From positions 1,594 to 65,593 of the forward strand of contig VRUD01000013.1 in assembly GCA_019456305.1 (NCBI GenBank): a stretch of DNA of 64,000 nucleotides. The letters are read 5' to 3'. This document shows positions 1 to 64,000 of this stretch, in pieces (the first letter of the stretch is position 1; the number at the start of each line of letters is the position of its first letter). The translations under genes and the position numbers were made by a program. The DNA is from Cytophagales bacterium (GTDB lineage Bacteria > Bacteroidota > Bacteroidia > Cytophagales > VRUD01). The notes beneath the pieces are model-generated. The model made no database searches, was not told where the DNA came from, and saw only the letters and a list, made by a program, of their open reading frames with translations.

Positions 1-2
1 TC

Positions 3-2144
3 TCAGACGCCAATCATTTAGCAAAATTAGTTCCTGAAATCCCAGGCATGACCCTTGATAAAGCTTACCAGGAAAACCCTGAATTGGCACAAAGCAAAAG
101 TTCAAATACACCTAAGGGAAAAGTTCTGCGGCTTGCTGAAACGGTGGAAGGTTCTCCACGTCATACAGGGATACACGCTGCAGGTATTATCATAGCTCCT
201 AACGACCTGCTTGAGCTCATACCTGTCTGCACATCAAAAGAATCAGAGCTGCTGGTAACACAGTACGATGGCTCTGAAATTGAGCATGTAGGAATGCTTA
301 AAATGGACTTTTTGGGTTTAAAAACTTTGACGATCATCAAGGATGCCCTGGAGCTGATAAAGAAAAATCATGGCGTTGAAATTGACATAGAAAACATCCC
401 GTTTGATGATGAAAAAACTTTTCAGCTTTACCAGCAAGGAGACACCATAGGTACTTTCCAATTTGAATCAGAAGGTATGAGAACTTACCTGAAGGAGTTA
501 AAACCAACAAGTTTTGAGGACCTTATTGCCATGAATGCCCTTTACAGGCCCGGGCCAATGCAATTCATCCCCAATTACATAAACCGTAAGCACGGCAAAG
601 AGAAAATTGAATATTCGCATCCCTTATTGGAAGGTATTCTTAAAAATACTTACGGCATCATGGTATACCAGGAGCAGATCATGCAAGCTGCCCGGATCAT
701 AGCTGATTATACTTTAGGAGAAGCAGATATTCTAAGAAAAATAATGGGTAAGAAAAAACCGGAATTACTCCCGCCCGAAGAAAGAAAATTTGTGCCGCGT
801 GCCATATCCAAAGGAATAGATGAAAAGAAGGCAAAAGAAATTTTTGAAATAATGGCACATTTTGGAGGATATGGGTTTAACCGTTCGCATTCTGCTGCAT
901 ATTCTGTGATAGCTTACCAAACCGCCTGGCTTAAGGCACATTACCCGGCAGAATACATGGCTGCCGTACTTACAAATAATATGAATAATATTGATAAAGT
1001 AACTTTCTTTATAGACGAATGTAAAAGACAAAACATAGAAGTATTGGGGCCAGACCTCAATGAAAGCAATATTCATTTTGATATAAATAAAGACAGAAAA
1101 ATACGATTTGGGCTGGGAGCCATAAAAGGAACAGGTGAAGCTGCTGCAATGGAAATCATTTCAGATAGAGAAAAAAACGGGCATTACAAGGATACTTTTG
1201 ACTTTGCTCAAAGGATCAATCTAAGAACGGTCAATAAAAAAACATTTGAAAGTCTCGCATACGCAGGCGCATTTGAGAGTTTTTCAGAAATTCACAGAGC
1301 GCAATATTTTTATAAACAGGATAGTGAGCAGGAAATTCTTATTGAAAAAATCATAAAATTTGGAAATACCTTTCAATTAGAAAAAAATGCTGCTCAACAA
1401 TCTCTATTTGGTAATGGCCAAAACGGAGCAGAATTATTTACTCCCAAAATACCTGATATCGAACCATGGGGAGAAATTGAAAAATTAAGATTAGAAAAAG
1501 AAGTCGTGGGTTTCTATATTTCAGGCCATCCGTTGGATCAATTCAGGATAGATCTGGATAGTTTTTGTACTTGCACGATTGATAAAATTGAAAATTATAA
1601 AAACAGAAGTATTACCGTAGCCGGCATTGTTAATAAAGTAAATGTAAGACAGGGAAAAACCGGGCAGCAATACGCGCTTTTTACAATTGAAGACTATGTT
1701 GATTCGTTGGATTTGGCAGTTTTTGGTGAAGATTACTTAAAAATGGCACATCTGCTGAACCCGGGTGAATTTTTATTTATCAAAGGGACGGTCGGGCTGC
1801 GTTATAATTCAACTGATAAATGGGATTTAAAGCCTCACGCCATCCATTTACTGAGCGAGATAAGAACCAAGCTCAGCAAAGCGCTTGCTATCCAGATAGA
1901 CCTGCAAAAGATCAATGATACAGTGTTGAAAGAAATAGAACGTATAACACATGAAAATCCCGGTAAATGTGAGCTGAGGCTTTCTCTTTATGACTTTTCT
2001 AATTCGGAGAAATCCGAAAACAAAGATATGATCACCGTTGAAATGTTATCCCGTAAAATGAGAGTAAACCCTAATAATGACCTTATTGATAAATTGAGTG
2101 AAATGGATGGGGTTTTTTGTAAATTGATCCCTGTTGTGGTTTAA
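3..2144 (+). CDS. dnaE: DNA polymerase III alpha subunit, C-terminal ~710 aa; the 5' end lies upstream of the window
   Basis: The frame is open from nt 3 (SDANHLAKLVPEIPG precedes the listed Met). Pol III alpha core motifs are present (HAAGIIIAP, MDFLGLKTLT, YRPGPM, GYGFNRSHSAAYS), followed by an OB-fold-like tail. Confidence 0.9.
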   Translation, partial: SDANHLAKLVPEIPGMTLDKAYQENPELAQSKSSNTPKGKVLRLAETVEGSPRHTGIHAAGIIIAPNDLLELIPVCTSKESELLVTQYDGSEIEHVGMLKMDFLGLKTLTIIKDALELIKKNHGVEIDIENIPFDDEKTFQLYQQGDTIGTFQFESEGMRTYLKELKPTSFEDLIAMNALYRPGPMQFIPNYINRKHGKEKIEYSHPLLEGILKNTYGIMVYQEQIMQAARIIADYTLGEADILRKIMGKKKPELLPPEERKFVPRAISKGIDEKKAKEIFEIMAHFGGYGFNRSHSAAYSVIAYQTAWLKAHYPAEYMAAVLTNNMNNIDKVTFFIDECKRQNIEVLGPDLNESNIHFDINKDRKIRFGLGAIKGTGEAAAMEIISDREKNGHYKDTFDFAQRINLRTVNKKTFESLAYAGAFESFSEIHRAQYFYKQDSEQEILIEKIIKFGNTFQLEKNAAQQSLFGNGQNGAELFTPKIPDIEPWGEIEKLRLEKEVVGFYISGHPLDQFRIDLDSFCTCTIDKIENYKNRSITVAGIVNKVNVRQGKTGQQYALFTIEDYVDSLDLAVFGEDYLKMAHLLNPGEFLFIKGTVGLRYNSTDKWDLKPHAIHLLSEIRTKLSKALAIQIDLQKINDTVLKEIERITHENPGKCELRLSLYDFSNSEKSENKDMITVEMLSRKMRVNPNNDLIDKLSEMDGVFCKLIPVVV

Positions 2145-2158
2145 AAATATTTTTGTTA

Positions 2159-2263
2159 TCAATGATCTTTTCGCATCTCTTTTCTCTCTAAATAAAAATG
2201 TACAATCGTCATTACTATGGCGAAAACTACAAACACGACTCCTGTTATTGCAACAATTTCCAT
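2159..2263 (-). CDS. 34-aa single-TM peptide; not in the ORF track because it is under 60 aa
   Basis: My translation is MEIVAITGVVFVVFAIVMTIVHFYLERKEMRKDH. It lies directly downstream of the 60-aa membrane ORF on the same strand. Confidence 0.25.
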   Translation of the reverse strand: MEIVAITGVVFVVFAIVMTIVHFYLERKEMRKDH

Positions 2264-2273
2264 AAGTTATAAA

Positions 2274-2456
2274 TTATTTTTTGATTAAAAAATATCCCCA
2301 TACAAATAAAATTATTGAAGTAATTAAACTAATAATTAACAAGTCAATCTGTATCCCTTTTTCTTTCATCATAATTATTTGACCAACTACGAATGCTATA
2401 AGAATAATCTTCCCAATATCGCAAAACAATTTTGCTAAATATTCTCTTCTATCCAT
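2274..2456 (-). CDS. small membrane protein, 60 aa, hypothetical
   Basis: The ORF has two hydrophobic helices and no recognisable family. Confidence 0.35.
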   Translation of the reverse strand: MDRREYLAKLFCDIGKIILIAFVVGQIIMMKEKGIQIDLLIISLITSIILFVWGYFLIKK

Positions 2457-2514
2457 TTATTTAATTGCCTATTTTTAAAAAGTGTAAGGTGTTTCCACCT
2501 TACACCATAGTGAA

Positions 2515-2973
2515 TTATGCCTTTGGCTTATAAATAGCTCCTGCTATCAAAGCACCGGCAATCGCTTGCAGTAATGAATCTAACATCCATCCTAATGGAA
2601 TGGCTCTACCCAGATCTGCATACATAAGCGCTCCGGTAGAACTTGGCACGCCCATAAGCAAGCCAATTACAATCCCTAAACACAGCGCTGTTTTAGGACC
2701 CGGTCCGCAGCACCCGTTTCTTGCCAAGGTATAAAGATAAGCAATACCGATACCTGCTAATATTGAAAGAACAGGAAAAGCCCATTCACCTAAGTAAGCA
2801 GGCTCAGAAAGCATAGAGGGACACGGCTCTCTTGTAGCAAAATACGTATAGTATTTCCCTAATAAAAAATCATTAATAAGCCATCCAATGATACTCATGC
2901 CTATCCCGGCAGCAATACCACCCGAGATCACCCGGCCCCAGTTGGTTTGGTTTTGTGTCGTTGTGTCTTCCAT
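2515..2973 (-). CDS. hypothetical integral membrane protein (152 aa)
   Basis: The ORF has about four Gly/Ala-rich hydrophobic segments. No competing ORF overlaps it. Confidence 0.55.
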   Translation of the reverse strand: MEDTTTQNQTNWGRVISGGIAAGIGMSIIGWLINDFLLGKYYTYFATREPCPSMLSEPAYLGEWAFPVLSILAGIGIAYLYTLARNGCCGPGPKTALCLGIVIGLLMGVPSSTGALMYADLGRAIPLGWMLDSLLQAIAGALIAGAIYKPKA

Positions 2974-3175
2974 AATTGTTTGGTTTTAAAGATTTACGAG
3001 TATGATTAAAGTGTCAGGCAGAAATCATCCGAGGTACTCGGGATGAACACCACTTTTGACGTCACAAAGTTATTAAATAAAATTTATAAACCAAATGGAT
3101 TCTTATATTTTTTATATCAATAATAAATTCGTACTTTTTCGCAACTGGTGGGAACTTTTTAATGCTAATAGTTAT

Positions 3176-3183
3176 TATATTTG
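3176..3183 (+). promoter_or_regulatory. candidate Bacteroidota -7 box (TAtaTTTG) upstream of trxA
   Basis: The sequence tatatttg matches the TAnnTTTG consensus and lies 60 nt upstream of the trxA ATG. Confidence 0.35.
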
Positions 3184-3242
3184 TATTAAAAAGATTCCAA
3201 ACACTTTAATATTGCTCAACATAAATGTTGAGATACCAAATT

Positions 3243-3563
3243 ATGACAAAACCAAAAGAAATTACCGATGCAAACTTCGATGAAGTGATTGCAACCGACA
3301 AGCCCGTTTTAGTAGATTTCTGGGCAGAATGGTGCGGGCCATGTAAAATGATAGGCCCGTTAGTAGAAGAAATAGCCACAGAATATGACGGTAAAGCAAT
3401 TATTGGCAAAGTAAATGTTGATAACAACCCTAATTCTTCTGCCAAGTATGGCATCAGAAGTATTCCTACTTTATTGTTTTTTAAGAACGGAGAAGTAGTT
3501 GATAAGCAGATTGGGGCTGCTTCAAAAAGTACACTGGCAAAAAAGCTTGATGAGCATATGTAG
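3243..3563 (+). CDS. trxA: thioredoxin
   Basis: It carries the WAEWCGPCK active site, has typical thioredoxin length and shows an [14 protein letters not shown] segment. I prefer the internal Met ([12 protein letters not shown]) over the track start at 3225. Confidence 0.9.
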
Positions 3564-3583
3564 GACGGATTGTTAATCCGTCC
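3563..3583 (+). terminator. stem-loop overlapping the trxA stop codon
   Basis: ggacggatt / aatccgtcc forms a 9-bp perfect stem with a 3-nt loop. No U-tract follows. Confidence 0.4.
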
Positions 3584-3640
3584 ACGTAATAATGTAATGG
3601 GGGTAGATGGTTTTCCTTATTTCCTTTATACCTTCTTATT

Positions 3641-4183
3641 ATGGTAATGGAAAAGACCTTAACACAAAACAGGATTTATACCTATGATGATCTGAATTAT
3701 TTTCTACCCAATGGAAATTATGAGATCATTGATGGGAAAAAAGTAAATATGTCACCAACAGGATTTATACACGGAGAATTTGAATTTAACATTGCCCGGT
3801 TCTTAAAAGATCACCTTGAGAATAAAGGTTATGTTTCAGTTGGAGAGATTGGAATTGTCATAAGTAAAAAACCATTCAGGCTAAGAGCTGCCGATGTTGT
3901 ATATATTAGCAAAGAGACCTCTGCCAGTAAACCTGAAGGGATACTTGAAATTGCACCTGATCTGATCTTTGAAATTTTATCTAAAGATGATACCATACAA
4001 GATATGAATGATAAGATCAAAGATTATTTGTCAATAGGTGTTAAAAAGATTGTAGTGGTTGATCCTTTTACCAAATCTCTTTCAATTTATCATCAAAATA
4101 AAAAAGATATAAACTTTTACAATTTTGATCAGCAATTTGAGTTGATTGATGGGATAAAAGTAATTACGAATAAAATTATATGA
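3641..4183 (+). CDS. Uma2-family (DUF820) putative PD-(D/E)XK endonuclease
   Basis: The YEIIDGKKVNMSP...GEFEF...APDLIFEILSKDD pattern is typical of the Uma2 family. Confidence 0.75.
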   Translation: MVMEKTLTQNRIYTYDDLNYFLPNGNYEIIDGKKVNMSPTGFIHGEFEFNIARFLKDHLENKGYVSVGEIGIVISKKPFRLRAADVVYISKETSASKPEGILEIAPDLIFEILSKDDTIQDMNDKIKDYLSIGVKKIVVVDPFTKSLSIYHQNKKDINFYNFDQQFELIDGIKVITNKII

Positions 4184-4225
4184 CTATCTGCGCATACGAT
4201 TATCTAATTTCTTTTTACCTTCATT

Positions 4226-6895
4226 CTATTCCCTAAAGTAAACTCGCTTTACTCTCTCACTCACATTGGTTAATATCTCATAAGGAATGGTGCCAATTGA
4301 ATCGGCAAGGTCAGTGATGGGCAGGCCTTTCCCGAAAAGGATCACTTCATCTCCTTCCTGAGCTTTGAACCCTGTTATATCTACCATACACATATCCATA
4401 CATACATCACCCATTACAGGTGCATAACTGCCATTGATCATAACTTTCCCTTTTCCGTTACCAAACCGCCTGTCATACCCATCGGAATAACCAGCGGCTA
4501 TTGTTGCAATTGCCATATTTCTATCTGCTCTTCTTGTTCTGCTACCCTGCCTTTGGTTAGACAGGTAACCGATCGTTTCGCCTTTTTTAATATGCCTGAT
4601 CTGTGAAATTACGGTCTTTAAGGTACCGACATTTTCTAACTCGGGCCAGTCCCCCCTAACAGCCCCCCTAAATCCCCCTGAATCGGTGAATGGGTGAATG
4701 GGTGAATCGGTGAATCGCTTCGTTTTCCCGCTCTCCGTTTCTCCGATTCCCCGTTTCTCCGATTCAGGGGAGTTGGAGGGGAGCTGGTAGAGGGGCTGGA
4801 CACCATAAAGCCCGATACCCAGTCTTACCATATCCATTTGTGCTTCAGGAAAACGGAGAATTCCCGCAGAATTTAAAATATGTTTTACAGCTATATATCC
4901 AATTCCCTTTTCGATTCTGGAAGTCAAAGTTTTAAATTTCTTTATTTGTGTCTTTGTAAACCCATCATGCTTATGCTGATCTGCTCCCGCTAAATGGGAG
5001 AATATACTAACTACTTTTATACTGGAATTGCTTTTAAGCATCTGAATAAGTTCATCAATATCAGTTTTATCAAAACCTAACCGATGCATGCCGGTATCTA
5101 ACTTTATGTGAATATTCAGTGAATCCTTGAAATCTGCTTGTATATCTTTTTTATCTATAAAATATATAAATGATTTTAAAATATTAAGACTGTATATTTC
5201 AGGTTCAAGGCTGTAATCAAGAATTTTTTTGTAAGTCTGCGGTGTGGGATTCATCACCATAATGGGCATTGTGATACCTTTTTCCCGTAATGCTACCCCT
5301 TCATCGGTATAAGCTACTGCCAGGGTTTCAACTACTTCGTATTGTAGCAGATTTGCAATTTCATAGCTTCCACTGCCGTATGAAAATGCCTTAACCATAA
5401 CCATGATCTTAGTTCCTGGATTGAGCGCTGAACGGAAAAAGTTCAGGTTATGAGCAAGCGCGTCTAAATTTATTTCCAGAACGGTACCATGTACCTTTTG
5501 CTCTAACAATGAAGTGATCTTTTCAAATTCAAAAACCCTGGCGCCTTTTACCAAAATACTCTGGTTTGTAAAATCATCCTTGTTAAATTTTTTCAAAAAA
5601 GACTCTGTGTCTTTATAGAATATAGTAGTGATGTGAGAAACTATATCTTTATTTCTTGAAATAACCTCTCCAATGCCGATTAACTTATTTACCTTTTTTT
5701 CTTTCAGGAGATCTCCTATATCAGCGTACAGTTCCTTTTCCTTTAAACCGGATTGCAGCACATCTGATAATATCAAAGTTTTACCAGGATGTTGATTTTG
5801 TTGAGCCAAAAAATCCAGCGCTAATCTAAGACCCGCCAGGTCATTATTGTAAGTATCATCAATGATCGAACAATTATTGATGCCTTCCTTGAGCTCCAAC
5901 CGCATAGCTACTGCGGTGAGATTTTGCATCCTTGTGATTGTATCCTTCAAGTCAATATTGAGATAAAGCAACAAAGCAATACAATGGATTGCATTTTCAA
6001 TAGAGGCATCATCATGAAAAGGAAAGTCAATTTCGGATTTCGGATTATTGATTGTGGATTTTAAATCCGAAATCCGAAATCCAAAATCCGCAATTTTAAA
6101 ATCTGAATCATCATTTTTCGACCACTTAACTGTTTTAATCCCTGTTATTTTTTGAAATGCGACTATCTCTTTATGTAATTCCTCATCGTCTTTACAATAA
6201 ATAAGCGCTTCTGAATTTTTGAACAACTTTAACTTTTCCCTGATCTTTTCAACTTTTGAACCAAAGCCTTCATCGTGAGCGGTACCTATATTTGTAAAAA
6301 TTCCAATAGTCGGACGAATGACCTTTTCCAATCGTTCCATCTCACCGGGTCTCGAAATTCCCGCTTCAAATATCCCGATCGTGTGATTATCATTGGTCTG
6401 CCAAACCGATAAAGGAACTCCTACCTGCGAATTGTAGCTCTTAGGGCTTTTCACCACAGTTTCATCAGGGCTTAGCAACTGTGATAACCACTCTTTAACG
6501 ATGGTTTTACCATTGCTGCCTGTTATGCCAATTACCGGTATATTAAATTGCGACCTGTGATGTGCAGCTAATGTCTGCAAGGCGGAGATACTGTTTTCTA
6601 CCTCTAAAATATTCGCTTCCGGCAAAAGTGTTGGCCAGTTCTCCCTCCCGAGTACTCGGGAGGAGTTAGAGGGGGGCTGCTCTTGCTCAATCACAAATTG
6701 CCTCACCCCTTTTGCATACAACTCTTCCAAAAAATGATGACCATTGTGCCTTTCTCCTTTTAGAGCAAAGAAAAGTGAAGAAGCAGGCGCAACTATTTTT
6801 CTGCTGTCTAATAATAAATGTTGAACAGGCAGGTCGTTAAAGAATTTTATCGTATTTCCTTTGATGATTTTTGCAGCTTTTTGGGAAGTGAGCAT
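4226..6895 (-). CDS. murF-alr: bifunctional UDP-MurNAc-tripeptide--D-Ala-D-Ala ligase (MurF) / alanine racemase (Alr) fusion
   Basis: The N-terminal half is Mur-ligase-like (GITGSNGKTIVKEW, DDTYNNDL). The C-terminal half is alanine-racemase-like (VMVKAFSYGSG with the PLP lysine context, GIGLYG, AGYSDGY). It contains three repeat-derived in-frame segments. Confidence 0.85.
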   Translation of the reverse strand: MLTSQKAAKIIKGNTIKFFNDLPVQHLLLDSRKIVAPASSLFFALKGERHNGHHFLEELYAKGVRQFVIEQEQPPSNSSRVLGRENWPTLLPEANILEVENSISALQTLAAHHRSQFNIPVIGITGSNGKTIVKEWLSQLLSPDETVVKSPKSYNSQVGVPLSVWQTNDNHTIGIFEAGISRPGEMERLEKVIRPTIGIFTNIGTAHDEGFGSKVEKIREKLKLFKNSEALIYCKDDEELHKEIVAFQKITGIKTVKWSKNDDSDFKIADFGFRISDLKSTINNPKSEIDFPFHDDASIENAIHCIALLLYLNIDLKDTITRMQNLTAVAMRLELKEGINNCSIIDDTYNNDLAGLRLALDFLAQQNQHPGKTLILSDVLQSGLKEKELYADIGDLLKEKKVNKLIGIGEVISRNKDIVSHITTIFYKDTESFLKKFNKDDFTNQSILVKGARVFEFEKITSLLEQKVHGTVLEINLDALAHNLNFFRSALNPGTKIMVMVKAFSYGSGSYEIANLLQYEVVETLAVAYTDEGVALREKGITMPIMVMNPTPQTYKKILDYSLEPEIYSLNILKSFIYFIDKKDIQADFKDSLNIHIKLDTGMHRLGFDKTDIDELIQMLKSNSSIKVVSIFSHLAGADQHKHDGFTKTQIKKFKTLTSRIEKGIGYIAVKHILNSAGILRFPEAQMDMVRLGIGLYGVQPLYQLPSNSPESEKRGIGETESGKTKRFTDSPIHPFTDSGGFRGAVRGDWPELENVGTLKTVISQIRHIKKGETIGYLSNQRQGSRTRRADRNMAIATIAAGYSDGYDRRFGNGKGKVMINGSYAPVMGDVCMDMCMVDITGFKAQEGDEVILFGKGLPITDLADSIGTIPYEILTNVSERVKRVYFRE

Positions 6896-7029
6896 AGTTA
6901 TTAATTAAGGATTTATGGTTATAAATTGCAAGTTTTATTTTTATATGGTATTATTGCTACAAAATTATAAAAATATAGTATTATAACATTTTTTAGTATT
7001 GGTATTTTATTTTTTTCAATTCTAAGATA

Positions 7030-7182
7030 TGAGTCCACTCTAAAAAGTCTTTTTTGCCACAAAAGCACAAAAACACTAAACCCCACTAAAAATTAACTAA
7101 TTGATTTTCAGGGTTTTGTGGGATTTAGTGCTTTGGTGTTTTAGTGGCATTTTTATTTTTTGGACTTATTAGAGTGGACTCA
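7030..7182 (+). mobile_element. 153-bp MITE-like palindromic element, copy 1
   Basis: It has 12-bp perfect terminal inverted repeats (tgagtccactct / agagtggactca) and full-length imperfect self-complementarity. Near-identical copies lie at 34326, 45053 and 55708, with a half copy at 52445. Confidence 0.7.
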
Positions 7183-7267
7183 AGTTTTAAATGCTTAAAA
7201 TTTTATTCATTTTTTATTTTTATTAATTAACATGTTTAGTATATTGCAAACTTAAATTAATATCATC

Positions 7268-9634
7268 ATGAAAACTTCAACATCTAATTCCGACCTGTCT
7301 GCTCCCGATGGTATCGGGACAGGCGAACAGGCAGGAAAAAATTTCTTCTCCTTTCCGGAATTGTCAGGAGTAAAGAAATTAGCAGCAGCCGTAGTAATTC
7401 TTTTATGCGGACTGACTATCAGCTATAAAGCAAATGCACAATGTTTTGCAGGCTTTTACTATTTTATAGATACTGCTACCAATACTGTCTCGTTTCTTGA
7501 TACGTCATATTCTCCTGTAGCGCTAATAAACAGTTGGTATTGGGATTTTGGAGATGGCTTCGTTGATAGTATTCAAAACCCTACGCATATTTATGCTGTT
7601 GCCGATACTTACTACGTATGTCAAACCATCTGGGATGATAGCGCTTGTACAAATACTTTGTGTATATGGGTAATAACAGGAGCAGGTAGTGTTTGCACTA
7701 ATCCTCCTGCTGCTGGTTTTACTTACAGCGCTTCCAACCTAACGGTAAATTTCACTGATCTTTCTACACCGGCAGTATGTATTACAAGCTGGTTATGGGA
7801 TTTTGGGGATGGCAATACAGATACCATCCAAAACCCATCTCATACCTATGCAGCAGTCGGAACGTATAATGTTTGTTTAATCATTTCAACCTTTGCGGGA
7901 ATTGACACGTTATGTTATTCGAATGTAACAGTAGTCGGTGGTAGTGGTTGTTCTGCAGGCTTCAGCTATTCGGTAGATTCTACCAATACTGCCTGGTTCA
8001 CTGATACATCATCCGGAACTGGCGGAGTAATTGCCTGGTATTGGGATTTTGGTGATGGCAGCGCTGACTCTCTTCAACAAAATCCGTCACATACTTATGC
8101 TGTTGCTGATACTTACTGGGTATGCCTAACCATCTGGGACAGCAGCAACTGTACAAATATCTGGTGTACCACTGTAATAACAACCATTATTAATTGCAAT
8201 AATCCTCCTGTTGCTAATTTTACTTACACCATTCCAAGTCCGTATACAGCAAATTTTTTTGATGCCTCAACACCCGTAGCATGCATTACAAGCTGGTCAT
8301 GGGATTTTGGTGACGGCAATACAGAGACCATCCAAAACCCATCACATACCTATGCTGTAAACGGTAGTTATATCGTTTGTTTAATCACTTCAACCATCGG
8401 AGGAAGTGACACTGTATGTATGAGTGTAACAGTGGTTGGTACTTGTTTTGCAGCCTTCAGCTATTGGGTAGATTCTACCAATACTGCCTGGTTTACTGAT
8501 TCGTCATATACTTGGACGATGCCACCGCAGGTATGGAGTTGGGCCTGGGATTTTGGAGATGGAGATACTTCTGCCTTACAGAATCCTACACACTTTTATG
8601 CTGTTGCTGATACTTACTGGGTATGCTTAACAATCCTGGTGGATAGTGCTTGTACAGATACGTGGTGCACGATGGTACTAGCCAATGGTGTACCTTGTCA
8701 ACGTACCATATCAGGCCAGGTATCAGACAGCGCAGGCGCAATCATTAGCGGAACAGTTGATCTTATAAATTATAGTCCTGTTCCCGGACAAATGACGATA
8801 GCTGCCACTACCGTACTTGATAGTTTATTACCAGGATATTATACCTTTACAAATGTATCTCAGGGGCAATACCTTATAAGAGCGGAAGGTGACAGCTTAT
8901 TGTATCCTAATACTGTTCTAACTTATTATGACAGCACCAACCACTGGCAAAATGCAACAACCGTGGATGCATCATCAGTGTGTGATACCACCATCATTGC
9001 TAATATCCAACTTGTAGAATTTCCTACTAATATTGGCCCGGCCAAAATAAGCGGGCAGATAACATCATCAGGCCCGTTTAAAGACGGTAAAAACCCTATC
9101 GACCCGGTGCCAGGTATTGATATAGTAGTTGAAGAAATTGCCACAGACAAACTAATAGCTGGTACGACTACTGATGGTTTGGGATTTTATTATTTTGAGA
9201 ATATACCCCTCGGAGATTATAGACTCTATGTGGATATTACCGGACTTCCGATGGATTCAACTTATTATTTCAGCGTAACCAATGCTGATACACTATTTAC
9301 AAACCTTGATTTTTTTGTAGATTCTGTATCTATTACCCTTACTCCATTAACATCTGTTCAGGAAAATCTGAATGATCACACTATAAAAATTTATCCGAAT
9401 CCATATAAAGATTTTACCAACATTGAGTTTACACTGAAAGAAACAAGCAGTGTTTCCCTTGAGGTATATAATATCTTAGGAGCTAAAATAAATACGATTG
9501 AAAACAGTAAAAAGCAACCCGGACATCACAACTATAAATTCAGTGTCAAAGATCTGGGATATCCTGCGGGACTATATCTTATTAAATTAAATATTGATCT
9601 TAACAGCTATTCATTAAGGATTTTAGAGTTTTAA
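7268..9634 (+). CDS. secreted PKD-repeat protein with a T9SS type A C-terminal sorting domain
   Basis: There are five WDFGDG...QNP(S/T)H(T/I/F)YA PKD-like modules. A CarboxypepD_reg-like region follows, and the C-terminus (IYPNPYKDFTNIEF...GLYLIKL) is typical of Por_Secre_tail. Confidence 0.8.
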   Translation: MKTSTSNSDLSAPDGIGTGEQAGKNFFSFPELSGVKKLAAAVVILLCGLTISYKANAQCFAGFYYFIDTATNTVSFLDTSYSPVALINSWYWDFGDGFVDSIQNPTHIYAVADTYYVCQTIWDDSACTNTLCIWVITGAGSVCTNPPAAGFTYSASNLTVNFTDLSTPAVCITSWLWDFGDGNTDTIQNPSHTYAAVGTYNVCLIISTFAGIDTLCYSNVTVVGGSGCSAGFSYSVDSTNTAWFTDTSSGTGGVIAWYWDFGDGSADSLQQNPSHTYAVADTYWVCLTIWDSSNCTNIWCTTVITTIINCNNPPVANFTYTIPSPYTANFFDASTPVACITSWSWDFGDGNTETIQNPSHTYAVNGSYIVCLITSTIGGSDTVCMSVTVVGTCFAAFSYWVDSTNTAWFTDSSYTWTMPPQVWSWAWDFGDGDTSALQNPTHFYAVADTYWVCLTILVDSACTDTWCTMVLANGVPCQRTISGQVSDSAGAIISGTVDLINYSPVPGQMTIAATTVLDSLLPGYYTFTNVSQGQYLIRAEGDSLLYPNTVLTYYDSTNHWQNATTVDASSVCDTTIIANIQLVEFPTNIGPAKISGQITSSGPFKDGKNPIDPVPGIDIVVEEIATDKLIAGTTTDGLGFYYFENIPLGDYRLYVDITGLPMDSTYYFSVTNADTLFTNLDFFVDSVSITLTPLTSVQENLNDHTIKIYPNPYKDFTNIEFTLKETSSVSLEVYNILGAKINTIENSKKQPGHHNYKFSVKDLGYPAGLYLIKLNIDLNSYSLRILEF

Positions 9635-9712
9635 TTGAAAACCTAATAGTTTTTTCTCTCTACTGTCTTAAACGATGATTTATTGTTTTTTTAATCTTTT
9701 TAAAAAACATCA

Positions 9713-10291
9713 GTGAATCGGGTGAAAAAAGAGATAATCATAATTGGAGGCGCTAATGGTTCTGGGAAGACTACTTTTGCGAAAACATTTATAAAAAAGT
9801 ATCCTTATGATTTTATTAATGCTGACGAAATTGCAAAGGAACTTAGTCCTGACGATTTAACAAAGAGTCAATTAGAAGCCGGTAAAATATTTTTTAAAAA
9901 GATTGATAAACTTATAAATAAAAATAAAAGTTTTATCGTTGAGTCAACATTATCTGGAAAATATTTATTAAGATTAATCCATAAGGTAAAAGAAAAGAGT
10001 TATTTAGTTAAGATTATTTATTTATTTTTACACGAACCAGAAGTTTGTATTAACCGTATAAAAGAGAGAGTTTTAAAGGGGGGACATTATGTACCTGATG
10101 AAGACGTAATAAGAAGGTATTATCGTAGTAAGAAGAATTTTTGGACTGTTTATAAACAATTAGCTGATAAGTGGTCTATAGTATATAATTCTGAAAAACA
10201 ATTTATTGAGATTGTGAAGGGTTCAAAAGATAATTATTCTATTAAGAATTTGCAATTATTCAAAACTTTTATTAACGATATAAAAAAATAA
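9713..10291 (+). CDS. zeta-toxin-like P-loop kinase/ATPase (COG4185-type)
   Basis: It has the Walker A motif GGANGSGKTTFAK and the size and layout of zeta-toxin-family proteins. The start is GTG. Confidence 0.7.
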   Translation: MNRVKKEIIIIGGANGSGKTTFAKTFIKKYPYDFINADEIAKELSPDDLTKSQLEAGKIFFKKIDKLINKNKSFIVESTLSGKYLLRLIHKVKEKSYLVKIIYLFLHEPEVCINRIKERVLKGGHYVPDEDVIRRYYRSKKNFWTVYKQLADKWSIVYNSEKQFIEIVKGSKDNYSIKNLQLFKTFINDIKK

Positions 10292-10295
10292 CATT

Positions 10296-10520
10296 ATGGA
10301 AGTAAAAAAATTTGATGATATTGAGCTTTATCAGTGGGCTGATGAAATCCAAAAAATTGGAAATGAAGCCGTAAATCAAGTATTAAAAGAAAACAGAGAA
10401 AAAGGTATTCCAATAGTATTTTCAGAGAACGGCATTATTTATTACGAACTACCTGGTGGAGAAATAACTACTGTTAGTCCCTTTACTGGAAATGATGATA
10501 AAGGTGAAAAATCTAAATAA
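10296..10520 (+). CDS. 74-aa protein, possible cognate partner of the zeta-like ATPase
   Basis: It starts 4 nt after the ATPase stop, which suggests an operon. No family is recognised. Confidence 0.45.
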   Translation: MEVKKFDDIELYQWADEIQKIGNEAVNQVLKENREKGIPIVFSENGIIYYELPGGEITTVSPFTGNDDKGEKSK

Positions 10521-10619
10521 TAATTTCACGAATCACATAATTAATCTACATCGTTATTAAAATAATTTTCTATTAAATCCTTACACCAAAATTTTTGGTG
10601 TAGATAAACGCTTTTTATT

Positions 10620-10976
10620 ATGAAACCTATGACACCAAAAGAAGTAAGAGAAGGTGCAATCATGACCTTAGACAAAGGGGAAAACATTGTTGGAATGTGG
10701 GCGTCACCACCTATTCCTCAAACCGGTTTCTATAAGCTGCTGGCAAAACAAAAAAAAGACGGCACTATTGAATGGGCTCATTTAGTACAAAGGGCTGATG
10801 GGTCTAAAGAACTAATGTTTCGGGGAACGGCTAAATCAAAAAAAGAGCTCAACAAAGTGGTGGATTTAGCCAGCGCCCAACTTAGCAGGATTTTTGGCCC
10901 ATCTATAAAATTAAAAGCCGCTAAAGCCGATTTTTATTCTTTGGAAGGCCAGAAATTTGATGATACGGTGAATTAA
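10620..10976 (+). CDS. hypothetical protein (118 aa)
   Basis: The ORF is clean, but no motif is recognised. Confidence 0.4.
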   Translation: MKPMTPKEVREGAIMTLDKGENIVGMWASPPIPQTGFYKLLAKQKKDGTIEWAHLVQRADGSKELMFRGTAKSKKELNKVVDLASAQLSRIFGPSIKLKAAKADFYSLEGQKFDDTVN

Positions 10977-10977
10977 A

Positions 10978-11092
10978 GTACGATTTACGAAGTACGAATG
11001 ACGAATATCGGTTTCTTCATTCGTACTTCGTAAATCGTACTTCGTAAATCGTACTTCGTACTTCGTACTTCGTACTTCGTACTTCGTACTTA
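10978..11092. repeat. 24-bp perfect-stem hairpin plus a ttcgtac heptamer tract filling the whole intergenic gap
   Basis: gtacgatttacgaagtacgaatga (10978-11001) pairs with tcattcgtacttcgtaaatcgtac (11017-11040). Five tandem ttcgtac units follow at 11055-11089. It belongs to the same tacgaa/ttcgta family as 62226-62270. Confidence 0.8.
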
Positions 11093-11098
11093 CAAATA

Positions 11099-11965
11099 AT
11101 GTCAAGAAAAATAAAATCCGGATTGATCCAGATGAGCCTCCCTAAAACAGAAGGGGAAGGCACCATCGCAGAGATCAAGGAAGCAATGCTGGAAAAGCAT
11201 ATTCCCTATATTGAAGATGCAGGGAAACAGGGCGTACAGATCCTTTGCCTTCAGGAAATTTTCAATACACCCTATTTTTGTCCCGGACAAGATAAGGCCT
11301 GGTATGCATCTGCGGAGCCTATTCCGGGGCCAACTACCGAATTAATGCAATCTTATGCCAAAAAATATGATATGGCCATGGTGGTTCCGATCTATGAAAA
11401 GGAACAGGCAGGGTTTTTATATAATTCAGCGGCTATGATAGATGCTGATGGTAAGTATATGGGAAAATACCGCAAAAATCATATCCCGCATACCTCCGGC
11501 TTTTGGGAAAAATTCTTTTTTAAGCCTGGTAATCTTGGGTATCCTGTGTGGCAGACTAAATATGCCAAAGTGGGTATTTATATTTGCTACGATCGGCACT
11601 TCCCCGATGGAGCAAGGGTACTTGGATTGAATGGCGCTGAGATCGTTTATAATCCCTCTGCTACCGTTGCAGGACTATCGCAATATCTGTGGAAATTAGA
11701 ACAACCTGCACATGCCGTTGCCAATGGCTATTTTATGGGCTGTATTAACAGGGTAGGCACGGAGAAACCATGGAAATTAGGTAAGTTTTACGGCACTTCC
11801 TATTTTGTTGATCCTAAAGGCCAGATTATTGCCGAAGCATCCCAGGATAAAGATGAGCTCCTGGTTGCTGAGTTTGACCTGGATATGATAGAGGAGGTAA
11901 GATCAACCTGGCAGTTTTTCAGAGACCGCAGGCCGGAGACTTATGGGAAGCTGGTGGAGCTGTAA
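11099..11965 (+). CDS. carbon-nitrogen hydrolase, beta-ureidopropionase-like
   Basis: It has the nitrilase-superfamily layout with a catalytic Cys context (VGIYICYDRHFPD), an E...K...C triad pattern and a length of 288 aa. Confidence 0.8.
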   Translation: MSRKIKSGLIQMSLPKTEGEGTIAEIKEAMLEKHIPYIEDAGKQGVQILCLQEIFNTPYFCPGQDKAWYASAEPIPGPTTELMQSYAKKYDMAMVVPIYEKEQAGFLYNSAAMIDADGKYMGKYRKNHIPHTSGFWEKFFFKPGNLGYPVWQTKYAKVGIYICYDRHFPDGARVLGLNGAEIVYNPSATVAGLSQYLWKLEQPAHAVANGYFMGCINRVGTEKPWKLGKFYGTSYFVDPKGQIIAEASQDKDELLVAEFDLDMIEEVRSTWQFFRDRRPETYGKLVEL

Positions 11966-12095
11966 GTTAGATGCTGGATACCTCTTAATCGTACCATAGT
12001 GGAATTGAAAAAGTCTACTATTTAAATCCATATCGAGAAACATATTATAATAAAAAAAACGGTATGGTTTATTATCAATCACCAAACGGTACTCA

Positions 12096-12623
12096 ATGGA
12101 TACTTATACTTTAAAAATTATAATATTTATTTTGATTATTAGTACTCTAAAACTTTCTGCTCAAAATGATACCTTATCAGATAGTGAAAGTGTACTTAAA
12201 GATAGCTCCATAATAGATAATATTAATATTCTAAAGATAAACTATTTTGATTTAGGTAAAAGGGATGCTAAAATACATTATAAAAAATTTACTCCATATT
12301 GTATTGGAGCTATATCTGGATGCGCTTTACCATTCGGTTTGTGGAATATTTTAAGTGGAGGAGCTTGGAGTCAAATCTATTTTCTATATATTACACCTGT
12401 TACTATTATTACGCAAGCTATTCCTTCTAAATTAAATAATCCTATTAATCCTTACAATCAATTATTTAAAAATAATGAGGAATATTATAAGGGTTATAAG
12501 AGAGGTGTATATAATATAAAAAGTCGTAAGTTTATTATAGGATTTGGATATGGGTTAATTATAGCAGTTGAAACTATAGGTATGATTATGCTGCTTGACT
12601 ATTTGGCAAATTCAGGTGGTTAA
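12096..12623 (+). CDS. hypothetical membrane protein (175 aa)
   Basis: It has a signal-like N-terminus and hydrophobic C-terminal segments. It is very AT-rich. Confidence 0.45.
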   Translation: MDTYTLKIIIFILIISTLKLSAQNDTLSDSESVLKDSSIIDNINILKINYFDLGKRDAKIHYKKFTPYCIGAISGCALPFGLWNILSGGAWSQIYFLYITPVTIITQAIPSKLNNPINPYNQLFKNNEEYYKGYKRGVYNIKSRKFIIGFGYGLIIAVETIGMIMLLDYLANSGG

Positions 12624-12692
12624 ATTTTTTAACATCCTTATAAACTTAAATCAATAAATAAAGATAAATAAACTCCTTAATATTATTACAAG

Positions 12693-13418
12693 ATGAAAAA
12701 TGTAAAAACTATCTTAAACCAATTAATCTTCCTTAGTCTTTTGCAATTATCATTACCTTATTCCAAGTGCCCGGGACAATCAGTCAAAGGTAATGGGAAT
12801 ATAATAAAGCAAGAGCGAAAAGTTCCTGCTTTTAACGTGATTGAAATTCATGACGCATTTGAGGTATATTTATCACAAGGATATAAGGAAATCGTGACGA
12901 TTGTGACAGATGAGAATCTACTCGAAATAGTTGTAACAGAAGTAAGAGACAACATACTGGTGATTTCAAATAAGCAAAAAATAATAAGATCAAAAAGCAC
13001 TAAACTATACATTACATTCAAAGAGTTAAATAAAATAGATATTTTAGGTGCAGTTACCTTAAACGGAGGTTCTAAATTTAAATTTGATATTTTAAAACTC
13101 ATGGTAACCGGAGCCGCTACAATAAATTTAGACCTGGTTGCCAATAAGCTGGTATCAGACTTGATAGGAGGGACTGAAATCAAACTAAGTGGAAATGTCT
13201 CAATAGTAAATATGAATATTTCAGGCGCTGCAAATTTATCCGCTTTTGACCTTATTACAGATAATTTTAAAATCTATATTTCCGGAGCAGGTAATGCTAA
13301 GATAAATGTAAATAAACAGTTAGACGTATCAATTTCCGGGGCAGGCAATGTTAAATACAAGGGTAATCCTTCGATCAAAAAAAATATTTCAGGAGTAGGT
13401 ACAATACAAAAGCTGTAA
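12693..13418 (+). CDS. DUF2807 / head GIN domain protein (putative beta-helical surface protein)
   Basis: It has a signal peptide and repeated ISGAGN / GAANL beta-helix rungs, and ends with VKYKGNPSIKKNISGVGTI. Confidence 0.7.
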   Translation: MKNVKTILNQLIFLSLLQLSLPYSKCPGQSVKGNGNIIKQERKVPAFNVIEIHDAFEVYLSQGYKEIVTIVTDENLLEIVVTEVRDNILVISNKQKIIRSKSTKLYITFKELNKIDILGAVTLNGGSKFKFDILKLMVTGAATINLDLVANKLVSDLIGGTEIKLSGNVSIVNMNISGAANLSAFDLITDNFKIYISGAGNAKINVNKQLDVSISGAGNVKYKGNPSIKKNISGVGTIQKL

Positions 13419-13446
13419 TTGATGATTAATAAGTTTATTTAAATCT

Positions 13447-14778
13447 ATGGCAGAATTCCAAAAACCACAATCAGAAAAAGAATTTGATAAAAATTTCGCC
13501 CAGATAAAGCCGGTGATGAACGAAACAGAGGCTTATTACGAAAGCTCAAGGTGTTTGTTCTGCTATGATGCTCCTTGTGTTGCTGCCTGCCCTACAGGAA
13601 TAAACATCCCTCTCTTTATCAGGCAGATCAGTTCAGGAAATCCGATAGGCGCTGCACAAACCATTTACGATTCAAATTATTTTGGATTTGCATGCGGGAA
13701 GGTTTGTCCAACCGAGGTTTTGTGTGAAGGATCGTGTGTTTATAATGAACAGGATATAAAGCCTATTGAAATAGGACGATTGCAGAGTTACGCTACAAAT
13801 GATGCTATAAAGAAAAATAAAAAACTGTTTATTCCCCCGCCAGATAACGGCAAAAAAGTAGCGATCATAGGTGCCGGGCCTGGTGGAATATCCTGTGCCG
13901 CAGAGTTGCGAATGCTCGGCTGCCAGGTAAACATATACGAATCAAAAGAAAAGCCATCAGGGCTGACCGTTTATGGTGTTGCGCCTTACAAAATCACAAA
14001 TGAAGAAGCGCTGAAAGAAATGGAATACCTGGAAGAGCAATTTGGTTATAAAGTAAAGTATAATCATCCAATTAAAGACAAAAAGCAGTTAGAGGAATTA
14101 GAGCAAAATTATGACGCCATCTTTATCGGGATAGGTTTGGGGGAAACTTCAAGCATAGAACTGCCGGGCGAAAACCTTGAAAATTGCATTGGTGCAGTCG
14201 AATTCATTGAAAAGCTGCGAATGGAGCATCATAAAGTTAAAGCAGGCAAAAAGGTGATCGTATTAGGTGGTGGCAATACTTCCATGGATGCCGCATCGGA
14301 ATCATGTAGAATGGGAGCAGAACAGGTAATACTGGCATATCGCAGGTCAAAGAAAGAAATGCCTGCCTATGAGTTTGAATATGATCTGGCAAAATCTGTG
14401 GGGATAAAAAGCTTATTCAACGCAGCACCGGTTGAGATCATTGGTAATGAAGTAGCAGAAGGAGTGAAATTTATCAGGACAGATTCAAAGAACGGCAAAT
14501 TAGAAACAATTCCCGGAAGTGAATTTGTGGAGGCATGTGATATGGTGATCAAAGCAACAGGCCAATCAAAGCAGGTAGAACTTTTGAGCCTGATCCCCGG
14601 TTTGAAATTAGATAAAGGTAAAATAATAGTAAATAAAGAAAACTACCAGACAGGAAACCCAAAATATTTTGCTGCCGGTGATTGTGTGAATGGCGGCAAG
14701 GAAGTGGTCAATGCCGTGGCGGAGGCGAAGGTTGCTGCGAATGGGATTCACAGGTATTTTAAATCTAACAACAGATAA
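13447..14778 (+). CDS. NAD(P)-dependent oxidoreductase, PreT / glutamate synthase small-subunit family
   Basis: It has N-terminal Fe-S Cys clusters (CLFCYDAPCVAACP, CGKVCPTEVLCEGSC), a dinucleotide fold (AIIGAGPGGISCA) and a second GG motif (VLGGGNTSMD). Confidence 0.8.
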   Translation: MAEFQKPQSEKEFDKNFAQIKPVMNETEAYYESSRCLFCYDAPCVAACPTGINIPLFIRQISSGNPIGAAQTIYDSNYFGFACGKVCPTEVLCEGSCVYNEQDIKPIEIGRLQSYATNDAIKKNKKLFIPPPDNGKKVAIIGAGPGGISCAAELRMLGCQVNIYESKEKPSGLTVYGVAPYKITNEEALKEMEYLEEQFGYKVKYNHPIKDKKQLEELEQNYDAIFIGIGLGETSSIELPGENLENCIGAVEFIEKLRMEHHKVKAGKKVIVLGGGNTSMDAASESCRMGAEQVILAYRRSKKEMPAYEFEYDLAKSVGIKSLFNAAPVEIIGNEVAEGVKFIRTDSKNGKLETIPGSEFVEACDMVIKATGQSKQVELLSLIPGLKLDKGKIIVNKENYQTGNPKYFAAGDCVNGGKEVVNAVAEAKVAANGIHRYFKSNNR

Positions 14779-14784
14779 CGTGTT

Positions 14785-14826
14785 GTCGGGTGTTTCCACC
14801 CGACACCCCTGTCGAGTAGAAACACC
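14785..14826. repeat. compound stem-loop element just downstream of the PreT-like gene
   Basis: gtcgggtg/cacccgac forms an 8-bp stem with a 4-nt loop. An alternative pairing is ggtgtttc/gaaacacc. It may act as a terminator. Confidence 0.5.
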
Positions 14827-14975
14827 TGACAGCACTACAAGAAAAAAATCTTCTTAAGCTAAATTAAATCCCAAATATTTTCATCTTCCATTCATTCTAA
14901 CGTTGTTCCATTATTGCAAATTAAATGTGTTTTTCTTACTTTTGTGGATTGGATATCAAAAATAGATAATAATTT

Positions 14976-15203
14976 ATGAATGACCGGATTATAATAGACC
15001 CAGATATACAACATGGCAAACCTGTAATTAAGGGTACAAGAGTTCCTATTACACGTATTATTGGAGGGATTGCAGGAGGTATGACGAAAGAAGAAATAGT
15101 ACGTGAATACGAAGTCACGGAAGAGGATATTCGTGCTGCTCTGAAATATGCTTGTGAGCTTATTGAAGAAGAAGAATTTCACCCTCTTCCAACGATAGAA
15201 TAA
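14976..15203 (+). CDS. DUF433 protein (antitoxin-like)
   Basis: The pattern IIIDPDIQHGKPVIKGTRVPI...EEIVREY..TEEDIRAAL is the classic DUF433 signature. Confidence 0.7.
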   Translation: MNDRIIIDPDIQHGKPVIKGTRVPITRIIGGIAGGMTKEEIVREYEVTEEDIRAALKYACELIEEEEFHPLPTIE

Positions 15204-15207
15204 GGTT

Positions 15208-15570
15208 ATGCGATTTTTAATTGATGAGGATTTGCCACGTTCAACTTCAGATCTTTTGCAACGTTATGGACATCAAGCAACAGATGTGCGTGACATAGGT
15301 TTAAGAGGTGTAAAAGACACACAAATTGCTTCCTACGCTAAAAGTAAAGGCTTGTGCATACTAACAGGAGATTCTGATTTTGGGGATATACGTAATTATC
15401 AACCGTCTCAATATAATGGAATTGTCGTTTTAGGTATTCCTAGAGATTCAACAGCTATGTTTATTCTCAATCTATTAGAAGGATTGCTTAAACAAGATAA
15501 GGTGGTTACGGAAATGGGTGGCAAATTATTAATCGTTGAACCTGGGCGTATTAGAGTAAGAAAAAAATAG
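15208..15570 (+). CDS. DUF5615 / Mut7-C-type PIN-like protein (toxin-like)
   Basis: It has the motifs MRFLIDEDLP and ILTGDSDFGDI. It starts 4 nt after the DUF433 stop. Confidence 0.7.
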   Translation: MRFLIDEDLPRSTSDLLQRYGHQATDVRDIGLRGVKDTQIASYAKSKGLCILTGDSDFGDIRNYQPSQYNGIVVLGIPRDSTAMFILNLLEGLLKQDKVVTEMGGKLLIVEPGRIRVRKK

Positions 15571-15574
15571 TTTA

Positions 15575-17668
15575 ATGGATAAATTCCAAATAATCACCCA
15601 ATATTCCCCATGGTTAATATTGCTATGTTTGATTGCAGGATTTACCTATTCTTTTATTTTATACCGCAAGCCATCTCCCTGGAATAAAACAATAAATCAA
15701 ATTCTTTCAGTCGTTCGCTTCCTGCTGGTTTCGTTCCTTTGTTTCCTGTTATTAAGCCCTTTCGTAAAACAGATCAGGAATTTTATTGAGTTACCTACCG
15801 TTGTCTTTGCTGTTGACAATTCTCAATCAATAACATTAGGATCGGATTCCACGCAATTACAAAAATACCTGTCTGAAGTAGAAAAGGTAAAAACAGCATT
15901 GGAGTATGAGGATATTAAGGTAGACCTGCAAACATTCAATGAAGATGAAAAATCAAATTCCCTTAATAATATAAAATTCAATAAAAATTCAACGGATATA
16001 AGCCGCCTGCTAAAAAATGTAGAATCAAATTATGAAAACAGGAATTTAGCCGGGGTCATATTAATATCTGATGGTATTTATAACCAGGGTATCGCTCCGA
16101 ATTTTTTCAATTACAATTTTAACATTTTCACCGTTGGGCTCGGTGATACTATACCCAGGAAGGATATTAATTTAAGGGCGCTTTATTACAATAAAATTGC
16201 CTATGCAGGTAATAAATTTCCGGTCGTAGCTGAAATTTATAATACCGGATTTAAAGGTGAAACTATCAATGTCTTTCTGCGCCAGCATGGAAAAATAATA
16301 GCAAAGAGACCTTTCAGGATCACTAATAATAACAGCATTAATGAGATAGAATTTTATATTACCTCTTCACAAAAAGGGATCCACCATTATGAAGTAATGA
16401 CAGAGCGCCAGGATGGAGAGTTTACATACATCAACAATACAAAGCATGCATACATTGATATTATTGAAGGAAAAGAAAGGATCCTGCTTGTGGCATTAAC
16501 GCCTCATCCGGATATTAAAGCAATAAGAAGCGCAGTAGAACAAAACGAAAATTACGAGTTTAACACCTACATTTTAAATGTAGAGCACGGGCACAAAGAA
16601 TTTAATGTAGAAAAGTATGACCTGATCATCTTTCACCAGGTACCCAATAAATACAATAAAGGAAATAAACTTATTCAAAAATTCCGCAATATACCCCACT
16701 GGTTTATCCTGGGGAGCCAATCAAATTTCCAGACGTTCAACCAGGTAAACAACGGCATAATGATCCACCCAAGAGGCAATCAAACAGATTTGGTAACTTC
16801 ATCTTTTAACCCGGATTTTGATAAATTCCGGTTTTTAGAATCCAGTCAGGCTATCCTGCAAAAGCTGCCGCCTTTGAAAGTTCCTTTTGGTGAATATAAG
16901 ATCTCTCCAAATACTGACGTGATCTTCTTTCAGAAAGTTGGAAGTATAACTACCGGCAAACCCTTATTTATAGTAAACGCAGATCCGGACTACAGATCAG
17001 CGGTTTTATTGGGTGAGGGTATCTGGAAATGGAGGCTGCAGGAATATTTACAGACAGATAAGTACAATACATTTGATAATTTGATCATTAAACTGATCCA
17101 ATACCTGTCAGCCAAAGAAGACAAAAGAAAATTCAGGGTTTATCCAATTTCAAATGAGTTCAACAGCACGGATAAAATAATTTTTGAAGCCCAAATTTAT
17201 AACGATGTTTATGAAAAGGTATATGGCAAGGAAATAGCGCTTAAGATCACCGGTGAAGAAAATAATTTCTGGTCATACAGTTTTGTGAATAGTGAAGATT
17301 ATTCAAGATTTGAAGCAGGCAGCCTGCCGCAGGGTATTTACAGGTATCATGCTTCCTGTAAAATTTCCGGTAAAACCGAAAATAGCGCAGGAGAATTTAC
17401 CATTAAAGAGCTCCAGCTTGAAGCAACCAATACAACGGCAGATCACAATATGCTCAGACAATTAGCGGAACAAACTGGCGGCAAATTCTTTCTGTCTGAA
17501 GATATCAAGCAGATTGCCGGACATCTTATTGATAGCAATATTGCAAAAAATATTATTCACAGTAAGGAAGCATTATCAGAGCTGATCAATCTCAGGTGGC
17601 TGCTGTTTTTGTTCCTGTTTCTGGTCTCTTTGGAATGGTTTGTCAGGAAGTATAAAGGAGGGTATTGA
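15575..17668 (+). CDS. large membrane-anchored hypothetical protein (697 aa)
   Basis: It has two N-terminal TM helices and one C-terminal TM helix. The ORF is clean. The function is not recognised. Confidence 0.6.
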   Translation: MDKFQIITQYSPWLILLCLIAGFTYSFILYRKPSPWNKTINQILSVVRFLLVSFLCFLLLSPFVKQIRNFIELPTVVFAVDNSQSITLGSDSTQLQKYLSEVEKVKTALEYEDIKVDLQTFNEDEKSNSLNNIKFNKNSTDISRLLKNVESNYENRNLAGVILISDGIYNQGIAPNFFNYNFNIFTVGLGDTIPRKDINLRALYYNKIAYAGNKFPVVAEIYNTGFKGETINVFLRQHGKIIAKRPFRITNNNSINEIEFYITSSQKGIHHYEVMTERQDGEFTYINNTKHAYIDIIEGKERILLVALTPHPDIKAIRSAVEQNENYEFNTYILNVEHGHKEFNVEKYDLIIFHQVPNKYNKGNKLIQKFRNIPHWFILGSQSNFQTFNQVNNGIMIHPRGNQTDLVTSSFNPDFDKFRFLESSQAILQKLPPLKVPFGEYKISPNTDVIFFQKVGSITTGKPLFIVNADPDYRSAVLLGEGIWKWRLQEYLQTDKYNTFDNLIIKLIQYLSAKEDKRKFRVYPISNEFNSTDKIIFEAQIYNDVYEKVYGKEIALKITGEENNFWSYSFVNSEDYSRFEAGSLPQGIYRYHASCKISGKTENSAGEFTIKELQLEATNTTADHNMLRQLAEQTGGKFFLSEDIKQIAGHLIDSNIAKNIIHSKEALSELINLRWLLFLFLFLVSLEWFVRKYKGGY

Positions 17669-17740
17669 GAGACGGGAAATGGGGAAAGGGTTTAGGTGAA
17701 TATACCTGATAATTATTTTATTATACTTGTTTTCAAATTA

Positions 17741-18115
17741 TCAAATCTTTTTAACCGTTACGCCCAGATCAACCATTTCCTGTAATTCTTTCCCTACATT
17801 TTTCATTTCAGTATCATTTTCTTTATAACACCAAATTATATCAACCTGGTACCCCTCTTTACTTATTTTTTCAAGTTTATAAAGTAATTCCAGAAAGCAT
17901 TTGTATGATGATGAATTAAAATAATCAAGATTAAAGACAATTTTAGTATATTTGTTCGGTTTGGCACAATATTGATCCAGCCAATCCAGTATTGGACTGT
18001 AATATTCTGAAGTATTTTCCGGAAAAGAGTTGCCGGAAATTTCAAATTTGTTATTTTTGGGGTCAAATATTATATTAGGAGTATCCTCTTCGGCATTGAA
18101 ATTAAGAATGTCCAT
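17741..18115 (-). CDS. DUF1987 / SiaC-family protein
   Basis: The motifs EDTPNIIFDPKNNKFEISGNSFPEN, YSPILDWLDQY and LDYFNSSSYKCFLELL match the DUF1987 pattern. I prefer the start at MDILNF over the track start at 18157. Confidence 0.65.
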   Translation of the reverse strand: MDILNFNAEEDTPNIIFDPKNNKFEISGNSFPENTSEYYSPILDWLDQYCAKPNKYTKIVFNLDYFNSSSYKCFLELLYKLEKISKEGYQVDIIWCYKENDTEMKNVGKELQEMVDLGVTVKKI

Positions 18116-18181
18116 GATTATAAATGTATAAAACAGCAATAATACAAATAAGAACATAGTTATACAAATTGATTAAAAAAA

Positions 18182-18291
18182 TTTTAACACAGAGGGCACA
18201 GAGTTTTACGAGTTACACAGAGAAAGATTAAAAGGTATATTCACAGAAATATTGTCGGCTAAAAAATAAAATTAGTTACTCTGTGTTAAAA
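18182..18291. repeat. 110-bp palindromic element with internal cacagag repeats
   Basis: It has 13-bp terminal inverted repeats, ttttaacacagag / ctctgtgttaaaa. Inside are four cacagag motifs. Confidence 0.65.
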
Positions 18292-18334
18292 TATTAATAA
18301 CATTGAAATTCCGATAAAATAAAATCAAATTCAA

Positions 18335-19303
18335 ATGCGAAAAACAATATTATCATTTTTAATTATCATTATTATTAATATTTGCGGCTACACCTGGGGT
18401 TTCTTTGCCCATAGAAGGATCAACCATCTTGCGGTATTTACCCTGCCGACTGAGATGGTCAGCTTTTATAAGAAACACATTCTTTATATCACTGAAAATG
18501 CAGTGAACCCTGACAGAAGGCGCTATGCGGTAGAAGGAGAAGCGCCCAGGCATTATATTGACATTGATCATTTTGGGAAAGATGCTATTTATACGATGCC
18601 CCGAAGATGGGAAGATGCAGTTGCAAAATACACAGAAGATACCCTTATGGCTTACGGTATCGTGCCATGGCATATCAACACGGTGAAGTATTGGTTAACA
18701 AATGCATTCAGGGATAAAGATGTAAACCGCATTTTACGTATTTCGGCAGACCTCGGCCATTATATTGCAGACGCCAATGTGCCGCTTCATACCACCGAAA
18801 ATTATAACGGTCAGTTTACAGGCCAGTATGGGATACACGCATTCTGGGAATCACGATTGACGGAATTATATTCGGATGAGTATGATTTTTTTGTGGGACA
18901 GGCAAGCTATATTAATGACCCATTGGAAACTGCCTGGAGTGCGGTTACTCAGGCCCATCTTGCTTTGGATTCGGTATTTTCATTTGAGCGGCAATTAAAC
19001 CAAAAGTTTTCCGGGGATAAAAAGTATAGTTTTGAGGACAGGCTTAACCGGACTACACGCGTTTATTCAAAAGCTTATTCTAAAGCATACCACCAGATGC
19101 TCAATAACCAGGTTGAAAGGCAGATGAGAAGAGCCGTCAAGATGACAGGTGACTTCTGGTACACCTGCTGGGTAGATGCAGGCCAGCCCAACCTGGATGA
19201 ACTGACCGGAAATGAATTAACGGAAGATGAAATTAACAAACAGAAAGAAGAGGAAGAAAAATGGAAGAAAGGAAAGCTGAAGGCAAGGAAGCATGAACGT
19301 TGA
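18335..19303 (+). CDS. zinc-dependent phospholipase C / S1-P1 nuclease superfamily protein
   Basis: It has a signal peptide followed by WGFFAHRRINHLAV, with His/Asp-rich metal-ligand positions (HYIDIDHF, HYIADANVPLHTTENYNG). Confidence 0.6.
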   Translation: MRKTILSFLIIIIINICGYTWGFFAHRRINHLAVFTLPTEMVSFYKKHILYITENAVNPDRRRYAVEGEAPRHYIDIDHFGKDAIYTMPRRWEDAVAKYTEDTLMAYGIVPWHINTVKYWLTNAFRDKDVNRILRISADLGHYIADANVPLHTTENYNGQFTGQYGIHAFWESRLTELYSDEYDFFVGQASYINDPLETAWSAVTQAHLALDSVFSFERQLNQKFSGDKKYSFEDRLNRTTRVYSKAYSKAYHQMLNNQVERQMRRAVKMTGDFWYTCWVDAGQPNLDELTGNELTEDEINKQKEEEEKWKKGKLKARKHER

Positions 19304-19313
19304 TATAAAAGTT

Positions 19314-19419
19314 GCTGGTTACTGGGTACTGGTTGCTGGGTAAAGGTAGTGATTACTGTCAGAAAGAATTACCAACCTGCCTGCCGAAAGCAAATAATCC
19401 AGAACCCAGTAACCAGAGC
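19314..19419. repeat. palindromic element (ggttactggg family)
   Basis: gctggttactgggtactgg (19314-19332) is the imperfect reverse complement of ccagaacccagtaaccagagc (19399-19419). Confidence 0.6.
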
Positions 19420-19497
19420 CCAGTAGCTGTTCATTAAGAGCACAAATAATAGATTGAAATATAAATTTCATTTAAACATTGAAATTCCGACTTCAAT

Positions 19498-21186
19498 TCA
19501 AATGTCCGCCTCAAAATGCAGATAAAATCCATGTTCCCCACGACCATTCACACTGTATTCAATCCTAAACACTGTATCATAAAAAGTCACAATATCCAGC
19601 CCAATTCCTCCACCTTGAAGAAAACTATTGGTTAATGGATTGTTTTTTTTTGTAAAACTTTTATTTACCACATATCCTGCGTCTGTATAGACCTTTAAAT
19701 AAAGCGCAAAAGGAATGGTTTGAAACTGCCGGATCGGGATCAAAGTTTTAAGTTCTTTTGTAGTTGAAAATAGCTGCTTTTTCAGGGTAACTTTTCCCAG
19801 CAAATAGTGCTGTCCGTCAATCACATAAAATTCATAGCCCCTTACAAAGTCCTGGTAATAGCCAAATGCCATGGAATTAAACCAGGGCTGTATTTTGGGG
19901 ATGGAATTTTTTGTTTTGATCAACCAAGCCAGGTAGGTCTTTTTCCCAACATCCCAAAATTTTGAATAACCGGCTGTAAATTCCAATTGATTGATGTCAT
20001 TGAATATGCCTGTTCCGGGCTTTTTTACTTCAAACATAAAATAACTTCCTTTAAGAGGATAGTATTGTATATCTCTGAAATCTCTTTTATAGGCATAGCT
20101 GACCTGGAAATATTTTTGTTCATGATCCCCCTTATTATTAAAATAATTCGGATTCAGCGCTATTACTGTGTCAGCAATGGTATTGTAGTTGAATTTTATA
20201 TCAAGAGAATGGCTTATGTGTATTGCTTTTCTTCTAAAAAGCTTCACCCCGGCATTGAACCTTTCTCTGATGAATTCAGGGTCCTCATAAAAAACAAGCT
20301 TATTTTCGAAGGCTTTGACCGTATCTCCTGTCTTATAAGCAATCTCCCTGTTTCTTGAATAAGATATTGAAGGCCTCATGCCTACAATTTGTTTTTTGTC
20401 AATATAGGGGATGTTGTAATAAAGTTCATATTTTCTTGTATAGCCTGATTGTAAAACAACCTTTAGCCGTTCATTTTTACCCCTGCAGTTTTCCTGGTAA
20501 AATCTGATCCCGTATTCAATCCTGTCAAGGTCTTTATTTTGCTCGTCCCACCAAACATTGAAATTCCTGTCTGCCAATTCTAAGATAGGGATAGGGAAGG
20601 TGTACCAGCGTTCTTTTACAATAATAATTATATCTATGAATTCATTATTTTCTGATCTTCCCTCATTCCCCTGCCCGCCTGCCTGCGCCTTTGGGGCTCC
20701 GGCAGGCAGGCGTTTTACGTCTGAATATACCAAACGCTCTGCGCTTAGCTCTACTGTTACAAACAAGCCAGTATTAAAAATATTATTCCGGTTAATTTCC
20801 AATAGGTGGTCTATAGATCCTTCAGTCAAAGTATCACCAACACCAAAATTCAATTCTCTAAGGATTATAAGATCTTTTGTTCTTGTATTTCCCAGTGTAA
20901 TAATTTCCTTGATGATGATAGATTTTTTGTCAAATTGTAGAGACGTTGGGTAGAGACGACCAAATTGGGCGTCTCTACCCAACGTCTCTACAATTTGACT
21001 TGTATCCTGATCCGAATGACTTGGTAATGCGTTGATATTATAGATAAGAACATAGCTTTGCAAATTGATTAAAAAAAATGCCACTAAATCACGAAAACAC
21101 AAAATCCCACAAAAAAAAGGTTTATAAAATAATTTAGAGGGATTTTGTGTTTTAGTCCCGCCAAAGGCGGGATTGTGGCAAAACAT
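19498..21186 (-). CDS. Omp85/BamA-family outer-membrane protein (POTRA plus surface-antigen barrel); start uncertain
   Basis: It has a POTRA-like segment (IIKEIITLGNTRTKDLIILRELNFGVGDTL) and a C-terminal beta-barrel ending in an aromatic-rich strand. All in-frame ATG starts lie inside repeat elements. Confidence 0.7.
   Translation of the reverse strand: MFCHNPAFGGTKTQNPSKLFYKPFFCGILCFRDLVAFFLINLQSYVLIYNINALPSHSDQDTSQIVETLGRDAQFGRLYPTSLQFDKKSIIIKEIITLGNTRTKDLIILRELNFGVGDTLTEGSIDHLLEINRNNIFNTGLFVTVELSAERLVYSDVKRLPAGAPKAQAGGQGNEGRSENNEFIDIIIIVKERWYTFPIPILELADRNFNVWWDEQNKDLDRIEYGIRFYQENCRGKNERLKVVLQSGYTRKYELYYNIPYIDKKQIVGMRPSISYSRNREIAYKTGDTVKAFENKLVFYEDPEFIRERFNAGVKLFRRKAIHISHSLDIKFNYNTIADTVIALNPNYFNNKGDHEQKYFQVSYAYKRDFRDIQYYPLKGSYFMFEVKKPGTGIFNDINQLEFTAGYSKFWDVGKKTYLAWLIKTKNSIPKIQPWFNSMAFGYYQDFVRGYEFYVIDGQHYLLGKVTLKKQLFSTTKELKTLIPIRQFQTIPFALYLKVYTDAGYVVNKSFTKKNNPLTNSFLQGGGIGLDIVTFYDTVFRIEYSVNGRGEHGFYLHFEADI
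21079..21180. repeat. short MITE-arm-derived hairpin element carrying an embedded cccgccaaaggcggg hairpin
   Basis: tgccactaaatc...cacaaaatcccac pairs with gggattttgtgttttagt, and the ends are tgccac / gtggca. It shares arm sequence with the 153-bp element. Confidence 0.6.
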
Positions 21187-21336
21187 TGAAATTCCGATAC
21201 GTTTAAAATAGAAAAAAATAATGATACAACATTTTGTTTCTTTTGGAAATGTCATAACTTTGTCTAAATGTTGAATTAAACTGATGCCAATATACGTATG
21301 TATAATGCTAATCCCGCCTTTGGCGGGACTAATGAT

Positions 21337-22527
21337 ATGAAAAACTATTTAACATACCTGTTTTTAATGATGCCTTTTTACCAGATTACCTATGCACAGG
21401 TCAATCCTGCCTCAACCATAGTGACTTTTCAAAAAACTTTTGGAGGAAAAAATGATGATATTGGCAATTCAGTTCAGCAAACTAAAGATGGGGGTTATAT
21501 TATCACAGGCGGTACGAGAAGTTCCGAAACAGAGCTTGATGATGTACTTCTGATAAAGACCGATGCTCTTGGAGATATTATATGGGAAAAATCGTTTGGA
21601 GAAAAAGGTAACGATGCCGGCTGGTCAGTTCAACAAACTGCAGACGGTGGCTATATTATTGCAGGCGAGATGAGCCATTCCAGGGCAGCGAAAACCTATG
21701 TCTATCTTATCAAGACCAATGCTAAAGGAGATGTTCTGTGGGAAAAATCGTTTGGCGGAAAAGATTACGATGCCGGTTATTCTGTTCAGCAAACTGATGA
21801 TAATGGGTATATTATCACAGGCGAAACCAGCAGCTTTGGAGCGGGGGTAGATGATGTTTATATAATTAAGACCTCTGTTAAAGACGATGACCATTTGACA
21901 AAGACCTATGGAGGTAAAGACAGTGATGTGGGTTATTCAGTGCAGCAAACTGCTGACGGAGGCTTTATTATCACAGGACTTACCAGCAGCTTTGGAGCAG
22001 GAGGCTTTGATGTTTATTTGGTCAAGACCGATGCCCGGGGAGAAGCGCTTTGGACAAAATCCATTGGGGGGAAACAAAGCGATGCCGGCAGATCAGTACA
22101 GCAAACTACTGACGGGGGTTATATTATAACCGGATTTACCGAAAAAGGAAATTTTGACGTTTATTTGATAAAGACCAATGCTGCCGGAGATACAATGTGG
22201 ACAAAAACCTTCGGAGGAACAGGCAGTGATGTCGGCTATTCAGTACAGCAAACTACTGATGGGGGGTATATCATCACAGGAGAGACCAGCAGCTTTGGAG
22301 ATGAAGACTTTGATGTTTATTTGATAAAGACAAATTTCAATGGCACAACGCTCTGGACAAAAACCTTTGGGGGAAAGGGCATTGATGTTGGCAGATCGGT
22401 CTGGCAAACTGCTGACGAAGGCTTTATTATCACAGGATGGACTGAGAGCAGGGGGGCAGGCGGTGTTGATGTATTGTTGATCAAAACCGATGCCAAGGGG
22501 AATTGCAAGGAACCCTCTAACAAATGA
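21337..22527 (+). CDS. secreted protein with nine tandem ~40-aa repeats (beta-propeller-like)
   Basis: It has the signal peptide MKNYLTYLFLMMPFYQITYAQ. Nine FGG..D.G.SVQQT.DGGYIITG...DV(Y/L)LIKT...G...W(T/E)K units follow. The track start at 21298 lies in a repeat. Confidence 0.7.
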   Translation: MKNYLTYLFLMMPFYQITYAQVNPASTIVTFQKTFGGKNDDIGNSVQQTKDGGYIITGGTRSSETELDDVLLIKTDALGDIIWEKSFGEKGNDAGWSVQQTADGGYIIAGEMSHSRAAKTYVYLIKTNAKGDVLWEKSFGGKDYDAGYSVQQTDDNGYIITGETSSFGAGVDDVYIIKTSVKDDDHLTKTYGGKDSDVGYSVQQTADGGFIITGLTSSFGAGGFDVYLVKTDARGEALWTKSIGGKQSDAGRSVQQTTDGGYIITGFTEKGNFDVYLIKTNAAGDTMWTKTFGGTGSDVGYSVQQTTDGGYIITGETSSFGDEDFDVYLIKTNFNGTTLWTKTFGGKGIDVGRSVWQTADEGFIITGWTESRGAGGVDVLLIKTDAKGNCKEPSNK

Positions 22528-22655
22528 CGAGTGATGAATGAAAAATGAAGATGGGTTATGGATATTGGGATGCTGGTTTTTATTCGTATCATTTGTAAAT
22601 CAAAAGCATGGTCATAGATTCAGGAATTTTTATTGCTAAGCGCAGATATACAGAT

Positions 22656-22991
22656 TCACATATTTATAGTCTTAACATTTGCGACACTAGTATAAGTAAT
22701 ACTGTTTTTGTATCTTGATTTTTTTTCAACCAAGTCTAACAGACTACGTAAATTCTCATTTAATTTAATAAACCTTACCTTTTTGCCAAGCAAATTTAAT
22801 TTAGTCCTATGGCTGTGCAATTCGTCAAAAAAGGATCTTGTTGCATAAGATATTTCAGAAAAGTCCAGATTGATGTTATTCTCAGTTGATTTCGAGAGAA
22901 TATCAAATAGATCACGTGCTGCCTGTCGGGTAATTAAACCCGAGGCATTAAATAGTTGACTGATATTTATTACTTCATTTGACATAGTCAT
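22656..22991 (-). CDS. STAS-like domain protein (DUF4325)
   Basis: The core LDFSEISYATRSFFDEL and the 111-aa size match the DUF4325 pattern (DF.gV...s.SF.DE). Confidence 0.65.
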   Translation of the reverse strand: MTMSNEVINISQLFNASGLITRQAARDLFDILSKSTENNINLDFSEISYATRSFFDELHSHRTKLNLLGKKVRFIKLNENLRSLLDLVEKKSRYKNSITYTSVANVKTINM

Positions 22992-23477
22992 ATAAGTTAA
23001 ACGTAGAAACAGGCTTGTTAAGTTTCATCATAACGATTGTTCCCTTCCAATAGTATTTGGCAAAGTTAATGAATTTTTTACCAAATTTAGCAGAATGCCA
23101 AAATGCAGCATCACCAGACATGATGAAAAACTCTCCATTGAATTCTCTTTCTTTAAAGTTGAGCGAGGGAAAAAGAGATTTTTATTTGATTTTCTACGAA
23201 TGTTTCTGGTTAAACGAAAACCCATGCGGTGGGGTATGCTCTTTGCCACCGCAGGTACGAGGATGGCAATTGATAAAACTGCTGTGAGCCTTCAATACCC
23301 TACAACTCTACTTGAACTATACTAGGCTTTGACGTGAAGTATCTATGGAATATCCATGCCTTTGAAGTGGGGGAATTAGCGATGTGTTATGAGCGATCTC
23401 CACTTCTACATAATACAAAATATAAGCTATAAAAAAATAATATAGTAAATAATTTGGCATTTATGAACATAAATAGT

Positions 23478-23485
23478 TATATTTG
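23478..23485 (+). promoter_or_regulatory. candidate -7 box (TAtaTTTG) for the small-ORF/GHKL operon
   Basis: The sequence tatatttg lies 17 nt upstream of the ATG at 23503. Confidence 0.4.
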
Positions 23486-23502
23486 CAAAAAATGTCTCAA
23501 TT

Positions 23503-23727
23503 ATGAAAACAAAAAGAGAAAGATTTGAAATTATTGCTTCAAATAGAGTTCAAAAGATTATTGATACTCTTGATAGCTTGAGTAAGTGTTCTAACAGAAA
23601 TAACTATGAATATAATGAGATAGATATAAGAAAGATGGAAAAAGTATTCAAGGAAAAAATGAATGAGGTATTAGCTTTATTCAATAATGGTCTCAAGAAA
23701 GGGTATAAAACAGAATTTAAATTTTGA
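23503..23727 (+). CDS. 74-aa helical hypothetical protein, first gene of the GHKL operon
   Basis: The ORF is clean, Lys/Glu-rich and predicted helical by eye. It lies 54 nt upstream of the GHKL gene. Confidence 0.4.
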   Translation: MKTKRERFEIIASNRVQKIIDTLDSLSKCSNRNNYEYNEIDIRKMEKVFKEKMNEVLALFNNGLKKGYKTEFKF

Positions 23728-23781
23728 AGCAATAAATAATCGAGCATTACATGCTATATTACATCAATACTTGTATAGAAT

Positions 23782-26253
23782 ATGAACAATGAACAGGTCA
23801 AGCAATTGTGTCTGAGTCTAATGACGGCAGATACCGAACGAGATATTATTTCAATTCTCAAACAACATGGTTATTGGGAGAGGTCAGAGTTTTGGCGATA
23901 TTATGGAGACAAAGAGAATAATTACAGTGCTGCAGGTAACCAGGCTGACGAAGCTGAGGCAGCACTGGTGGAGAAAATTACGAATTCCAGGGATGCGATA
24001 TTGATGAACGAGTGTTGGATGAAAGCTATAGAGCCAAAAAGCGATGAGGCACCGTCTGGCGTAAAGGAGGCTGTTGCAGAATTTTTTGAAGAAAACCCAA
24101 AGAACGAATTGGCGGGGCAAATAAAAGAATGGTCAAAAGAGAAAAGGCGTGAAATTGCTAAAAACATATCTGTTTATATAACTGGAAATAAGCCAGCAAA
24201 GGATTTGTTTCCTTGCATTAATATTGCCGATAAAGGTGAAGGTCAAACACCACTCGAAATACCTAATACCATACTCTCATTAGGAGAATCTATTAAAAGG
24301 AAGATACCCTTTGTGCATGGGAAATGGAATATGGGTGGCACTGCAGCATTGGTTTATTGTGGAAAGGCCAATTTACAATTAATTGTAAGCAGAAGGAATC
24401 AGCAGTTGATCAAGGATGAGGAACGGAAAGAAACTGATAATAATTGGGGTTTTACTATTGTGAGAAGGGAAGACCCAGTTGGCAAAGAAACATCATCAAC
24501 GTACAAATATCTAGCACCTGTTGAAGCAGAAGCAAACCCTGGTAAGGGTGAATTATTAAACTTTAATAGCAACACCTTCCCAATTTTTGCAAAATATAAT
24601 GAGCCGTATTCTGTGAAATCAGAGTGGGGTACACTTGTAAAACTATATGAATACGAGACCAGGTACAAGCAAAATGTGCAGGGAAGTGGAGGACTGTTGC
24701 GCCCTTTAGATTTGTTGGCACCTGATCTTGGCTTGCCCTTCCGTCTGCATGAATGCCGATACGAAGGAACTCCTGGCTCTTTTGAACATCAAGTTAATGG
24801 CCTGCGTGTAAGGTTATACGATGACAGAGGAAATGCGCTCGAACCAGGATATCCAACTTCGCATAATACCGTAACTAATGGAGAACCATTTTCATTCTCT
24901 TTATATGCCTTTAAGGATGACAAGGCAAAAACATACCGTGACAGCGAGAAAGGTGTCATTTTTACTCTCAATGGTCAAAGTCAGGGATGGTTTGATGATA
25001 GAATTTTCACAAGAAATAAGGTTAGTTTGGGATTCTTGAAGAACTCCTTGCTGTTAATTGTAGATTGTAGTGGTTTAAGCTATCGGGCGCAGGAGAAACT
25101 ATTTGTAAATGATAGGGTGCATATAAGAAAGGGGCCATATAGAGATAAAATCGAAGATGAAATAATCGACTATCTTGCTAATCACCAGGGGTTAAGCGAC
25201 TTGCAAGAAGAAAGGAAAAGGCAATTGCAAGCTGACAAACTTGATGATTCAAAGCCATTGGAAACGGTGCTGTCAAGTGTGTTCAAACATTCAAGTGCCC
25301 TATCAAAAATATTCCTGAAAGGTCAACGGCTTTCCAACGCTTTTAGATCCGAAAGGGTTGAGGGTAAAAACAAGGATTACAAAGGCCTTCCGTATCCGAC
25401 ATATTTCAAATTCAAAAAACTTGATTATGGTAAAGTGCTTGCTCGTGATGCATTTCAGTCGACCAGGTCAAGAATTGGATTTGAAACCGATGCTGAAAAT
25501 GATTATCTGATAAGAAAAACTAATCCCGGTAGCTTCAAGTTGTTCCTGAAGGATGAAAAAGGAAACCTCATTGAGGCAAAGCAAAAGCACGTAGTCTATG
25601 GATTGAGCTTACTAAATGGCATTGCGATCGTGAATATTGATATTGATTCACAAATGAAAACAGGGGATAAGGTACGCTTTATGCTTGAAGTGACTGATCC
25701 TATGCGAATTGCGGAACCCCCATTCCAAAATGAGTTTGTACTGACTATTTATCCGAAACCAACCAAAAGAACAGGGGGTAAATCAATGAGGTCTAAACCA
25801 CCAACCACTATTCCAGGTAAAGATAGAGATAAATCGGGTGGGGTTAAATTTCCAAAAATTTACCAAGTCAACGAAAGTGAATGGGGTAAGCATGAGTTTA
25901 ATAAGTTCTCGGCAATGAGAGTTGTTAAATCCAAAATTAATGAAAACGGTAAGAATGAGGTTGAATTTACATTTTATGTGAACATAGATAATATCTACTT
26001 GCAGCATGAGGTAAAGGATAATATTGAGGATAAAAAAACAACAGAGGCTTATTTCAAATATGGTATGGCTTTGCTTGGCATATCAATTATTTATGACGAC
26101 CAGCAGAACAAGGATGAACAAAATAAGTATGAGGGTATTGAAGAAAGAATCGCTGGATTTTCAAGGGCAATGGGACCAATGATAATACCCATGATTAAAG
26201 AATTTGGAGACCTTGACTTAAAAGATGAACTGCTTGAACAGTTAGCTGATTAA
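23782..26253 (+). CDS. GHKL (Bergerat-fold) ATPase, MORC/paraMORC-like, with an unassigned ~500-aa C-terminal region
   Basis: The N-box EKITNSRDA is at aa 64-72 (nt 23971-23997). The G1 box DKGEG is at aa 150-154 (nt 24229-24243). The G2-like GKWNMGG is at aa 180-186 (nt 24319-24339). Confidence 0.75.
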   Translation: MNNEQVKQLCLSLMTADTERDIISILKQHGYWERSEFWRYYGDKENNYSAAGNQADEAEAALVEKITNSRDAILMNECWMKAIEPKSDEAPSGVKEAVAEFFEENPKNELAGQIKEWSKEKRREIAKNISVYITGNKPAKDLFPCINIADKGEGQTPLEIPNTILSLGESIKRKIPFVHGKWNMGGTAALVYCGKANLQLIVSRRNQQLIKDEERKETDNNWGFTIVRREDPVGKETSSTYKYLAPVEAEANPGKGELLNFNSNTFPIFAKYNEPYSVKSEWGTLVKLYEYETRYKQNVQGSGGLLRPLDLLAPDLGLPFRLHECRYEGTPGSFEHQVNGLRVRLYDDRGNALEPGYPTSHNTVTNGEPFSFSLYAFKDDKAKTYRDSEKGVIFTLNGQSQGWFDDRIFTRNKVSLGFLKNSLLLIVDCSGLSYRAQEKLFVNDRVHIRKGPYRDKIEDEIIDYLANHQGLSDLQEERKRQLQADKLDDSKPLETVLSSVFKHSSALSKIFLKGQRLSNAFRSERVEGKNKDYKGLPYPTYFKFKKLDYGKVLARDAFQSTRSRIGFETDAENDYLIRKTNPGSFKLFLKDEKGNLIEAKQKHVVYGLSLLNGIAIVNIDIDSQMKTGDKVRFMLEVTDPMRIAEPPFQNEFVLTIYPKPTKRTGGKSMRSKPPTTIPGKDRDKSGGVKFPKIYQVNESEWGKHEFNKFSAMRVVKSKINENGKNEVEFTFYVNIDNIYLQHEVKDNIEDKKTTEAYFKYGMALLGISIIYDDQQNKDEQNKYEGIEERIAGFSRAMGPMIIPMIKEFGDLDLKDELLEQLAD

Positions 26254-27411
26254 CCTGTGAAATAGTACAACCTCATTTGAACTGGGAGTTTTGCCTTTAT
26301 TTTGTGTATACCATTTGCGGTTGGGTACTTCTCTCCAAATTCTTGATTTGAATGGCTTAATTTCATAGAACCCAGCCAATTTCATCACTTCAAGATACTT
26401 AGGTAGCTGCCATTCAGGTTTGGAAAACGCTAATACCTGGACAATAAGGGTTTCGTTGTCACAAACCTTTGCGACAGAAGAAAAGGTATCCTTGATATTT
26501 TGGAAGTAATTAATAAGCCCTTCCTGCTGCCGATTGCCCATCGTGTAATGAGTCAACCCATGCCCGTCTAAACTATTTGCAATCCAGAAAGGTGCCGGGG
26601 TTTCTTTGCTACCATGTATTTGCCAACGGTGATAGACCACGTGAATACCTGGGTAAGGTGGAGATGTGAGAACCAACTTTGGTGAGTTCGATTTTTTAAG
26701 CGTTCTTGACCGTTTGATTTCAATTGCTGGTTTATTGATTTGCAAAGACATAACATCGTTTTTATGTTCAGCAAGTGCGAATTTGAGTTGGGTAGAGCCA
26801 ACGAGCATTTGCTCTATTGTAGTCCATAATTTAGCACGGAATCTCTTTGCGGAAGGGATTTCTTTTTTTGAGTCAAGTGCCCATTGCCCTGTCTTCAACA
26901 AAACACAACGCAAAAAATTCTTTACTTTTACTGTAGTCCTTACTTTTTCAAGGTCATTGATAAACTGTTCGGATAATTTGCGAATTGGCCATGTGGTTTT
27001 GTTAGATAAGTTTCTTTGGTAGCCAGCTTCAATCCATTGTTCAGGTCGTTCTGAGTGAGATTTGCAGTTCATTTTTTTAATTGTCAAGGCAGTCCACTTT
27101 TTAACAAATTCAGTTTCTTTCTCTGTTAATGGGGAAGTTTTGACTGAGGCAATAAAGTACGCCAAACTGCTTATGTCAAACCCAATGGCAGGTCTATTAA
27201 GAATCTGCGCTTCAACTAAGGTTGTTCCTCCACCCATGAAAGGGTCGAGAATAAAGTCTCCAGGTTCAGTGAATGATTCAATTGCTTCTCTGGCGAACAA
27301 TGGTGAGAATCGAGCCGGATAATTATAGAAATCATGGGTGTATCCTGATACCGTACTTCGGTCATTAACGGCTTTTACAAAAGTATCCAGATTTATTCCT
27401 TTTGCTATCAT
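26242..27411 (-). CDS. DNA methyltransferase, alpha-class motif order, SPPY catalytic motif (N4-cytosine or N6-adenine)
   Basis: Motif I DPFMGGGTT is at aa 56-64 (nt 27220-27246). Motif IV SPPY is at aa 250-253 (nt 26653-26664). About 190 aa lie between them, presumably the target-recognition domain. Confidence 0.85.
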   Translation of the reverse strand: MIAKGINLDTFVKAVNDRSTVSGYTHDFYNYPARFSPLFAREAIESFTEPGDFILDPFMGGGTTLVEAQILNRPAIGFDISSLAYFIASVKTSPLTEKETEFVKKWTALTIKKMNCKSHSERPEQWIEAGYQRNLSNKTTWPIRKLSEQFINDLEKVRTTVKVKNFLRCVLLKTGQWALDSKKEIPSAKRFRAKLWTTIEQMLVGSTQLKFALAEHKNDVMSLQINKPAIEIKRSRTLKKSNSPKLVLTSPPYPGIHVVYHRWQIHGSKETPAPFWIANSLDGHGLTHYTMGNRQQEGLINYFQNIKDTFSSVAKVCDNETLIVQVLAFSKPEWQLPKYLEVMKLAGFYEIKPFKSRIWREVPNRKWYTQNKGKTPSSNEVVLFHRLIS

Positions 27412-27412
27412 G

Positions 27413-27616
27413 TTAGTTTTTTGTTGATACGAGTAGTTCTCTTATGTCCACATCTAGGATTCTTGCTATTTTTTTTAAATTTGTTAAATGCGGTTGTGAT
27501 TTATTGTTACAAATCGATGCAATGGAGGTGGTGCTTTTTCTAAGTTTCTCCGCAAGCCATTTTTGTGTTTTACCTTGAATTACAAGTATCTCCTTTATTC
27601 GATTGATACGCTCCAT
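27413..27616 (-). CDS. XRE/Cro-type HTH transcriptional regulator (C-protein-like)
   Basis: KTQKWLAEKLRKSTTSIASICNNKSQPHLTNLKKIARILDVDIRELL is a canonical HTH_3. Its stop lies 1 nt before the methyltransferase ATG. Confidence 0.85.
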   Translation of the reverse strand: MERINRIKEILVIQGKTQKWLAEKLRKSTTSIASICNNKSQPHLTNLKKIARILDVDIRELLVSTKN

Positions 27617-27635
27617 GATTTGTATATTGAATGTA

Positions 27636-27656
27636 AATATAAGTTCTGCTTATATT
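27636..27656. promoter_or_regulatory. candidate operator: inverted repeat aatataag-N5-cttatatt
   Basis: The 8-bp arms are perfect and lie 20 nt upstream of the HTH start. A third aatataag half-site sits at 27678-27685. Confidence 0.45.
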
Positions 27657-27675
27657 AATAGAAGCAAGAATTTCA

Positions 27676-27683
27676 CAAATATA
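27676..27683 (-). promoter_or_regulatory. candidate -7 box (TAtaTTTG on the minus strand) for the HTH-MTase operon
   Basis: The plus-strand caaatata reads tatatttg on the minus strand. It lies 60 nt upstream of the HTH ATG and overlaps the third half-site. Confidence 0.35.
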
Positions 27684-27844
27684 AGAATAATTAATGTTAA
27701 TAACTAATATTTGAATGTTGATAAAAGCAAGCTCTTTTGCAAAGTTTTGGTTTGCCTATCAACAACTTCCTGTTGGTATCTTGTATATCAGATTATTAAA
27801 ACCAGATGAAACATATTAACTTTGCATTCGTAGGATTCCAACTA

Positions 27845-28729
27845 ATGTATTACCGGAGAAAAATATTGCTTGCGTTGTTAGAGAAAATGGGCGGTAAGCT
27901 ACTGCCTACCGATATGCAAAAACTACTTTTCCTGTTTTGCGAAAGACAAAGGGAAAAGAACTACGAGTTTGTACCATACCGTTTCGGTGGTTTTTCCTTC
28001 CAGTCGTATGCCGACAAACGTACCCTTACAAAATATGGTTATTTAAGTGATGTGGACGGATGGGAACTGACCGATAAGGGCAGAAACTTCAGCAGTACAT
28101 TAAAAAATGAAGATCAAACTGCGTTGCAACAGGTTGCGGCAAGGTATGGCAAAATGCGGGGCAACCCATTGGTGAAGGAAGTTTACCGGAATTACCCGTA
28201 TTATGCCATTTACAGCGAAATATTGGAAAAGGTGCTGTCACAGGAAGAAATAAAGAAAGTGGAAGCGCAGAGGCCAAAAGAGAACAGCGAAGCGTTTTTT
28301 ACGATCGGCTACGAGGGTATCTCGCAGGAACGATATCTTAACAAACTGATAAAAAACAATGTGAAGCTGCTTTGTGATGTGCGGAAAAATCCGCTTAGCA
28401 TGAAGTACGGGTTTTCAAAAAATCAACTAAAAGATGCTTGCGAGCATGTCGGCATACAATATTTGCATATCCCTGATTTGGGAATTGTCCCGGAAAAGCG
28501 AAAGGAACTCAACACCAAAGAGGATTACGAAAGATTGTTTGAGGAATACGAGCGCACCACTTTGCGGGAAGAAAAGGAGTCGTTAGACCGGTTGCTGACT
28601 TTGTTGAAACAATACAAGCGGATTGCCATTACCTGTTTTGAAGCATGTGAAACGCAATGCCATAGAGGCAAGGTAGCCAAAACGTTGCAAAAAATGCCGG
28701 AATGGAAATATCCTGTAAAGCACCTGTAA
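27845..28729 (+). CDS. winged-helix-like N-terminal domain fused to a DUF488 domain
   Basis: The C-terminal half matches the DUF488 pattern (FFTIGYEG, LLCDVRKNPLS, GIQYLHIPDLG, ITCFEACETQCHRGKVA). I prefer the start at MYYRRKILLALLEK over the track start at 27806. Confidence 0.7.
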   Translation: MYYRRKILLALLEKMGGKLLPTDMQKLLFLFCERQREKNYEFVPYRFGGFSFQSYADKRTLTKYGYLSDVDGWELTDKGRNFSSTLKNEDQTALQQVAARYGKMRGNPLVKEVYRNYPYYAIYSEILEKVLSQEEIKKVEAQRPKENSEAFFTIGYEGISQERYLNKLIKNNVKLLCDVRKNPLSMKYGFSKNQLKDACEHVGIQYLHIPDLGIVPEKRKELNTKEDYERLFEEYERTTLREEKESLDRLLTLLKQYKRIAITCFEACETQCHRGKVAKTLQKMPEWKYPVKHL

Positions 28730-28730
28730 A

Positions 28731-29546
28731 ATGGCAAAACAACGCGTATTGATTACCGTCAAGACCTACCCGACCATTTCTAAAAAATACGATGAAATAG
28801 TTTGCACTGCCGGATTTACGGCAGAAGGCAAATGGATTCGTCTTTACCCGATTCCATTTCGCAAGCTGGATTACGTTCACCAGTACAAGAAGTACGATTG
28901 GGTGGAAATGGATTTAACCAAAAACACCAGTGATTTCAGGCCCGAAAGCTACCGGCCTGTTAATATAGATGTTGACGAACCTGTTAAAGTTGTTGGGCAT
29001 ATTGAAACAAAAGACAATTGGGCCGAACGGAAAAATATTGTATTGAATACGGTGTATGACGATTTAGAGCGATTGATTTTAGAAGCAAAGGATAAAAAGG
29101 TTTGTACTTCGCTTGCGGTTTTCAAGCCGACAAAAATTCATGATTTTATTTGCGAAGCAGTTGAACGGGAATGGGATAACAAGAAGAAAGAACAATTGTT
29201 ACAAATGAAACTGTTTGAGCAAAAGAGGGATTTTGAAGTTGTTCGGAAACTGCCCTACAAGTTCAGCTATGTGTTTGAAGATGTAAACGGCAAGAAACCA
29301 ACTTTGATGATAGAGGATTGGGAAATTGGCGCTTTATATTGGAACTGTCTTGCCCGCAATGAAGGTGATGAAAAAGCAGCTTGCAAGGAGGTAATAGCGA
29401 AATACTTTGATGATTTTGCCAAAACCAAAGACCTGTATTTCTTTTTAGGAACTACAAAAGTGAATCATTTTGTAGCAAAGAACCCTTTTATCATTATAGG
29501 AACTTTCCATCCTAAACCGGTAACTCAATTAAAATTAGACCTGTAA
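28731..29546 (+). CDS. 271-aa hypothetical protein, translationally coupled to the DUF488 gene
   Basis: The ATG follows the upstream stop by 1 nt. The ORF is clean with balanced composition. No family is recognised. Confidence 0.6.
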   Translation: MAKQRVLITVKTYPTISKKYDEIVCTAGFTAEGKWIRLYPIPFRKLDYVHQYKKYDWVEMDLTKNTSDFRPESYRPVNIDVDEPVKVVGHIETKDNWAERKNIVLNTVYDDLERLILEAKDKKVCTSLAVFKPTKIHDFICEAVEREWDNKKKEQLLQMKLFEQKRDFEVVRKLPYKFSYVFEDVNGKKPTLMIEDWEIGALYWNCLARNEGDEKAACKEVIAKYFDDFAKTKDLYFFLGTTKVNHFVAKNPFIIIGTFHPKPVTQLKLDL

Positions 29547-29582
29547 AAAGCGGGCGGGGAAATTTAGCTCTTTCAGATTTTT

Positions 29583-30446
29583 TTATTTTTCAATAATTAA
29601 TTTAATAGTTTCAATCTCCTTCGTATCAGCAGTGTGTACTCTTATTAAATAAATTCCATTGCTAAAGTTTGAGAGGTCTATCCTGTTTATTCTATTGTTT
29701 AGCTGTCCGCTGGTAATAATTTTACCACTATTGTCAAGGATATCAAATTTAAAGTGGTTATTCTCTTGTAATACTAGGTTGCAATGATCCTTCGCAGGAT
29801 TGGGGTAGATCTTTGATATTATTTTAAATTCGTCAATGTCTGTTTGAACGATCTCTGTTCTTTCTTCTTCTTCAATGTTTTCTTTGCCGTTCAATTTAGG
29901 TTCCCATTCTATCAAAGTGTACGCTGGCAGACTGTCAATTATTGAAGTATATATTTTTCTCAATTCTATTTTGTCAGGCCTCAGTATAATTATGTCTTTT
30001 TCTTTGTCAATGAATTTTACTATGTTTTTATGATCTCCTTTTTCAATTATTTCATCTAATAAAAACATTTGTTCCAACCCGGTATTCAGTCCTTTTATTG
30101 TTTCATAATTAATTTCTACAGCATATATCCAATAAGCCGTGTCATTTATCTGTTCGTTGAAGTAGTACAGGCCTTTGTACTGACAAACTGTTCCTGAAAA
30201 AATAGTGTCATTTGTAGATTGGTTTACTACGAAATTGTACCTGTCTGGTTTTCTGAAAGATACATTGTATTTTATTGTGTCATTGCCGTTTGTGATCAAA
30301 AAATTTTCTCCAAGTATATAAGTTAAATTTTTGTTTCTTTTAGGGAAGGGGCTGTCAAATGAGGATTTAGGGTTAAATTCAATCTCATTGCATTTAATAC
30401 AACAAAAACAAATGAAAGCAATAATTATGGCTTTTAGTCTGTTCAT
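29583..30446 (-). CDS. secreted hypothetical protein with a T9SS type A C-terminal sorting domain
   Basis: It has a signal peptide, and the C-terminus (IYPNPAKDHCNLVL...GIYLIRV) is Por_Secre_tail-like. Confidence 0.65.
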   Translation of the reverse strand: MNRLKAIIIAFICFCCIKCNEIEFNPKSSFDSPFPKRNKNLTYILGENFLITNGNDTIKYNVSFRKPDRYNFVVNQSTNDTIFSGTVCQYKGLYYFNEQINDTAYWIYAVEINYETIKGLNTGLEQMFLLDEIIEKGDHKNIVKFIDKEKDIIILRPDKIELRKIYTSIIDSLPAYTLIEWEPKLNGKENIEEEERTEIVQTDIDEFKIISKIYPNPAKDHCNLVLQENNHFKFDILDNSGKIITSGQLNNRINRIDLSNFSNGIYLIRVHTADTKEIETIKLIIEK

Positions 30447-30596
30447 TTTTTATATTGTCACTTTGCGCATGGCGCATGGAGCATAGCGCATAGCTCCCAT
30501 ACTCCAGGCAATCTAATCATGCCTGTCTTTCATTAATCTTACGGGTGATACGCAGGTATGTTACAAATTTTCAAATTACCAAAGAATCTAATTCCT

Positions 30597-30699
30597 TAAT
30601 ATTTCTGATTTACTTTTCATTTATTGTTCTTTACAAAGAGTCTAATTCCTTCAGTTCCTTCTCAAACCCACCGCTCAATATAGGAAACCTGCACCATGA
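30597..30699. repeat. 103-bp direct repeat, copy A (downstream of rhuM)
   Basis: It matches 31708-31810 at 102 of 103 positions. It contains a copy of the last ~23 nadE codons, the spacer and the first 8 rhuM codons. Confidence 0.9.
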
Positions 30700-30717
30700 T
30701 ATTTTTTTAGATACATA

Positions 30718-31731
30718 CTACTTTTTTCCTTTTAATTTTTTGACTTCCTGTTCCAATCGTTTCATTTCCTCTGCATCCAATGCTTCAATTTGTTGTTTAC
30801 GGAATGTTTTATATTCGTTTTCTGCCAGTTCCTTTGCCATTTTATGCGATATTCTGCCGGCATCCAACAGTATTTCCCGTTCGTTCAGTGTCAAAAAAGC
30901 ATTGAGTTTTTTCTCCCAGTCGTTCATGTACATAGATTTGCGGTTACGCGCCTGCAATTCTCCAAATGCTAAGTACTGTTCTACAATAAGATTCAATTCA
31001 GTCAGTTCATCCTGTGAAAGATAGTTTTTAGCTACGGCAACATCTGTTTTGCGGATTTTTCCTTCAGGGCTATTTTTCCATGAGGTAAGTCCCATGCTGG
31101 GCTTTTTTGCATTCGTACGCTTGTAAATTATTTCTGCTGCTGTATGACCGTGTATTGCCCAGTGCATTTTGTTTTGCACAGCGGCAAAAAACCTTTTGGC
31201 TTGTTCACTTTGGGTGTCATAATCAATGCTTGTGGTGTAAATATCTTTTATCTTAGCGTAGAAAATCTTTTCAGAGCTTCGGATGTCCCTGATTCTTTCT
31301 AATAGTTCATTAAAGTATTGATTTGTGTGGCCTGTTTCTTTAAGGCGTTCATCATTGAGGGTAAAACCTTTGATAATGTATTCTCTGAGACGTTGGGTAG
31401 CCCAGATCCTAAACTGTGTGCCCCTATGCGACTTCACCCTGTAACCAACGGAAATTATAACGTCTAAGTTGTAGTATTCCAGGTCGCGTGAAACCTCTCT
31501 GCTGCCCTCAGTTTGAACTGTTCGGAAATTCCGAACAGTTGCTTTGTCCTGGTGAAGCTCGCCTTCTTCAAAAACATTGCGAATGTGCTCGCTGATAGTG
31601 CTTTTTGCCTTCCCGAAAAGCTCGGAAAGCTGGTTTAGCGTAAGCCAAACCGTTTCATTGTCTAACCGCACCTCAATTTTGGTTTGTCCGTCTTCTGTTT
31701 GGTACAATAATATTTCCGATTTACTTTTCAT
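30718..31731 (-). CDS. rhuM: RhuM-family protein (Fic/DOC-related virulence-associated family)
   Basis: ILLYQTEDGQTKIEVRLDNETVWLTLNQLSELF...NLDVIISVGYRVKSHRGTQFRIWATQRLREY is the characteristic RhuM N-terminal region. Confidence 0.85.
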   Translation of the reverse strand: MKSKSEILLYQTEDGQTKIEVRLDNETVWLTLNQLSELFGKAKSTISEHIRNVFEEGELHQDKATVRNFRTVQTEGSREVSRDLEYYNLDVIISVGYRVKSHRGTQFRIWATQRLREYIIKGFTLNDERLKETGHTNQYFNELLERIRDIRSSEKIFYAKIKDIYTTSIDYDTQSEQAKRFFAAVQNKMHWAIHGHTAAEIIYKRTNAKKPSMGLTSWKNSPEGKIRKTDVAVAKNYLSQDELTELNLIVEQYLAFGELQARNRKSMYMNDWEKKLNAFLTLNEREILLDAGRISHKMAKELAENEYKTFRKQQIEALDAEEMKRLEQEVKKLKGKK

Positions 31732-31810
31732 TTATTGTTCTTTACAAAGAGTCTAATTCCTTCAGTTCCTTCTCAAACCCACCGCTCAATATAGGAAACC
31801 TGCACCATGA
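31708..31810. repeat. 103-bp direct repeat, copy B (spans the nadE 3' end and the rhuM start)
   Basis: It differs from copy A at 30597-30699 by a single mismatch. Confidence 0.9.
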
Positions 31811-33628
31811 GCGCGGGTCTATATTGAACTCATCAAGGTAAAATGAGGGCGCTATCCTTTCCCGTTTCCATTGATTTTTTGCCCATAAGGTGAAGAATTT
31901 TCGGATGTGTTTTTTTAGAAGGCTGTCATTTTCCAGGCCTTTTAGCTGATCATATACTTCAACAGGAGAAAGGCGATCGCTTATAGCAGCTTTTTCAATT
32001 GCAATTAATGTGGAATATGGCATCAGATCGGCCTCATCGGTTTGGTTTTTTTCACTGGGTCGTAATTCGGCACTTGGCAAAAACGCATTTACATTTTTTA
32101 ATGCTTTATACCCTAACGTTCTCTCTGCCCATTGCAGCCACTGCCGGATAAATACTTTATCAATTCCCGCAATAGGAGCCAGGCTGCCTGAAGTATCGCC
32201 ATCCATGGTGGCATAGCCCACATCCCCTTCACTCCGGTTGGAAGTAACGATCAAAAGGGCATTTTTTGAATTTGCCATCATCCATATTAAAGGAGAGCGG
32301 GTTCTTGCCTGGATATTCTGCAAGGTTATATCATCATTTTTCCAGTCAAATTTTCTGCCAATGGCAGATTCTATTTTTTTGGTAAATAGATCTATTTCTT
32401 CATCTATGTTCCAGTGATAAAATACTGCACCAATTGAATCTGCCAATGTCTTAGCCGATTTGTAAGTTTCTTTACTCGAATTTTTGGTACCCTGGTAAAC
32501 ACAGGTAAGGATTTTTGATACTAAATATTTTACCGTTTCTACATTTGGACCCAGTCCACTACAAATGTTCAATTTTTCCAAAAATCGTGAAGTACCAAGC
32601 TCATCTATCGCCCTTTTCACCATTTCAGCCACCAGCACCGCACAAGTTGAGGAGTCTGCGCCCCCGCTTAATGAAATTACAAAGCCTTTGCTTTTACTTT
32701 TTCGTAAATAATCAAAGAGGCCTAAGGTGGCAGCATTTAAGAACTCTGTTTCTTTTTTCTGCTCAACAGTTTTTGCACCTTCGATATTTTCAAAACCTCG
32801 CAGGTTTTTTATAGGAGACGTTTTAAAATTAATTTCTGCAGTTACCAGGTTAACATCTTTAAATGACAGTCTTTTATTTCTCTGCAACAATTTCCCGTTC
32901 TGTGCAATAAGAATTTCCCCATCAAAGATCAATCTGCCAGCTTCATTCCCAAGCAGATTAGCATACACATAGGTACAATTAAACTTTTTTGAGCTATTAG
33001 TAACCAACTCCTCTCTCTTTTGAGATTTCCCGATCGTAAAGGGGCTTGCACTTGGATTTAAAATCAAGTTCACATTTTTTTTAGAATGCCTTATACAAGG
33101 CCTGTTTTCATGGAGGGCGTCCTCACAGATCTCAAAACCAATTTTGATTCCCCCGGTATCATAAATCACATCTCCAAATTTATATTTACTATTATTGCTG
33201 CTGCCGCTTCTTTTGTTTGTGATCCTTAAAAGATCAATTAAATCCGCTTTCCAGGGCGTGAACCATCTGTGTTCGTAATGCACACCGTCATTGGCCAAAA
33301 ATTGTTTGGCGGTAAATCCTAAAATTTTTTTATTCTTTACCAGGCACACAGTATTATAAAGATTTCCATTAAAATAGACCGGCAAACCGATACTCACGAT
33401 GATATTACTGCACCAGGGCAGGATCTCAAAGAGTTTATCCAATGCTTTTTTGTGAAGCCAGTGACTGAGAAAAACATCTTCACATCCATAGCCCGTCAAG
33501 CACAATTCAGGAAGGCAAAGGATCTGAACATTTTGGGATTGAGCTTGTTTTATCGCAGTGATAATATTTCTCATATTGTTGTCCCAGTCAAGAGGAGTTT
33601 GATTTAGGGCTGCGCCAGCGATCTTCAT
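31742..33628 (-). CDS. nadE: glutamine-dependent NAD+ synthetase (CN-hydrolase plus NAD synthase domains)
   Basis: It has an N-terminal nitrilase-like domain (LCLPELCLTGYGCED, EICED). It also has a C-terminal N-type ATP-PPase motif (SLSGGADSS). Confidence 0.85.
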   Translation of the reverse strand: MKIAGAALNQTPLDWDNNMRNIITAIKQAQSQNVQILCLPELCLTGYGCEDVFLSHWLHKKALDKLFEILPWCSNIIVSIGLPVYFNGNLYNTVCLVKNKKILGFTAKQFLANDGVHYEHRWFTPWKADLIDLLRITNKRSGSSNNSKYKFGDVIYDTGGIKIGFEICEDALHENRPCIRHSKKNVNLILNPSASPFTIGKSQKREELVTNSSKKFNCTYVYANLLGNEAGRLIFDGEILIAQNGKLLQRNKRLSFKDVNLVTAEINFKTSPIKNLRGFENIEGAKTVEQKKETEFLNAATLGLFDYLRKSKSKGFVISLSGGADSSTCAVLVAEMVKRAIDELGTSRFLEKLNICSGLGPNVETVKYLVSKILTCVYQGTKNSSKETYKSAKTLADSIGAVFYHWNIDEEIDLFTKKIESAIGRKFDWKNDDITLQNIQARTRSPLIWMMANSKNALLIVTSNRSEGDVGYATMDGDTSGSLAPIAGIDKVFIRQWLQWAERTLGYKALKNVNAFLPSAELRPSEKNQTDEADLMPYSTLIAIEKAAISDRLSPVEVYDQLKGLENDSLLKKHIRKFFTLWAKNQWKRERIAPSFYLDEFNIDPRSWCRFPILSGGFEKELKELDSL

Positions 33629-33675
33629 AAGTAAATCCGAATTGCATTCGGATATTAAATTATTTTCATTTTTAA

Positions 33676-34299
33676 TTAATAAAATTTAACTGGTTCAGAT
33701 GAAAATAAATAAAATTCTCCATTTGTTTGATAATAGTGAATTGTAAAAGTATGCTCCAATGATAATGTTGGATTTTGATTAAGTACCAATCCAAATCCCT
33801 CTGGAGCTTGTTGTGGATTGGATGACAAATACTGGTTAAGACTTGATTGTATTTTTCCATAAAATGTTATATCAAAAAAAATATTCAATGTGTCTCCAGC
33901 TAAATAGCCTGGTTTGAAATTTGCATTACTTTTTATTATCACGTTTTGAATCTCTTCATCTGTACCTAAATATCCAGGACCTGCACAACTGCAAGCAAAG
34001 GTTCTATTTATAAATAAATTATCAGGTAGTAATATTGGTGGATCTATTTGACCATAATAATTAACAATAGCTTGAATATTTAATGCAAACTTAGTAGCAT
34101 TTACACTATCTGTTGATAGTAATTTTTCATAAATGAATCTTTCTTTATCTATCCCAATTATCTTATAGTTCTGTGTAGTAAAACCTTGTATATCATAATA
34201 TGGCGGTGCATCTTTACAATCGCACTTATACTTCGTGCAATTAGGTACACCTGTTATAAATAAAAGAATAAATAAAAAAATAAATATTATTTGTTTCAT
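33676..34299 (-). CDS. hypothetical lipoprotein/secreted protein (207 aa)
   Basis: It has a signal peptide with a Cys shortly after it (GVPNCTKYKC). No family is recognised. Confidence 0.5.
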   Translation of the reverse strand: MKQIIFIFLFILLFITGVPNCTKYKCDCKDAPPYYDIQGFTTQNYKIIGIDKERFIYEKLLSTDSVNATKFALNIQAIVNYYGQIDPPILLPDNLFINRTFACSCAGPGYLGTDEEIQNVIIKSNANFKPGYLAGDTLNIFFDITFYGKIQSSLNQYLSSNPQQAPEGFGLVLNQNPTLSLEHTFTIHYYQTNGEFYLFSSEPVKFY

Positions 34300-34325
34300 A
34301 ATAAAACTATTTTTTAATTAAAATA

Positions 34326-34478
34326 TGAGTCCACTCTTAAAAGTCTTTTTTGCCACAAAAGCACAAAAACACTAAATCCCACTAAAAATTAACTAATTGA
34401 TTTTCAGGGTTTTGTGGGATTTAGTGCTTTGGTGATTTGGTGGCATTTTTATTTTTTGGACTTATTAGAGTGGACTCA
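34326..34478 (+). mobile_element. 153-bp MITE-like element, copy 2
   Basis: It has the same terminal inverted repeats and internal sequence as copy 1. Confidence 0.7.
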
Positions 34479-34609
34479 AAGGTATTAGTTAAAATAATAA
34501 GTAAAGTGCAAAGTTTAAAAAGAATAGATTTAATATGCAAGAAAAAGATTGATTATTTAATTTGAAAATAGTCATCAAATTTTCAAATTAAACCATCTTC
34601 CATTACCTT

Positions 34610-36667
34610 TCAGTCTTCAACCACCTCAAACTCTGTTCGCCTGTTCATCTGGCGGCCTTCGGGGTTGTCGCTGCCGTCAGGGTTTTCATTGGGGGCAATG
34701 GATTTTGTTTCACCGTAGCCAACTGCTTTTAACCGTTGCTTATCAATTCCCTGCTTCACCAAATGATCCACAACTGCCTGGGCACGTTTTTCTGATAATC
34801 GTTGATTGAAATCCGTACCGCCTTTGTTATCGGTATGACCTGAAATTTCAATCTTCAGCCTGGAATAATGTATCAATAACTCATGCAACCTCTCAAGCTC
34901 TGCTATCGATGTGGGCCTTAAAGTTGCCTTATCATAATCAAAAAAGATATTATTGAGCACAATTTTTGCTCCAACCCGGATTTTCTTCAGCGCTAAATTC
35001 TTTTCAATTTCCTGGTATTCTTTTAAAACAGGTATATCAAAATTCTCTGAATGAAATAAGTACCCCTCTTTACTAACATTAATGCCGTAGTTCCTGCCCG
35101 ATGGCAATGATATAAGGTATTTGCCTGTTTGAGTATTAGAAGACAATTCTCCAATAACTTTATTTGAATCATTATCAATGATCTGGATATCAGCCCCTAA
35201 ATACCCGGAAGTGATCTTGTCAGTAATGACACCGGTTAAAAGTGTGAGCTTTTTGGATGGCTTTGGGAAAGTGATCTTATAAAGGTCTTTTTCACCTTCC
35301 CCGTCTTTACGGAAAGATGTATAATATCCTCTCTCGCCATTAGCAGATAAAACGAAATATATATCATCGTTGTTTGTATTGACAGGATACCCAAGGTTTC
35401 TGGGTTCAGACCAAACTCCTTTATCATAGGTCGCCTCAAAAATATCGTAGCCTCCCAGCCCCTGGTGTCCCTTTGAACTGAAATATAAGGTTTTTCCATC
35501 AGGGTGAAAGAACACACCATCTTCATCGTATTTTGTATTGATCTTACTGCCCAGGTTTACAGGTTTATACCATGTGTTACGGTCTTTCTTTTTGCTCATA
35601 TAAATATCTCTGCCTCCCTGTCCACCCGGTCTGTCACTTACGAAAAAAAGCGTGCTTTCATCGGCAGATAAAGAGGCTGATTTTTCAGCAAATCGCGAAT
35701 TAATACCTTCCGGTAAACGTTCGGGTGGCGCCCAGACGTAACCATGCACATTGGAAACATACAGATCCCCTCCATCCCCACTCTCATCTTTATAAATAAA
35801 CAATTTTTGCCCGTCTGCTGATAAGCCGATTACCGATTCATGCAGATCGGTACAGATCGGAGTTTCCATAGATAATGCCGGCAGCCATTTACCCTCTACG
35901 TTAATAGTTACATAAATGTCTTCAAAAAACCTTCCGTCAATAGGATCTTTTCCACCACCGGTAGTTTCTTCCCTGCGGGAAGTAAAGTACATGACCGACT
36001 CATCAGCAGTGATCACAGGGCCGTATTCAGGGAAGGTAGTATTAACATTGATTCCCAGGTTTTCTATTACCACATCTACAGGATCTTTTACAAATCTTTT
36101 TGCCTGCCGGCACTCTTCTATTCTTCTATCAATGATGGCCCCGATATTTGTCACTTTAACTTTTGCGGATTTTTGAAAATTTTGATCTTCCCTGATGATC
36201 TTGGCAATTATTCTTGAAATATACTTTTTACTTAGTTCGCCTTGCGAAAGAGTGCTTTTGTAGTTATCATATCCGGCTATGGCTTTATCAAGCTGGTAAT
36301 TAAGCTGATAGGCTTTGGCTAATAAGTAATGAACCTCAGGGTTGCCTTCAATTTTTCCAGCCTTTTCTAGATACGGGATTGCTTTTGTTTTATCATTGGT
36401 ATTCAAATAGCACAGCCCGATCATATAACTCAAAACATTATCTTCCGGGGCCGACTTAGATGCTTTCAAGTACAGCTCAAGGGCAGTATCGATTTTAGGG
36501 ATCAGCCCGTTCAAAAGCTTATCTGCTTTATTGATATTTGCAGCAGCACTGCCTGCATCCTGGGCAATTATCGGGCATGTGTACAGACAAATGATTAAAA
36601 GAAATAAACCAATTATTGCCCATACTGAATATCCTGAATTCTTCATGGTAAATATTTTTATTTTCAT
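34610..36667 (-). CDS. OmpA-family protein (TPR, TolB-like beta-propeller repeats, CarboxypepD_reg-like and OmpA C-terminal domains)
   Basis: The C-terminal OmpA motif is present (NIFFDYDKATL...GHTDNKGGTDFNQRLSEKRAQAV...NRRTEFEV). WD40-like repeats lie upstream. The start may be the internal Met at 36646. Confidence 0.85.
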   Translation of the reverse strand: MKIKIFTMKNSGYSVWAIIGLFLLIICLYTCPIIAQDAGSAAANINKADKLLNGLIPKIDTALELYLKASKSAPEDNVLSYMIGLCYLNTNDKTKAIPYLEKAGKIEGNPEVHYLLAKAYQLNYQLDKAIAGYDNYKSTLSQGELSKKYISRIIAKIIREDQNFQKSAKVKVTNIGAIIDRRIEECRQAKRFVKDPVDVVIENLGINVNTTFPEYGPVITADESVMYFTSRREETTGGGKDPIDGRFFEDIYVTINVEGKWLPALSMETPICTDLHESVIGLSADGQKLFIYKDESGDGGDLYVSNVHGYVWAPPERLPEGINSRFAEKSASLSADESTLFFVSDRPGGQGGRDIYMSKKKDRNTWYKPVNLGSKINTKYDEDGVFFHPDGKTLYFSSKGHQGLGGYDIFEATYDKGVWSEPRNLGYPVNTNNDDIYFVLSANGERGYYTSFRKDGEGEKDLYKITFPKPSKKLTLLTGVITDKITSGYLGADIQIIDNDSNKVIGELSSNTQTGKYLISLPSGRNYGINVSKEGYLFHSENFDIPVLKEYQEIEKNLALKKIRVGAKIVLNNIFFDYDKATLRPTSIAELERLHELLIHYSRLKIEISGHTDNKGGTDFNQRLSEKRAQAVVDHLVKQGIDKQRLKAVGYGETKSIAPNENPDGSDNPEGRQMNRRTEFEVVED

Positions 36668-36851
36668 TGTATCGGAATCCGATAGCTATCGGATTCAATG
36701 TTTTGCCACTAAATCTCTAAAACACAAAATCCCACAAAAGCAGTAAGCAGTCCCGACAAATCGGGATCTCTGTTGCACTCCGATAGGCAGTTGACAGCAG
36801 GCAATATTGTCAACTGTCAATTGTCAACTGCCTATTTCTTTTGACTAATCC

Positions 36852-37904
36852 CTACCTGTCAAACCTCGGGCATGGTAAAGACCTCCTTCTTCTCTTGGTA
36901 GGTAGAGGCGCTTCATAAATAAGTGAGATCTCCGGCCCTCCCCTGCCATTGCTTGCCAGTCTTAATGACGATACATTTATATCATAGCTTATTCCCAGAG
37001 TAAAATTCTGGTATTCTCCCCCTATCATCATTACCAACGCATCACCTAACCGGTACCAGCTCCCCAAAAATACAGTTCCGCTTACATCGTACTTGTAATC
37101 TTCTACTAATTTATATCCCACAGATGTTCCTAAAGTTAGCTCCTGTGCCTTTTTCTGACGCATATACAATGCTGATGGCCTGATATCCCATTTCTTATTC
37201 AAACTTAGTTTTGCATTGCTATGGATTGTTACCATTCTGCCTAAACGGTCTAATTGACCCTCGAAATTCAGAACAAAGTCATAAAACGACTCTGGTGGAG
37301 CAAGCAAATGAAATAATCCTATTCCGGTAGCTACCTGTACCTTATCATTTGGTATGAAACTCCATAATAAGCCTGTGTGTACATCTAAATGTGAAAAACT
37401 TTTAGTATCATTTATCCCCTCTCCATTGTCGGGTCCCAAATTACCGGTATTTGGATCCCATTGCTCATTAAAAGTTAATTGGCTGTAGTCTAATTTACGC
37501 TGTACAAAGCCTGCCTGGACGCCCCCGGATAAATAATTCCATTTATTGATCCACTTAAAATAGGACCCGGAAAGCATAAACTTCAGGTTAGTCAAATTTC
37601 CCGTACCGGCCTTATCTTTTAATATTACCAGGCCTGCTCCTACCCAGTCTTCGCCCAATTCATCACCCAAAAAGGTCATATCAGCCGAAAAAGACATGGT
37701 AACAAAAGGAGACGCAAAACCCCTCCATTGGTTCCTGTAGTTGAGGATACCCCTAAGCTCACCTTCAATGGCTCCCGTCAATGCCGGGTTTACATTTAAG
37801 GGGGAAAAATAGAATTGTGATAGATGAATGTCTTGGCAGAAACAGTCAGCAGTACGCAGCAGGCAGCAGGCAATTAGCGCTACTATGATAATAAACTTTT
37901 TCAT
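36852..37904 (-). CDS. PorP/SprF-family type IX secretion system membrane protein
   Basis: The N-terminus QDIHLSQFYFSPLNVNPALTG and the ~350-aa beta-barrel layout are typical of PorP/SprF. It lies directly downstream of a type B CTD protein. Confidence 0.85.
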   Translation of the reverse strand: MKKFIIIVALIACCLLRTADCFCQDIHLSQFYFSPLNVNPALTGAIEGELRGILNYRNQWRGFASPFVTMSFSADMTFLGDELGEDWVGAGLVILKDKAGTGNLTNLKFMLSGSYFKWINKWNYLSGGVQAGFVQRKLDYSQLTFNEQWDPNTGNLGPDNGEGINDTKSFSHLDVHTGLLWSFIPNDKVQVATGIGLFHLLAPPESFYDFVLNFEGQLDRLGRMVTIHSNAKLSLNKKWDIRPSALYMRQKKAQELTLGTSVGYKLVEDYKYDVSGTVFLGSWYRLGDALVMMIGGEYQNFTLGISYDINVSSLRLASNGRGGPEISLIYEAPLPTKRRRRSLPCPRFDR

Positions 37905-37908
37905 AATT

Positions 37909-38028
37909 TTATTCTTTTATTGATGAAATTTTACTTTTTTCACTTCTTTTAATCAAAAAAATAGCAACTAATATTGCTATAGATCCTCCACCATAAACGA
38001 TTATTGAATAAAGTGTCAAAGCATCCAT
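37909..38028 (-). CDS. 39-aa single-TM peptide between the type B cargo gene and porP/sprF; not in the ORF track
   Basis: My translation is MDALTLYSIIVYGGGSIAILVAIFLIKRSEKSKISSIKE. Its stop lies 4 nt before the PorP/SprF ATG. Confidence 0.3.
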   Translation of the reverse strand: MDALTLYSIIVYGGGSIAILVAIFLIKRSEKSKISSIKE

Positions 38029-38112
38029 TTTTTTATTTTTTTAAATGAAAACAAGTTTTCCGATATCATAAATTGCCTTGGCTAAATTTTCATATTTATT
38101 CATATTTCCAAA

Positions 38113-41100
38113 TTATCTTATCAGTGTTACATCTCCATTTAAAGCCCCTTTTGTTCCATCGGTAAACTCAGCCTCGACATAGTAAACAAATACAGCCATA
38201 TTCTGTTCTTTTCCATTGTGTTTTCCATCCCAGCCTACATCCGGGTCATTAACCGGAAAATCATTATTTTCAAATACTATTTCTCCCCACCGGTTATATA
38301 TTACAAATTTGATCTTTTCTATATTGATTCCTCTGACGTAGAATTCGTCATTCTTTTTATCATTATTTGGAGAAAAGGCATTGGGGAGCCATAGCTGATT
38401 TTCTATACAAGTATCTTTCAAAGTTACGATCACTGAATCTACATTGGAGCAGCCATTTACATCAGTAACTTTTACAATATATTCAGTTGTAATCTCAGGA
38501 TTTGCTACAGGATTAAAAATGTTTATATCACTTAATGTCGGATCAGGATTCCATAAATACTTAATACCACCCGTTGCATTTAATGAAATACGCTCTTCGG
38601 GGCACACTGAAAGATCATTTCCTGCATCGGCATTTGGTAAAGCATTCACGTATATAAATTTATTTTTAAAAACCGAACAATTAGCATTGGAAAAAGTATA
38701 AGTCAGCATTACGGTATCTCCTCCGGTTAACACAGAATCAAAAATGCCTAAGTCAGGATCAGTTATTCCTGCTCCTGACCACATCCCCCCAAGCGGACTA
38801 TATCCACCTAGCGTAAACGACACGTTACCTTCACAAACAGAAGTATCATTCCCAGCATCTACAGATGTAAAAGGGATTACAATAGTTACTATCGGATTAC
38901 CCGGAGTGCTTTGACAACCTGAACAGGTTACCTCGACTGTTAAGCTGTTTGTATCACCAAGAAGATTTGTAGTAAAAATACTATCTGTACCGCTCTGTAT
39001 CAAAATGGCATTATTATAAAAATCATAATTACCACACCCTGCCGGCTCTGCTGTAAAAGTTATGCTTTCACCACTGCAAATAGAATCATCAGAAGCTGTT
39101 AAAGTTACTATTGGCAATGGGTTGATGATAATGGTAACAAATGAAGAAGGGCTTACACAGAGACCCACGGTTTCAATTACGTAATAAATTGTTGTTCCTA
39201 TAGTAGTATCCGGAGAAAATGTTGTTCCTGTACCTATGACTGTGTCTAATCCAGGGTCTGAATACCATGTCAGAGTTCCGCCCATTGATGCTGATGCCGT
39301 CAGATCAGTCATTGAATCACCATCACAATAAGTTGCATTGGTTCCGGCCGAAGGTAGAGGAGGCGTACCTGGCGCAGTCATAGTTACTGTATCTCCAAAA
39401 ACCCCGCAATTATTACTATCGGTAACCACAACGTAATAATTGCCGGAAGTCAATCCTGTAAAATTTCCACTACCGGTAAAGGTAGCGCCACCATCAATAG
39501 AATATAATAACGGAGGCGTACCACCTACTGCATAAATAGTAATTGTACCATTATCTACCCCGCACATATCAGGGTTTGTTGATGATGTAGAATCTATAAC
39601 AGGCAAAGGGTTAACCGTAATTACAACAGAATCAAGTGGACTTTGACAGCCGCTTGCAGTTTGGGTTACGTAGTAAGTAGTTGTGCCGGTACCGGGAGAA
39701 ATAGTAAATGGGGAGTCGGTTCCGATTGAAGTTGTAAGCCCCGGATCGGAGAACCATTCAATGTTAGTACCCGTTGCAGTAAGGTCTGCTACTGCACTTC
39801 CATCACAGTAGGTAGTATCAGCTAATGCTGTTGGAGCAGCAGGTATTGGATTTACCGTAAAAATTAAAGCATTGCTAATGGGACTCACACAACCATTAAT
39901 GTCAACAACACCTACCGTAACGCTGTCTCCATTGATTAAAGTGGTCGTGGTGTAGGCGCTGTCCGGGCCACCCTGTACCAAAGAACCGTTAATTATAAAT
40001 CCATATAAGCTGTAAACAGGTGGGGATGCGGTAAAAGTTACGCTATCTCCGGTACAAATCGTATCACCGTCTGAACTGCTTAAACTCACACTGGGCACAG
40101 GATTCACAGTGATAAGAATAGAATTGCTGGTTGGGCCGGGACACCCGAGAATATTAGGAACTACCACAGTGATGGTGTCTCCGTTTGAGAGGGTATCTGT
40201 TGAAAAAGTATTTGATGGCCCTGATTGTACAGAGGTGGTATTAACCCAAAATTCATAGTTAATATAAAAGGTTGGTGTAGCAGTAAAGGTTATGGTGTCA
40301 CCCTGGCATATCGTGCTATCCGGGTCATTAATGGTCAAAGTAGCTTTTGGCGTAGGCACTACTATGGGCGTTAATAAAGCGATGGGATTGGTGAAGCATC
40401 CACCGGCAGATGCTATTACCTGTACACTATCGCCTGGCGCTAAACTGTCTGTTGTATAAATATTACTCGCACTATTCTGTACGGAAACACCGTTAATTAA
40501 AAATTCGTAGCTGACAAAACCTGACGGCACTGCCGTAAAAATGATGGTATCCCCTTCACAGATGCTGTCATTCGTAGCTGTTAAATTTAAGGTTAAAGCG
40601 CTTGTATCAACAGTAACCGTAATAGTATCTATTGGTTTTCCACAACAGGAATCAGCGGGCGTCAGGTTTAAAATGATATTATATGTTCCCACGGTATTAA
40701 AAAAAATGTTATTTACGTTTTGCAGGCCGGCTCCTGCCAAAGTATCAGGAGATGCACCTCCACCGAAAGTCCATTCATAAAATACACCCGAAAGTGTGGA
40801 TGAAAAGTCTATTGGACAGCCTGCTGATATGGTTGTATCGTTAGGGCTGATAAAATTCCCTGAAGCAACCCCTGATCTGAAAATATGTACATAATCAGTA
40901 AAGGTTGTTGTTCCGAAAATAATGGTTTTTCTCCCCAGAGTTGAATAAGTTACAGAAAACGGTCCGGTACCGGTTGCACTACCAGGTGTAGCGTTAGCAC
41001 CAAAATCCCAGATATCGGATGTTGGAGCAGTAAAGATAACTTCCACATTGGTACAGCCCACGTTGAGTACACTGATAAACGGAAGGTTACCCGGAACAGC

Positions 41101-42642
41101 AATAATGCCTAACACTATTGCAGCAGTACCACCCGGGTGTTCGTATAGTGGTAAATTTTCGCCTGATTGTCCATCTAGACCATCTCCACCAGCAACGCCA
41201 TCACCACCACTGCCGCCATGTCCGCCACATCCGATATCATCATTAGAAAATTGATATCCTAGTCCCACGGCACCACCGGTACCGCCACTACCTCCAAAAC
41301 CGCCATTTCCACCCAAACCAAATGAACCTGAAATTAAATTACAATCCTGGATTACACCACCTGCACCATTGTCGAATAAATAAACGGCATAAGAAGATCC
41401 GCCACCTTCGCCACCGGTTCCTCCAGCGCCACCTTCACCGCCTCCACCTCCACCGCCTCCGCCATCACCTGCACCGGCAGAGCATCCAAAAAGTACCTCT
41501 TTCTCACCGGCACCACCGCCTCCGCCATGCCCCCCTTGTCCACCGCAGCCATCAGTACCTGAAAACCCGGGAGTTCCAGTAACCCAATACCCACCCGCAT
41601 GTGAACCGGTTCCTCCGGGCAATCCGGTACTTCCGGGAGCTCCAGAGATGCCGGAGTTGCCGTCTTTACCTGATAAATTAAAATCGCAATTAGCCCCATC
41701 GTTACAGCTTCCACTTTGAATACCCGGACCACCACCACCAGTATTCGCACCTCCACAAGCCGGGCACCAGCTACCATTCCCGCCAGATCCTCCATTTAAT
41801 GCATCACCCAAAAAACTGCTGGTTGCTTGACCACCGCTTGCACCACCACCACCACCGCCACCGGCACGGCAGTTGCTAGGAATTACTCCCGCACCACCAT
41901 TATCTCCCACACAACCACAACCTGATGACAATGTACCTCCGGAACCTCCGGTACCGCCTCCTACACCGCCACCGGTACCGCCAGTACCACCCTGACCTTC
42001 TTGGTCCCACGTATCATCAGCCCCTCCTGTTCCATTTCCACCGGGATTACCAGGTAGCCCGTTGGCACCCGTTATTCCATTTACACCATCTCCACCATTA
42101 CCGGCAGTTACGGCACAACGAGTGATGTTGTAATTAGAACAACTGATCAAATGAATACCATAAACAGTTATCCCGGTGTTGACCGGTGCATCTACAACAG
42201 TGATCGTCAGATCCTGCAGCCTGAAATTAGAAATAGTGTTACCTTCCAGGGCGATCAATGCTTTATTTATATTATCAGGGTTAAGTGAATCCCTTGCTAT
42301 AATGCTGCTGTCTGCATTGGTTTTTACCCAGGTGACCGGGTCAAAGCCGCCTTCAATGGTTGTATTGGCAGGTATCTGTAAGGTATTTGAAATATTGTAA
42401 ACGCCATCAGCCAGCCACACGATCGTATCGGAAGCAATAACGAGGCTTAATCCATAGGTTAAATTGGCAGGTGTAGCCTTGGTGCCTGCAATGCCACTTG
42501 TTGCGCCTGCGGGAATTACGTATATGACGCCACATTCCTGGGCGTAGGATTGAATCCCTGTAAAATCGGGAGAAAATTGAAAATTGAAAAATAATGCTAG
42601 AAATACGCCAAACGATTTAGCCTTTAATAAATTTAGTTTCAT
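38113..42642 (-). CDS. giant adhesin-like protein with a T9SS type B (gliding-motility-associated) C-terminal sorting domain
   Basis: The C-terminus LWLPNAFSPNNDKKNDEFYVRG...YNRWGEIVFE is present. There are multiple Ig-like CxGD(T/S)ITFTA modules. A Gly-rich region of about 300 aa spans aa ~185-500. Confidence 0.85.
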   Translation of the reverse strand: MKLNLLKAKSFGVFLALFFNFQFSPDFTGIQSYAQECGVIYVIPAGATSGIAGTKATPANLTYGLSLVIASDTIVWLADGVYNISNTLQIPANTTIEGGFDPVTWVKTNADSSIIARDSLNPDNINKALIALEGNTISNFRLQDLTITVVDAPVNTGITVYGIHLISCSNYNITRCAVTAGNGGDGVNGITGANGLPGNPGGNGTGGADDTWDQEGQGGTGGTGGGVGGGTGGSGGTLSSGCGCVGDNGGAGVIPSNCRAGGGGGGGASGGQATSSFLGDALNGGSGGNGSWCPACGGANTGGGGPGIQSGSCNDGANCDFNLSGKDGNSGISGAPGSTGLPGGTGSHAGGYWVTGTPGFSGTDGCGGQGGHGGGGGAGEKEVLFGCSAGAGDGGGGGGGGGEGGAGGTGGEGGGSSYAVYLFDNGAGGVIQDCNLISGSFGLGGNGGFGGSGGTGGAVGLGYQFSNDDIGCGGHGGSGGDGVAGGDGLDGQSGENLPLYEHPGGTAAIVLGIIAVPGNLPFISVLNVGCTNVEVIFTAPTSDIWDFGANATPGSATGTGPFSVTYSTLGRKTIIFGTTTFTDYVHIFRSGVASGNFISPNDTTISAGCPIDFSSTLSGVFYEWTFGGGASPDTLAGAGLQNVNNIFFNTVGTYNIILNLTPADSCCGKPIDTITVTVDTSALTLNLTATNDSICEGDTIIFTAVPSGFVSYEFLINGVSVQNSASNIYTTDSLAPGDSVQVIASAGGCFTNPIALLTPIVVPTPKATLTINDPDSTICQGDTITFTATPTFYINYEFWVNTTSVQSGPSNTFSTDTLSNGDTITVVVPNILGCPGPTSNSILITVNPVPSVSLSSSDGDTICTGDSVTFTASPPVYSLYGFIINGSLVQGGPDSAYTTTTLINGDSVTVGVVDINGCVSPISNALIFTVNPIPAAPTALADTTYCDGSAVADLTATGTNIEWFSDPGLTTSIGTDSPFTISPGTGTTTYYVTQTASGCQSPLDSVVITVNPLPVIDSTSSTNPDMCGVDNGTITIYAVGGTPPLLYSIDGGATFTGSGNFTGLTSGNYYVVVTDSNNCGVFGDTVTMTAPGTPPLPSAGTNATYCDGDSMTDLTASASMGGTLTWYSDPGLDTVIGTGTTFSPDTTIGTTIYYVIETVGLCVSPSSFVTIIINPLPIVTLTASDDSICSGESITFTAEPAGCGNYDFYNNAILIQSGTDSIFTTNLLGDTNSLTVEVTCSGCQSTPGNPIVTIVIPFTSVDAGNDTSVCEGNVSFTLGGYSPLGGMWSGAGITDPDLGIFDSVLTGGDTVMLTYTFSNANCSVFKNKFIYVNALPNADAGNDLSVCPEERISLNATGGIKYLWNPDPTLSDINIFNPVANPEITTEYIVKVTDVNGCSNVDSVIVTLKDTCIENQLWLPNAFSPNNDKKNDEFYVRGINIEKIKFVIYNRWGEIVFENNDFPVNDPDVGWDGKHNGKEQNMAVFVYYVEAEFTDGTKGALNGDVTLIR

Positions 42643-42742
42643 TTTATTTTAATAAAAGTAGCTACAAAAATATACAAAGTAACTAACAAAAACAAAATAC
42701 CGGTAAATAATAAATATAAAACATACTCATCGCTATAAACTT

Positions 42743-44563
42743 TTAAAACTTAATTAGTTTTTGAATATCTAACCTTCCTTCTCTTATTAATCGGAAAAAA
42801 TAAATTCCTTTATTCACACCTGTTTTTGAAGCATCTATAAAGTATCTGTATTTACCACGCTCTTGTTTTTCCTCAACCACCGTATAAACCTTTTGCCCAA
42901 AGATATTATAAATTTCCAATGATACAAAACCTGAAGCATTCAGGGTATATTGAACCTGTACTTTATCGGAAAAAGGATTGGGATAAACGATTAGAGATTG
43001 ATGATTATAAATTACAGATTGATCAATACCTGTCGTAGTATCTTCTACCTTGATGATCGTAAAGTTATCAAAAACTACTGCGTTTGTATCAATGAAATAT
43101 GCATTCAACGTGTCCCCGGTTATCTCAAGCGCCATTGAACCGAGAATATAATCACCTGTAAACATTACAGGGTGGTCTAATTGCCCATCGCCTGCAAAGT
43201 TCCCTTTTTTAGCCGAGCTTCCAACAACAGCATAAACTGTTCCGTAATTGGCATTCGGGCCGGTAGTATACTTTATATATGGTGTACCATCTAACAGACT
43301 GCCGCTTGATGAATCAAGCAGCATGGTTGCAGTATCAAATGTATTGGAAAATCCATAATGGCCGCGTATCAGGTAGGAACGTTCGTAGTTATGACTATGC
43401 CCGCACAATACCAGATCAACACCATGATCTTCAAGGACCGGAAGAATGCTGTCACGCATGGCTTTCATAAAAAACTCAAATCCTGCAGGAGTATTTGGAT
43501 AAACATTATCAGAATTGTGAGTGCCTTTTGAATAGGGAGTTTGATGCCAATAAGCAATGATCCATGGCTGATTTGTATTGGCAAGATCATTTTTAAGCCA
43601 GGAGATCATATCTGCACGGGCAGTAAAATCTATGTTGCCTGGCCAAAACACACCATTCCACTTTGCACTTTCTGAGTTCAGTGATAAAAAATGTACATTT
43701 CCATAATCAAATGAATAATACTCTTCTATTCCGCTGGAACTACCACCTGCTTCTCCACTGACAGGCATGGTAAAAATATCATAATAAACTCCTGTATGGG
43801 GTGTTGTAGTTGTATCAACGCTTGAATAGTCGTGATTGCCCGGACTGGGCCAAAGCACTGTCTTTGCAAATATCTCCGGATACATATCAAAAACATTTGT
43901 CTGATATTCTAATTCTGTTCCTGTGTCATAAGCATTATCTCCAAGCCATAGCCATACATCAGTATGCTGATTTCCCATATAGCTCTTATAAGCATCGCGT
44001 ACAGCTCTTTGACCATTATTGCCTTCTCCAAAATCACCGATTGCCCACACCCTGACCGGCTGTACAGTACCCGGTAAAGGGGATGTTTGAAAATATTGCA
44101 TACTATCCGGTCCTGTCAAAATAGAATCGCTTGTTGCAATTGCGTAGTAATAACGGGTGTTTGGTGATAGACCTGTGATCTTTACTTCGTGTTCGGTGGT
44201 AAGCGCAGCACTGTCAATGATTGACATTCCTGCAGTATCAGGCTGCAAACCATAATAAACCCTGCTGTTTACCGGAGTAAGTGAATCTGTTCTCCAGCGA
44301 ACCACCATGCTATTGGGTGTACCAACTTGTAAATAGGGGCCTCTTCTGACTGATATGTTTTGGGCTTTTGAAAAAGTTGGCAGTAGGCAGTTGACAGTTG
44401 GCAATAGGCAGTAAACAGCAAGGAGTAGGCAGATCCCCCGGGTACTTGGGTAAATCTTAGCGGAGTTTATCCCGACACAGTCAGGGCTCCGATAGGTAAT
44501 AGGCAATATTGCAACTTTTGTTCTGCACATGATGTGCAGGATTATTTTTTTGATTTTTTTCAT
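42743..44563 (-). CDS. calcineurin-like metallophosphoesterase (purple-acid-phosphatase-like) with a T9SS type A CTD
   Basis: It has the motifs GDFG, GDNAYD, GNHD and GHSHNYER, and the C-terminus is VYPNPFSDKVQVQYTL...GIYFFRLI. The N-terminal ~90 codons are built from repeat sequences, so the start is uncertain. Confidence 0.75.
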   Translation of the reverse strand: MKKIKKIILHIMCRTKVAILPITYRSPDCVGINSAKIYPSTRGICLLLAVYCLLPTVNCLLPTFSKAQNISVRRGPYLQVGTPNSMVVRWRTDSLTPVNSRVYYGLQPDTAGMSIIDSAALTTEHEVKITGLSPNTRYYYAIATSDSILTGPDSMQYFQTSPLPGTVQPVRVWAIGDFGEGNNGQRAVRDAYKSYMGNQHTDVWLWLGDNAYDTGTELEYQTNVFDMYPEIFAKTVLWPSPGNHDYSSVDTTTTPHTGVYYDIFTMPVSGEAGGSSSGIEEYYSFDYGNVHFLSLNSESAKWNGVFWPGNIDFTARADMISWLKNDLANTNQPWIIAYWHQTPYSKGTHNSDNVYPNTPAGFEFFMKAMRDSILPVLEDHGVDLVLCGHSHNYERSYLIRGHYGFSNTFDTATMLLDSSSGSLLDGTPYIKYTTGPNANYGTVYAVVGSSAKKGNFAGDGQLDHPVMFTGDYILGSMALEITGDTLNAYFIDTNAVVFDNFTIIKVEDTTTGIDQSVIYNHQSLIVYPNPFSDKVQVQYTLNASGFVSLEIYNIFGQKVYTVVEEKQERGKYRYFIDASKTGVNKGIYFFRLIREGRLDIQKLIKF

Positions 44564-44670
44564 TTGTAAATAATTTGTTTTTTGAAGTTCAAATAAAAAC
44601 AAACAAAGATAAGTAATAAAATTTTATTAATACAAAATTTTATTATTTTTGCAATTAAAATAAAACTACC

Positions 44671-45033
44671 ATGGAACCTACAATAACTTATGTAACATTG
44701 ATAGCAGGATTAGTTACCATTACCTGGTTTATTAGGGATGTGAGGAAACAAAACAGTAAATCGCTTAAATCAATTGACCAAACTCAAATGAAGCAAAGTG
44801 AAATATTGCTGAAAATAGAGGAAGGGCAAAGAAAGGGTTTTGAAGTATTAGCAAAAATTCTTGAAAGAGTAGAAAAAAGCAGTGAAGCAACAGCCAGGAT
44901 CCTTGAAAGAATAGAAAAAAGCAGTGAAGCAACAGCCGAGACCCTTGAAAGAATTCAAAAAAGCAGTGAAGCAACAGTAAAAAGCAGTGAAACACAAACA
45001 AAGATTCTCGATAAAATACTGGCAAAAGCTTAG
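44671..45033 (+). CDS. membrane-anchored coiled-coil protein with three 42-bp tandem repeats
   Basis: It has an N-terminal TM helix. The units ILERVEKSSEATAR / ILERIEKSSEATAE / TLERIQKSSEATVK lie at nt 44857-44982. Confidence 0.5.
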   Translation: MEPTITYVTLIAGLVTITWFIRDVRKQNSKSLKSIDQTQMKQSEILLKIEEGQRKGFEVLAKILERVEKSSEATARILERIEKSSEATAETLERIQKSSEATVKSSETQTKILDKILAKA

Positions 45034-45052
45034 AAAATTAACAATATAATCA

Positions 45053-45205
45053 TGAGTCCACTCTAAAAAGTCTTTTTTGCCACAAAAGCACAAAAACACA
45101 AAATCCCACTAAAAATTAACTAATTGATTTTCAGGGTTTTGTGGGATTTAGTGCTTTGGTGTTTTAGTGGCATTTTTATTTTTTGGACTTATTAGAGTGG
45201 ACTCA
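45053..45205 (+). mobile_element. 153-bp MITE-like element, copy 3
   Basis: It has the same terminal inverted repeats. The track start of the downstream ORF at 45167 lies inside it. Confidence 0.7.
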
Positions 45206-45211
45206 ATCATT

Positions 45212-48115
45212 ATGACTAAAATAAGAATTTTATCAGTAATTCTAATATTCACATTATTTCAAAGTGTTAATGCTCAAATTAAAATTTCGGGCAAGGTTTT
45301 AGATAATAGAAACAAGGAAGCCCTGGTTGGCACCAACATTGTGATCAAAGGAACAACCACAGGCACCACCACTAATTTTAATGGAGCATTTGAACTTGAA
45401 GTTGACTCATTGCCGGTAACATTACAAATCTCATTCATAGGTTATGTGAAAAAGGATTTGCGGGTAACCAATGCTGCTAAAGCCTTGAACATCTCGATGG
45501 AAGGTTTAGCGTTTACAGGGCAGGAAGTTGTGGTAACAGCTTCCAGGGTGGAAGAGACCATTATGGAATCTCCTGTTTCAATTCAAAAAATCAACGCCAG
45601 GGAGATCCAGGGTGCAGCATCAGGGGATTTTTACCAGGATATCGGCAATTTGCAAGGAGTGGATGTTGCTACGGCCAGTATGGGTTTTAAAGTTATAAAT
45701 ACAAGGGGGTTCAATACTACTTTTAACACCCGTTCCGTACAGTTTATAGATGGTATGGACAACCAGGCGCCAGGCCTCCAGGTCTCCGTTGGCAATCTTG
45801 TGGGCGCTTCTGAATTAGACCTTGAAAGTGTAGAGTTAATATCCGGTCCTGCTTCAGCATTATATGGTCCAAACGCTATGCAGGGAGTAGTCAGCATGAC
45901 CACAAAAAACCCATTTGATTATACCGGATTAGACGTTTTGGTAAAAGGCGGGACAAGAAACCTTTTTGACGGGCAATTTCGATATGCCCAGGTTTTAGAT
46001 ACCTCTTTAATTCCTTCTTTACCATCTTTTTTAAACAACAAACTTGCTTTTAAATTTACCGGCTCTTATATGCAGGCAGATGATTGGGAAGCTATTGACA
46101 CTGCTGCAAACAGGTATGGAGATGAATTTCTTGGAGGCGATGATCCGTTAGAAGTAGATCTCAGCAGTATCGTAGCTCAAGCACAATATGATACACTAAA
46201 CTTTACACCGGATGAAATAGATGACTGGATCGCTTTAAATAATTTTCTTGGTTTCAATCGCGGCCTTTTCCCCGGGAAAATAAATATCCCATCAGCGCCT
46301 GGATATATGGAATCAGACCTTGCTGATTATTCCACTAAAAGTATAAAAGCCGGAGCAAGCCTTCACTATAAATTTAACGATAGTCTCAAAATATCCTACG
46401 ATTATAAATTCGGACTTGGAACAGCAATTTTCCAGGCTACCAACAGGTTCAGTATCAAAAATATACAATTCCAGCAGCACAAATTAGAGCTAACCGGTAA
46501 AAACTTTTTCGTAAGAGGATACACAACGCTGGAAAATGCAGGCGATGCTTACGATATTGTATTTACAGGAATTTTCTTATCAAAGAAATCAATTGAGGAT
46601 CTTTATGTTCCTGACTATTTAAGTGAATATTTTGATATTTTAGATACGCTAACCAATGGATTCGAAAGCAGTGACGACGGCAATTGGTGGAGTGAAGACA
46701 GACAGGCAATCATTGACAGCGCTCATTCTGCTGCTGTAAGTGCGGCTGCAAATTCATGGTATCAACCCGGTACGGCTCAATTTGATTCTGTTTATAATGC
46801 AACAATCAATATTCCTACCCGAAAAAAAGATGGCTCTAAATTTGTTGACGCCTCCTCTCTGCAGCATTTCGAAGCGCAATATGACTTTACTGAAATGCTT
46901 GGTAACAAATTAAATCTTGGATTATCCAGTATTATTGCAGGCGCTTCGTTCAGAAGATACAACCCTCATTCTTTTGGGACAATCTTTTCAGACACATTGA
47001 TCAATCGCTCCGATGCTTTGGAAAGTGGAGATATTGACATCAATTCAGAATACGTAGATATTTCCACATGGGAATATGGAGCTTATACTCAAATCTCAAA
47101 ACGCTTCTTAGACAACAAATTAAAAATAACCGGCTCCATCCGTTTTGATGATCACAAGAATTATGATCCGCAGCTTTCCCCCAGGGCATCAGCCGTTTAC
47201 ACGTACAAGGATAATAATTTCCGGGTTGCCGTCCAATCAGCTTTTCGAGCTCCTACATTACAGAACCAATACTTGTATATAGACCTTGGTGCACTATTTC
47301 TGGAAGGTAACCTGAACGGTTCAACTAATTATACACGAGGATCTGTTGATGCATTCAATGATATGTTTGATATTACAAAAGTCTCTCTTAATCAGTGGGT
47401 ATATAATCTTGATCATATAGATTCAATAAGTAAAGCAACGCTAAAGATCATAACACTTGCCCCCCTGCAACCCGAACATGTTAACTCTTTAGAAATCGGT
47501 TACAGGAGTATTTTTAATAATGATCTATACGTTGATATGACTGTATATTACAGCATTTATTCTAATTTTATAGGCAACAGAAGAGTAATAAGGCCTTTGT
47601 TTTCCGGGACAGGTGTTCCAACAGGCGAAGATAGCATTAATGCTATTATTGCAGGTACCTCCAAACTGTATCAGATACCGGTCAATGCAAAAGAAGATAT
47701 AACAACTTATGGCGGTTCAATTGGTATATCGTATTTTTTTGGCAGGGGACTGACGGCTAAGCTCAATTATACCTATGCTTTTATGGATACATCAAATCTT
47801 GGCGAATTCATTCCCGGTTTTAATACACCGAAAAATAAGTTTAATGTCGGCTTACAGGGAACCAGCATTTATAAAGGATTGGGATTTTCTGTTAATTATA
47901 AATGGATAGAAGGTTTCAGTTGGGAAAGTTCATTTGGTGACGGGAACGTACCAACTTACAATTTGTTGGATGTACAGTTAAACTATAATTTTTCCGATCT
48001 ACATTCCATACTTCGGGTTGGCGCATCCAACCTGCTGAAAAATAGCCATATTGAAGCTTTTGGCGCTCCTGCTGTTGGGAGGATAATTTATACTTCGTGG
48101 ACGTTTAGCCTGTAA
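45212..48115 (+). CDS. TonB-dependent receptor (CarboxypepD_reg, plug and beta-barrel)
   Basis: It has a signal peptide and a CarboxypepD_reg-like ISGKVLD...GTNIVIKGTTTGTTTNFNGAFELE segment. A plug follows (ESPVSIQKINAREI) and the terminal strand ends YTSWTFSL. I take the start at MTKIRIL. Confidence 0.85.
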   Translation: MTKIRILSVILIFTLFQSVNAQIKISGKVLDNRNKEALVGTNIVIKGTTTGTTTNFNGAFELEVDSLPVTLQISFIGYVKKDLRVTNAAKALNISMEGLAFTGQEVVVTASRVEETIMESPVSIQKINAREIQGAASGDFYQDIGNLQGVDVATASMGFKVINTRGFNTTFNTRSVQFIDGMDNQAPGLQVSVGNLVGASELDLESVELISGPASALYGPNAMQGVVSMTTKNPFDYTGLDVLVKGGTRNLFDGQFRYAQVLDTSLIPSLPSFLNNKLAFKFTGSYMQADDWEAIDTAANRYGDEFLGGDDPLEVDLSSIVAQAQYDTLNFTPDEIDDWIALNNFLGFNRGLFPGKINIPSAPGYMESDLADYSTKSIKAGASLHYKFNDSLKISYDYKFGLGTAIFQATNRFSIKNIQFQQHKLELTGKNFFVRGYTTLENAGDAYDIVFTGIFLSKKSIEDLYVPDYLSEYFDILDTLTNGFESSDDGNWWSEDRQAIIDSAHSAAVSAAANSWYQPGTAQFDSVYNATINIPTRKKDGSKFVDASSLQHFEAQYDFTEMLGNKLNLGLSSIIAGASFRRYNPHSFGTIFSDTLINRSDALESGDIDINSEYVDISTWEYGAYTQISKRFLDNKLKITGSIRFDDHKNYDPQLSPRASAVYTYKDNNFRVAVQSAFRAPTLQNQYLYIDLGALFLEGNLNGSTNYTRGSVDAFNDMFDITKVSLNQWVYNLDHIDSISKATLKIITLAPLQPEHVNSLEIGYRSIFNNDLYVDMTVYYSIYSNFIGNRRVIRPLFSGTGVPTGEDSINAIIAGTSKLYQIPVNAKEDITTYGGSIGISYFFGRGLTAKLNYTYAFMDTSNLGEFIPGFNTPKNKFNVGLQGTSIYKGLGFSVNYKWIEGFSWESSFGDGNVPTYNLLDVQLNYNFSDLHSILRVGASNLLKNSHIEAFGAPAVGRIIYTSWTFSL

Positions 48116-48145
48116 ATTCGATTTGAAAGTAAATTTTTCATTTTG

Positions 48146-48235
48146 GGGCATCTCTAAAAACTACATATTTTTTAAAACACACCCCTTGCCCCTCTTGATA
48201 GAGGGGAATGTATGGTGTAGTTTTTAGAGATGCCC
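48146..48235. repeat. 90-bp palindromic element with a nested inner hairpin
   Basis: It has 20-bp perfect arms, gggcatctctaaaaactaca / tgtagtttttagagatgccc. The inner hairpin is cccctct-tgat-agagggg at 48189-48206. Confidence 0.8.
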
Positions 48236-48351
48236 TTTGGTATTTATTTAAAGTTGTTTAAAATTCTTTGTTTGTCCTCATTCTCTTTGTTGTTCTTGTG
48301 ATACAGCTCTACAAAAATTTATTATTCCTGGTTTAGTTGTTTTAGTGTGAC

Positions 48352-48820
48352 GGGTTCCGAATGTGGATTTCCGTGATCTCTTATTGTGAGCCCGACTTGG
48401 AGTCGGACTCCCATGGGGTTCGGACTCCCACGCTATCGGAGTCCCACTCCGAGTGGGGCTCCGAATAATGAGGATTTCCGTGGTCTCTTATTGTGAGCCC
48501 GACCGGGAGTCGGACTCCCATATTCCCCAGTACGGTCGTTCCTCCCTACGGGGTAAACCTCACTATGGGGCAGGCTGGGAGTCGGACTCCCACGCTATCG
48601 GAGTCCCGTTCGTTCCCCAGTACGGTCGTTCCTCCCTACAGGGAATTAACGATGCCATCGCTTTATTTAGTTAACGACCAATTAATTATACTGCTGTTGT
48701 TTTAAGCAATGATGTTGTTAAATATATTGGTTTTTAGCGATGGCATCGTTTGTCCGAACCCCATGGGAGTCGGACTCCCATGGGGTTCGGACTCCCACGC
48801 TATCGGAGTCCCACTCCGAG
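48352..48820. repeat. roughly 470-bp pile-up of at least four short repeat families
   Basis: There are two ~57-bp direct units (ccgaat..ggatttccgtg.tctcttattgtgagcccgac..ggagtcggactcccat). ggactcccacgctatcggagtccc occurs three times. The 29-nt ccccagtacggtcgttcctccctacgggg occurs twice. A 33-nt perfect odd palindrome lies at 48756-48788. The inverted repeat aacgatgccatcgct / agcgatggcatcgtt is also present. Confidence 0.85.
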
Positions 48821-51800
48821 CTACATCAACCCTCTCACTCTCGCCAGACTCAGTCCGGTTACTTCTGCTATAAATTGGATATCTGACCCTTTTGCCAGCA
48901 TTTTCCCTGTTATCTCATACCTTTCATCCTTCCTCGCCTTCTTCACGATCGTATTCTCCACCCTCTTAGTGAGCATTTTTACGCTAAAGTCTCGCTGTGT
49001 TTTTACCTTCAGCCTGGCGGTGGCGCGGGCGATGCGCAGGACGAAGCCCTCAAACGGAATGAGCAATGCGCCTATGGACACATTAAGCACGATCTTCAGG
49101 ATAACGATACCGGTGATGTAGGAGGCAAGCGCCTCCTCGGTGTAGTTTTGCGCGTACTCCAGCACTAAGAAGATGAACATATAAGCAAGTACTTTTATGA
49201 GCTTCTGGCGTTTTTCTCCTGTGCCGCGCAGCATTAGTATAATACAGAACAAGCCGAACAACACCCCGCCCTGCAGCGCATAAAACCACCACGTTAACCA
49301 CCAGGGCGGCAGGATGCGAAAGCGGTACTCCCCTATAGCACTCTCATGCCCATACACATTCTTTGCCTTTACCCTGAAGGTGTATTTGCCGGGGTCTAAG
49401 TTGGTGAAGTTGGTTTTGGTTTCTGTGCTCCACGGGCTCCAGTCTTTGGTAGTACCCTCCAGGAAAAAGCTGTACTGCGTTTTCTCTTCCTTTACATAAA
49501 AAGGCGCAGCAAAGCGGAAAGTGAAATTATTCATGTCATAAGGGAGTACGGGCGCCATTGCTGCCGGCTGTTTTTGTACTACACGCGGCGCTGCCGTGCC
49601 GGTATTATAACCAAAGCCGCCATACAGCACCGTATCTCTTATCACACCCGGTTTCCCCCCTTTGGTGGGAGGGCGATGTCCAGTGGACATTGAGCCAGCC
49701 TGTGGGAGGGGGGCTCTCACTTCGGTGACCATGCAGGGGTAGGGATGCTCATAATTCAATACAATCGAAGGATCATACCGCAGTAGCCCGTCATCTCCGC
49801 CTATCCATATTAACCCATCCTGCGCAGGGTAAATGACGCGTGGAACCCCTATATTCATGCTCAAAAAAGGGATGGTATCCACCATGTATGCACCTTGCGG
49901 GGTTAATTTGCAGTGAACGACCTTACTTTTACTTGACATCCACACATCCCCGTTGGGCGCCTGGAAAAAGCTGTATACCGGCCTTCCCGTATCTGCAAAC
50001 ATTGCTCCAAACTGGGTGCAGGGTATGATCCTGTAGCGCTTCCTGTCAGGGGTAGAGACACGGTGCACCGTGTCTCTACCCCCTCCTGGGGCTGCTTCGT
50101 ACAACCCCTTATCAGTACACACCATCACCTCCCAGGTTCCATCAGGAGATTTCCAGGGGAAAACCCCGGTATATCCTTCCGGTACTTCCCTGCCTGCCTG
50201 ATAATGCTCATGCCCGGTCACATTTCCATGCTCATCCACGAGTATCCGGTGCACTCCCTCATAGATTGTGCCTGCCCACACCTCGGTAAGGGTTGTATCG
50301 GAAGGCAGGGGACGGGTAACTATATCATATATTTCTCTTATCTCCTTATTCGAAAGGAGTTGTTTTGACTCCCAGCCTGGGTGACCCTGCCGTTGAGCTA
50401 CTCTGTATAAACCATCCCTGCCGCCTGTAAATATAGCTCCCCTGTGGCTGATGGCAAGGCCTTGACTTTGTGCTTTCAGTATTTTCTCAACAATTACATC
50501 ACTTTCAACTGATTTTCCGACTGCCGACTGTTTACCCCGTAGGGAGAAACGACCGTACTGGGGCCGACTGCCGACTTGTTCACGGGCGGGTTGTATGGAA
50601 TATAAGCCGACATTTCCTGCAAGGATAAACCTGCCGGTTGGAGGATGGTACCGGATGTTCCGACACTGACTTTCAATGCCCGGTACTTTTTGAAACAGGC
50701 TGCCTGTTGCTGCGGAACCGGTCATTTTCGCTTTGCTTTCCCTGCCGCCAGCGCTGTAATAACAGCCCTGTGCTGTGGCAAGCCACACAGCAGCAGCCGG
50801 GGTATTTTCATTCATGATGGCAATGGATTGAATTTTTCCATCTATCCCATCATTGTATCCATACCAGCCAACGGGTGAGGGAAACTCTAACCGGCTGATA
50901 CCGTTGTTAGTGCACAGCCATACAGCGCCCGGGGGCGCTGCTTCCATAGCGCCTGATGCAGCGGGAAGATACAACTGGTTCCATATAAGGTTATCACTCA
51001 GCCCCTCTTTTTTACTTAAATGGAACAGCGGGGTCAAAGCCATGCCGCCTGCCCCGTTGGATCCTTCTTCCATCCAACCTGGGCCGGTCAGCTCCAAACC
51101 AACTATTCCGTCATTTCGTGTTCCTGCCATGTACAGGGGAGGGATGCCGCTGAAAGAGAGCAATGCCGCGTTATAGGGTAATGCAGAAGGGTTGTAGCGC
51201 ACGTATTGTCCGTTCCTGATGAGCAGCCCTCCCGGACCCGCCTGCCATAGGCCTTTGGCCTGTCCGCCAGACAGGCGGGCGGGCAGGTTTTGAAAATCCG
51301 GCAGCTCCGTATCAGCGCCCGTCACCCCGGGGTAAACCTGCCCTGCCGCTTTGTCGTACCGGTAAAAGCCACCGGGCTTCACATACAAAAGCAAGCCGGT
51401 ATAGTTACCGGCAGCCATCGCTTCCCCGGTTGCGTCCGGATAAACCTGCTGTACGGGATGAAGGGCATAAATGCGTCCTTCTTTTACAATGGTTTTGGTA
51501 CCGGGAAGCAGCTCCCATGCTGTTCCGCCTGCCCCGTCCGTAAGATTAGGATCAAAGGTAAGGATGCCCAATCCATCATGCTGGATATAAAGCGATGCCT
51601 CTGTATCTTTCCGGTTTCCCCCGGCATTGCCGGTTGCAGGGGCAGTTCCTCCGGCTTCGACCAGGGCGGGTGCATAAAATGAACTGAAAAACAGGCCGGA
51701 AGTGGTGGTATTTAACTTTTCCGTGTTTTCCTTTTTGGCGCTGCCGGCCTGCCCCGTACCGGAGGCCGGGGGTATTTGTTCCTGCCTGCCTGTTATTTCA

Positions 51801-52354
51801 TTGTAAACCGAGTCAGGCAGGAAAACCTCCATCTTTCCTGTTTCTGGCTGATAGAGGAACAGATGGGAGTATGCATTAAATACAATACCAAACCGGGTGG
51901 CATGGGTCTCCCATACACTGGAGAATTGCCCCGTACCGGAGGCCGGGGGTATTTTGTCTGTCAGCGACACATATTCCAGCGCTCCGGTAATGGTACTTGC
52001 ATTTAATATTTCGTACTTCCCTGTTGGGGCGATATATCCGAACTCACCGCTGCCACCCGCATAAATAATGCCTGAAGCGGTATCTAAGTCCATGCTGACT
52101 ATATAATTCCCGGCTCCCACCGGCACATGGCTCCAGGAGGCGCCATCGTAGATGAATATTTCATCTGCGGTTCCAAAATATGCCCTTCCGGCTTTGTCTG
52201 TTGCGGCACAGAATACCTGGCTGTGTGCTTTGTATTGTTTTGGAGTAAAATTGGTGATGGCCGGTCTATGGGGCAGTTGGGCAGTTGCTTCAAGCGTGCA
52301 TTGAAGGAGCAACACAGCAGTTGCGATAAATCGGATGTAGTTTGATGTTTTCAT
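48821..52354 (-). CDS. periplasmic sensor: two-component-regulator propeller repeats, Y_Y_Y domain and TM segments, with a short atypical C-terminal tail and no kinase domain
   Basis: It has a signal peptide and beta-propeller repeats. A Y_Y_Y-type segment (YSFFLEGTTKDWSPWS...GKYTFRVKAKNVYGHES) is followed by PPWWLTWWFYAL. The tail ends ...GSDIQFIAEVTGLSLARVRGLM. It is GC-rich relative to its neighbours. Confidence 0.75.
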   Translation of the reverse strand: MKTSNYIRFIATAVLLLQCTLEATAQLPHRPAITNFTPKQYKAHSQVFCAATDKAGRAYFGTADEIFIYDGASWSHVPVGAGNYIVSMDLDTASGIIYAGGSGEFGYIAPTGKYEILNASTITGALEYVSLTDKIPPASGTGQFSSVWETHATRFGIVFNAYSHLFLYQPETGKMEVFLPDSVYNEITGRQEQIPPASGTGQAGSAKKENTEKLNTTTSGLFFSSFYAPALVEAGGTAPATGNAGGNRKDTEASLYIQHDGLGILTFDPNLTDGAGGTAWELLPGTKTIVKEGRIYALHPVQQVYPDATGEAMAAGNYTGLLLYVKPGGFYRYDKAAGQVYPGVTGADTELPDFQNLPARLSGGQAKGLWQAGPGGLLIRNGQYVRYNPSALPYNAALLSFSGIPPLYMAGTRNDGIVGLELTGPGWMEEGSNGAGGMALTPLFHLSKKEGLSDNLIWNQLYLPAASGAMEAAPPGAVWLCTNNGISRLEFPSPVGWYGYNDGIDGKIQSIAIMNENTPAAAVWLATAQGCYYSAGGRESKAKMTGSAATGSLFQKVPGIESQCRNIRYHPPTGRFILAGNVGLYSIQPAREQVGSRPQYGRFSLRGKQSAVGKSVESDVIVEKILKAQSQGLAISHRGAIFTGGRDGLYRVAQRQGHPGWESKQLLSNKEIREIYDIVTRPLPSDTTLTEVWAGTIYEGVHRILVDEHGNVTGHEHYQAGREVPEGYTGVFPWKSPDGTWEVMVCTDKGLYEAAPGGGRDTVHRVSTPDRKRYRIIPCTQFGAMFADTGRPVYSFFQAPNGDVWMSSKSKVVHCKLTPQGAYMVDTIPFLSMNIGVPRVIYPAQDGLIWIGGDDGLLRYDPSIVLNYEHPYPCMVTEVRAPLPQAGSMSTGHRPPTKGGKPGVIRDTVLYGGFGYNTGTAAPRVVQKQPAAMAPVLPYDMNNFTFRFAAPFYVKEEKTQYSFFLEGTTKDWSPWSTETKTNFTNLDPGKYTFRVKAKNVYGHESAIGEYRFRILPPWWLTWWFYALQGGVLFGLFCIILMLRGTGEKRQKLIKVLAYMFIFLVLEYAQNYTEEALASYITGIVILKIVLNVSIGALLIPFEGFVLRIARATARLKVKTQRDFSVKMLTKRVENTIVKKARKDERYEITGKMLAKGSDIQFIAEVTGLSLARVRGLM

Positions 52355-52444
52355 GGTTGATAATTGTTAAGATAAAGAACTACAGGAATAAAAGTAAAAA
52401 GTAAAAAGTAAAAATATGGAGGCAGTTTTTTTCATTTTAAGTAA

Positions 52445-52508
52445 TGAGTCCACTCTAATAAGTCTTTTTTGCCACAAAAGCACAAAAACACAAAATCCCA
52501 CTAAAAAG
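52445..52508 (+). mobile_element. left half of the 153-bp MITE-like element (truncated copy 4)
   Basis: tgagtccactctaataagtcttttttgccacaaaagcacaaaaacacaaaatcccactaaaaag abuts a different palindromic element. Confidence 0.6.
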
Positions 52509-52510
52509 AA

Positions 52511-52602
52511 TTGTCATTGCGAGCGCAGCGAAGCAATCCATTCATAGAAAGTAGTACAATTAAACAGATTGCTTCGGTCGCTGCGCTCCCTCGCAATGAC
52601 AG
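52511..52602. repeat. imperfect inverted repeat (gtcattgcgag...cgcagcg...aagcaatc family)
   Basis: The left arm is 52511-52538 and the right arm is 52567-52602. The arms differ by small indels. Confidence 0.65.
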
Positions 52603-52653
52603 TTTTGTGTTATTATTTTCTTTTTGTTCGTAAGATCATTTCGCAATCCTTCT

Positions 52654-53643
52654 CTACGACACAACAAGCTCATATTTTTCTCCCACTTCATTCAAAATCT
52701 CACTGACCTCCTTAAGTGTTTCTCCCGTAACCAGCCTTGTCCGCAAAGGTTTAAAATCCGGGAACCCCCTGAAATAATTACTGTAATGCCTGCGCATTTC
52801 AAAAATGCCGGTTCGCGGCCCTTTCCATTCTATGGATCTTGCCAGATGCTTTTTACAGACTTCAACCCTTTCTTCTATATCAGGAGGAGGTAGTTTTTCA
52901 CCGGTTCTGAAATAATGCTTAATTTCATTAAATATCCAGGGATATCCGATAGCTGCTCTTCCGATCATAATTCCATCTACACCATATTGAGCCCTGTATT
53001 CCACGGCTTTCTCAGGGGAAACAACATCGCCATTTCCAAATATAGGAATATGTATGTCATCACAATTTTTAACTTCCGCTATCAATGACCAGTCTGCATT
53101 TCCTTTATACATTTGTTGTCTTGTACGGCCATGTATTGTGAGGGCTTTAATTCCGGCATCCTGCAGGCGCTTTGCTACTTCAACTATTTTAATTGAATGA
53201 TCATCCCAGCCTAAGCGCGTTTTAACGGTAACAGGCAAGGTACATTTTTTCACAATTTCTTCGGTCATTTTCTGCATTTTGGGCAAGTCTAACAGGATAC
53301 CTGCTCCGGCACCCTTGCAGGCAACATTTTTAACAGGGCAGCCATAGTTTATATCAATCAGCTCAGGATCAGCCGCTTCAGCAATAGCAGCAGCCTCCCG
53401 CATTGATTCGATCTTATCCCCAAATATCTGGATACCAATTGGCCGTTCATAATCGTAAATGTCTAACTTTCGCACACTTTTCTCAGCGCTTCTGATCAGC
53501 CCTTCTGAAGAGATAAACTCTGTGTAAAGCAGATCTGCCCCCTTGTCCTTACACACAGCCCTGAACGGAGGATCACTGACATCTTCCATGGGAGCGAGTA
53601 ATAATGGGAATTCTCCAAGTTCTAAATTGCCGATACGTACCAT
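52654..53643 (-). CDS. dusB: tRNA-dihydrouridine synthase
   Basis: LLAPMEDVSDPPFR, INYGCPVKNV..KGAGAGILLD and the TIHGRT motif match the Dus family. The upstream 9 codons of the track ORF are encoded by a gcgcatagcgcat repeat, so I take the start at MVRIGN. Confidence 0.85.
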   Translation of the reverse strand: MVRIGNLELGEFPLLLAPMEDVSDPPFRAVCKDKGADLLYTEFISSEGLIRSAEKSVRKLDIYDYERPIGIQIFGDKIESMREAAAIAEAADPELIDINYGCPVKNVACKGAGAGILLDLPKMQKMTEEIVKKCTLPVTVKTRLGWDDHSIKIVEVAKRLQDAGIKALTIHGRTRQQMYKGNADWSLIAEVKNCDDIHIPIFGNGDVVSPEKAVEYRAQYGVDGIMIGRAAIGYPWIFNEIKHYFRTGEKLPPPDIEERVEVCKKHLARSIEWKGPRTGIFEMRRHYSNYFRGFPDFKPLRTRLVTGETLKEVSEILNEVGEKYELVVS

Positions 53644-53748
53644 GTGAAGGGTGCATAGCGCATAGCGCATGGCGCATGGCGCATAGCTGCCACCGCTCTG
53701 CTCTCTGCACTATGTTTTTACAAGTTTTTCCCGTAAATTTACGCAATT

Positions 53749-54729
53749 ATGTCTTTAAATCCAAAACTTGTTCCGGGCGAAGCGAGGAATCTAATCCAAA
53801 ATCCACAATATTCGAAACTCGAAACTCGAACTGCAACCCAAAGCACCTTGCTATCCCTGGGCATGCTGATATTATTCATTTTTGCCGGATGGTTGATATT
53901 TCAATTTATTGCAGCAGTGGCAGTTTTGCCATTCTTTGATTTTGATATTATCACCATGCAAAATGTTTTCAGTGACCCTGTAAATAATCCTGAATCAAAA
54001 ATCCCATTCCTGGTAATTCAGGGAATTGTATCATTAGGTATGTTTATTATTTCGCCTCTACTATTCATGTATTTCATTGATAAGAGCAATCTTTACAATT
54101 TTCTCTCCTCCCTTGTCCCCCGTCTCTTGTTCCTCGTCCCGATGGTGATAACTATAATTATAGTAATCGTATTGATGCCTCTGAATTCAGCCATAATTGA
54201 ATGGAACGCTAATATAAAATTCCCGGAGATTCTTTCTTCTTTCGAACAGTGGGCTGCTGAAAAAGAATTAATGCTTAAAGAGCTAACAAATTTAATTACA
54301 GATTTTACCAGCTTCCCGCAATTTTTACTGGGGGTTTTGGTAATAGCAATCATTCCTGCAGTAGGAGAAGAGCTCGTTTTTAGAGGGTTGGTACAAAATA
54401 AATTGTTTCAGGTAACCAAAAACCGGCACATTGCTATATGGATCTCTGCTTTCTTGTTCAGCGCTATCCACATACAGTTTTATGGCTTTTTCCCCAGAAT
54501 GCTGCTTGGAATAATTTTTGGCTATCTTTATCTCTGGTCGGGAAATTTATTGATTCCGATAATTGCTCATTTTATAAATAATTGCTTTACTGCCGTGATC
54601 ATTTATCTAGGAAAACTAAATATTATTACCTTTGATATTGAATCAACCGAAGCTATGCCAATTGAGCTTGTGATTACCTCGTTGGTATTAACTATTGGAT
54701 TAATTTTTTTGTTTAGAAAATCTGTGTAA
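53749..54729 (+). CDS. CPBP-family intramembrane glutamic endopeptidase (CAAX protease-like)
   Basis: It has the motifs EELVFRG, FSAIHIQF and HFINN in a multi-TM protein. The start is uncertain because the first ~25 codons overlap a repeat. Confidence 0.8.
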   Translation: MSLNPKLVPGEARNLIQNPQYSKLETRTATQSTLLSLGMLILFIFAGWLIFQFIAAVAVLPFFDFDIITMQNVFSDPVNNPESKIPFLVIQGIVSLGMFIISPLLFMYFIDKSNLYNFLSSLVPRLLFLVPMVITIIIVIVLMPLNSAIIEWNANIKFPEILSSFEQWAAEKELMLKELTNLITDFTSFPQFLLGVLVIAIIPAVGEELVFRGLVQNKLFQVTKNRHIAIWISAFLFSAIHIQFYGFFPRMLLGIIFGYLYLWSGNLLIPIIAHFINNCFTAVIIYLGKLNIITFDIESTEAMPIELVITSLVLTIGLIFLFRKSV

Positions 54730-54732
54730 TCT

Positions 54733-55653
54733 ATGAAATCTGTGGTTAAAAAACGTATCCTCGTTGGTATTATCGGAGCCGCTCTGATAATTTTCTGCAT
54801 TTGCTTCAGTGCATGGACCTATTTTGCTTTGTTCTTCCTGATATGTCTTTTCAGCCAGTTAGAATTTTACAAAAATGTGGCTGCGGGTCGTATTTGTAAT
54901 CCGGCTCTATATTTAGGGCTCATCTGCGGGCTAACTTTATTCACATCAACTTTCTTAATAGAAAAAGAAATTATTAGCCAAAACTATTATTATCTTTTAT
55001 TCCCATTTTTAAGTTTAATTTTTCTTTTTGAACTCTTTAAACCGGCATCCAGTATCCAGTCAGAGCGAAGCGGAGATCCAGATCTACCAGGGCATCCAGC
55101 ATCCAGCTTCACCAACATTGCTTTTACTTTTTTAGGAATAATCTACATTGCCCTCCCACTTGCACTGTTAAACATTGCAGCCTTTTCAACAGAACATTCT
55201 GCTATCCAACATCTAATATCCAGTATCCGGCATCCAGCATCCAGCATCCAGTATTATAGTTACCAGGTCATTTTAGGGATTTTACTCATCGTATGGGCTA
55301 ATGATACACTGGCATATTTTGTAGGGATCAATTTTGGCCGAACAAAGCTTTTTCAGCGCATCTCACCGAAAAAAACCTGGGAAGGAACCATCGGGGGTGG
55401 TGTTGCTTCGCTCATCACTGCCTTGATTTTATCTTTTTATTTCAAAGACCTGCTGTTGTGGCAATGGATGACTTTATCTTTGATAATAATCATATCATCT
55501 ACATTAGGCGACCTTGTGGAATCATTATTCAAACGCAGCCTTAACATAAAAGATTCGGCAACAACAATTCCCGGCCACGGAGGATTTCTTGACAGGTTTG
55601 ACGGGCTGTTCCTGGCAGCGCCTTTTGTGACGGCATTTTTAAAATTTTTGTAA
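54733..55653 (+). CDS. cdsA: phosphatidate cytidylyltransferase
   Basis: It has the signature region SPKKTWEGTIGG...GDLVESLFKRSLNIKDSATTIPGHGGFLDRFDG. Two catccag-repeat-encoded segments interrupt it. Confidence 0.85.
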   Translation: MKSVVKKRILVGIIGAALIIFCICFSAWTYFALFFLICLFSQLEFYKNVAAGRICNPALYLGLICGLTLFTSTFLIEKEIISQNYYYLLFPFLSLIFLFELFKPASSIQSERSGDPDLPGHPASSFTNIAFTFLGIIYIALPLALLNIAAFSTEHSAIQHLISSIRHPASSIQYYSYQVILGILLIVWANDTLAYFVGINFGRTKLFQRISPKKTWEGTIGGGVASLITALILSFYFKDLLLWQWMTLSLIIIISSTLGDLVESLFKRSLNIKDSATTIPGHGGFLDRFDGLFLAAPFVTAFLKFL

Positions 55654-55707
55654 CCCATGACGAAAAAAAGAAAGAGCGTTGCAGATGAAGCGAGCCCAAT
55701 TTAAATA

Positions 55708-55860
55708 TGAGTCCACTCTAAAAAGTCCAAAAAATAAAAATGCCACTAAATCACCAAAGCACTAAATCCCACAAAACACTGAAAATCAATTAGTTAATTT
55801 ATAGTGGGATTTTGTGTTTTTGTGCTTTTGTGGCAAAAAAGACTTTTTAGAGTGGACTCA
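55708..55860 (-). mobile_element. 153-bp MITE-like element, copy 5 (inverted orientation)
   Basis: It is the reverse complement of copies 1-3, with a few substitutions. Confidence 0.7.
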
Positions 55861-55914
55861 AAATATCAATGATAAATATTCGTTTGTATATTATTATTTA
55901 CCTAAATTTGTGTT

Positions 55915-58900
55915 ATGATCTTTAAAAAAATTATATTGTCATTCAGCTTTGCTTTTGCATTTGCTTTTCTTCTCCACCTTTCCTCCTGGATTTTTTTCTC
56001 CCCCTTTGTGGGAGATTCAGAGGGGTCCTGGGTTGGGGGTGAAGTTTTTGCACAAACACTCAAATTCTCTGATGAGCCGGAGCAGTTCATAACAGACATC
56101 AACCAGATGATGGAAGCCACTACCTATGAAATTGCAATCCAGGCAGCAGTAAATTTCGATTCTGCATGGGTTTCACTCACCGGTGGTCAAAAGACAGTAC
56201 TGATCAGCATCGCTCAAAAGATGGCAAAAAGAAGACTCAAGCCAATACCAGACTTTCAGAATTTTTTTAATACAATTTCTTATGCTGTTCAAAATGACTC
56301 CATAGACTCACAAATACTTGATACATTTTTAACCGTAATGTTTAAAGTGATAGACAGACCTGAAAATAGCAATGCCTTGATCAGTAAATTTCTTGCAACT
56401 ACCAGGCTGTTTTTTGAAAAAAAAGCCCTGTACGACTCAAACTATAACAGCGTGTTTGTGATTGGAGGAACCTATGCTTTTGATTATATAGAACCGGAAG
56501 AAGAAAAAACTATCTTTGATGAATATGATCCCGAATACCCGGAAGCACAAGAAGAAGAAGCAGAAGATGATGACTGGGGTTGGGAGGATGAAGGTTGGGG
56601 TGATGAGGATGAAGATGATTTTACCACGAGCAAACAAAGGATCGAAGCTTTGTTAGGAGATGAAGTTACAGAAGATGATGCTACTGAGCAAACCCCAATA
56701 CAAGGCCCTGTAATAATTTTTAAAAACGCCAACATTGCCTTACGAACAAATTATGGCTCCAATCAAATTCAGGGCACAAATGGCACCTTCATGTTTTATA
56801 GCAACATTTTTACCGGGGATAGCGGCAAATTTGACTGGAGTAAAGTGGGAATTTCACCAGCAGCGCTTTATTGTGAATTTAAAGGATATAATTTTAACGT
56901 AAAAAGCCCTACCTTAAAAGTAGACTCAGTTACCTTACACTATCCTGAAGTGGTTGGCTACCCCGTTGAAGGAATATTTGAATTTCAAAGTAAAAAATAT
57001 TCAAATCCATTGAAAGCCCAATACCCCAAATTTAAGTCTTATTCTAACGATATTAAAATCAAAAACTTTGGGAAAAATATGATATATAAAGGAGGAATGG
57101 CCCTCATCTATAAAGGTGGATTAGCCCTTGCCGGCAACAGGATGAACAGTTTATCAGTGACCGGAGGAAACTGCGAAATGAACTTTCTCAGAAAAAACAA
57201 ATTAATGTTTAGGTTGTTAGCGAAAAGATTTGAATTAGGCGACTCTTTAATTGCCTCTAAAAATGCGTATTTTGTCCTTTATCAATATGAAGATTCGTTG
57301 ATGGACGGCAACAGAGTAGCATTTCAGCGAAAAGACTCAATCGTTCACCCAAAAGTTAAGTTGAAATACAATAAAAATACTGCCATGTTAAAGTTGGTAA
57401 CAGGTGGAAGTACATCAAAGCATACAGCATTCTCCGATTCCTATCATAATATTGATATCAGAGCAGAATTTCTTCACTGGGATTTGAAAACTTCACAAGT
57501 AAATTTTTCTATAATTACTGCAAAACACAAAGTACCGGCATTTTTTGAGTCAAGAGAATATTATGATCCTGTCAGGTACAAACAAATGGGGGGTATTTTA
57601 AGCTTTCATCCACTACAAATGGTGGTAATGTACGGACGCTTAAAAGGGAAAAAACAATTTTATGTTGATCAAATAGCAAGAGATTATAAGAAAAATGCCA
57701 ACACGATTAAATCTACCTGTGTATCTTTGGACAGGCAGGGGTTTATAGATTATAATGCTGAAACGGGTTTTATTAAATTAAAACCTAAGGGTATACATTA
57801 TGTGTATGCCAGCATGGGAAGAGCCGATTATGATAATATGCTGATAAGGTCTTTAAGCGCAGCAGGGAAAAATGCTACTTTAGACATTTCTAACAATGAG
57901 CTCACCGTAAGAGGCATTCGCAAGTTCTATTTAAGTGATTCGATGAGGGTGTTTGTGCTTCCGCAAGGTAACCAGATCAAAATATTAAAAGACCGCAATC
58001 TATTATTCAATGGCATGTTGAGAGCTGGTAATATGTTGTTTTACGGGCAGGATTTCAAGTTTGATTATGATGGTTTTTTTGTAGTTTTAAAACAGGTTGA
58101 TTCACTGAAATTCAGATTGGATAAAGTAGGAGTACTTGATAACCAGATGGTCTTTGAGGAGGGTATTTTATATATTAATAAGCCAAATAACAGATCGGGA
58201 AGAAAAAGCTTTCCGGATTATCCTAAGCTTGCCGCCCCACAGGGAGGAAAGGTCTATTTTGACCGGGATAAAGTGCTCAATCATGCTTATGATAAAAGTA
58301 TGTATTTTGAAATACCTGCTTTTGATCTTGATAGCCTCAACAGCTATAATCCTGCCTCCTTTTCATTTTATGGCACTTTTTATTCGGGCGGCATTTTCCC
58401 ACCCTTCCAGGAAAGATTGCGAATTATGCCGGATTACTCACTTGGATTTACGCACAAGGTCCCTTATGGTGGGTATAATCTTTACGGAAAGGATGACGCC
58501 CGGTTTTACGACATGCTTACCTTAAACAACGAGGGCCTGAGAGGACCGGGAGAGCTCAAATATTTAATGGCTACCTTAAAATCAGAGGATTTTGTTTTTT
58601 ATTTAGATTCTACTTTAGCTATAGCCACAGCAGGGTATATACAAAAAGGTAATTATAACGAAGCATCCTGCCCTCAGACAACCTATGATCGCTGCCTGAT
58701 GAAATGGCTGCCTAAGCTCGGTATGTATTTAAGCAATACCGATATACAAGCCCCGATCCTGCTTTATGAAGGAGACGCTACATTAGATGGAACCACGCTA
58801 TTAACTGCAACCGGGTTATATGGAATTGGCAAAGTCTCTACAAGTGATGCAGCAACAATATCTGATAAGTTTCATTTTAGAGAAAATGACTTTAGCGCCA

Positions 58901-61380
58901 GAAGAGCAACTTTTAAAATAGCCTCTGATAACCCCAAAAAGCCTGCATTATTATGTACCTCAGTGAGACTCGACTTTGATATGCAAAACCTTATTGCCGA
59001 CTGGACCCCTGAAATAAAAGGATTCCCCAGCACCGAGTTCCCTTATTCACAATATAAAACATCCATCGAAAAAGGGCTGCTGGATTTGAATAAAAGAACC
59101 GTAACCATGCATATGCCTGAAGGAAGCGAACTTAAAAATTCGTACTTCTATTCCACCCATCCCGACCAGGATTCTTTAGCTTTTAATGCTACGGGCGCTA
59201 TCTATGATATGGATGAATTTACATTAAACATAAATGGTATCCCGGAAATCAAGGTTGCAGACGCCTCTATCGTCCCTGATAGTAATAAAATTTTTGTGCT
59301 TGAAAATGCAAAAATACCGATGCTCACCAGAGCAGAGATTACCATGGATACATTAAATGGTTACCATCAACTTCACAGCGGTAACATTTTTGTAAATTCA
59401 AGAAATGAATTTGAAGGCAATGCAATCTATGATTTTGTTAATTTGGCTAATGACACCTTCCGGATAAAATTTGACAAGTTTGTGATGGGAAAAGAAACTA
59501 AAAAGAAGAAAGATATTGTCTCCACTGCTGCTTATGGCGAAGTGCTGGAAGATGACAGCATTTTCATCTCTCCCAAAATATTTTACAGGGGAAAGGTTGC
59601 TTTGCACGCAGACAAAGATAATCTGGATGTAGATGGTTTTATTAAACTGCAAATGATAGGTATTTTTAAATCTGATAACTGGTTTAAATACACTAACCAG
59701 GAAGATATATTTAATGTATTTATAAAGGTTGAAGACCTTGTTTCTGCTATGGGTAAACCTCTGAGTACCGGCCTGCACATAAATCAGCGCACTTCACAAT
59801 TATACAGCACTTTTATTTCTCAAAAGTACCAGAATACTGATAAAGACGTGCTGCCTGCTAAGGGGATGCTTTATATTGAACCGTTTAAAAGTGAATTTAA
59901 GATCACCACTCCTGAAAAAAACGCTGGACTATCTTATCAGGGCAACGTAATGGTGTATCGTGATTCCACTTCCGAGATTGATTATGAGGGAAAATTAAGT
60001 TTGGTTACTACCCGAAATGATAATAAAAGTTTTGTATGTGACGCTTCCGGCAGCGGCAGCGCATACTTTTCCTCTTACGACACTATCTACATGACCGATA
60101 CCCTTTTCACCATAAATCCAATGATTTATAATAAACTTATTCAGTTCTATGACACACTTTATACTACTGACACTATTTACAGAAACGATTTGCTGTTCTA
60201 TCTTCCATCTTCTATCTTCCATTTCCCATCTGCCCCGACAGAGTCGGGGTCTGCTATCTCCCATTTTCCATTTTCCATTTTCCATCTCCCGTCAGGAGAT
60301 ACACTCCTTTCCACTTCCGATATTCTTCTCAACACTACCGATACGCTTTACACCCTTGATCCCTTTCTAAACCCGGATACACTTTTTACCTCCGATACTC
60401 TTTATTCTCTTGATACTCTCGTGGCTTATACCATTGATACTCTGATAGCTAACTCTTATATCATAGACACCATTGCTACCAACCAGTATTCGTTCAACAC
60501 ATTTCTATCATTTAATTTCGGCTTTCCTACCCAGGCGCTGAAATTAATGGGAGAAGATATTGTCAAAGCTACCACTCCTAAATCTTTAATCTCTGATCAG
60601 GTCATGATCGAGAAGATGCAGGGGTCTTCGGTCGAAGATCAAGAAGAGTCCAACAAGCCTAATGACAATGATTCAACTTTGATCTACAGGTTGGCAGAAA
60701 TAATTGGCAATGAGAAAGCAAAAGAATATAAACAGCATTTGGCAGCTCAAAATTCTCCTTTTATGGATTATGAATATTCACCTCTTTATACTTTTTCTAA
60801 TAAATTAAATAAATCCATCGTCTTTTCTGACGTAACGCTTAAATGGTCAAATGAATACAAGGCCTGGTATAGTGTAGGTAAACTGGGTCTGTCCAACATC
60901 CTGAAAAATGACGTCAATGCAGAAGTTAATGGCTATCTGCAGATGAGCAAAACCCCGGCCGGAGATAAGGTAGATATTTATATTGAGCTTGCCTATGATA
61001 AATGGTATTATTTCCATTATGATAATACATCATTCTGGTATAAAATGAGCGTTAATACGCCCATCAACAAGCTTATTGCTACTTCGTCTGATCTAAGGTT
61101 TAATGATATTATTGCCTCAAAAGCTAAAGGAAATAGAGATGCAATTACTGAAGATAAGTATGCTTTTGCTTTGGGAGACCTGATGGATAAAGCCTTGTTT
61201 ATTAGAAAATTCAAATCAAAATATTTGGGAGAAGGCACTTTTGAGCAAGAAGAGGAAGAAGAGGAACTTGATGAAGAAGAAACATACGATGAAGAAGAAG
61301 ATGATTTTGATGATTCCGAAATTATGGATATGCGGATGAAAGCCGGGTCAAAGCCGCCTAAGAAAAAAGGCAGGAAATAG
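55915..61380 (+). CDS. giant (1821 aa) N-terminally membrane-anchored hypothetical protein with acidic tracts
   Basis: It is a single uninterrupted ORF with an N-terminal hydrophobic helix. Acidic runs occur near aa 200-235 and at the C-terminus. No family is recognised. Confidence 0.6.
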   Translation: MIFKKIILSFSFAFAFAFLLHLSSWIFFSPFVGDSEGSWVGGEVFAQTLKFSDEPEQFITDINQMMEATTYEIAIQAAVNFDSAWVSLTGGQKTVLISIAQKMAKRRLKPIPDFQNFFNTISYAVQNDSIDSQILDTFLTVMFKVIDRPENSNALISKFLATTRLFFEKKALYDSNYNSVFVIGGTYAFDYIEPEEEKTIFDEYDPEYPEAQEEEAEDDDWGWEDEGWGDEDEDDFTTSKQRIEALLGDEVTEDDATEQTPIQGPVIIFKNANIALRTNYGSNQIQGTNGTFMFYSNIFTGDSGKFDWSKVGISPAALYCEFKGYNFNVKSPTLKVDSVTLHYPEVVGYPVEGIFEFQSKKYSNPLKAQYPKFKSYSNDIKIKNFGKNMIYKGGMALIYKGGLALAGNRMNSLSVTGGNCEMNFLRKNKLMFRLLAKRFELGDSLIASKNAYFVLYQYEDSLMDGNRVAFQRKDSIVHPKVKLKYNKNTAMLKLVTGGSTSKHTAFSDSYHNIDIRAEFLHWDLKTSQVNFSIITAKHKVPAFFESREYYDPVRYKQMGGILSFHPLQMVVMYGRLKGKKQFYVDQIARDYKKNANTIKSTCVSLDRQGFIDYNAETGFIKLKPKGIHYVYASMGRADYDNMLIRSLSAAGKNATLDISNNELTVRGIRKFYLSDSMRVFVLPQGNQIKILKDRNLLFNGMLRAGNMLFYGQDFKFDYDGFFVVLKQVDSLKFRLDKVGVLDNQMVFEEGILYINKPNNRSGRKSFPDYPKLAAPQGGKVYFDRDKVLNHAYDKSMYFEIPAFDLDSLNSYNPASFSFYGTFYSGGIFPPFQERLRIMPDYSLGFTHKVPYGGYNLYGKDDARFYDMLTLNNEGLRGPGELKYLMATLKSEDFVFYLDSTLAIATAGYIQKGNYNEASCPQTTYDRCLMKWLPKLGMYLSNTDIQAPILLYEGDATLDGTTLLTATGLYGIGKVSTSDAATISDKFHFRENDFSARRATFKIASDNPKKPALLCTSVRLDFDMQNLIADWTPEIKGFPSTEFPYSQYKTSIEKGLLDLNKRTVTMHMPEGSELKNSYFYSTHPDQDSLAFNATGAIYDMDEFTLNINGIPEIKVADASIVPDSNKIFVLENAKIPMLTRAEITMDTLNGYHQLHSGNIFVNSRNEFEGNAIYDFVNLANDTFRIKFDKFVMGKETKKKKDIVSTAAYGEVLEDDSIFISPKIFYRGKVALHADKDNLDVDGFIKLQMIGIFKSDNWFKYTNQEDIFNVFIKVEDLVSAMGKPLSTGLHINQRTSQLYSTFISQKYQNTDKDVLPAKGMLYIEPFKSEFKITTPEKNAGLSYQGNVMVYRDSTSEIDYEGKLSLVTTRNDNKSFVCDASGSGSAYFSSYDTIYMTDTLFTINPMIYNKLIQFYDTLYTTDTIYRNDLLFYLPSSIFHFPSAPTESGSAISHFPFSIFHLPSGDTLLSTSDILLNTTDTLYTLDPFLNPDTLFTSDTLYSLDTLVAYTIDTLIANSYIIDTIATNQYSFNTFLSFNFGFPTQALKLMGEDIVKATTPKSLISDQVMIEKMQGSSVEDQEESNKPNDNDSTLIYRLAEIIGNEKAKEYKQHLAAQNSPFMDYEYSPLYTFSNKLNKSIVFSDVTLKWSNEYKAWYSVGKLGLSNILKNDVNAEVNGYLQMSKTPAGDKVDIYIELAYDKWYYFHYDNTSFWYKMSVNTPINKLIATSSDLRFNDIIASKAKGNRDAITEDKYAFALGDLMDKALFIRKFKSKYLGEGTFEQEEEEEELDEEETYDEEEDDFDDSEIMDMRMKAGSKPPKKKGRK

Positions 61381-61468
61381 GAGACAATTTGATAATTAAC
61401 GTTCTTATTCGCGATTCGCGTAAATCCCGTAAATAAGAATTGAATTTGGTTGTTTAAAAAATAATACT

Positions 61469-61476
61469 TAACTTTG
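61469..61476 (+). promoter_or_regulatory. candidate -7 box (TAacTTTG) upstream of plsY
   Basis: The sequence taactttg matches TAnnTTTG and lies about 90 nt upstream of the plsY ATG. Confidence 0.3.
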
Positions 61477-61568
61477 CAGGCTTTCTATTTATAAACACCG
61501 GTTGAACAAGAGTATTCAGGAACAGTTAGCAATTGACCCCGAATACCTGGGAGTCAACTTTTTCAGAT

Positions 61569-62216
61569 ATGACAATCTGTTTAATCATATTTTGTACCCT
61601 TTTTGCTTATCTCATCGGTTCACTACCTACGTCAGTGTGGCTCGGACAGGCATACTATGGAATTGATGTCAGGGAATACGGGAGCGGCAATGCCGGTGCA
61701 ACCAATACTTTCAGAATTCTGGGAAAGCGGGCAGGCGTCATTGTGTTGGCTGTTGATATTATGAAAGGATGGTCGGCTACTTCGTTTGCTACTTTCCTTT
61801 TAGCGTTGAATTTGATCCCTTATGATGACCTGGTCATTTATAAAATAATTTTTGGCACTGCCGCTGTTTTAGGACATATTTTTCCGGTTTATGTAAAATT
61901 CAGAGGAGGCAAAGGCATTGCCACGCTAATAGCCGTGATCTTCTCTATCAATATTGAAGCAGCCCTGGCTTGTATGATCATTTTTTTTATTGTTCTTTTC
62001 ATTTCAAAATATGTCTCCCTGGGCTCATTGTCAGCAGCCCTGGCATTTCCCCTCCTGCTTCTTCTTCCAAGGTTTTATCCTGATGAGCCTTTTATCATCA
62101 CTTTCGGATTTGCCTTGTTTGCCATCGTTGTGCTTACCCACCAAAAAAACATTATCCGGCTTATCAACGGACAGGAAAGTAAGGCGAATATAAGGTTGAG
62201 GAAAAATAAAACCTGA
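61569..62216 (+). CDS. plsY: glycerol-3-phosphate acyltransferase PlsY
   Basis: GSGNAGATNTFRILGK and KGGKGIAT are PlsY signatures in a multi-TM protein. I prefer the ATG at MTICLIIF over the track TTG start at 61533. Confidence 0.85.
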   Translation: MTICLIIFCTLFAYLIGSLPTSVWLGQAYYGIDVREYGSGNAGATNTFRILGKRAGVIVLAVDIMKGWSATSFATFLLALNLIPYDDLVIYKIIFGTAAVLGHIFPVYVKFRGGKGIATLIAVIFSINIEAALACMIIFFIVLFISKYVSLGSLSAALAFPLLLLLPRFYPDEPFIITFGFALFAIVVLTHQKNIIRLINGQESKANIRLRKNKT

Positions 62217-62225
62217 ATTAAAAAT

Positions 62226-62270
62226 GACGAATTACGAATGACGAAGTACGAATTCGTCATTCGTAATTCG
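62226..62270 (+). terminator. 19-bp perfect-stem hairpin 10 nt downstream of plsY (tacgaa/ttcgta repeat family)
   Basis: Positions 62226-62244 pair perfectly with 62252-62270 around a 7-nt loop. No U-tract follows. Confidence 0.45.
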
Positions 62271-62418
62271 TACTTCGTAATTTACAATGACCGGTAAAAG
62301 CATCCCTATACAAATATTTTATTTCTTATTATTTACAGCTATACAGCTAATTTTACTAAGAAACGCTGTGCTTTTTAAAAAATTTATATCATTTTTTTTG
62401 CATTTAAAAAAAATGCCC

Positions 62419-62426
62419 TACCTTTG
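62419..62426 (+). promoter_or_regulatory. candidate -7 box (TAccTTTG)
   Basis: The sequence tacctttg lies 44 nt upstream of the ATG at 62470. Confidence 0.35.
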
Positions 62427-62469
62427 CACCCTGTTTTGGCTTCATTAACCTAAAAATAAAAATAAAATC

Positions 62470-64000
62470 ATGACAAAACTTACAATTACTTTCGTATTGG
62501 CAATCTTTGGCTATTGCTCTTTGTTTGCCCAAACTTCAGGCGGGCCTGATACTTATGGGTATATCTGGAAAAACAGCAATGACATCAGCGTTGACGCTCC
62601 GGTTTACAACTGGATAGACATTACAACCATTGGTACAGAGATCACCGGGTTGGGCGATGACAATGTTTCAGTTATCTTTCCTTTCGGCTTTACTTTTAAA
62701 TATTACTGGTCGGATATATCTGGTTTTTCTGTTGGCTCTAATGGCTACATTGCCTTGAATACTTCTTATGTCATTTCCTCTGGATTTGGAGATGGCGGTT
62801 TTCCTCCTACACCTTCAGTGGATGGTAAAGAGAATGTGGTTGCACCCTTTATGGCTGATCTCAAGCCTGATGGAGCAGGAAATCCTTCGAAACTATATTA
62901 TTACTCAAATTTAATAGATACACTCATCGTATCCTATGAGAATGTAGCTTTTTGGTCAAGCGCTGCCGCACCCCCAAATGATTGGTTAGGCTCAAATACC
63001 TTTCAAGTCATCTTTGCCAAAACTGATAGTTCTATTACATTTCAATATAAAAAACAACAGGGATCGTGGGCTCCTTCATATGATGCCACTACATACCCAG
63101 GTGTAACAGGTATTGAAAATATCACCGAACAGATTGGTTTATTGGTTTCTAGTACTAAACCAGACACGGCAACGGCTATTAAATTCTATTATCCTGACAG
63201 TGTTACCTTGTCTGTTGAAGACGTCAAACCATCATGGACCAACAATGCCGCAAATGCCGGGTTTTTTGAAATAGCAAACAGAAGCGTTAACATGGCTACC
63301 AATGTATCTAATGTTGGAAATGTTAATGTTGATACAGCCTTTAATACATTCATTGAAATACAAAGATCCGATTTTACAATTGCTTATAGTGATACAGTGA
63401 GCATTCCATCTTTAGCCCAAGGTGTTGATACCACCATCGTTTACCCTACTATATATACACCTGATTCGGCAGATATATACACGATTATGACATTTACAAA
63501 TCTATCAAGCGATATTAATACACTTAATAACCAGATCCAAACAGAGATGGTAGTGATTGATACTGTTGGTAAAACTCAGGATACCTTATCCTGGGACAAT
63601 GGGATGACGCCAGGTCAGGGAGTTGGATTTGAAGGCTGCGGGGTTCATTTCATACCACCATTTTATCCGACTGTTGTAAAGGAATTGTTATACTTTATAA
63701 TTCAAACCACTGTTGATTCCGGTGGTTTTGTAGCAGCATTGTGGGATGATGATGGCCCCGGTGGAACTGCCGGTACAGTACTTTTTTCTGATACAATAAT
63801 TCCTGACAGTGTTATTCTTGGTGGTTGGAACTCAGTAAATTTATCTGCTCCTATCTTAATAAATGATGGCGGATTTTACATTTCGTGGCAATTTATTGAT
63901 ACTACTACCCAAGGTATAGGTGTTGGTGTTGACCTTATACCACCATTTTCTTTGAGAACTTACGAAGTGCTCAGTGGGGTCTGGGGTGCATACAGGAGTG
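62470..64000 (+). CDS. secreted hypothetical protein, N-terminal ~510 aa; runs off the window end and is absent from the ORF track
   Basis: The ATG at 62470 is followed by the signal peptide MTKLTITFVLAIFGYCSLFAQ. By my translation the frame stays open to nt 64000. Confidence 0.6.
   Translation, partial: MTKLTITFVLAIFGYCSLFAQTSGGPDTYGYIWKNSNDISVDAPVYNWIDITTIGTEITGLGDDNVSVIFPFGFTFKYYWSDISGFSVGSNGYIALNTSYVISSGFGDGGFPPTPSVDGKENVVAPFMADLKPDGAGNPSKLYYYSNLIDTLIVSYENVAFWSSAAAPPNDWLGSNTFQVIFAKTDSSITFQYKKQQGSWAPSYDATTYPGVTGIENITEQIGLLVSSTKPDTATAIKFYYPDSVTLSVEDVKPSWTNNAANAGFFEIANRSVNMATNVSNVGNVNVDTAFNTFIEIQRSDFTIAYSDTVSIPSLAQGVDTTIVYPTIYTPDSADIYTIMTFTNLSSDINTLNNQIQTEMVVIDTVGKTQDTLSWDNGMTPGQGVGFEGCGVHFIPPFYPTVVKELLYFIIQTTVDSGGFVAALWDDDGPGGTAGTVLFSDTIIPDSVILGGWNSVNLSAPILINDGGFYISWQFIDTTTQGIGVGVDLIPPFSLRTYEVLSGVWGAYRS

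Follow-up and report, generated by a model that had tools for sequence, protein, structure and literature searches.

The HTCS sensor domains of Bacteroides (BT4663, 4a2l/4a2m; BT3049, 3v9f; BT4673, 3va6/3ott) consist of a signal peptide, two Reg_prop propellers, a Y_Y_Y domain and a membrane span. Intragenic REPs, Rickettsia palindromic elements and GTAG REPs are short GC-rich palindromes with GTAG or CTAC ends (Di Nocera et al. 2013, PMC3733652). In these REP/RPE systems, elements are inserted in frame into surface loops and spare the gene, and REP arrays adjoin an ORF at its 3' end; GTAG REPs within genes, and REPs directly at stop codons, have been described (PMC3733652). Laterally acquired islets, the third kind of system to be compared, show a sharp step in GC and codon usage, are patchily distributed, have borders rich in repeats and are polymorphic between strains.

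A locus that resembles all three was found in a stretch of 64,000 nt from a Cytophagales contig, which was analysed as a whole and is called the window below. Its gene (48821-52354, minus strand) is intact and encodes a sensor protein of 1177 aa with a signal peptide, a degenerate double beta-propeller, a Y_Y_Y domain, three membrane helices and a basic helical tail. Unlike the Bacteroides HTCS, the sensor protein has no Pfam or NCBIfam match to HisKA, HATPase_c, a receiver or an AraC-type HTH, and carries a three-helix module and a 70-aa tail instead. Its sequence identity to BT4663, BT3049 and BT4673 is 11-15%, and its propellers carry many Gly/Ala/Pro-rich loop inserts. In architecture and in the motif PP[WF]..TWWFY ... 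VFEY.QNYVE ... GGI..K..LNV....LP.E, it is like a set of unnamed output-less proteins (P0003 etc.). These proteins, however, have amino acids of the AT-rich type and ordinary GC where DNA is available (L082), and most of them stop a few residues past helix 3, the long tail being confined to the sensor subclade and P0052.

The other two likenesses are also partial. In contrast to GTAG REPs, just two GTAG palindromes occur in 64 kb, no Y1 (RAYT) transposase is present among window ORFs of 150 aa or more, the units of the array at the 3' end of the gene are confined to the locus, and most inserts are not demonstrable palindromes. Unlike laterally acquired islets, the locus has no mobility gene, tRNA or direct-repeat border, its dinucleotides are host-like, and diverged relatives share its composition.

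We conclude that the gene is an accessory, fast-evolving sensor with a heritable GC-rich composition and an accretion of repeats, an oddity that is real yet built from known kinds of things. Our preferred explanation, to which we give a probability of about 0.5, is an islet of ~4 kb that comprises one intact accessory gene and a GC-rich array, with a composition acquired by the gene lineage and with accreted inserts.

Base composition and relatives of the sensor gene

The initial annotation had counted G+C by hand on single 60-nt lines. The two lines sampled within the gene have 58.3% and 56.7% G+C, in agreement with that count, while the comparison line at 46001 has 26.7% and not 38%; over its full length, the TonB receptor gene next to the sensor gene has 39% GC. 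In the full computation, the islet (48340-52300) has 52.2% G+C, compared with 38.1% on its left side (44000-48339) and 38.9% on its right side (52301-56300). The GC of the sensor gene is 0.519 (GC1/2/3 = 0.548/0.465/0.545). For the 32 other ORFs in the window, GC3 is 0.355 in mean (sd 0.077) and 0.490 at most, and windows of 3534 nt elsewhere in the stretch have a mean GC of 0.379 (sd 0.021, max 0.464), compared with 0.525 at the sensor gene. At third positions, the frequency of C is 0.283 vs 0.189 +/- 0.021 and that of T is 0.222 vs 0.335 +/- 0.035. The profile of GC, GC3 and codon usage, which had been proposed as a check, thus makes the sensor locus a strong compositional outlier. A second GC-rich patch in the window (41000-42250) is unrelated and encodes a Gly-rich domain with low GC3.

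Core columns conserved in the alignment are already GC-rich (GC 0.497, GC3 0.537), and the 178 lineage-specific insert residues lie above the core (GC 0.614). The fraction of GC-encoded residues (Gly/Ala/Arg/Pro) reaches 0.311 in the sensor protein; most of the host proteins tested lie near 0.20 (range 0.16-0.29), and family relatives of full length lie at 0.16-0.21. The dinucleotide signature of the gene is exactly host-typical: its relative-abundance distance (delta* x1000) from the rest of the window is 53.4, and that of other 3.5-kb windows is 53.1 +/- 22. Moreover, the codons listed as A-ending and host-typical (ATA, AGG, GCA, GTA) are still used.

The GC-rich subclade contains only the sensor gene, its 93% allele from a second haplotype and three fragmentary relatives. 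L084 and L085, both of the relatives whose DNA was read, are GC-rich within AT-rich DNA (GC3 0.50-0.59, with 0.26-0.49 in their neighbour genes). They differ from the sensor gene at dS of 0.44-1.0, have different neighbour genes, and carry a frameshift or lack the N-terminal part; next to L085 is an Avd-like gene (PF05635). P0033, known from its protein alone, is a C-terminal fragment of 300 aa with 69% identity and the same tail. Distant family members (L082, L083) have ordinary GC. We conclude that the GC-richness belongs to the gene lineage and not to the locus.

Near the sensor gene, no integrase, transposase, tRNA or flanking direct repeat was found. The initial suggestion of a compositionally foreign gene therefore holds in part: the outlying GC and GC3 speak for it, but a classic recent island is not supported, since the dinucleotide signature is host-like and integrase, transposase and tRNA are absent nearby, and diverged relatives that are equally GC-rich weaken it further. 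Searches of 5.8 billion clustered and 1.84 billion representative proteins gave no GC-rich donor homologue, and in amino-acid composition the nearest full-length relatives are like proteins of AT-rich genomes. Plasmids contained no copy of the gene, with generic Y_Y_Y matches only and no DNA match to the array. Two metagenome scans, the first for peptide patterns of the subclade and the second for a 23-mer from the 3' array, gave zero matches. A presence/absence check that used Dus as anchor in 185,579 species genomes found no relative above 80% aa identity, a distance at which such a check is uninformative; the Dus-CAAX-CdsA synteny was kept at 72 and 66 of 80 loci and the sensor side was not kept. 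Under the preferred explanation, the accessory gene lineage would have obtained its composition in a GC-richer Bacteroidota background, and would now be held patchily among AT-rich Cytophagales, probably exchanged and often lost.

A native gene whose GC was raised and maintained in place, without transfer, is a possible but doubtful alternative. The GC could have been kept high by GC-biased gene conversion at a recombination hot spot, by selection that acts on codons or Gly/Ala/Pro-rich loops, or by a continuous gain of GC-rich repeats. Such an origin agrees with the host-like dinucleotide signature and the retained A-ending host codons, with the absence of mobility genes and tRNA, with the visible recombination at the locus in the population, with relatives that are still GC-rich at dS 0.4-1.0, and with nearest family members from genomes of the AT-rich type. 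However, biased gene conversion in bacteria is credited with a GC shift of a few points, and the GC3 excess of 17-19 points is far above that. The relatives also sit at other loci and are degraded in the manner of accessory genes, the two gene thirds that are invariant between haplotypes are GC-rich to the same degree as the recombined middle, and the TonB receptor gene next door has a small polymorphic tract too, with ordinary GC.

We regard as unlikely a joint reading in which the GC-richness is actively maintained by a process tied to the lineage and the three-helix module with its mini-HTH tail is a kinase-independent HTCS output. Maintenance might then come from unusually strong GC-biased gene conversion at a hot spot or from ongoing capture of REP-like palindromes. 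GC-rich palindromes captured in frame would build new sensor loops, and the three-helix module and tail would constitute a previously undescribed membrane-tethered one-component regulator.

Haplotypes, inserts and flanking repeats

That the locus evolves fast, the other possibility raised in the initial annotation, is confirmed by two haplotypes, which one metagenome holds together as an assembly bubble. They differ by about 8% in a tract of 1.6 kb (49718-51307, minus strand), with 100 substitutions and five indels, all of them in frame (dS 0.12, dN/dS 0.58), while the two are identical over the gene's first 1.0 kb, its last 0.9 kb and about 8 kb of DNA next to it. For example, an in-frame segment of 51 nt with 73% GC (51239-51289, minus strand) is present in the window haplotype and absent from the other. 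The segment 52391-52602 is swapped for other DNA in the second haplotype. In our preferred explanation, the islet is a recombination-driven polymorphism hot spot within the population.

The lineage-specific inserts are Gly/Ala/Pro-rich with 61% GC and lie in poorly modelled loops; pLDDT is below 50 in 69% of insert residues vs 19% of core residues (odds ratio 9.5), which is partly expected because insert columns have no aligned sequences. One insert contains a perfect coding palindrome of 34 nt, GGGGTAGAGACACGGTG/CACCGTGTCTCTACCCC (50049-50082; residues 758-769), with GTAG/CTAC tags, a folding z of -5.9 against shuffles, and two strain-polymorphic 12-nt indels, one on either side. Its family mate lies at 20948-20980. 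Both fit GGGTAGAGAC..GTCTCTACCC, for which 0 matches are expected by chance, and both are GTAG REPs by definition (palindrome of 20-40 bp with GTAG at one end). This palindrome is the only unambiguous one among the inserts, and the hairpin potential of six other inserts is no better than that of shuffles. An exact direct repeat of 28 nt (51750-51777 and 51927-51954, minus strand) encodes IPPASGTGQ in each copy.

The gene and the 3' array share an element of 34 nt, CCCCAGTACGG..CCCTACGGGG. Its intragenic copy (50530-50563, minus strand) is 97% identical, or 100% in the other haplotype, and encodes PQYGRFSLRGKQ, a loop missing in two of the three aligned distant homologues (P0002, P0004). The intergenic copies (48523-48558 and 48613-48643, plus strand) are inverted relative to it. 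A 12-nt direct repeat, GTCGGCAGTCGG, surrounds the intragenic element and was rejected as a target-site duplication, as its start-to-start spacing of 47 nt is not a multiple of three. We suggest that in-frame inserts coding for Gly/Ala/Pro in surface loops raised the GC further, and that some of them may be recognisable as REP-like palindromes.

The four repeat structures reported to flank the gene are all present as described. On the left, a palindrome of 90 bp (48146-48235) follows the TonB receptor stop, with perfect 20-nt arms and a 50-nt spacer containing an inner CCCCTC..GAGGGG hairpin, and has a single copy within the window. The nested hairpin-repeat array (about 48340-48820, minus strand, 52.8% GC) ends, as had been claimed, directly behind the stop codon of the sensor gene (48821-48823). 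It is pieced together from hairpins of the GGGAGTCGGACTCCCA type and other units; all 10 window matches of the GGGAGTCGGACTCCCA motif (both strands, <=2 mismatches) fall inside it, and the array does not occur again in the rest of the window. A 55-nt unit is present in two copies of 100% identity (48399-48453 and 48766-48820). The end of the second copy abuts the stop codon exactly, and together with the preceding 14 nt this copy forms a hairpin with a perfect 20-bp stem (48752-48792). The array folds far better than shuffles (z = -10.2) and, as part of the 3' UTR, is probably a terminator or stabiliser. On the right, a truncated MITE (52444-52507, plus strand; the first 64 of 154 nt) is abutted by a palindromic element of 96 nt, TGTCATTGCGAG...CTCGCAATGACA (52509-52604); four full 154-nt MITE copies exist in the window (7029-7182, 34325-34478, 45052-45205 and 55707-55860). 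The left and right palindromes have no relation to each other, and Rfam assigned no family to the hairpins, with sub-threshold miRNA-like noise alone. These pile-ups are probably REP/MITE-type elements that turn over between strains.

Programmed hypervariation, either by a diversity-generating retroelement or by cassette gene conversion with the 3' array as donor, is very improbable. The confinement of variation to one tract, the five whole-codon replacements, and the inverted recurrence of a 34-nt piece of the variable tract in the array would all fit it, as would the match of the other haplotype to the array copy at the single mismatch of this element and the Avd-like gene adjoining L085. 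However, the 64 kb contain no reverse transcriptase, no template repeat is present (the 34 nt are the only shared piece), and the substitutions have a symmetric spectrum without adenine specificity, and on these grounds both versions were rejected; a tract of 1.6 kb with dS 0.12 is what the import of a diverged allele is expected to give.

Sensor architecture and C-terminal module

The architecture of propeller, Y_Y_Y and TM segments proposed at the outset is borne out. The Y_Y_Y Ig-like domain (residues 953-1007; 49334-49498, minus strand) matches PF07495 with an E-value of 2.1e-11 (44 bits, cut-off 26.6) and has pLDDT of 80-95 in the strand-rich AlphaFold model; Reg_prop is weak (E 1.6e-6 over the whole protein, no individual repeat passing), and the membrane helices are predicted. 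HMMER found 41,803 superfamily relatives of the sensor protein. The best Foldseek matches (E 1e-21 to 1e-25) are the periplasmic domains of BT4663, BT4673 and BT3049, which fill the top 15, with E-values eleven orders of magnitude better than those of generic propellers. The gene product sits in the inner membrane and has an HTCS-type periplasmic ligand-binding module (two propellers and Y_Y_Y).

Only 162 residues follow the Y_Y_Y domain, and they comprise three predicted helices, a tail of ~70 aa and nothing more; searches with NCBIfam and PADLOC gave zero matches. The three-helix membrane module (about residues 1016-1108; 49031-49309, minus strand) reads PPWW.TWWFY ... LEYAQNYTEE ... LNV..GALLIPFE, has a GC3 of 0.68-0.72 and forms three long helices in both AlphaFold models. 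Judged by sequence conservation, this module is the hallmark of the output-less family, unnamed proteins of 830-1020 aa without an output domain. The same module is found in P0003, P0034, P0037, P0039, P0044, P0048, P0052, P0091, P0094, P0130 and P0141, and in the family-wide alignment A2 (13 sequences; the close subclade is alignment A4) the motifs TWWFY / FEY.QNY.E / LNV...LP.E are conserved after Y_Y_Y. A third word-index protein search, with a profile of the C-terminal module, gave 3 matches only. The supposed loss of a kinase or DNA-binding output is contradicted by this conservation of the three-helix C-terminus: as the family is output-less, the short C-terminus is ancestral and not a truncation.

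It is highly unlikely that the gene is the decaying remnant of a hybrid histidine kinase that lost its output to the repeat array. The array does begin right after the stop codon, and most superfamily members have HisKA/HATPase, SpoIIE, GGDEF or LuxR outputs. However, the ...LSLA.V.GLM stop also occurs in P0033 and L085, the 3' flank of L085 (the only one of the two that is readable) has no array, and more than 10 output-less proteins conserve the three-helix module. Moreover, the frame of 1177 codons is intact, the haplotype indels keep it, and no kinase-coding remnants are present downstream of the sensor gene.

The cytoplasmic basic tail (about residues 1109-1177; 48824-49030, minus strand) ends in the helix-turn-helix-like GSDIQFIAEVTGLSLARVRGLM and is common only to the close subclade, with a looser version in P0052. 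The minimal helix-turn-helix proposed for it is an unproven candidate. AlphaFold predicts three short helices with a helix-turn-helix-like end at pLDDT of just 64-73, Pfam HTH_7 matches one of four members with E 0.06-0.07 (13.7-13.9 bits, cut-off 23.8), and ankyrin-helix motifs are the only matches of the tail profile to PDB sequences. The sensor protein would bind a periplasmic ligand, and the signal may then travel through the three-helix module to a membrane partner, or via the tail.

An assembly chimera or contamination, with a GC-rich fragment of another organism joined into the contig, is scarcely credible: assembly-breaking repeats do flank the locus and the ENA assembly has the same allele on a scaffold of its own, 4.2 kb long, but the window, L001 and L086 have identical sequence where the locus meets the Dus gene and the TonB receptor side, the haplotypes share both ends of the gene, and the relatives' own contigs show the same GC step.

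Meaning for the family and its hosts

None of these findings overturns the current understanding. A large set of Bacteroidota 'sensors', whose annotation goes no further than 'two-component regulator propeller' or 'triple tyrosine motif', would work without a kinase, should the three-helix family prove to be a genuine signalling class. The locus is a natural allele pair for studying the diversification of a ligand-binding propeller, and its in-frame palindromes bring the 'REP-decorated protein' of the Rickettsia/Pseudomonas type to Cytophagales. Moreover, a lineage with GC3 about 17-19 points above several AT-rich hosts, in which the host dinucleotide signature is kept, is a useful test case that could help tell amelioration after transfer from locally biased substitution.

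Composition of the sensor gene and its surroundings

The window has a G+C content of 38.9% overall and is chromosomal DNA from an unsampled Cytophagales bacterium, whose Dus protein shares at most 80% identity with any of 185,579 species genomes (top matches, Cytophagaceae and Roseivirga MAGs). In sliding windows, G+C climbs from 0.36–0.42 to 0.50–0.57 across about 48340-52300. The sensor ORF (48821-52354, minus strand) has a GC of 0.519 and a GC3 of 0.545, while GC3 in the 32 other ORFs of the window averages 0.355 (sd 0.077, maximum 0.49). At its third codon positions C (+4.5 sd) and G are raised, and T (-3.2 sd) and A are lowered. The gene had been described as GC-rich in the initial annotation, and both the GC profile and GC3 make it a clear statistical outlier; the two line counts within the gene were correct, but the comparison line at 46001 contains 27% G+C, not 38%.

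The only other GC-rich patch of the window (41000-42250; 54–57% GC, GC skew -0.4) has high GC1 and GC2 and is a low-complexity, Gly-rich domain (GGxGG) in a 1509-aa Ig_7/CHU_C T9SS protein (ORF 38113-42642, minus strand). Since GC3 is just 0.31 there, amino-acid composition causes the enrichment of that patch, and with this control GC3 distinguishes between the causes of GC enrichment.

The sensor gene is surrounded by T9SS cargo genes, dusB, a CAAX protease gene, cdsA and a convergent gene for a TonB-dependent receptor (CarboxypepD_reg/Plug; 45167-48115). No integrase, transposase, reverse transcriptase or tRNA was found within the 64 kb. Defence or mobile-type genes (Uma2 endonuclease, zeta-toxin-like kinase, DNA methylase fragment, DUF488, RhuM) are scattered at 3641-4183, 9713-10291 and 26242-31731, several of them very AT-rich (GC3 0.15–0.26), so the window also contains low-GC outliers. 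A 120-aa ORF of unknown function (44671-45033, plus strand), located upstream of the TonB receptor and also called in the second-haplotype contig L001, includes a 42-nt tandem repeat (44860-44977; 2.8 copies, 92% matches).

Repeats flanking and within the sensor gene

All four flanking structures proposed earlier were found, namely a 90-bp palindrome, a repeat array, a truncated MITE and a 96-nt palindrome. The array of about 480 bp ends at 48820, one base short of the sensor stop codon, and the MITE copy (52444-52507) is truncated at nt 64. The family to which it belongs is 154 nt long, carries the terminal inverted repeats ATGAGTCCACTCTAAAAAGTC and is represented in the 64 kb by four full copies, each of them intergenic (7029-7182, 34325-34478, 45052-45205 and 55707-55860), plus weaker fragments at 21079-21153 and 36701-36735.

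The 3' array is a local mosaic of hairpins with a highly stable RNA fold (-228 kcal/mol, z = -10.2) and 52.8% G+C, as high as the sensor gene. It gave no Rfam match, and no copies were found elsewhere in the window, in plasmids or in the scanned metagenomes; we infer a REP/BIME-like role in the 3' untranslated region. Other local palindromes include a perfect 20-nt one, CCTCCCGAGTACTCGGGAGG, within a fused MurF-alanine racemase gene (6644-6663), with a near-identical motif, CCTCCCGAGTACTCGGGA, after the stop of the sensor relative on contig L084 (about 2050-2075), and overlapping perfect palindromes of ACGAAT-type units with a 19-bp stem just past a plsY-like gene (62227-62278).

Compared with three distant homologues, the sensor carries 178 residues of lineage-specific inserts, which are Gly/Ala/Pro-rich and 61% GC, while the shared core is 50% GC with a GC3 of 0.54. 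Segments of the periplasmic part with pLDDT<50 contain 69% of insert and 19% of core residues, a low confidence that is to some extent expected, since insert columns of the alignment are empty. Repeats make up several of these inserts. A perfect 34-nt palindrome with GTAG/CTAC ends (50049-50082; fold z = -5.9) is flanked on each side by a 12-nt haplotype-variable indel, and its family mate (20948-20980) lies within a 71-nt hairpin. This hairpin (20929-20999) is perfect, with a 30-bp stem and two GTAGAGACG units per arm, that is, a REP doublet; it is situated in the predicted N-terminal part of an Omp85/POTRA ORF (19498-21255, minus strand), whose true start codon may be downstream. Another 34-nt element of the sensor gene (50530-50563) has two inverted copies in the 3' array, both copies of a 28-nt exact repeat encode IPPASGTGQ, and a 51-nt, 73%-GC segment is restricted to one haplotype. 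The window, L001 and L084 share recurring CCCC..AAAGGGGG motifs that encode PP(T)KGG. GTAG-tagged REPs within genes and REPs adjoining stop codons have been described (PMC3733652). Since the remaining inserts fold no better than shuffles, REP accretion explains part, not all, of the excess GC.

Haplotypes, relatives and origin of the GC-rich lineage

Over 38804-47000, contig L001 (ENA assembly ERZ23499938, scaffold_295) and the window are identical. In the sensor gene, 100 substitutions and five in-frame indels, all between 49718 and 51307, set the two apart; a 17-nt indel separates their 3' arrays, and the MITE/palindrome segment upstream is completely replaced. The window's own allele is also present in ERZ23499938, on a 4.2-kb scaffold spanning exactly the differing region, and the two form a haplotype bubble. 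The tract has a dS of 0.12 and a dN/dS of 0.58, dN is 0 outside it, and in codons 456-880, 17 show changes at two or three positions (5 of them at all three). It looks like the import of a diverged allele of a fast-evolving, still frame-constrained ligand-binding domain, and the description of the locus as compositionally odd and fast-evolving is borne out. All six other differences in the aligned 14 kb cluster at 47000-47300 in the TonB receptor gene, which suggests another short tract of recombination.

A search of 5.8 billion clustered proteins yielded a single close relative of full length, P0001, a 93% allele. Three more relatives share 68–71% identity across the C-terminal part: P0033, a 300-aa fragment from an NCBI Cytophagales MAG; the one on L084, which is frameshifted, has an inverted Y_Y_Y fragment upstream and reaches a stop within a CCCC..AAAGGGGGGG element; and the one on contig L085, truncated at the Y_Y_Y start. 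On L084 and L085, which were available as DNA (P0033 as protein only), GC3 of the sensor pieces is 0.50–0.59 versus 0.26–0.49 in adjacent genes. Their gene neighbours are unlike those in the window, and at synonymous sites they diverge from the window gene by 0.44–1.0. The distant members P0003 and P0002, in contrast, equal their own contigs in GC. GC-encoded residues (Gly/Ala/Arg/Pro) make up 0.311 of the sensor versus 0.16–0.21 of family relatives, whose amino-acid make-up is that of AT-rich genomes. GC-richness is thus a property of a small lineage of genes that keeps it in several AT-rich hosts.

In both relatives the same Y_Y_Y loop after 'LEG' carries AT-rich simple-repeat insertions (L085 361-440, AAATCCGAA units; L084 1360-1400, AAGACAAAAG units) that the window gene lacks, so this loop tolerates repeats too. 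A PF05635 gene (23S rRNA intervening-sequence / Avd-like four-helix; 1152-1556) directly follows the truncated relative on L085, and no reverse transcriptase was seen on this 2-kb contig.

A foreign origin is plausible rather than demonstrated. GC and codon usage step abruptly at the locus, the lineage is patchy, non-syntenic and often degraded, and the borders are repeat-rich and variable between strains, all of which speaks for a foreign origin. A recent island is disfavoured by the dinucleotide distance between gene and rest of the window (53, the mean of other windows, 53 ± 22), by host-typical usage of ATA, AGG, GCA and GTA codons, by the absence of mobility genes from the window and of a sensor copy from plasmids, and by the lack of any GC-rich donor homologue among the clustered proteins or in the HMMER scan. 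With arguments on both sides, we favour, at a probability of about one half, the view that the gene was acquired or exchanged among related Cytophagales long ago; enrichment in situ is a less likely alternative. Targeted hypermutation is not what the rates in the polymorphic tract and its symmetric substitution spectrum look like.

An output-less sensor protein

Pfam detects Y_Y_Y (E 2e-11) and a weak Reg_prop in the sensor protein, and an exhaustive HMMER scan returned 41,803 relatives. AlphaFold gives a model of mediocre overall confidence (mean pLDDT 63), with values of 75–95 in the propeller blades and Y_Y_Y. In the PDB, this model best matches the periplasmic domains of BT4663, BT4673 and BT3049 (E 1e-21 to 1e-25), ahead of generic double propellers (1e-10). 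Three helices, long and hydrophobic, come after Y_Y_Y and are followed by a basic tail, which the charge distribution read from the sequence places in the cytoplasm; a helix-turn-helix in this tail is at most a possibility.

The short C-terminus had been read as a lost output, wrongly. The three-helix module and its conserved polar motifs also form the very end of 11 other proteins (P0003, P0034, P0037, P0039, P0044, P0048, P0052, P0091, P0094, P0130 and P0141), eight of which are full-length (827–1020 aa). The native stop (...LSLA.V.GLM*) is retained in P0033 and L085, and the readable 3' flank of L085 has no hairpin array. The C-terminus is therefore not a truncation. Longer members of the superfamily carry kinase, SpoIIE, GGDEF or LuxR outputs (e.g. 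P0002, P0004, P0007), at only 25–29% identity. The sensor is of the HTCS type; its output-less membrane module is undescribed, and REP/MITE-type repeats lie both inside and beside its gene.
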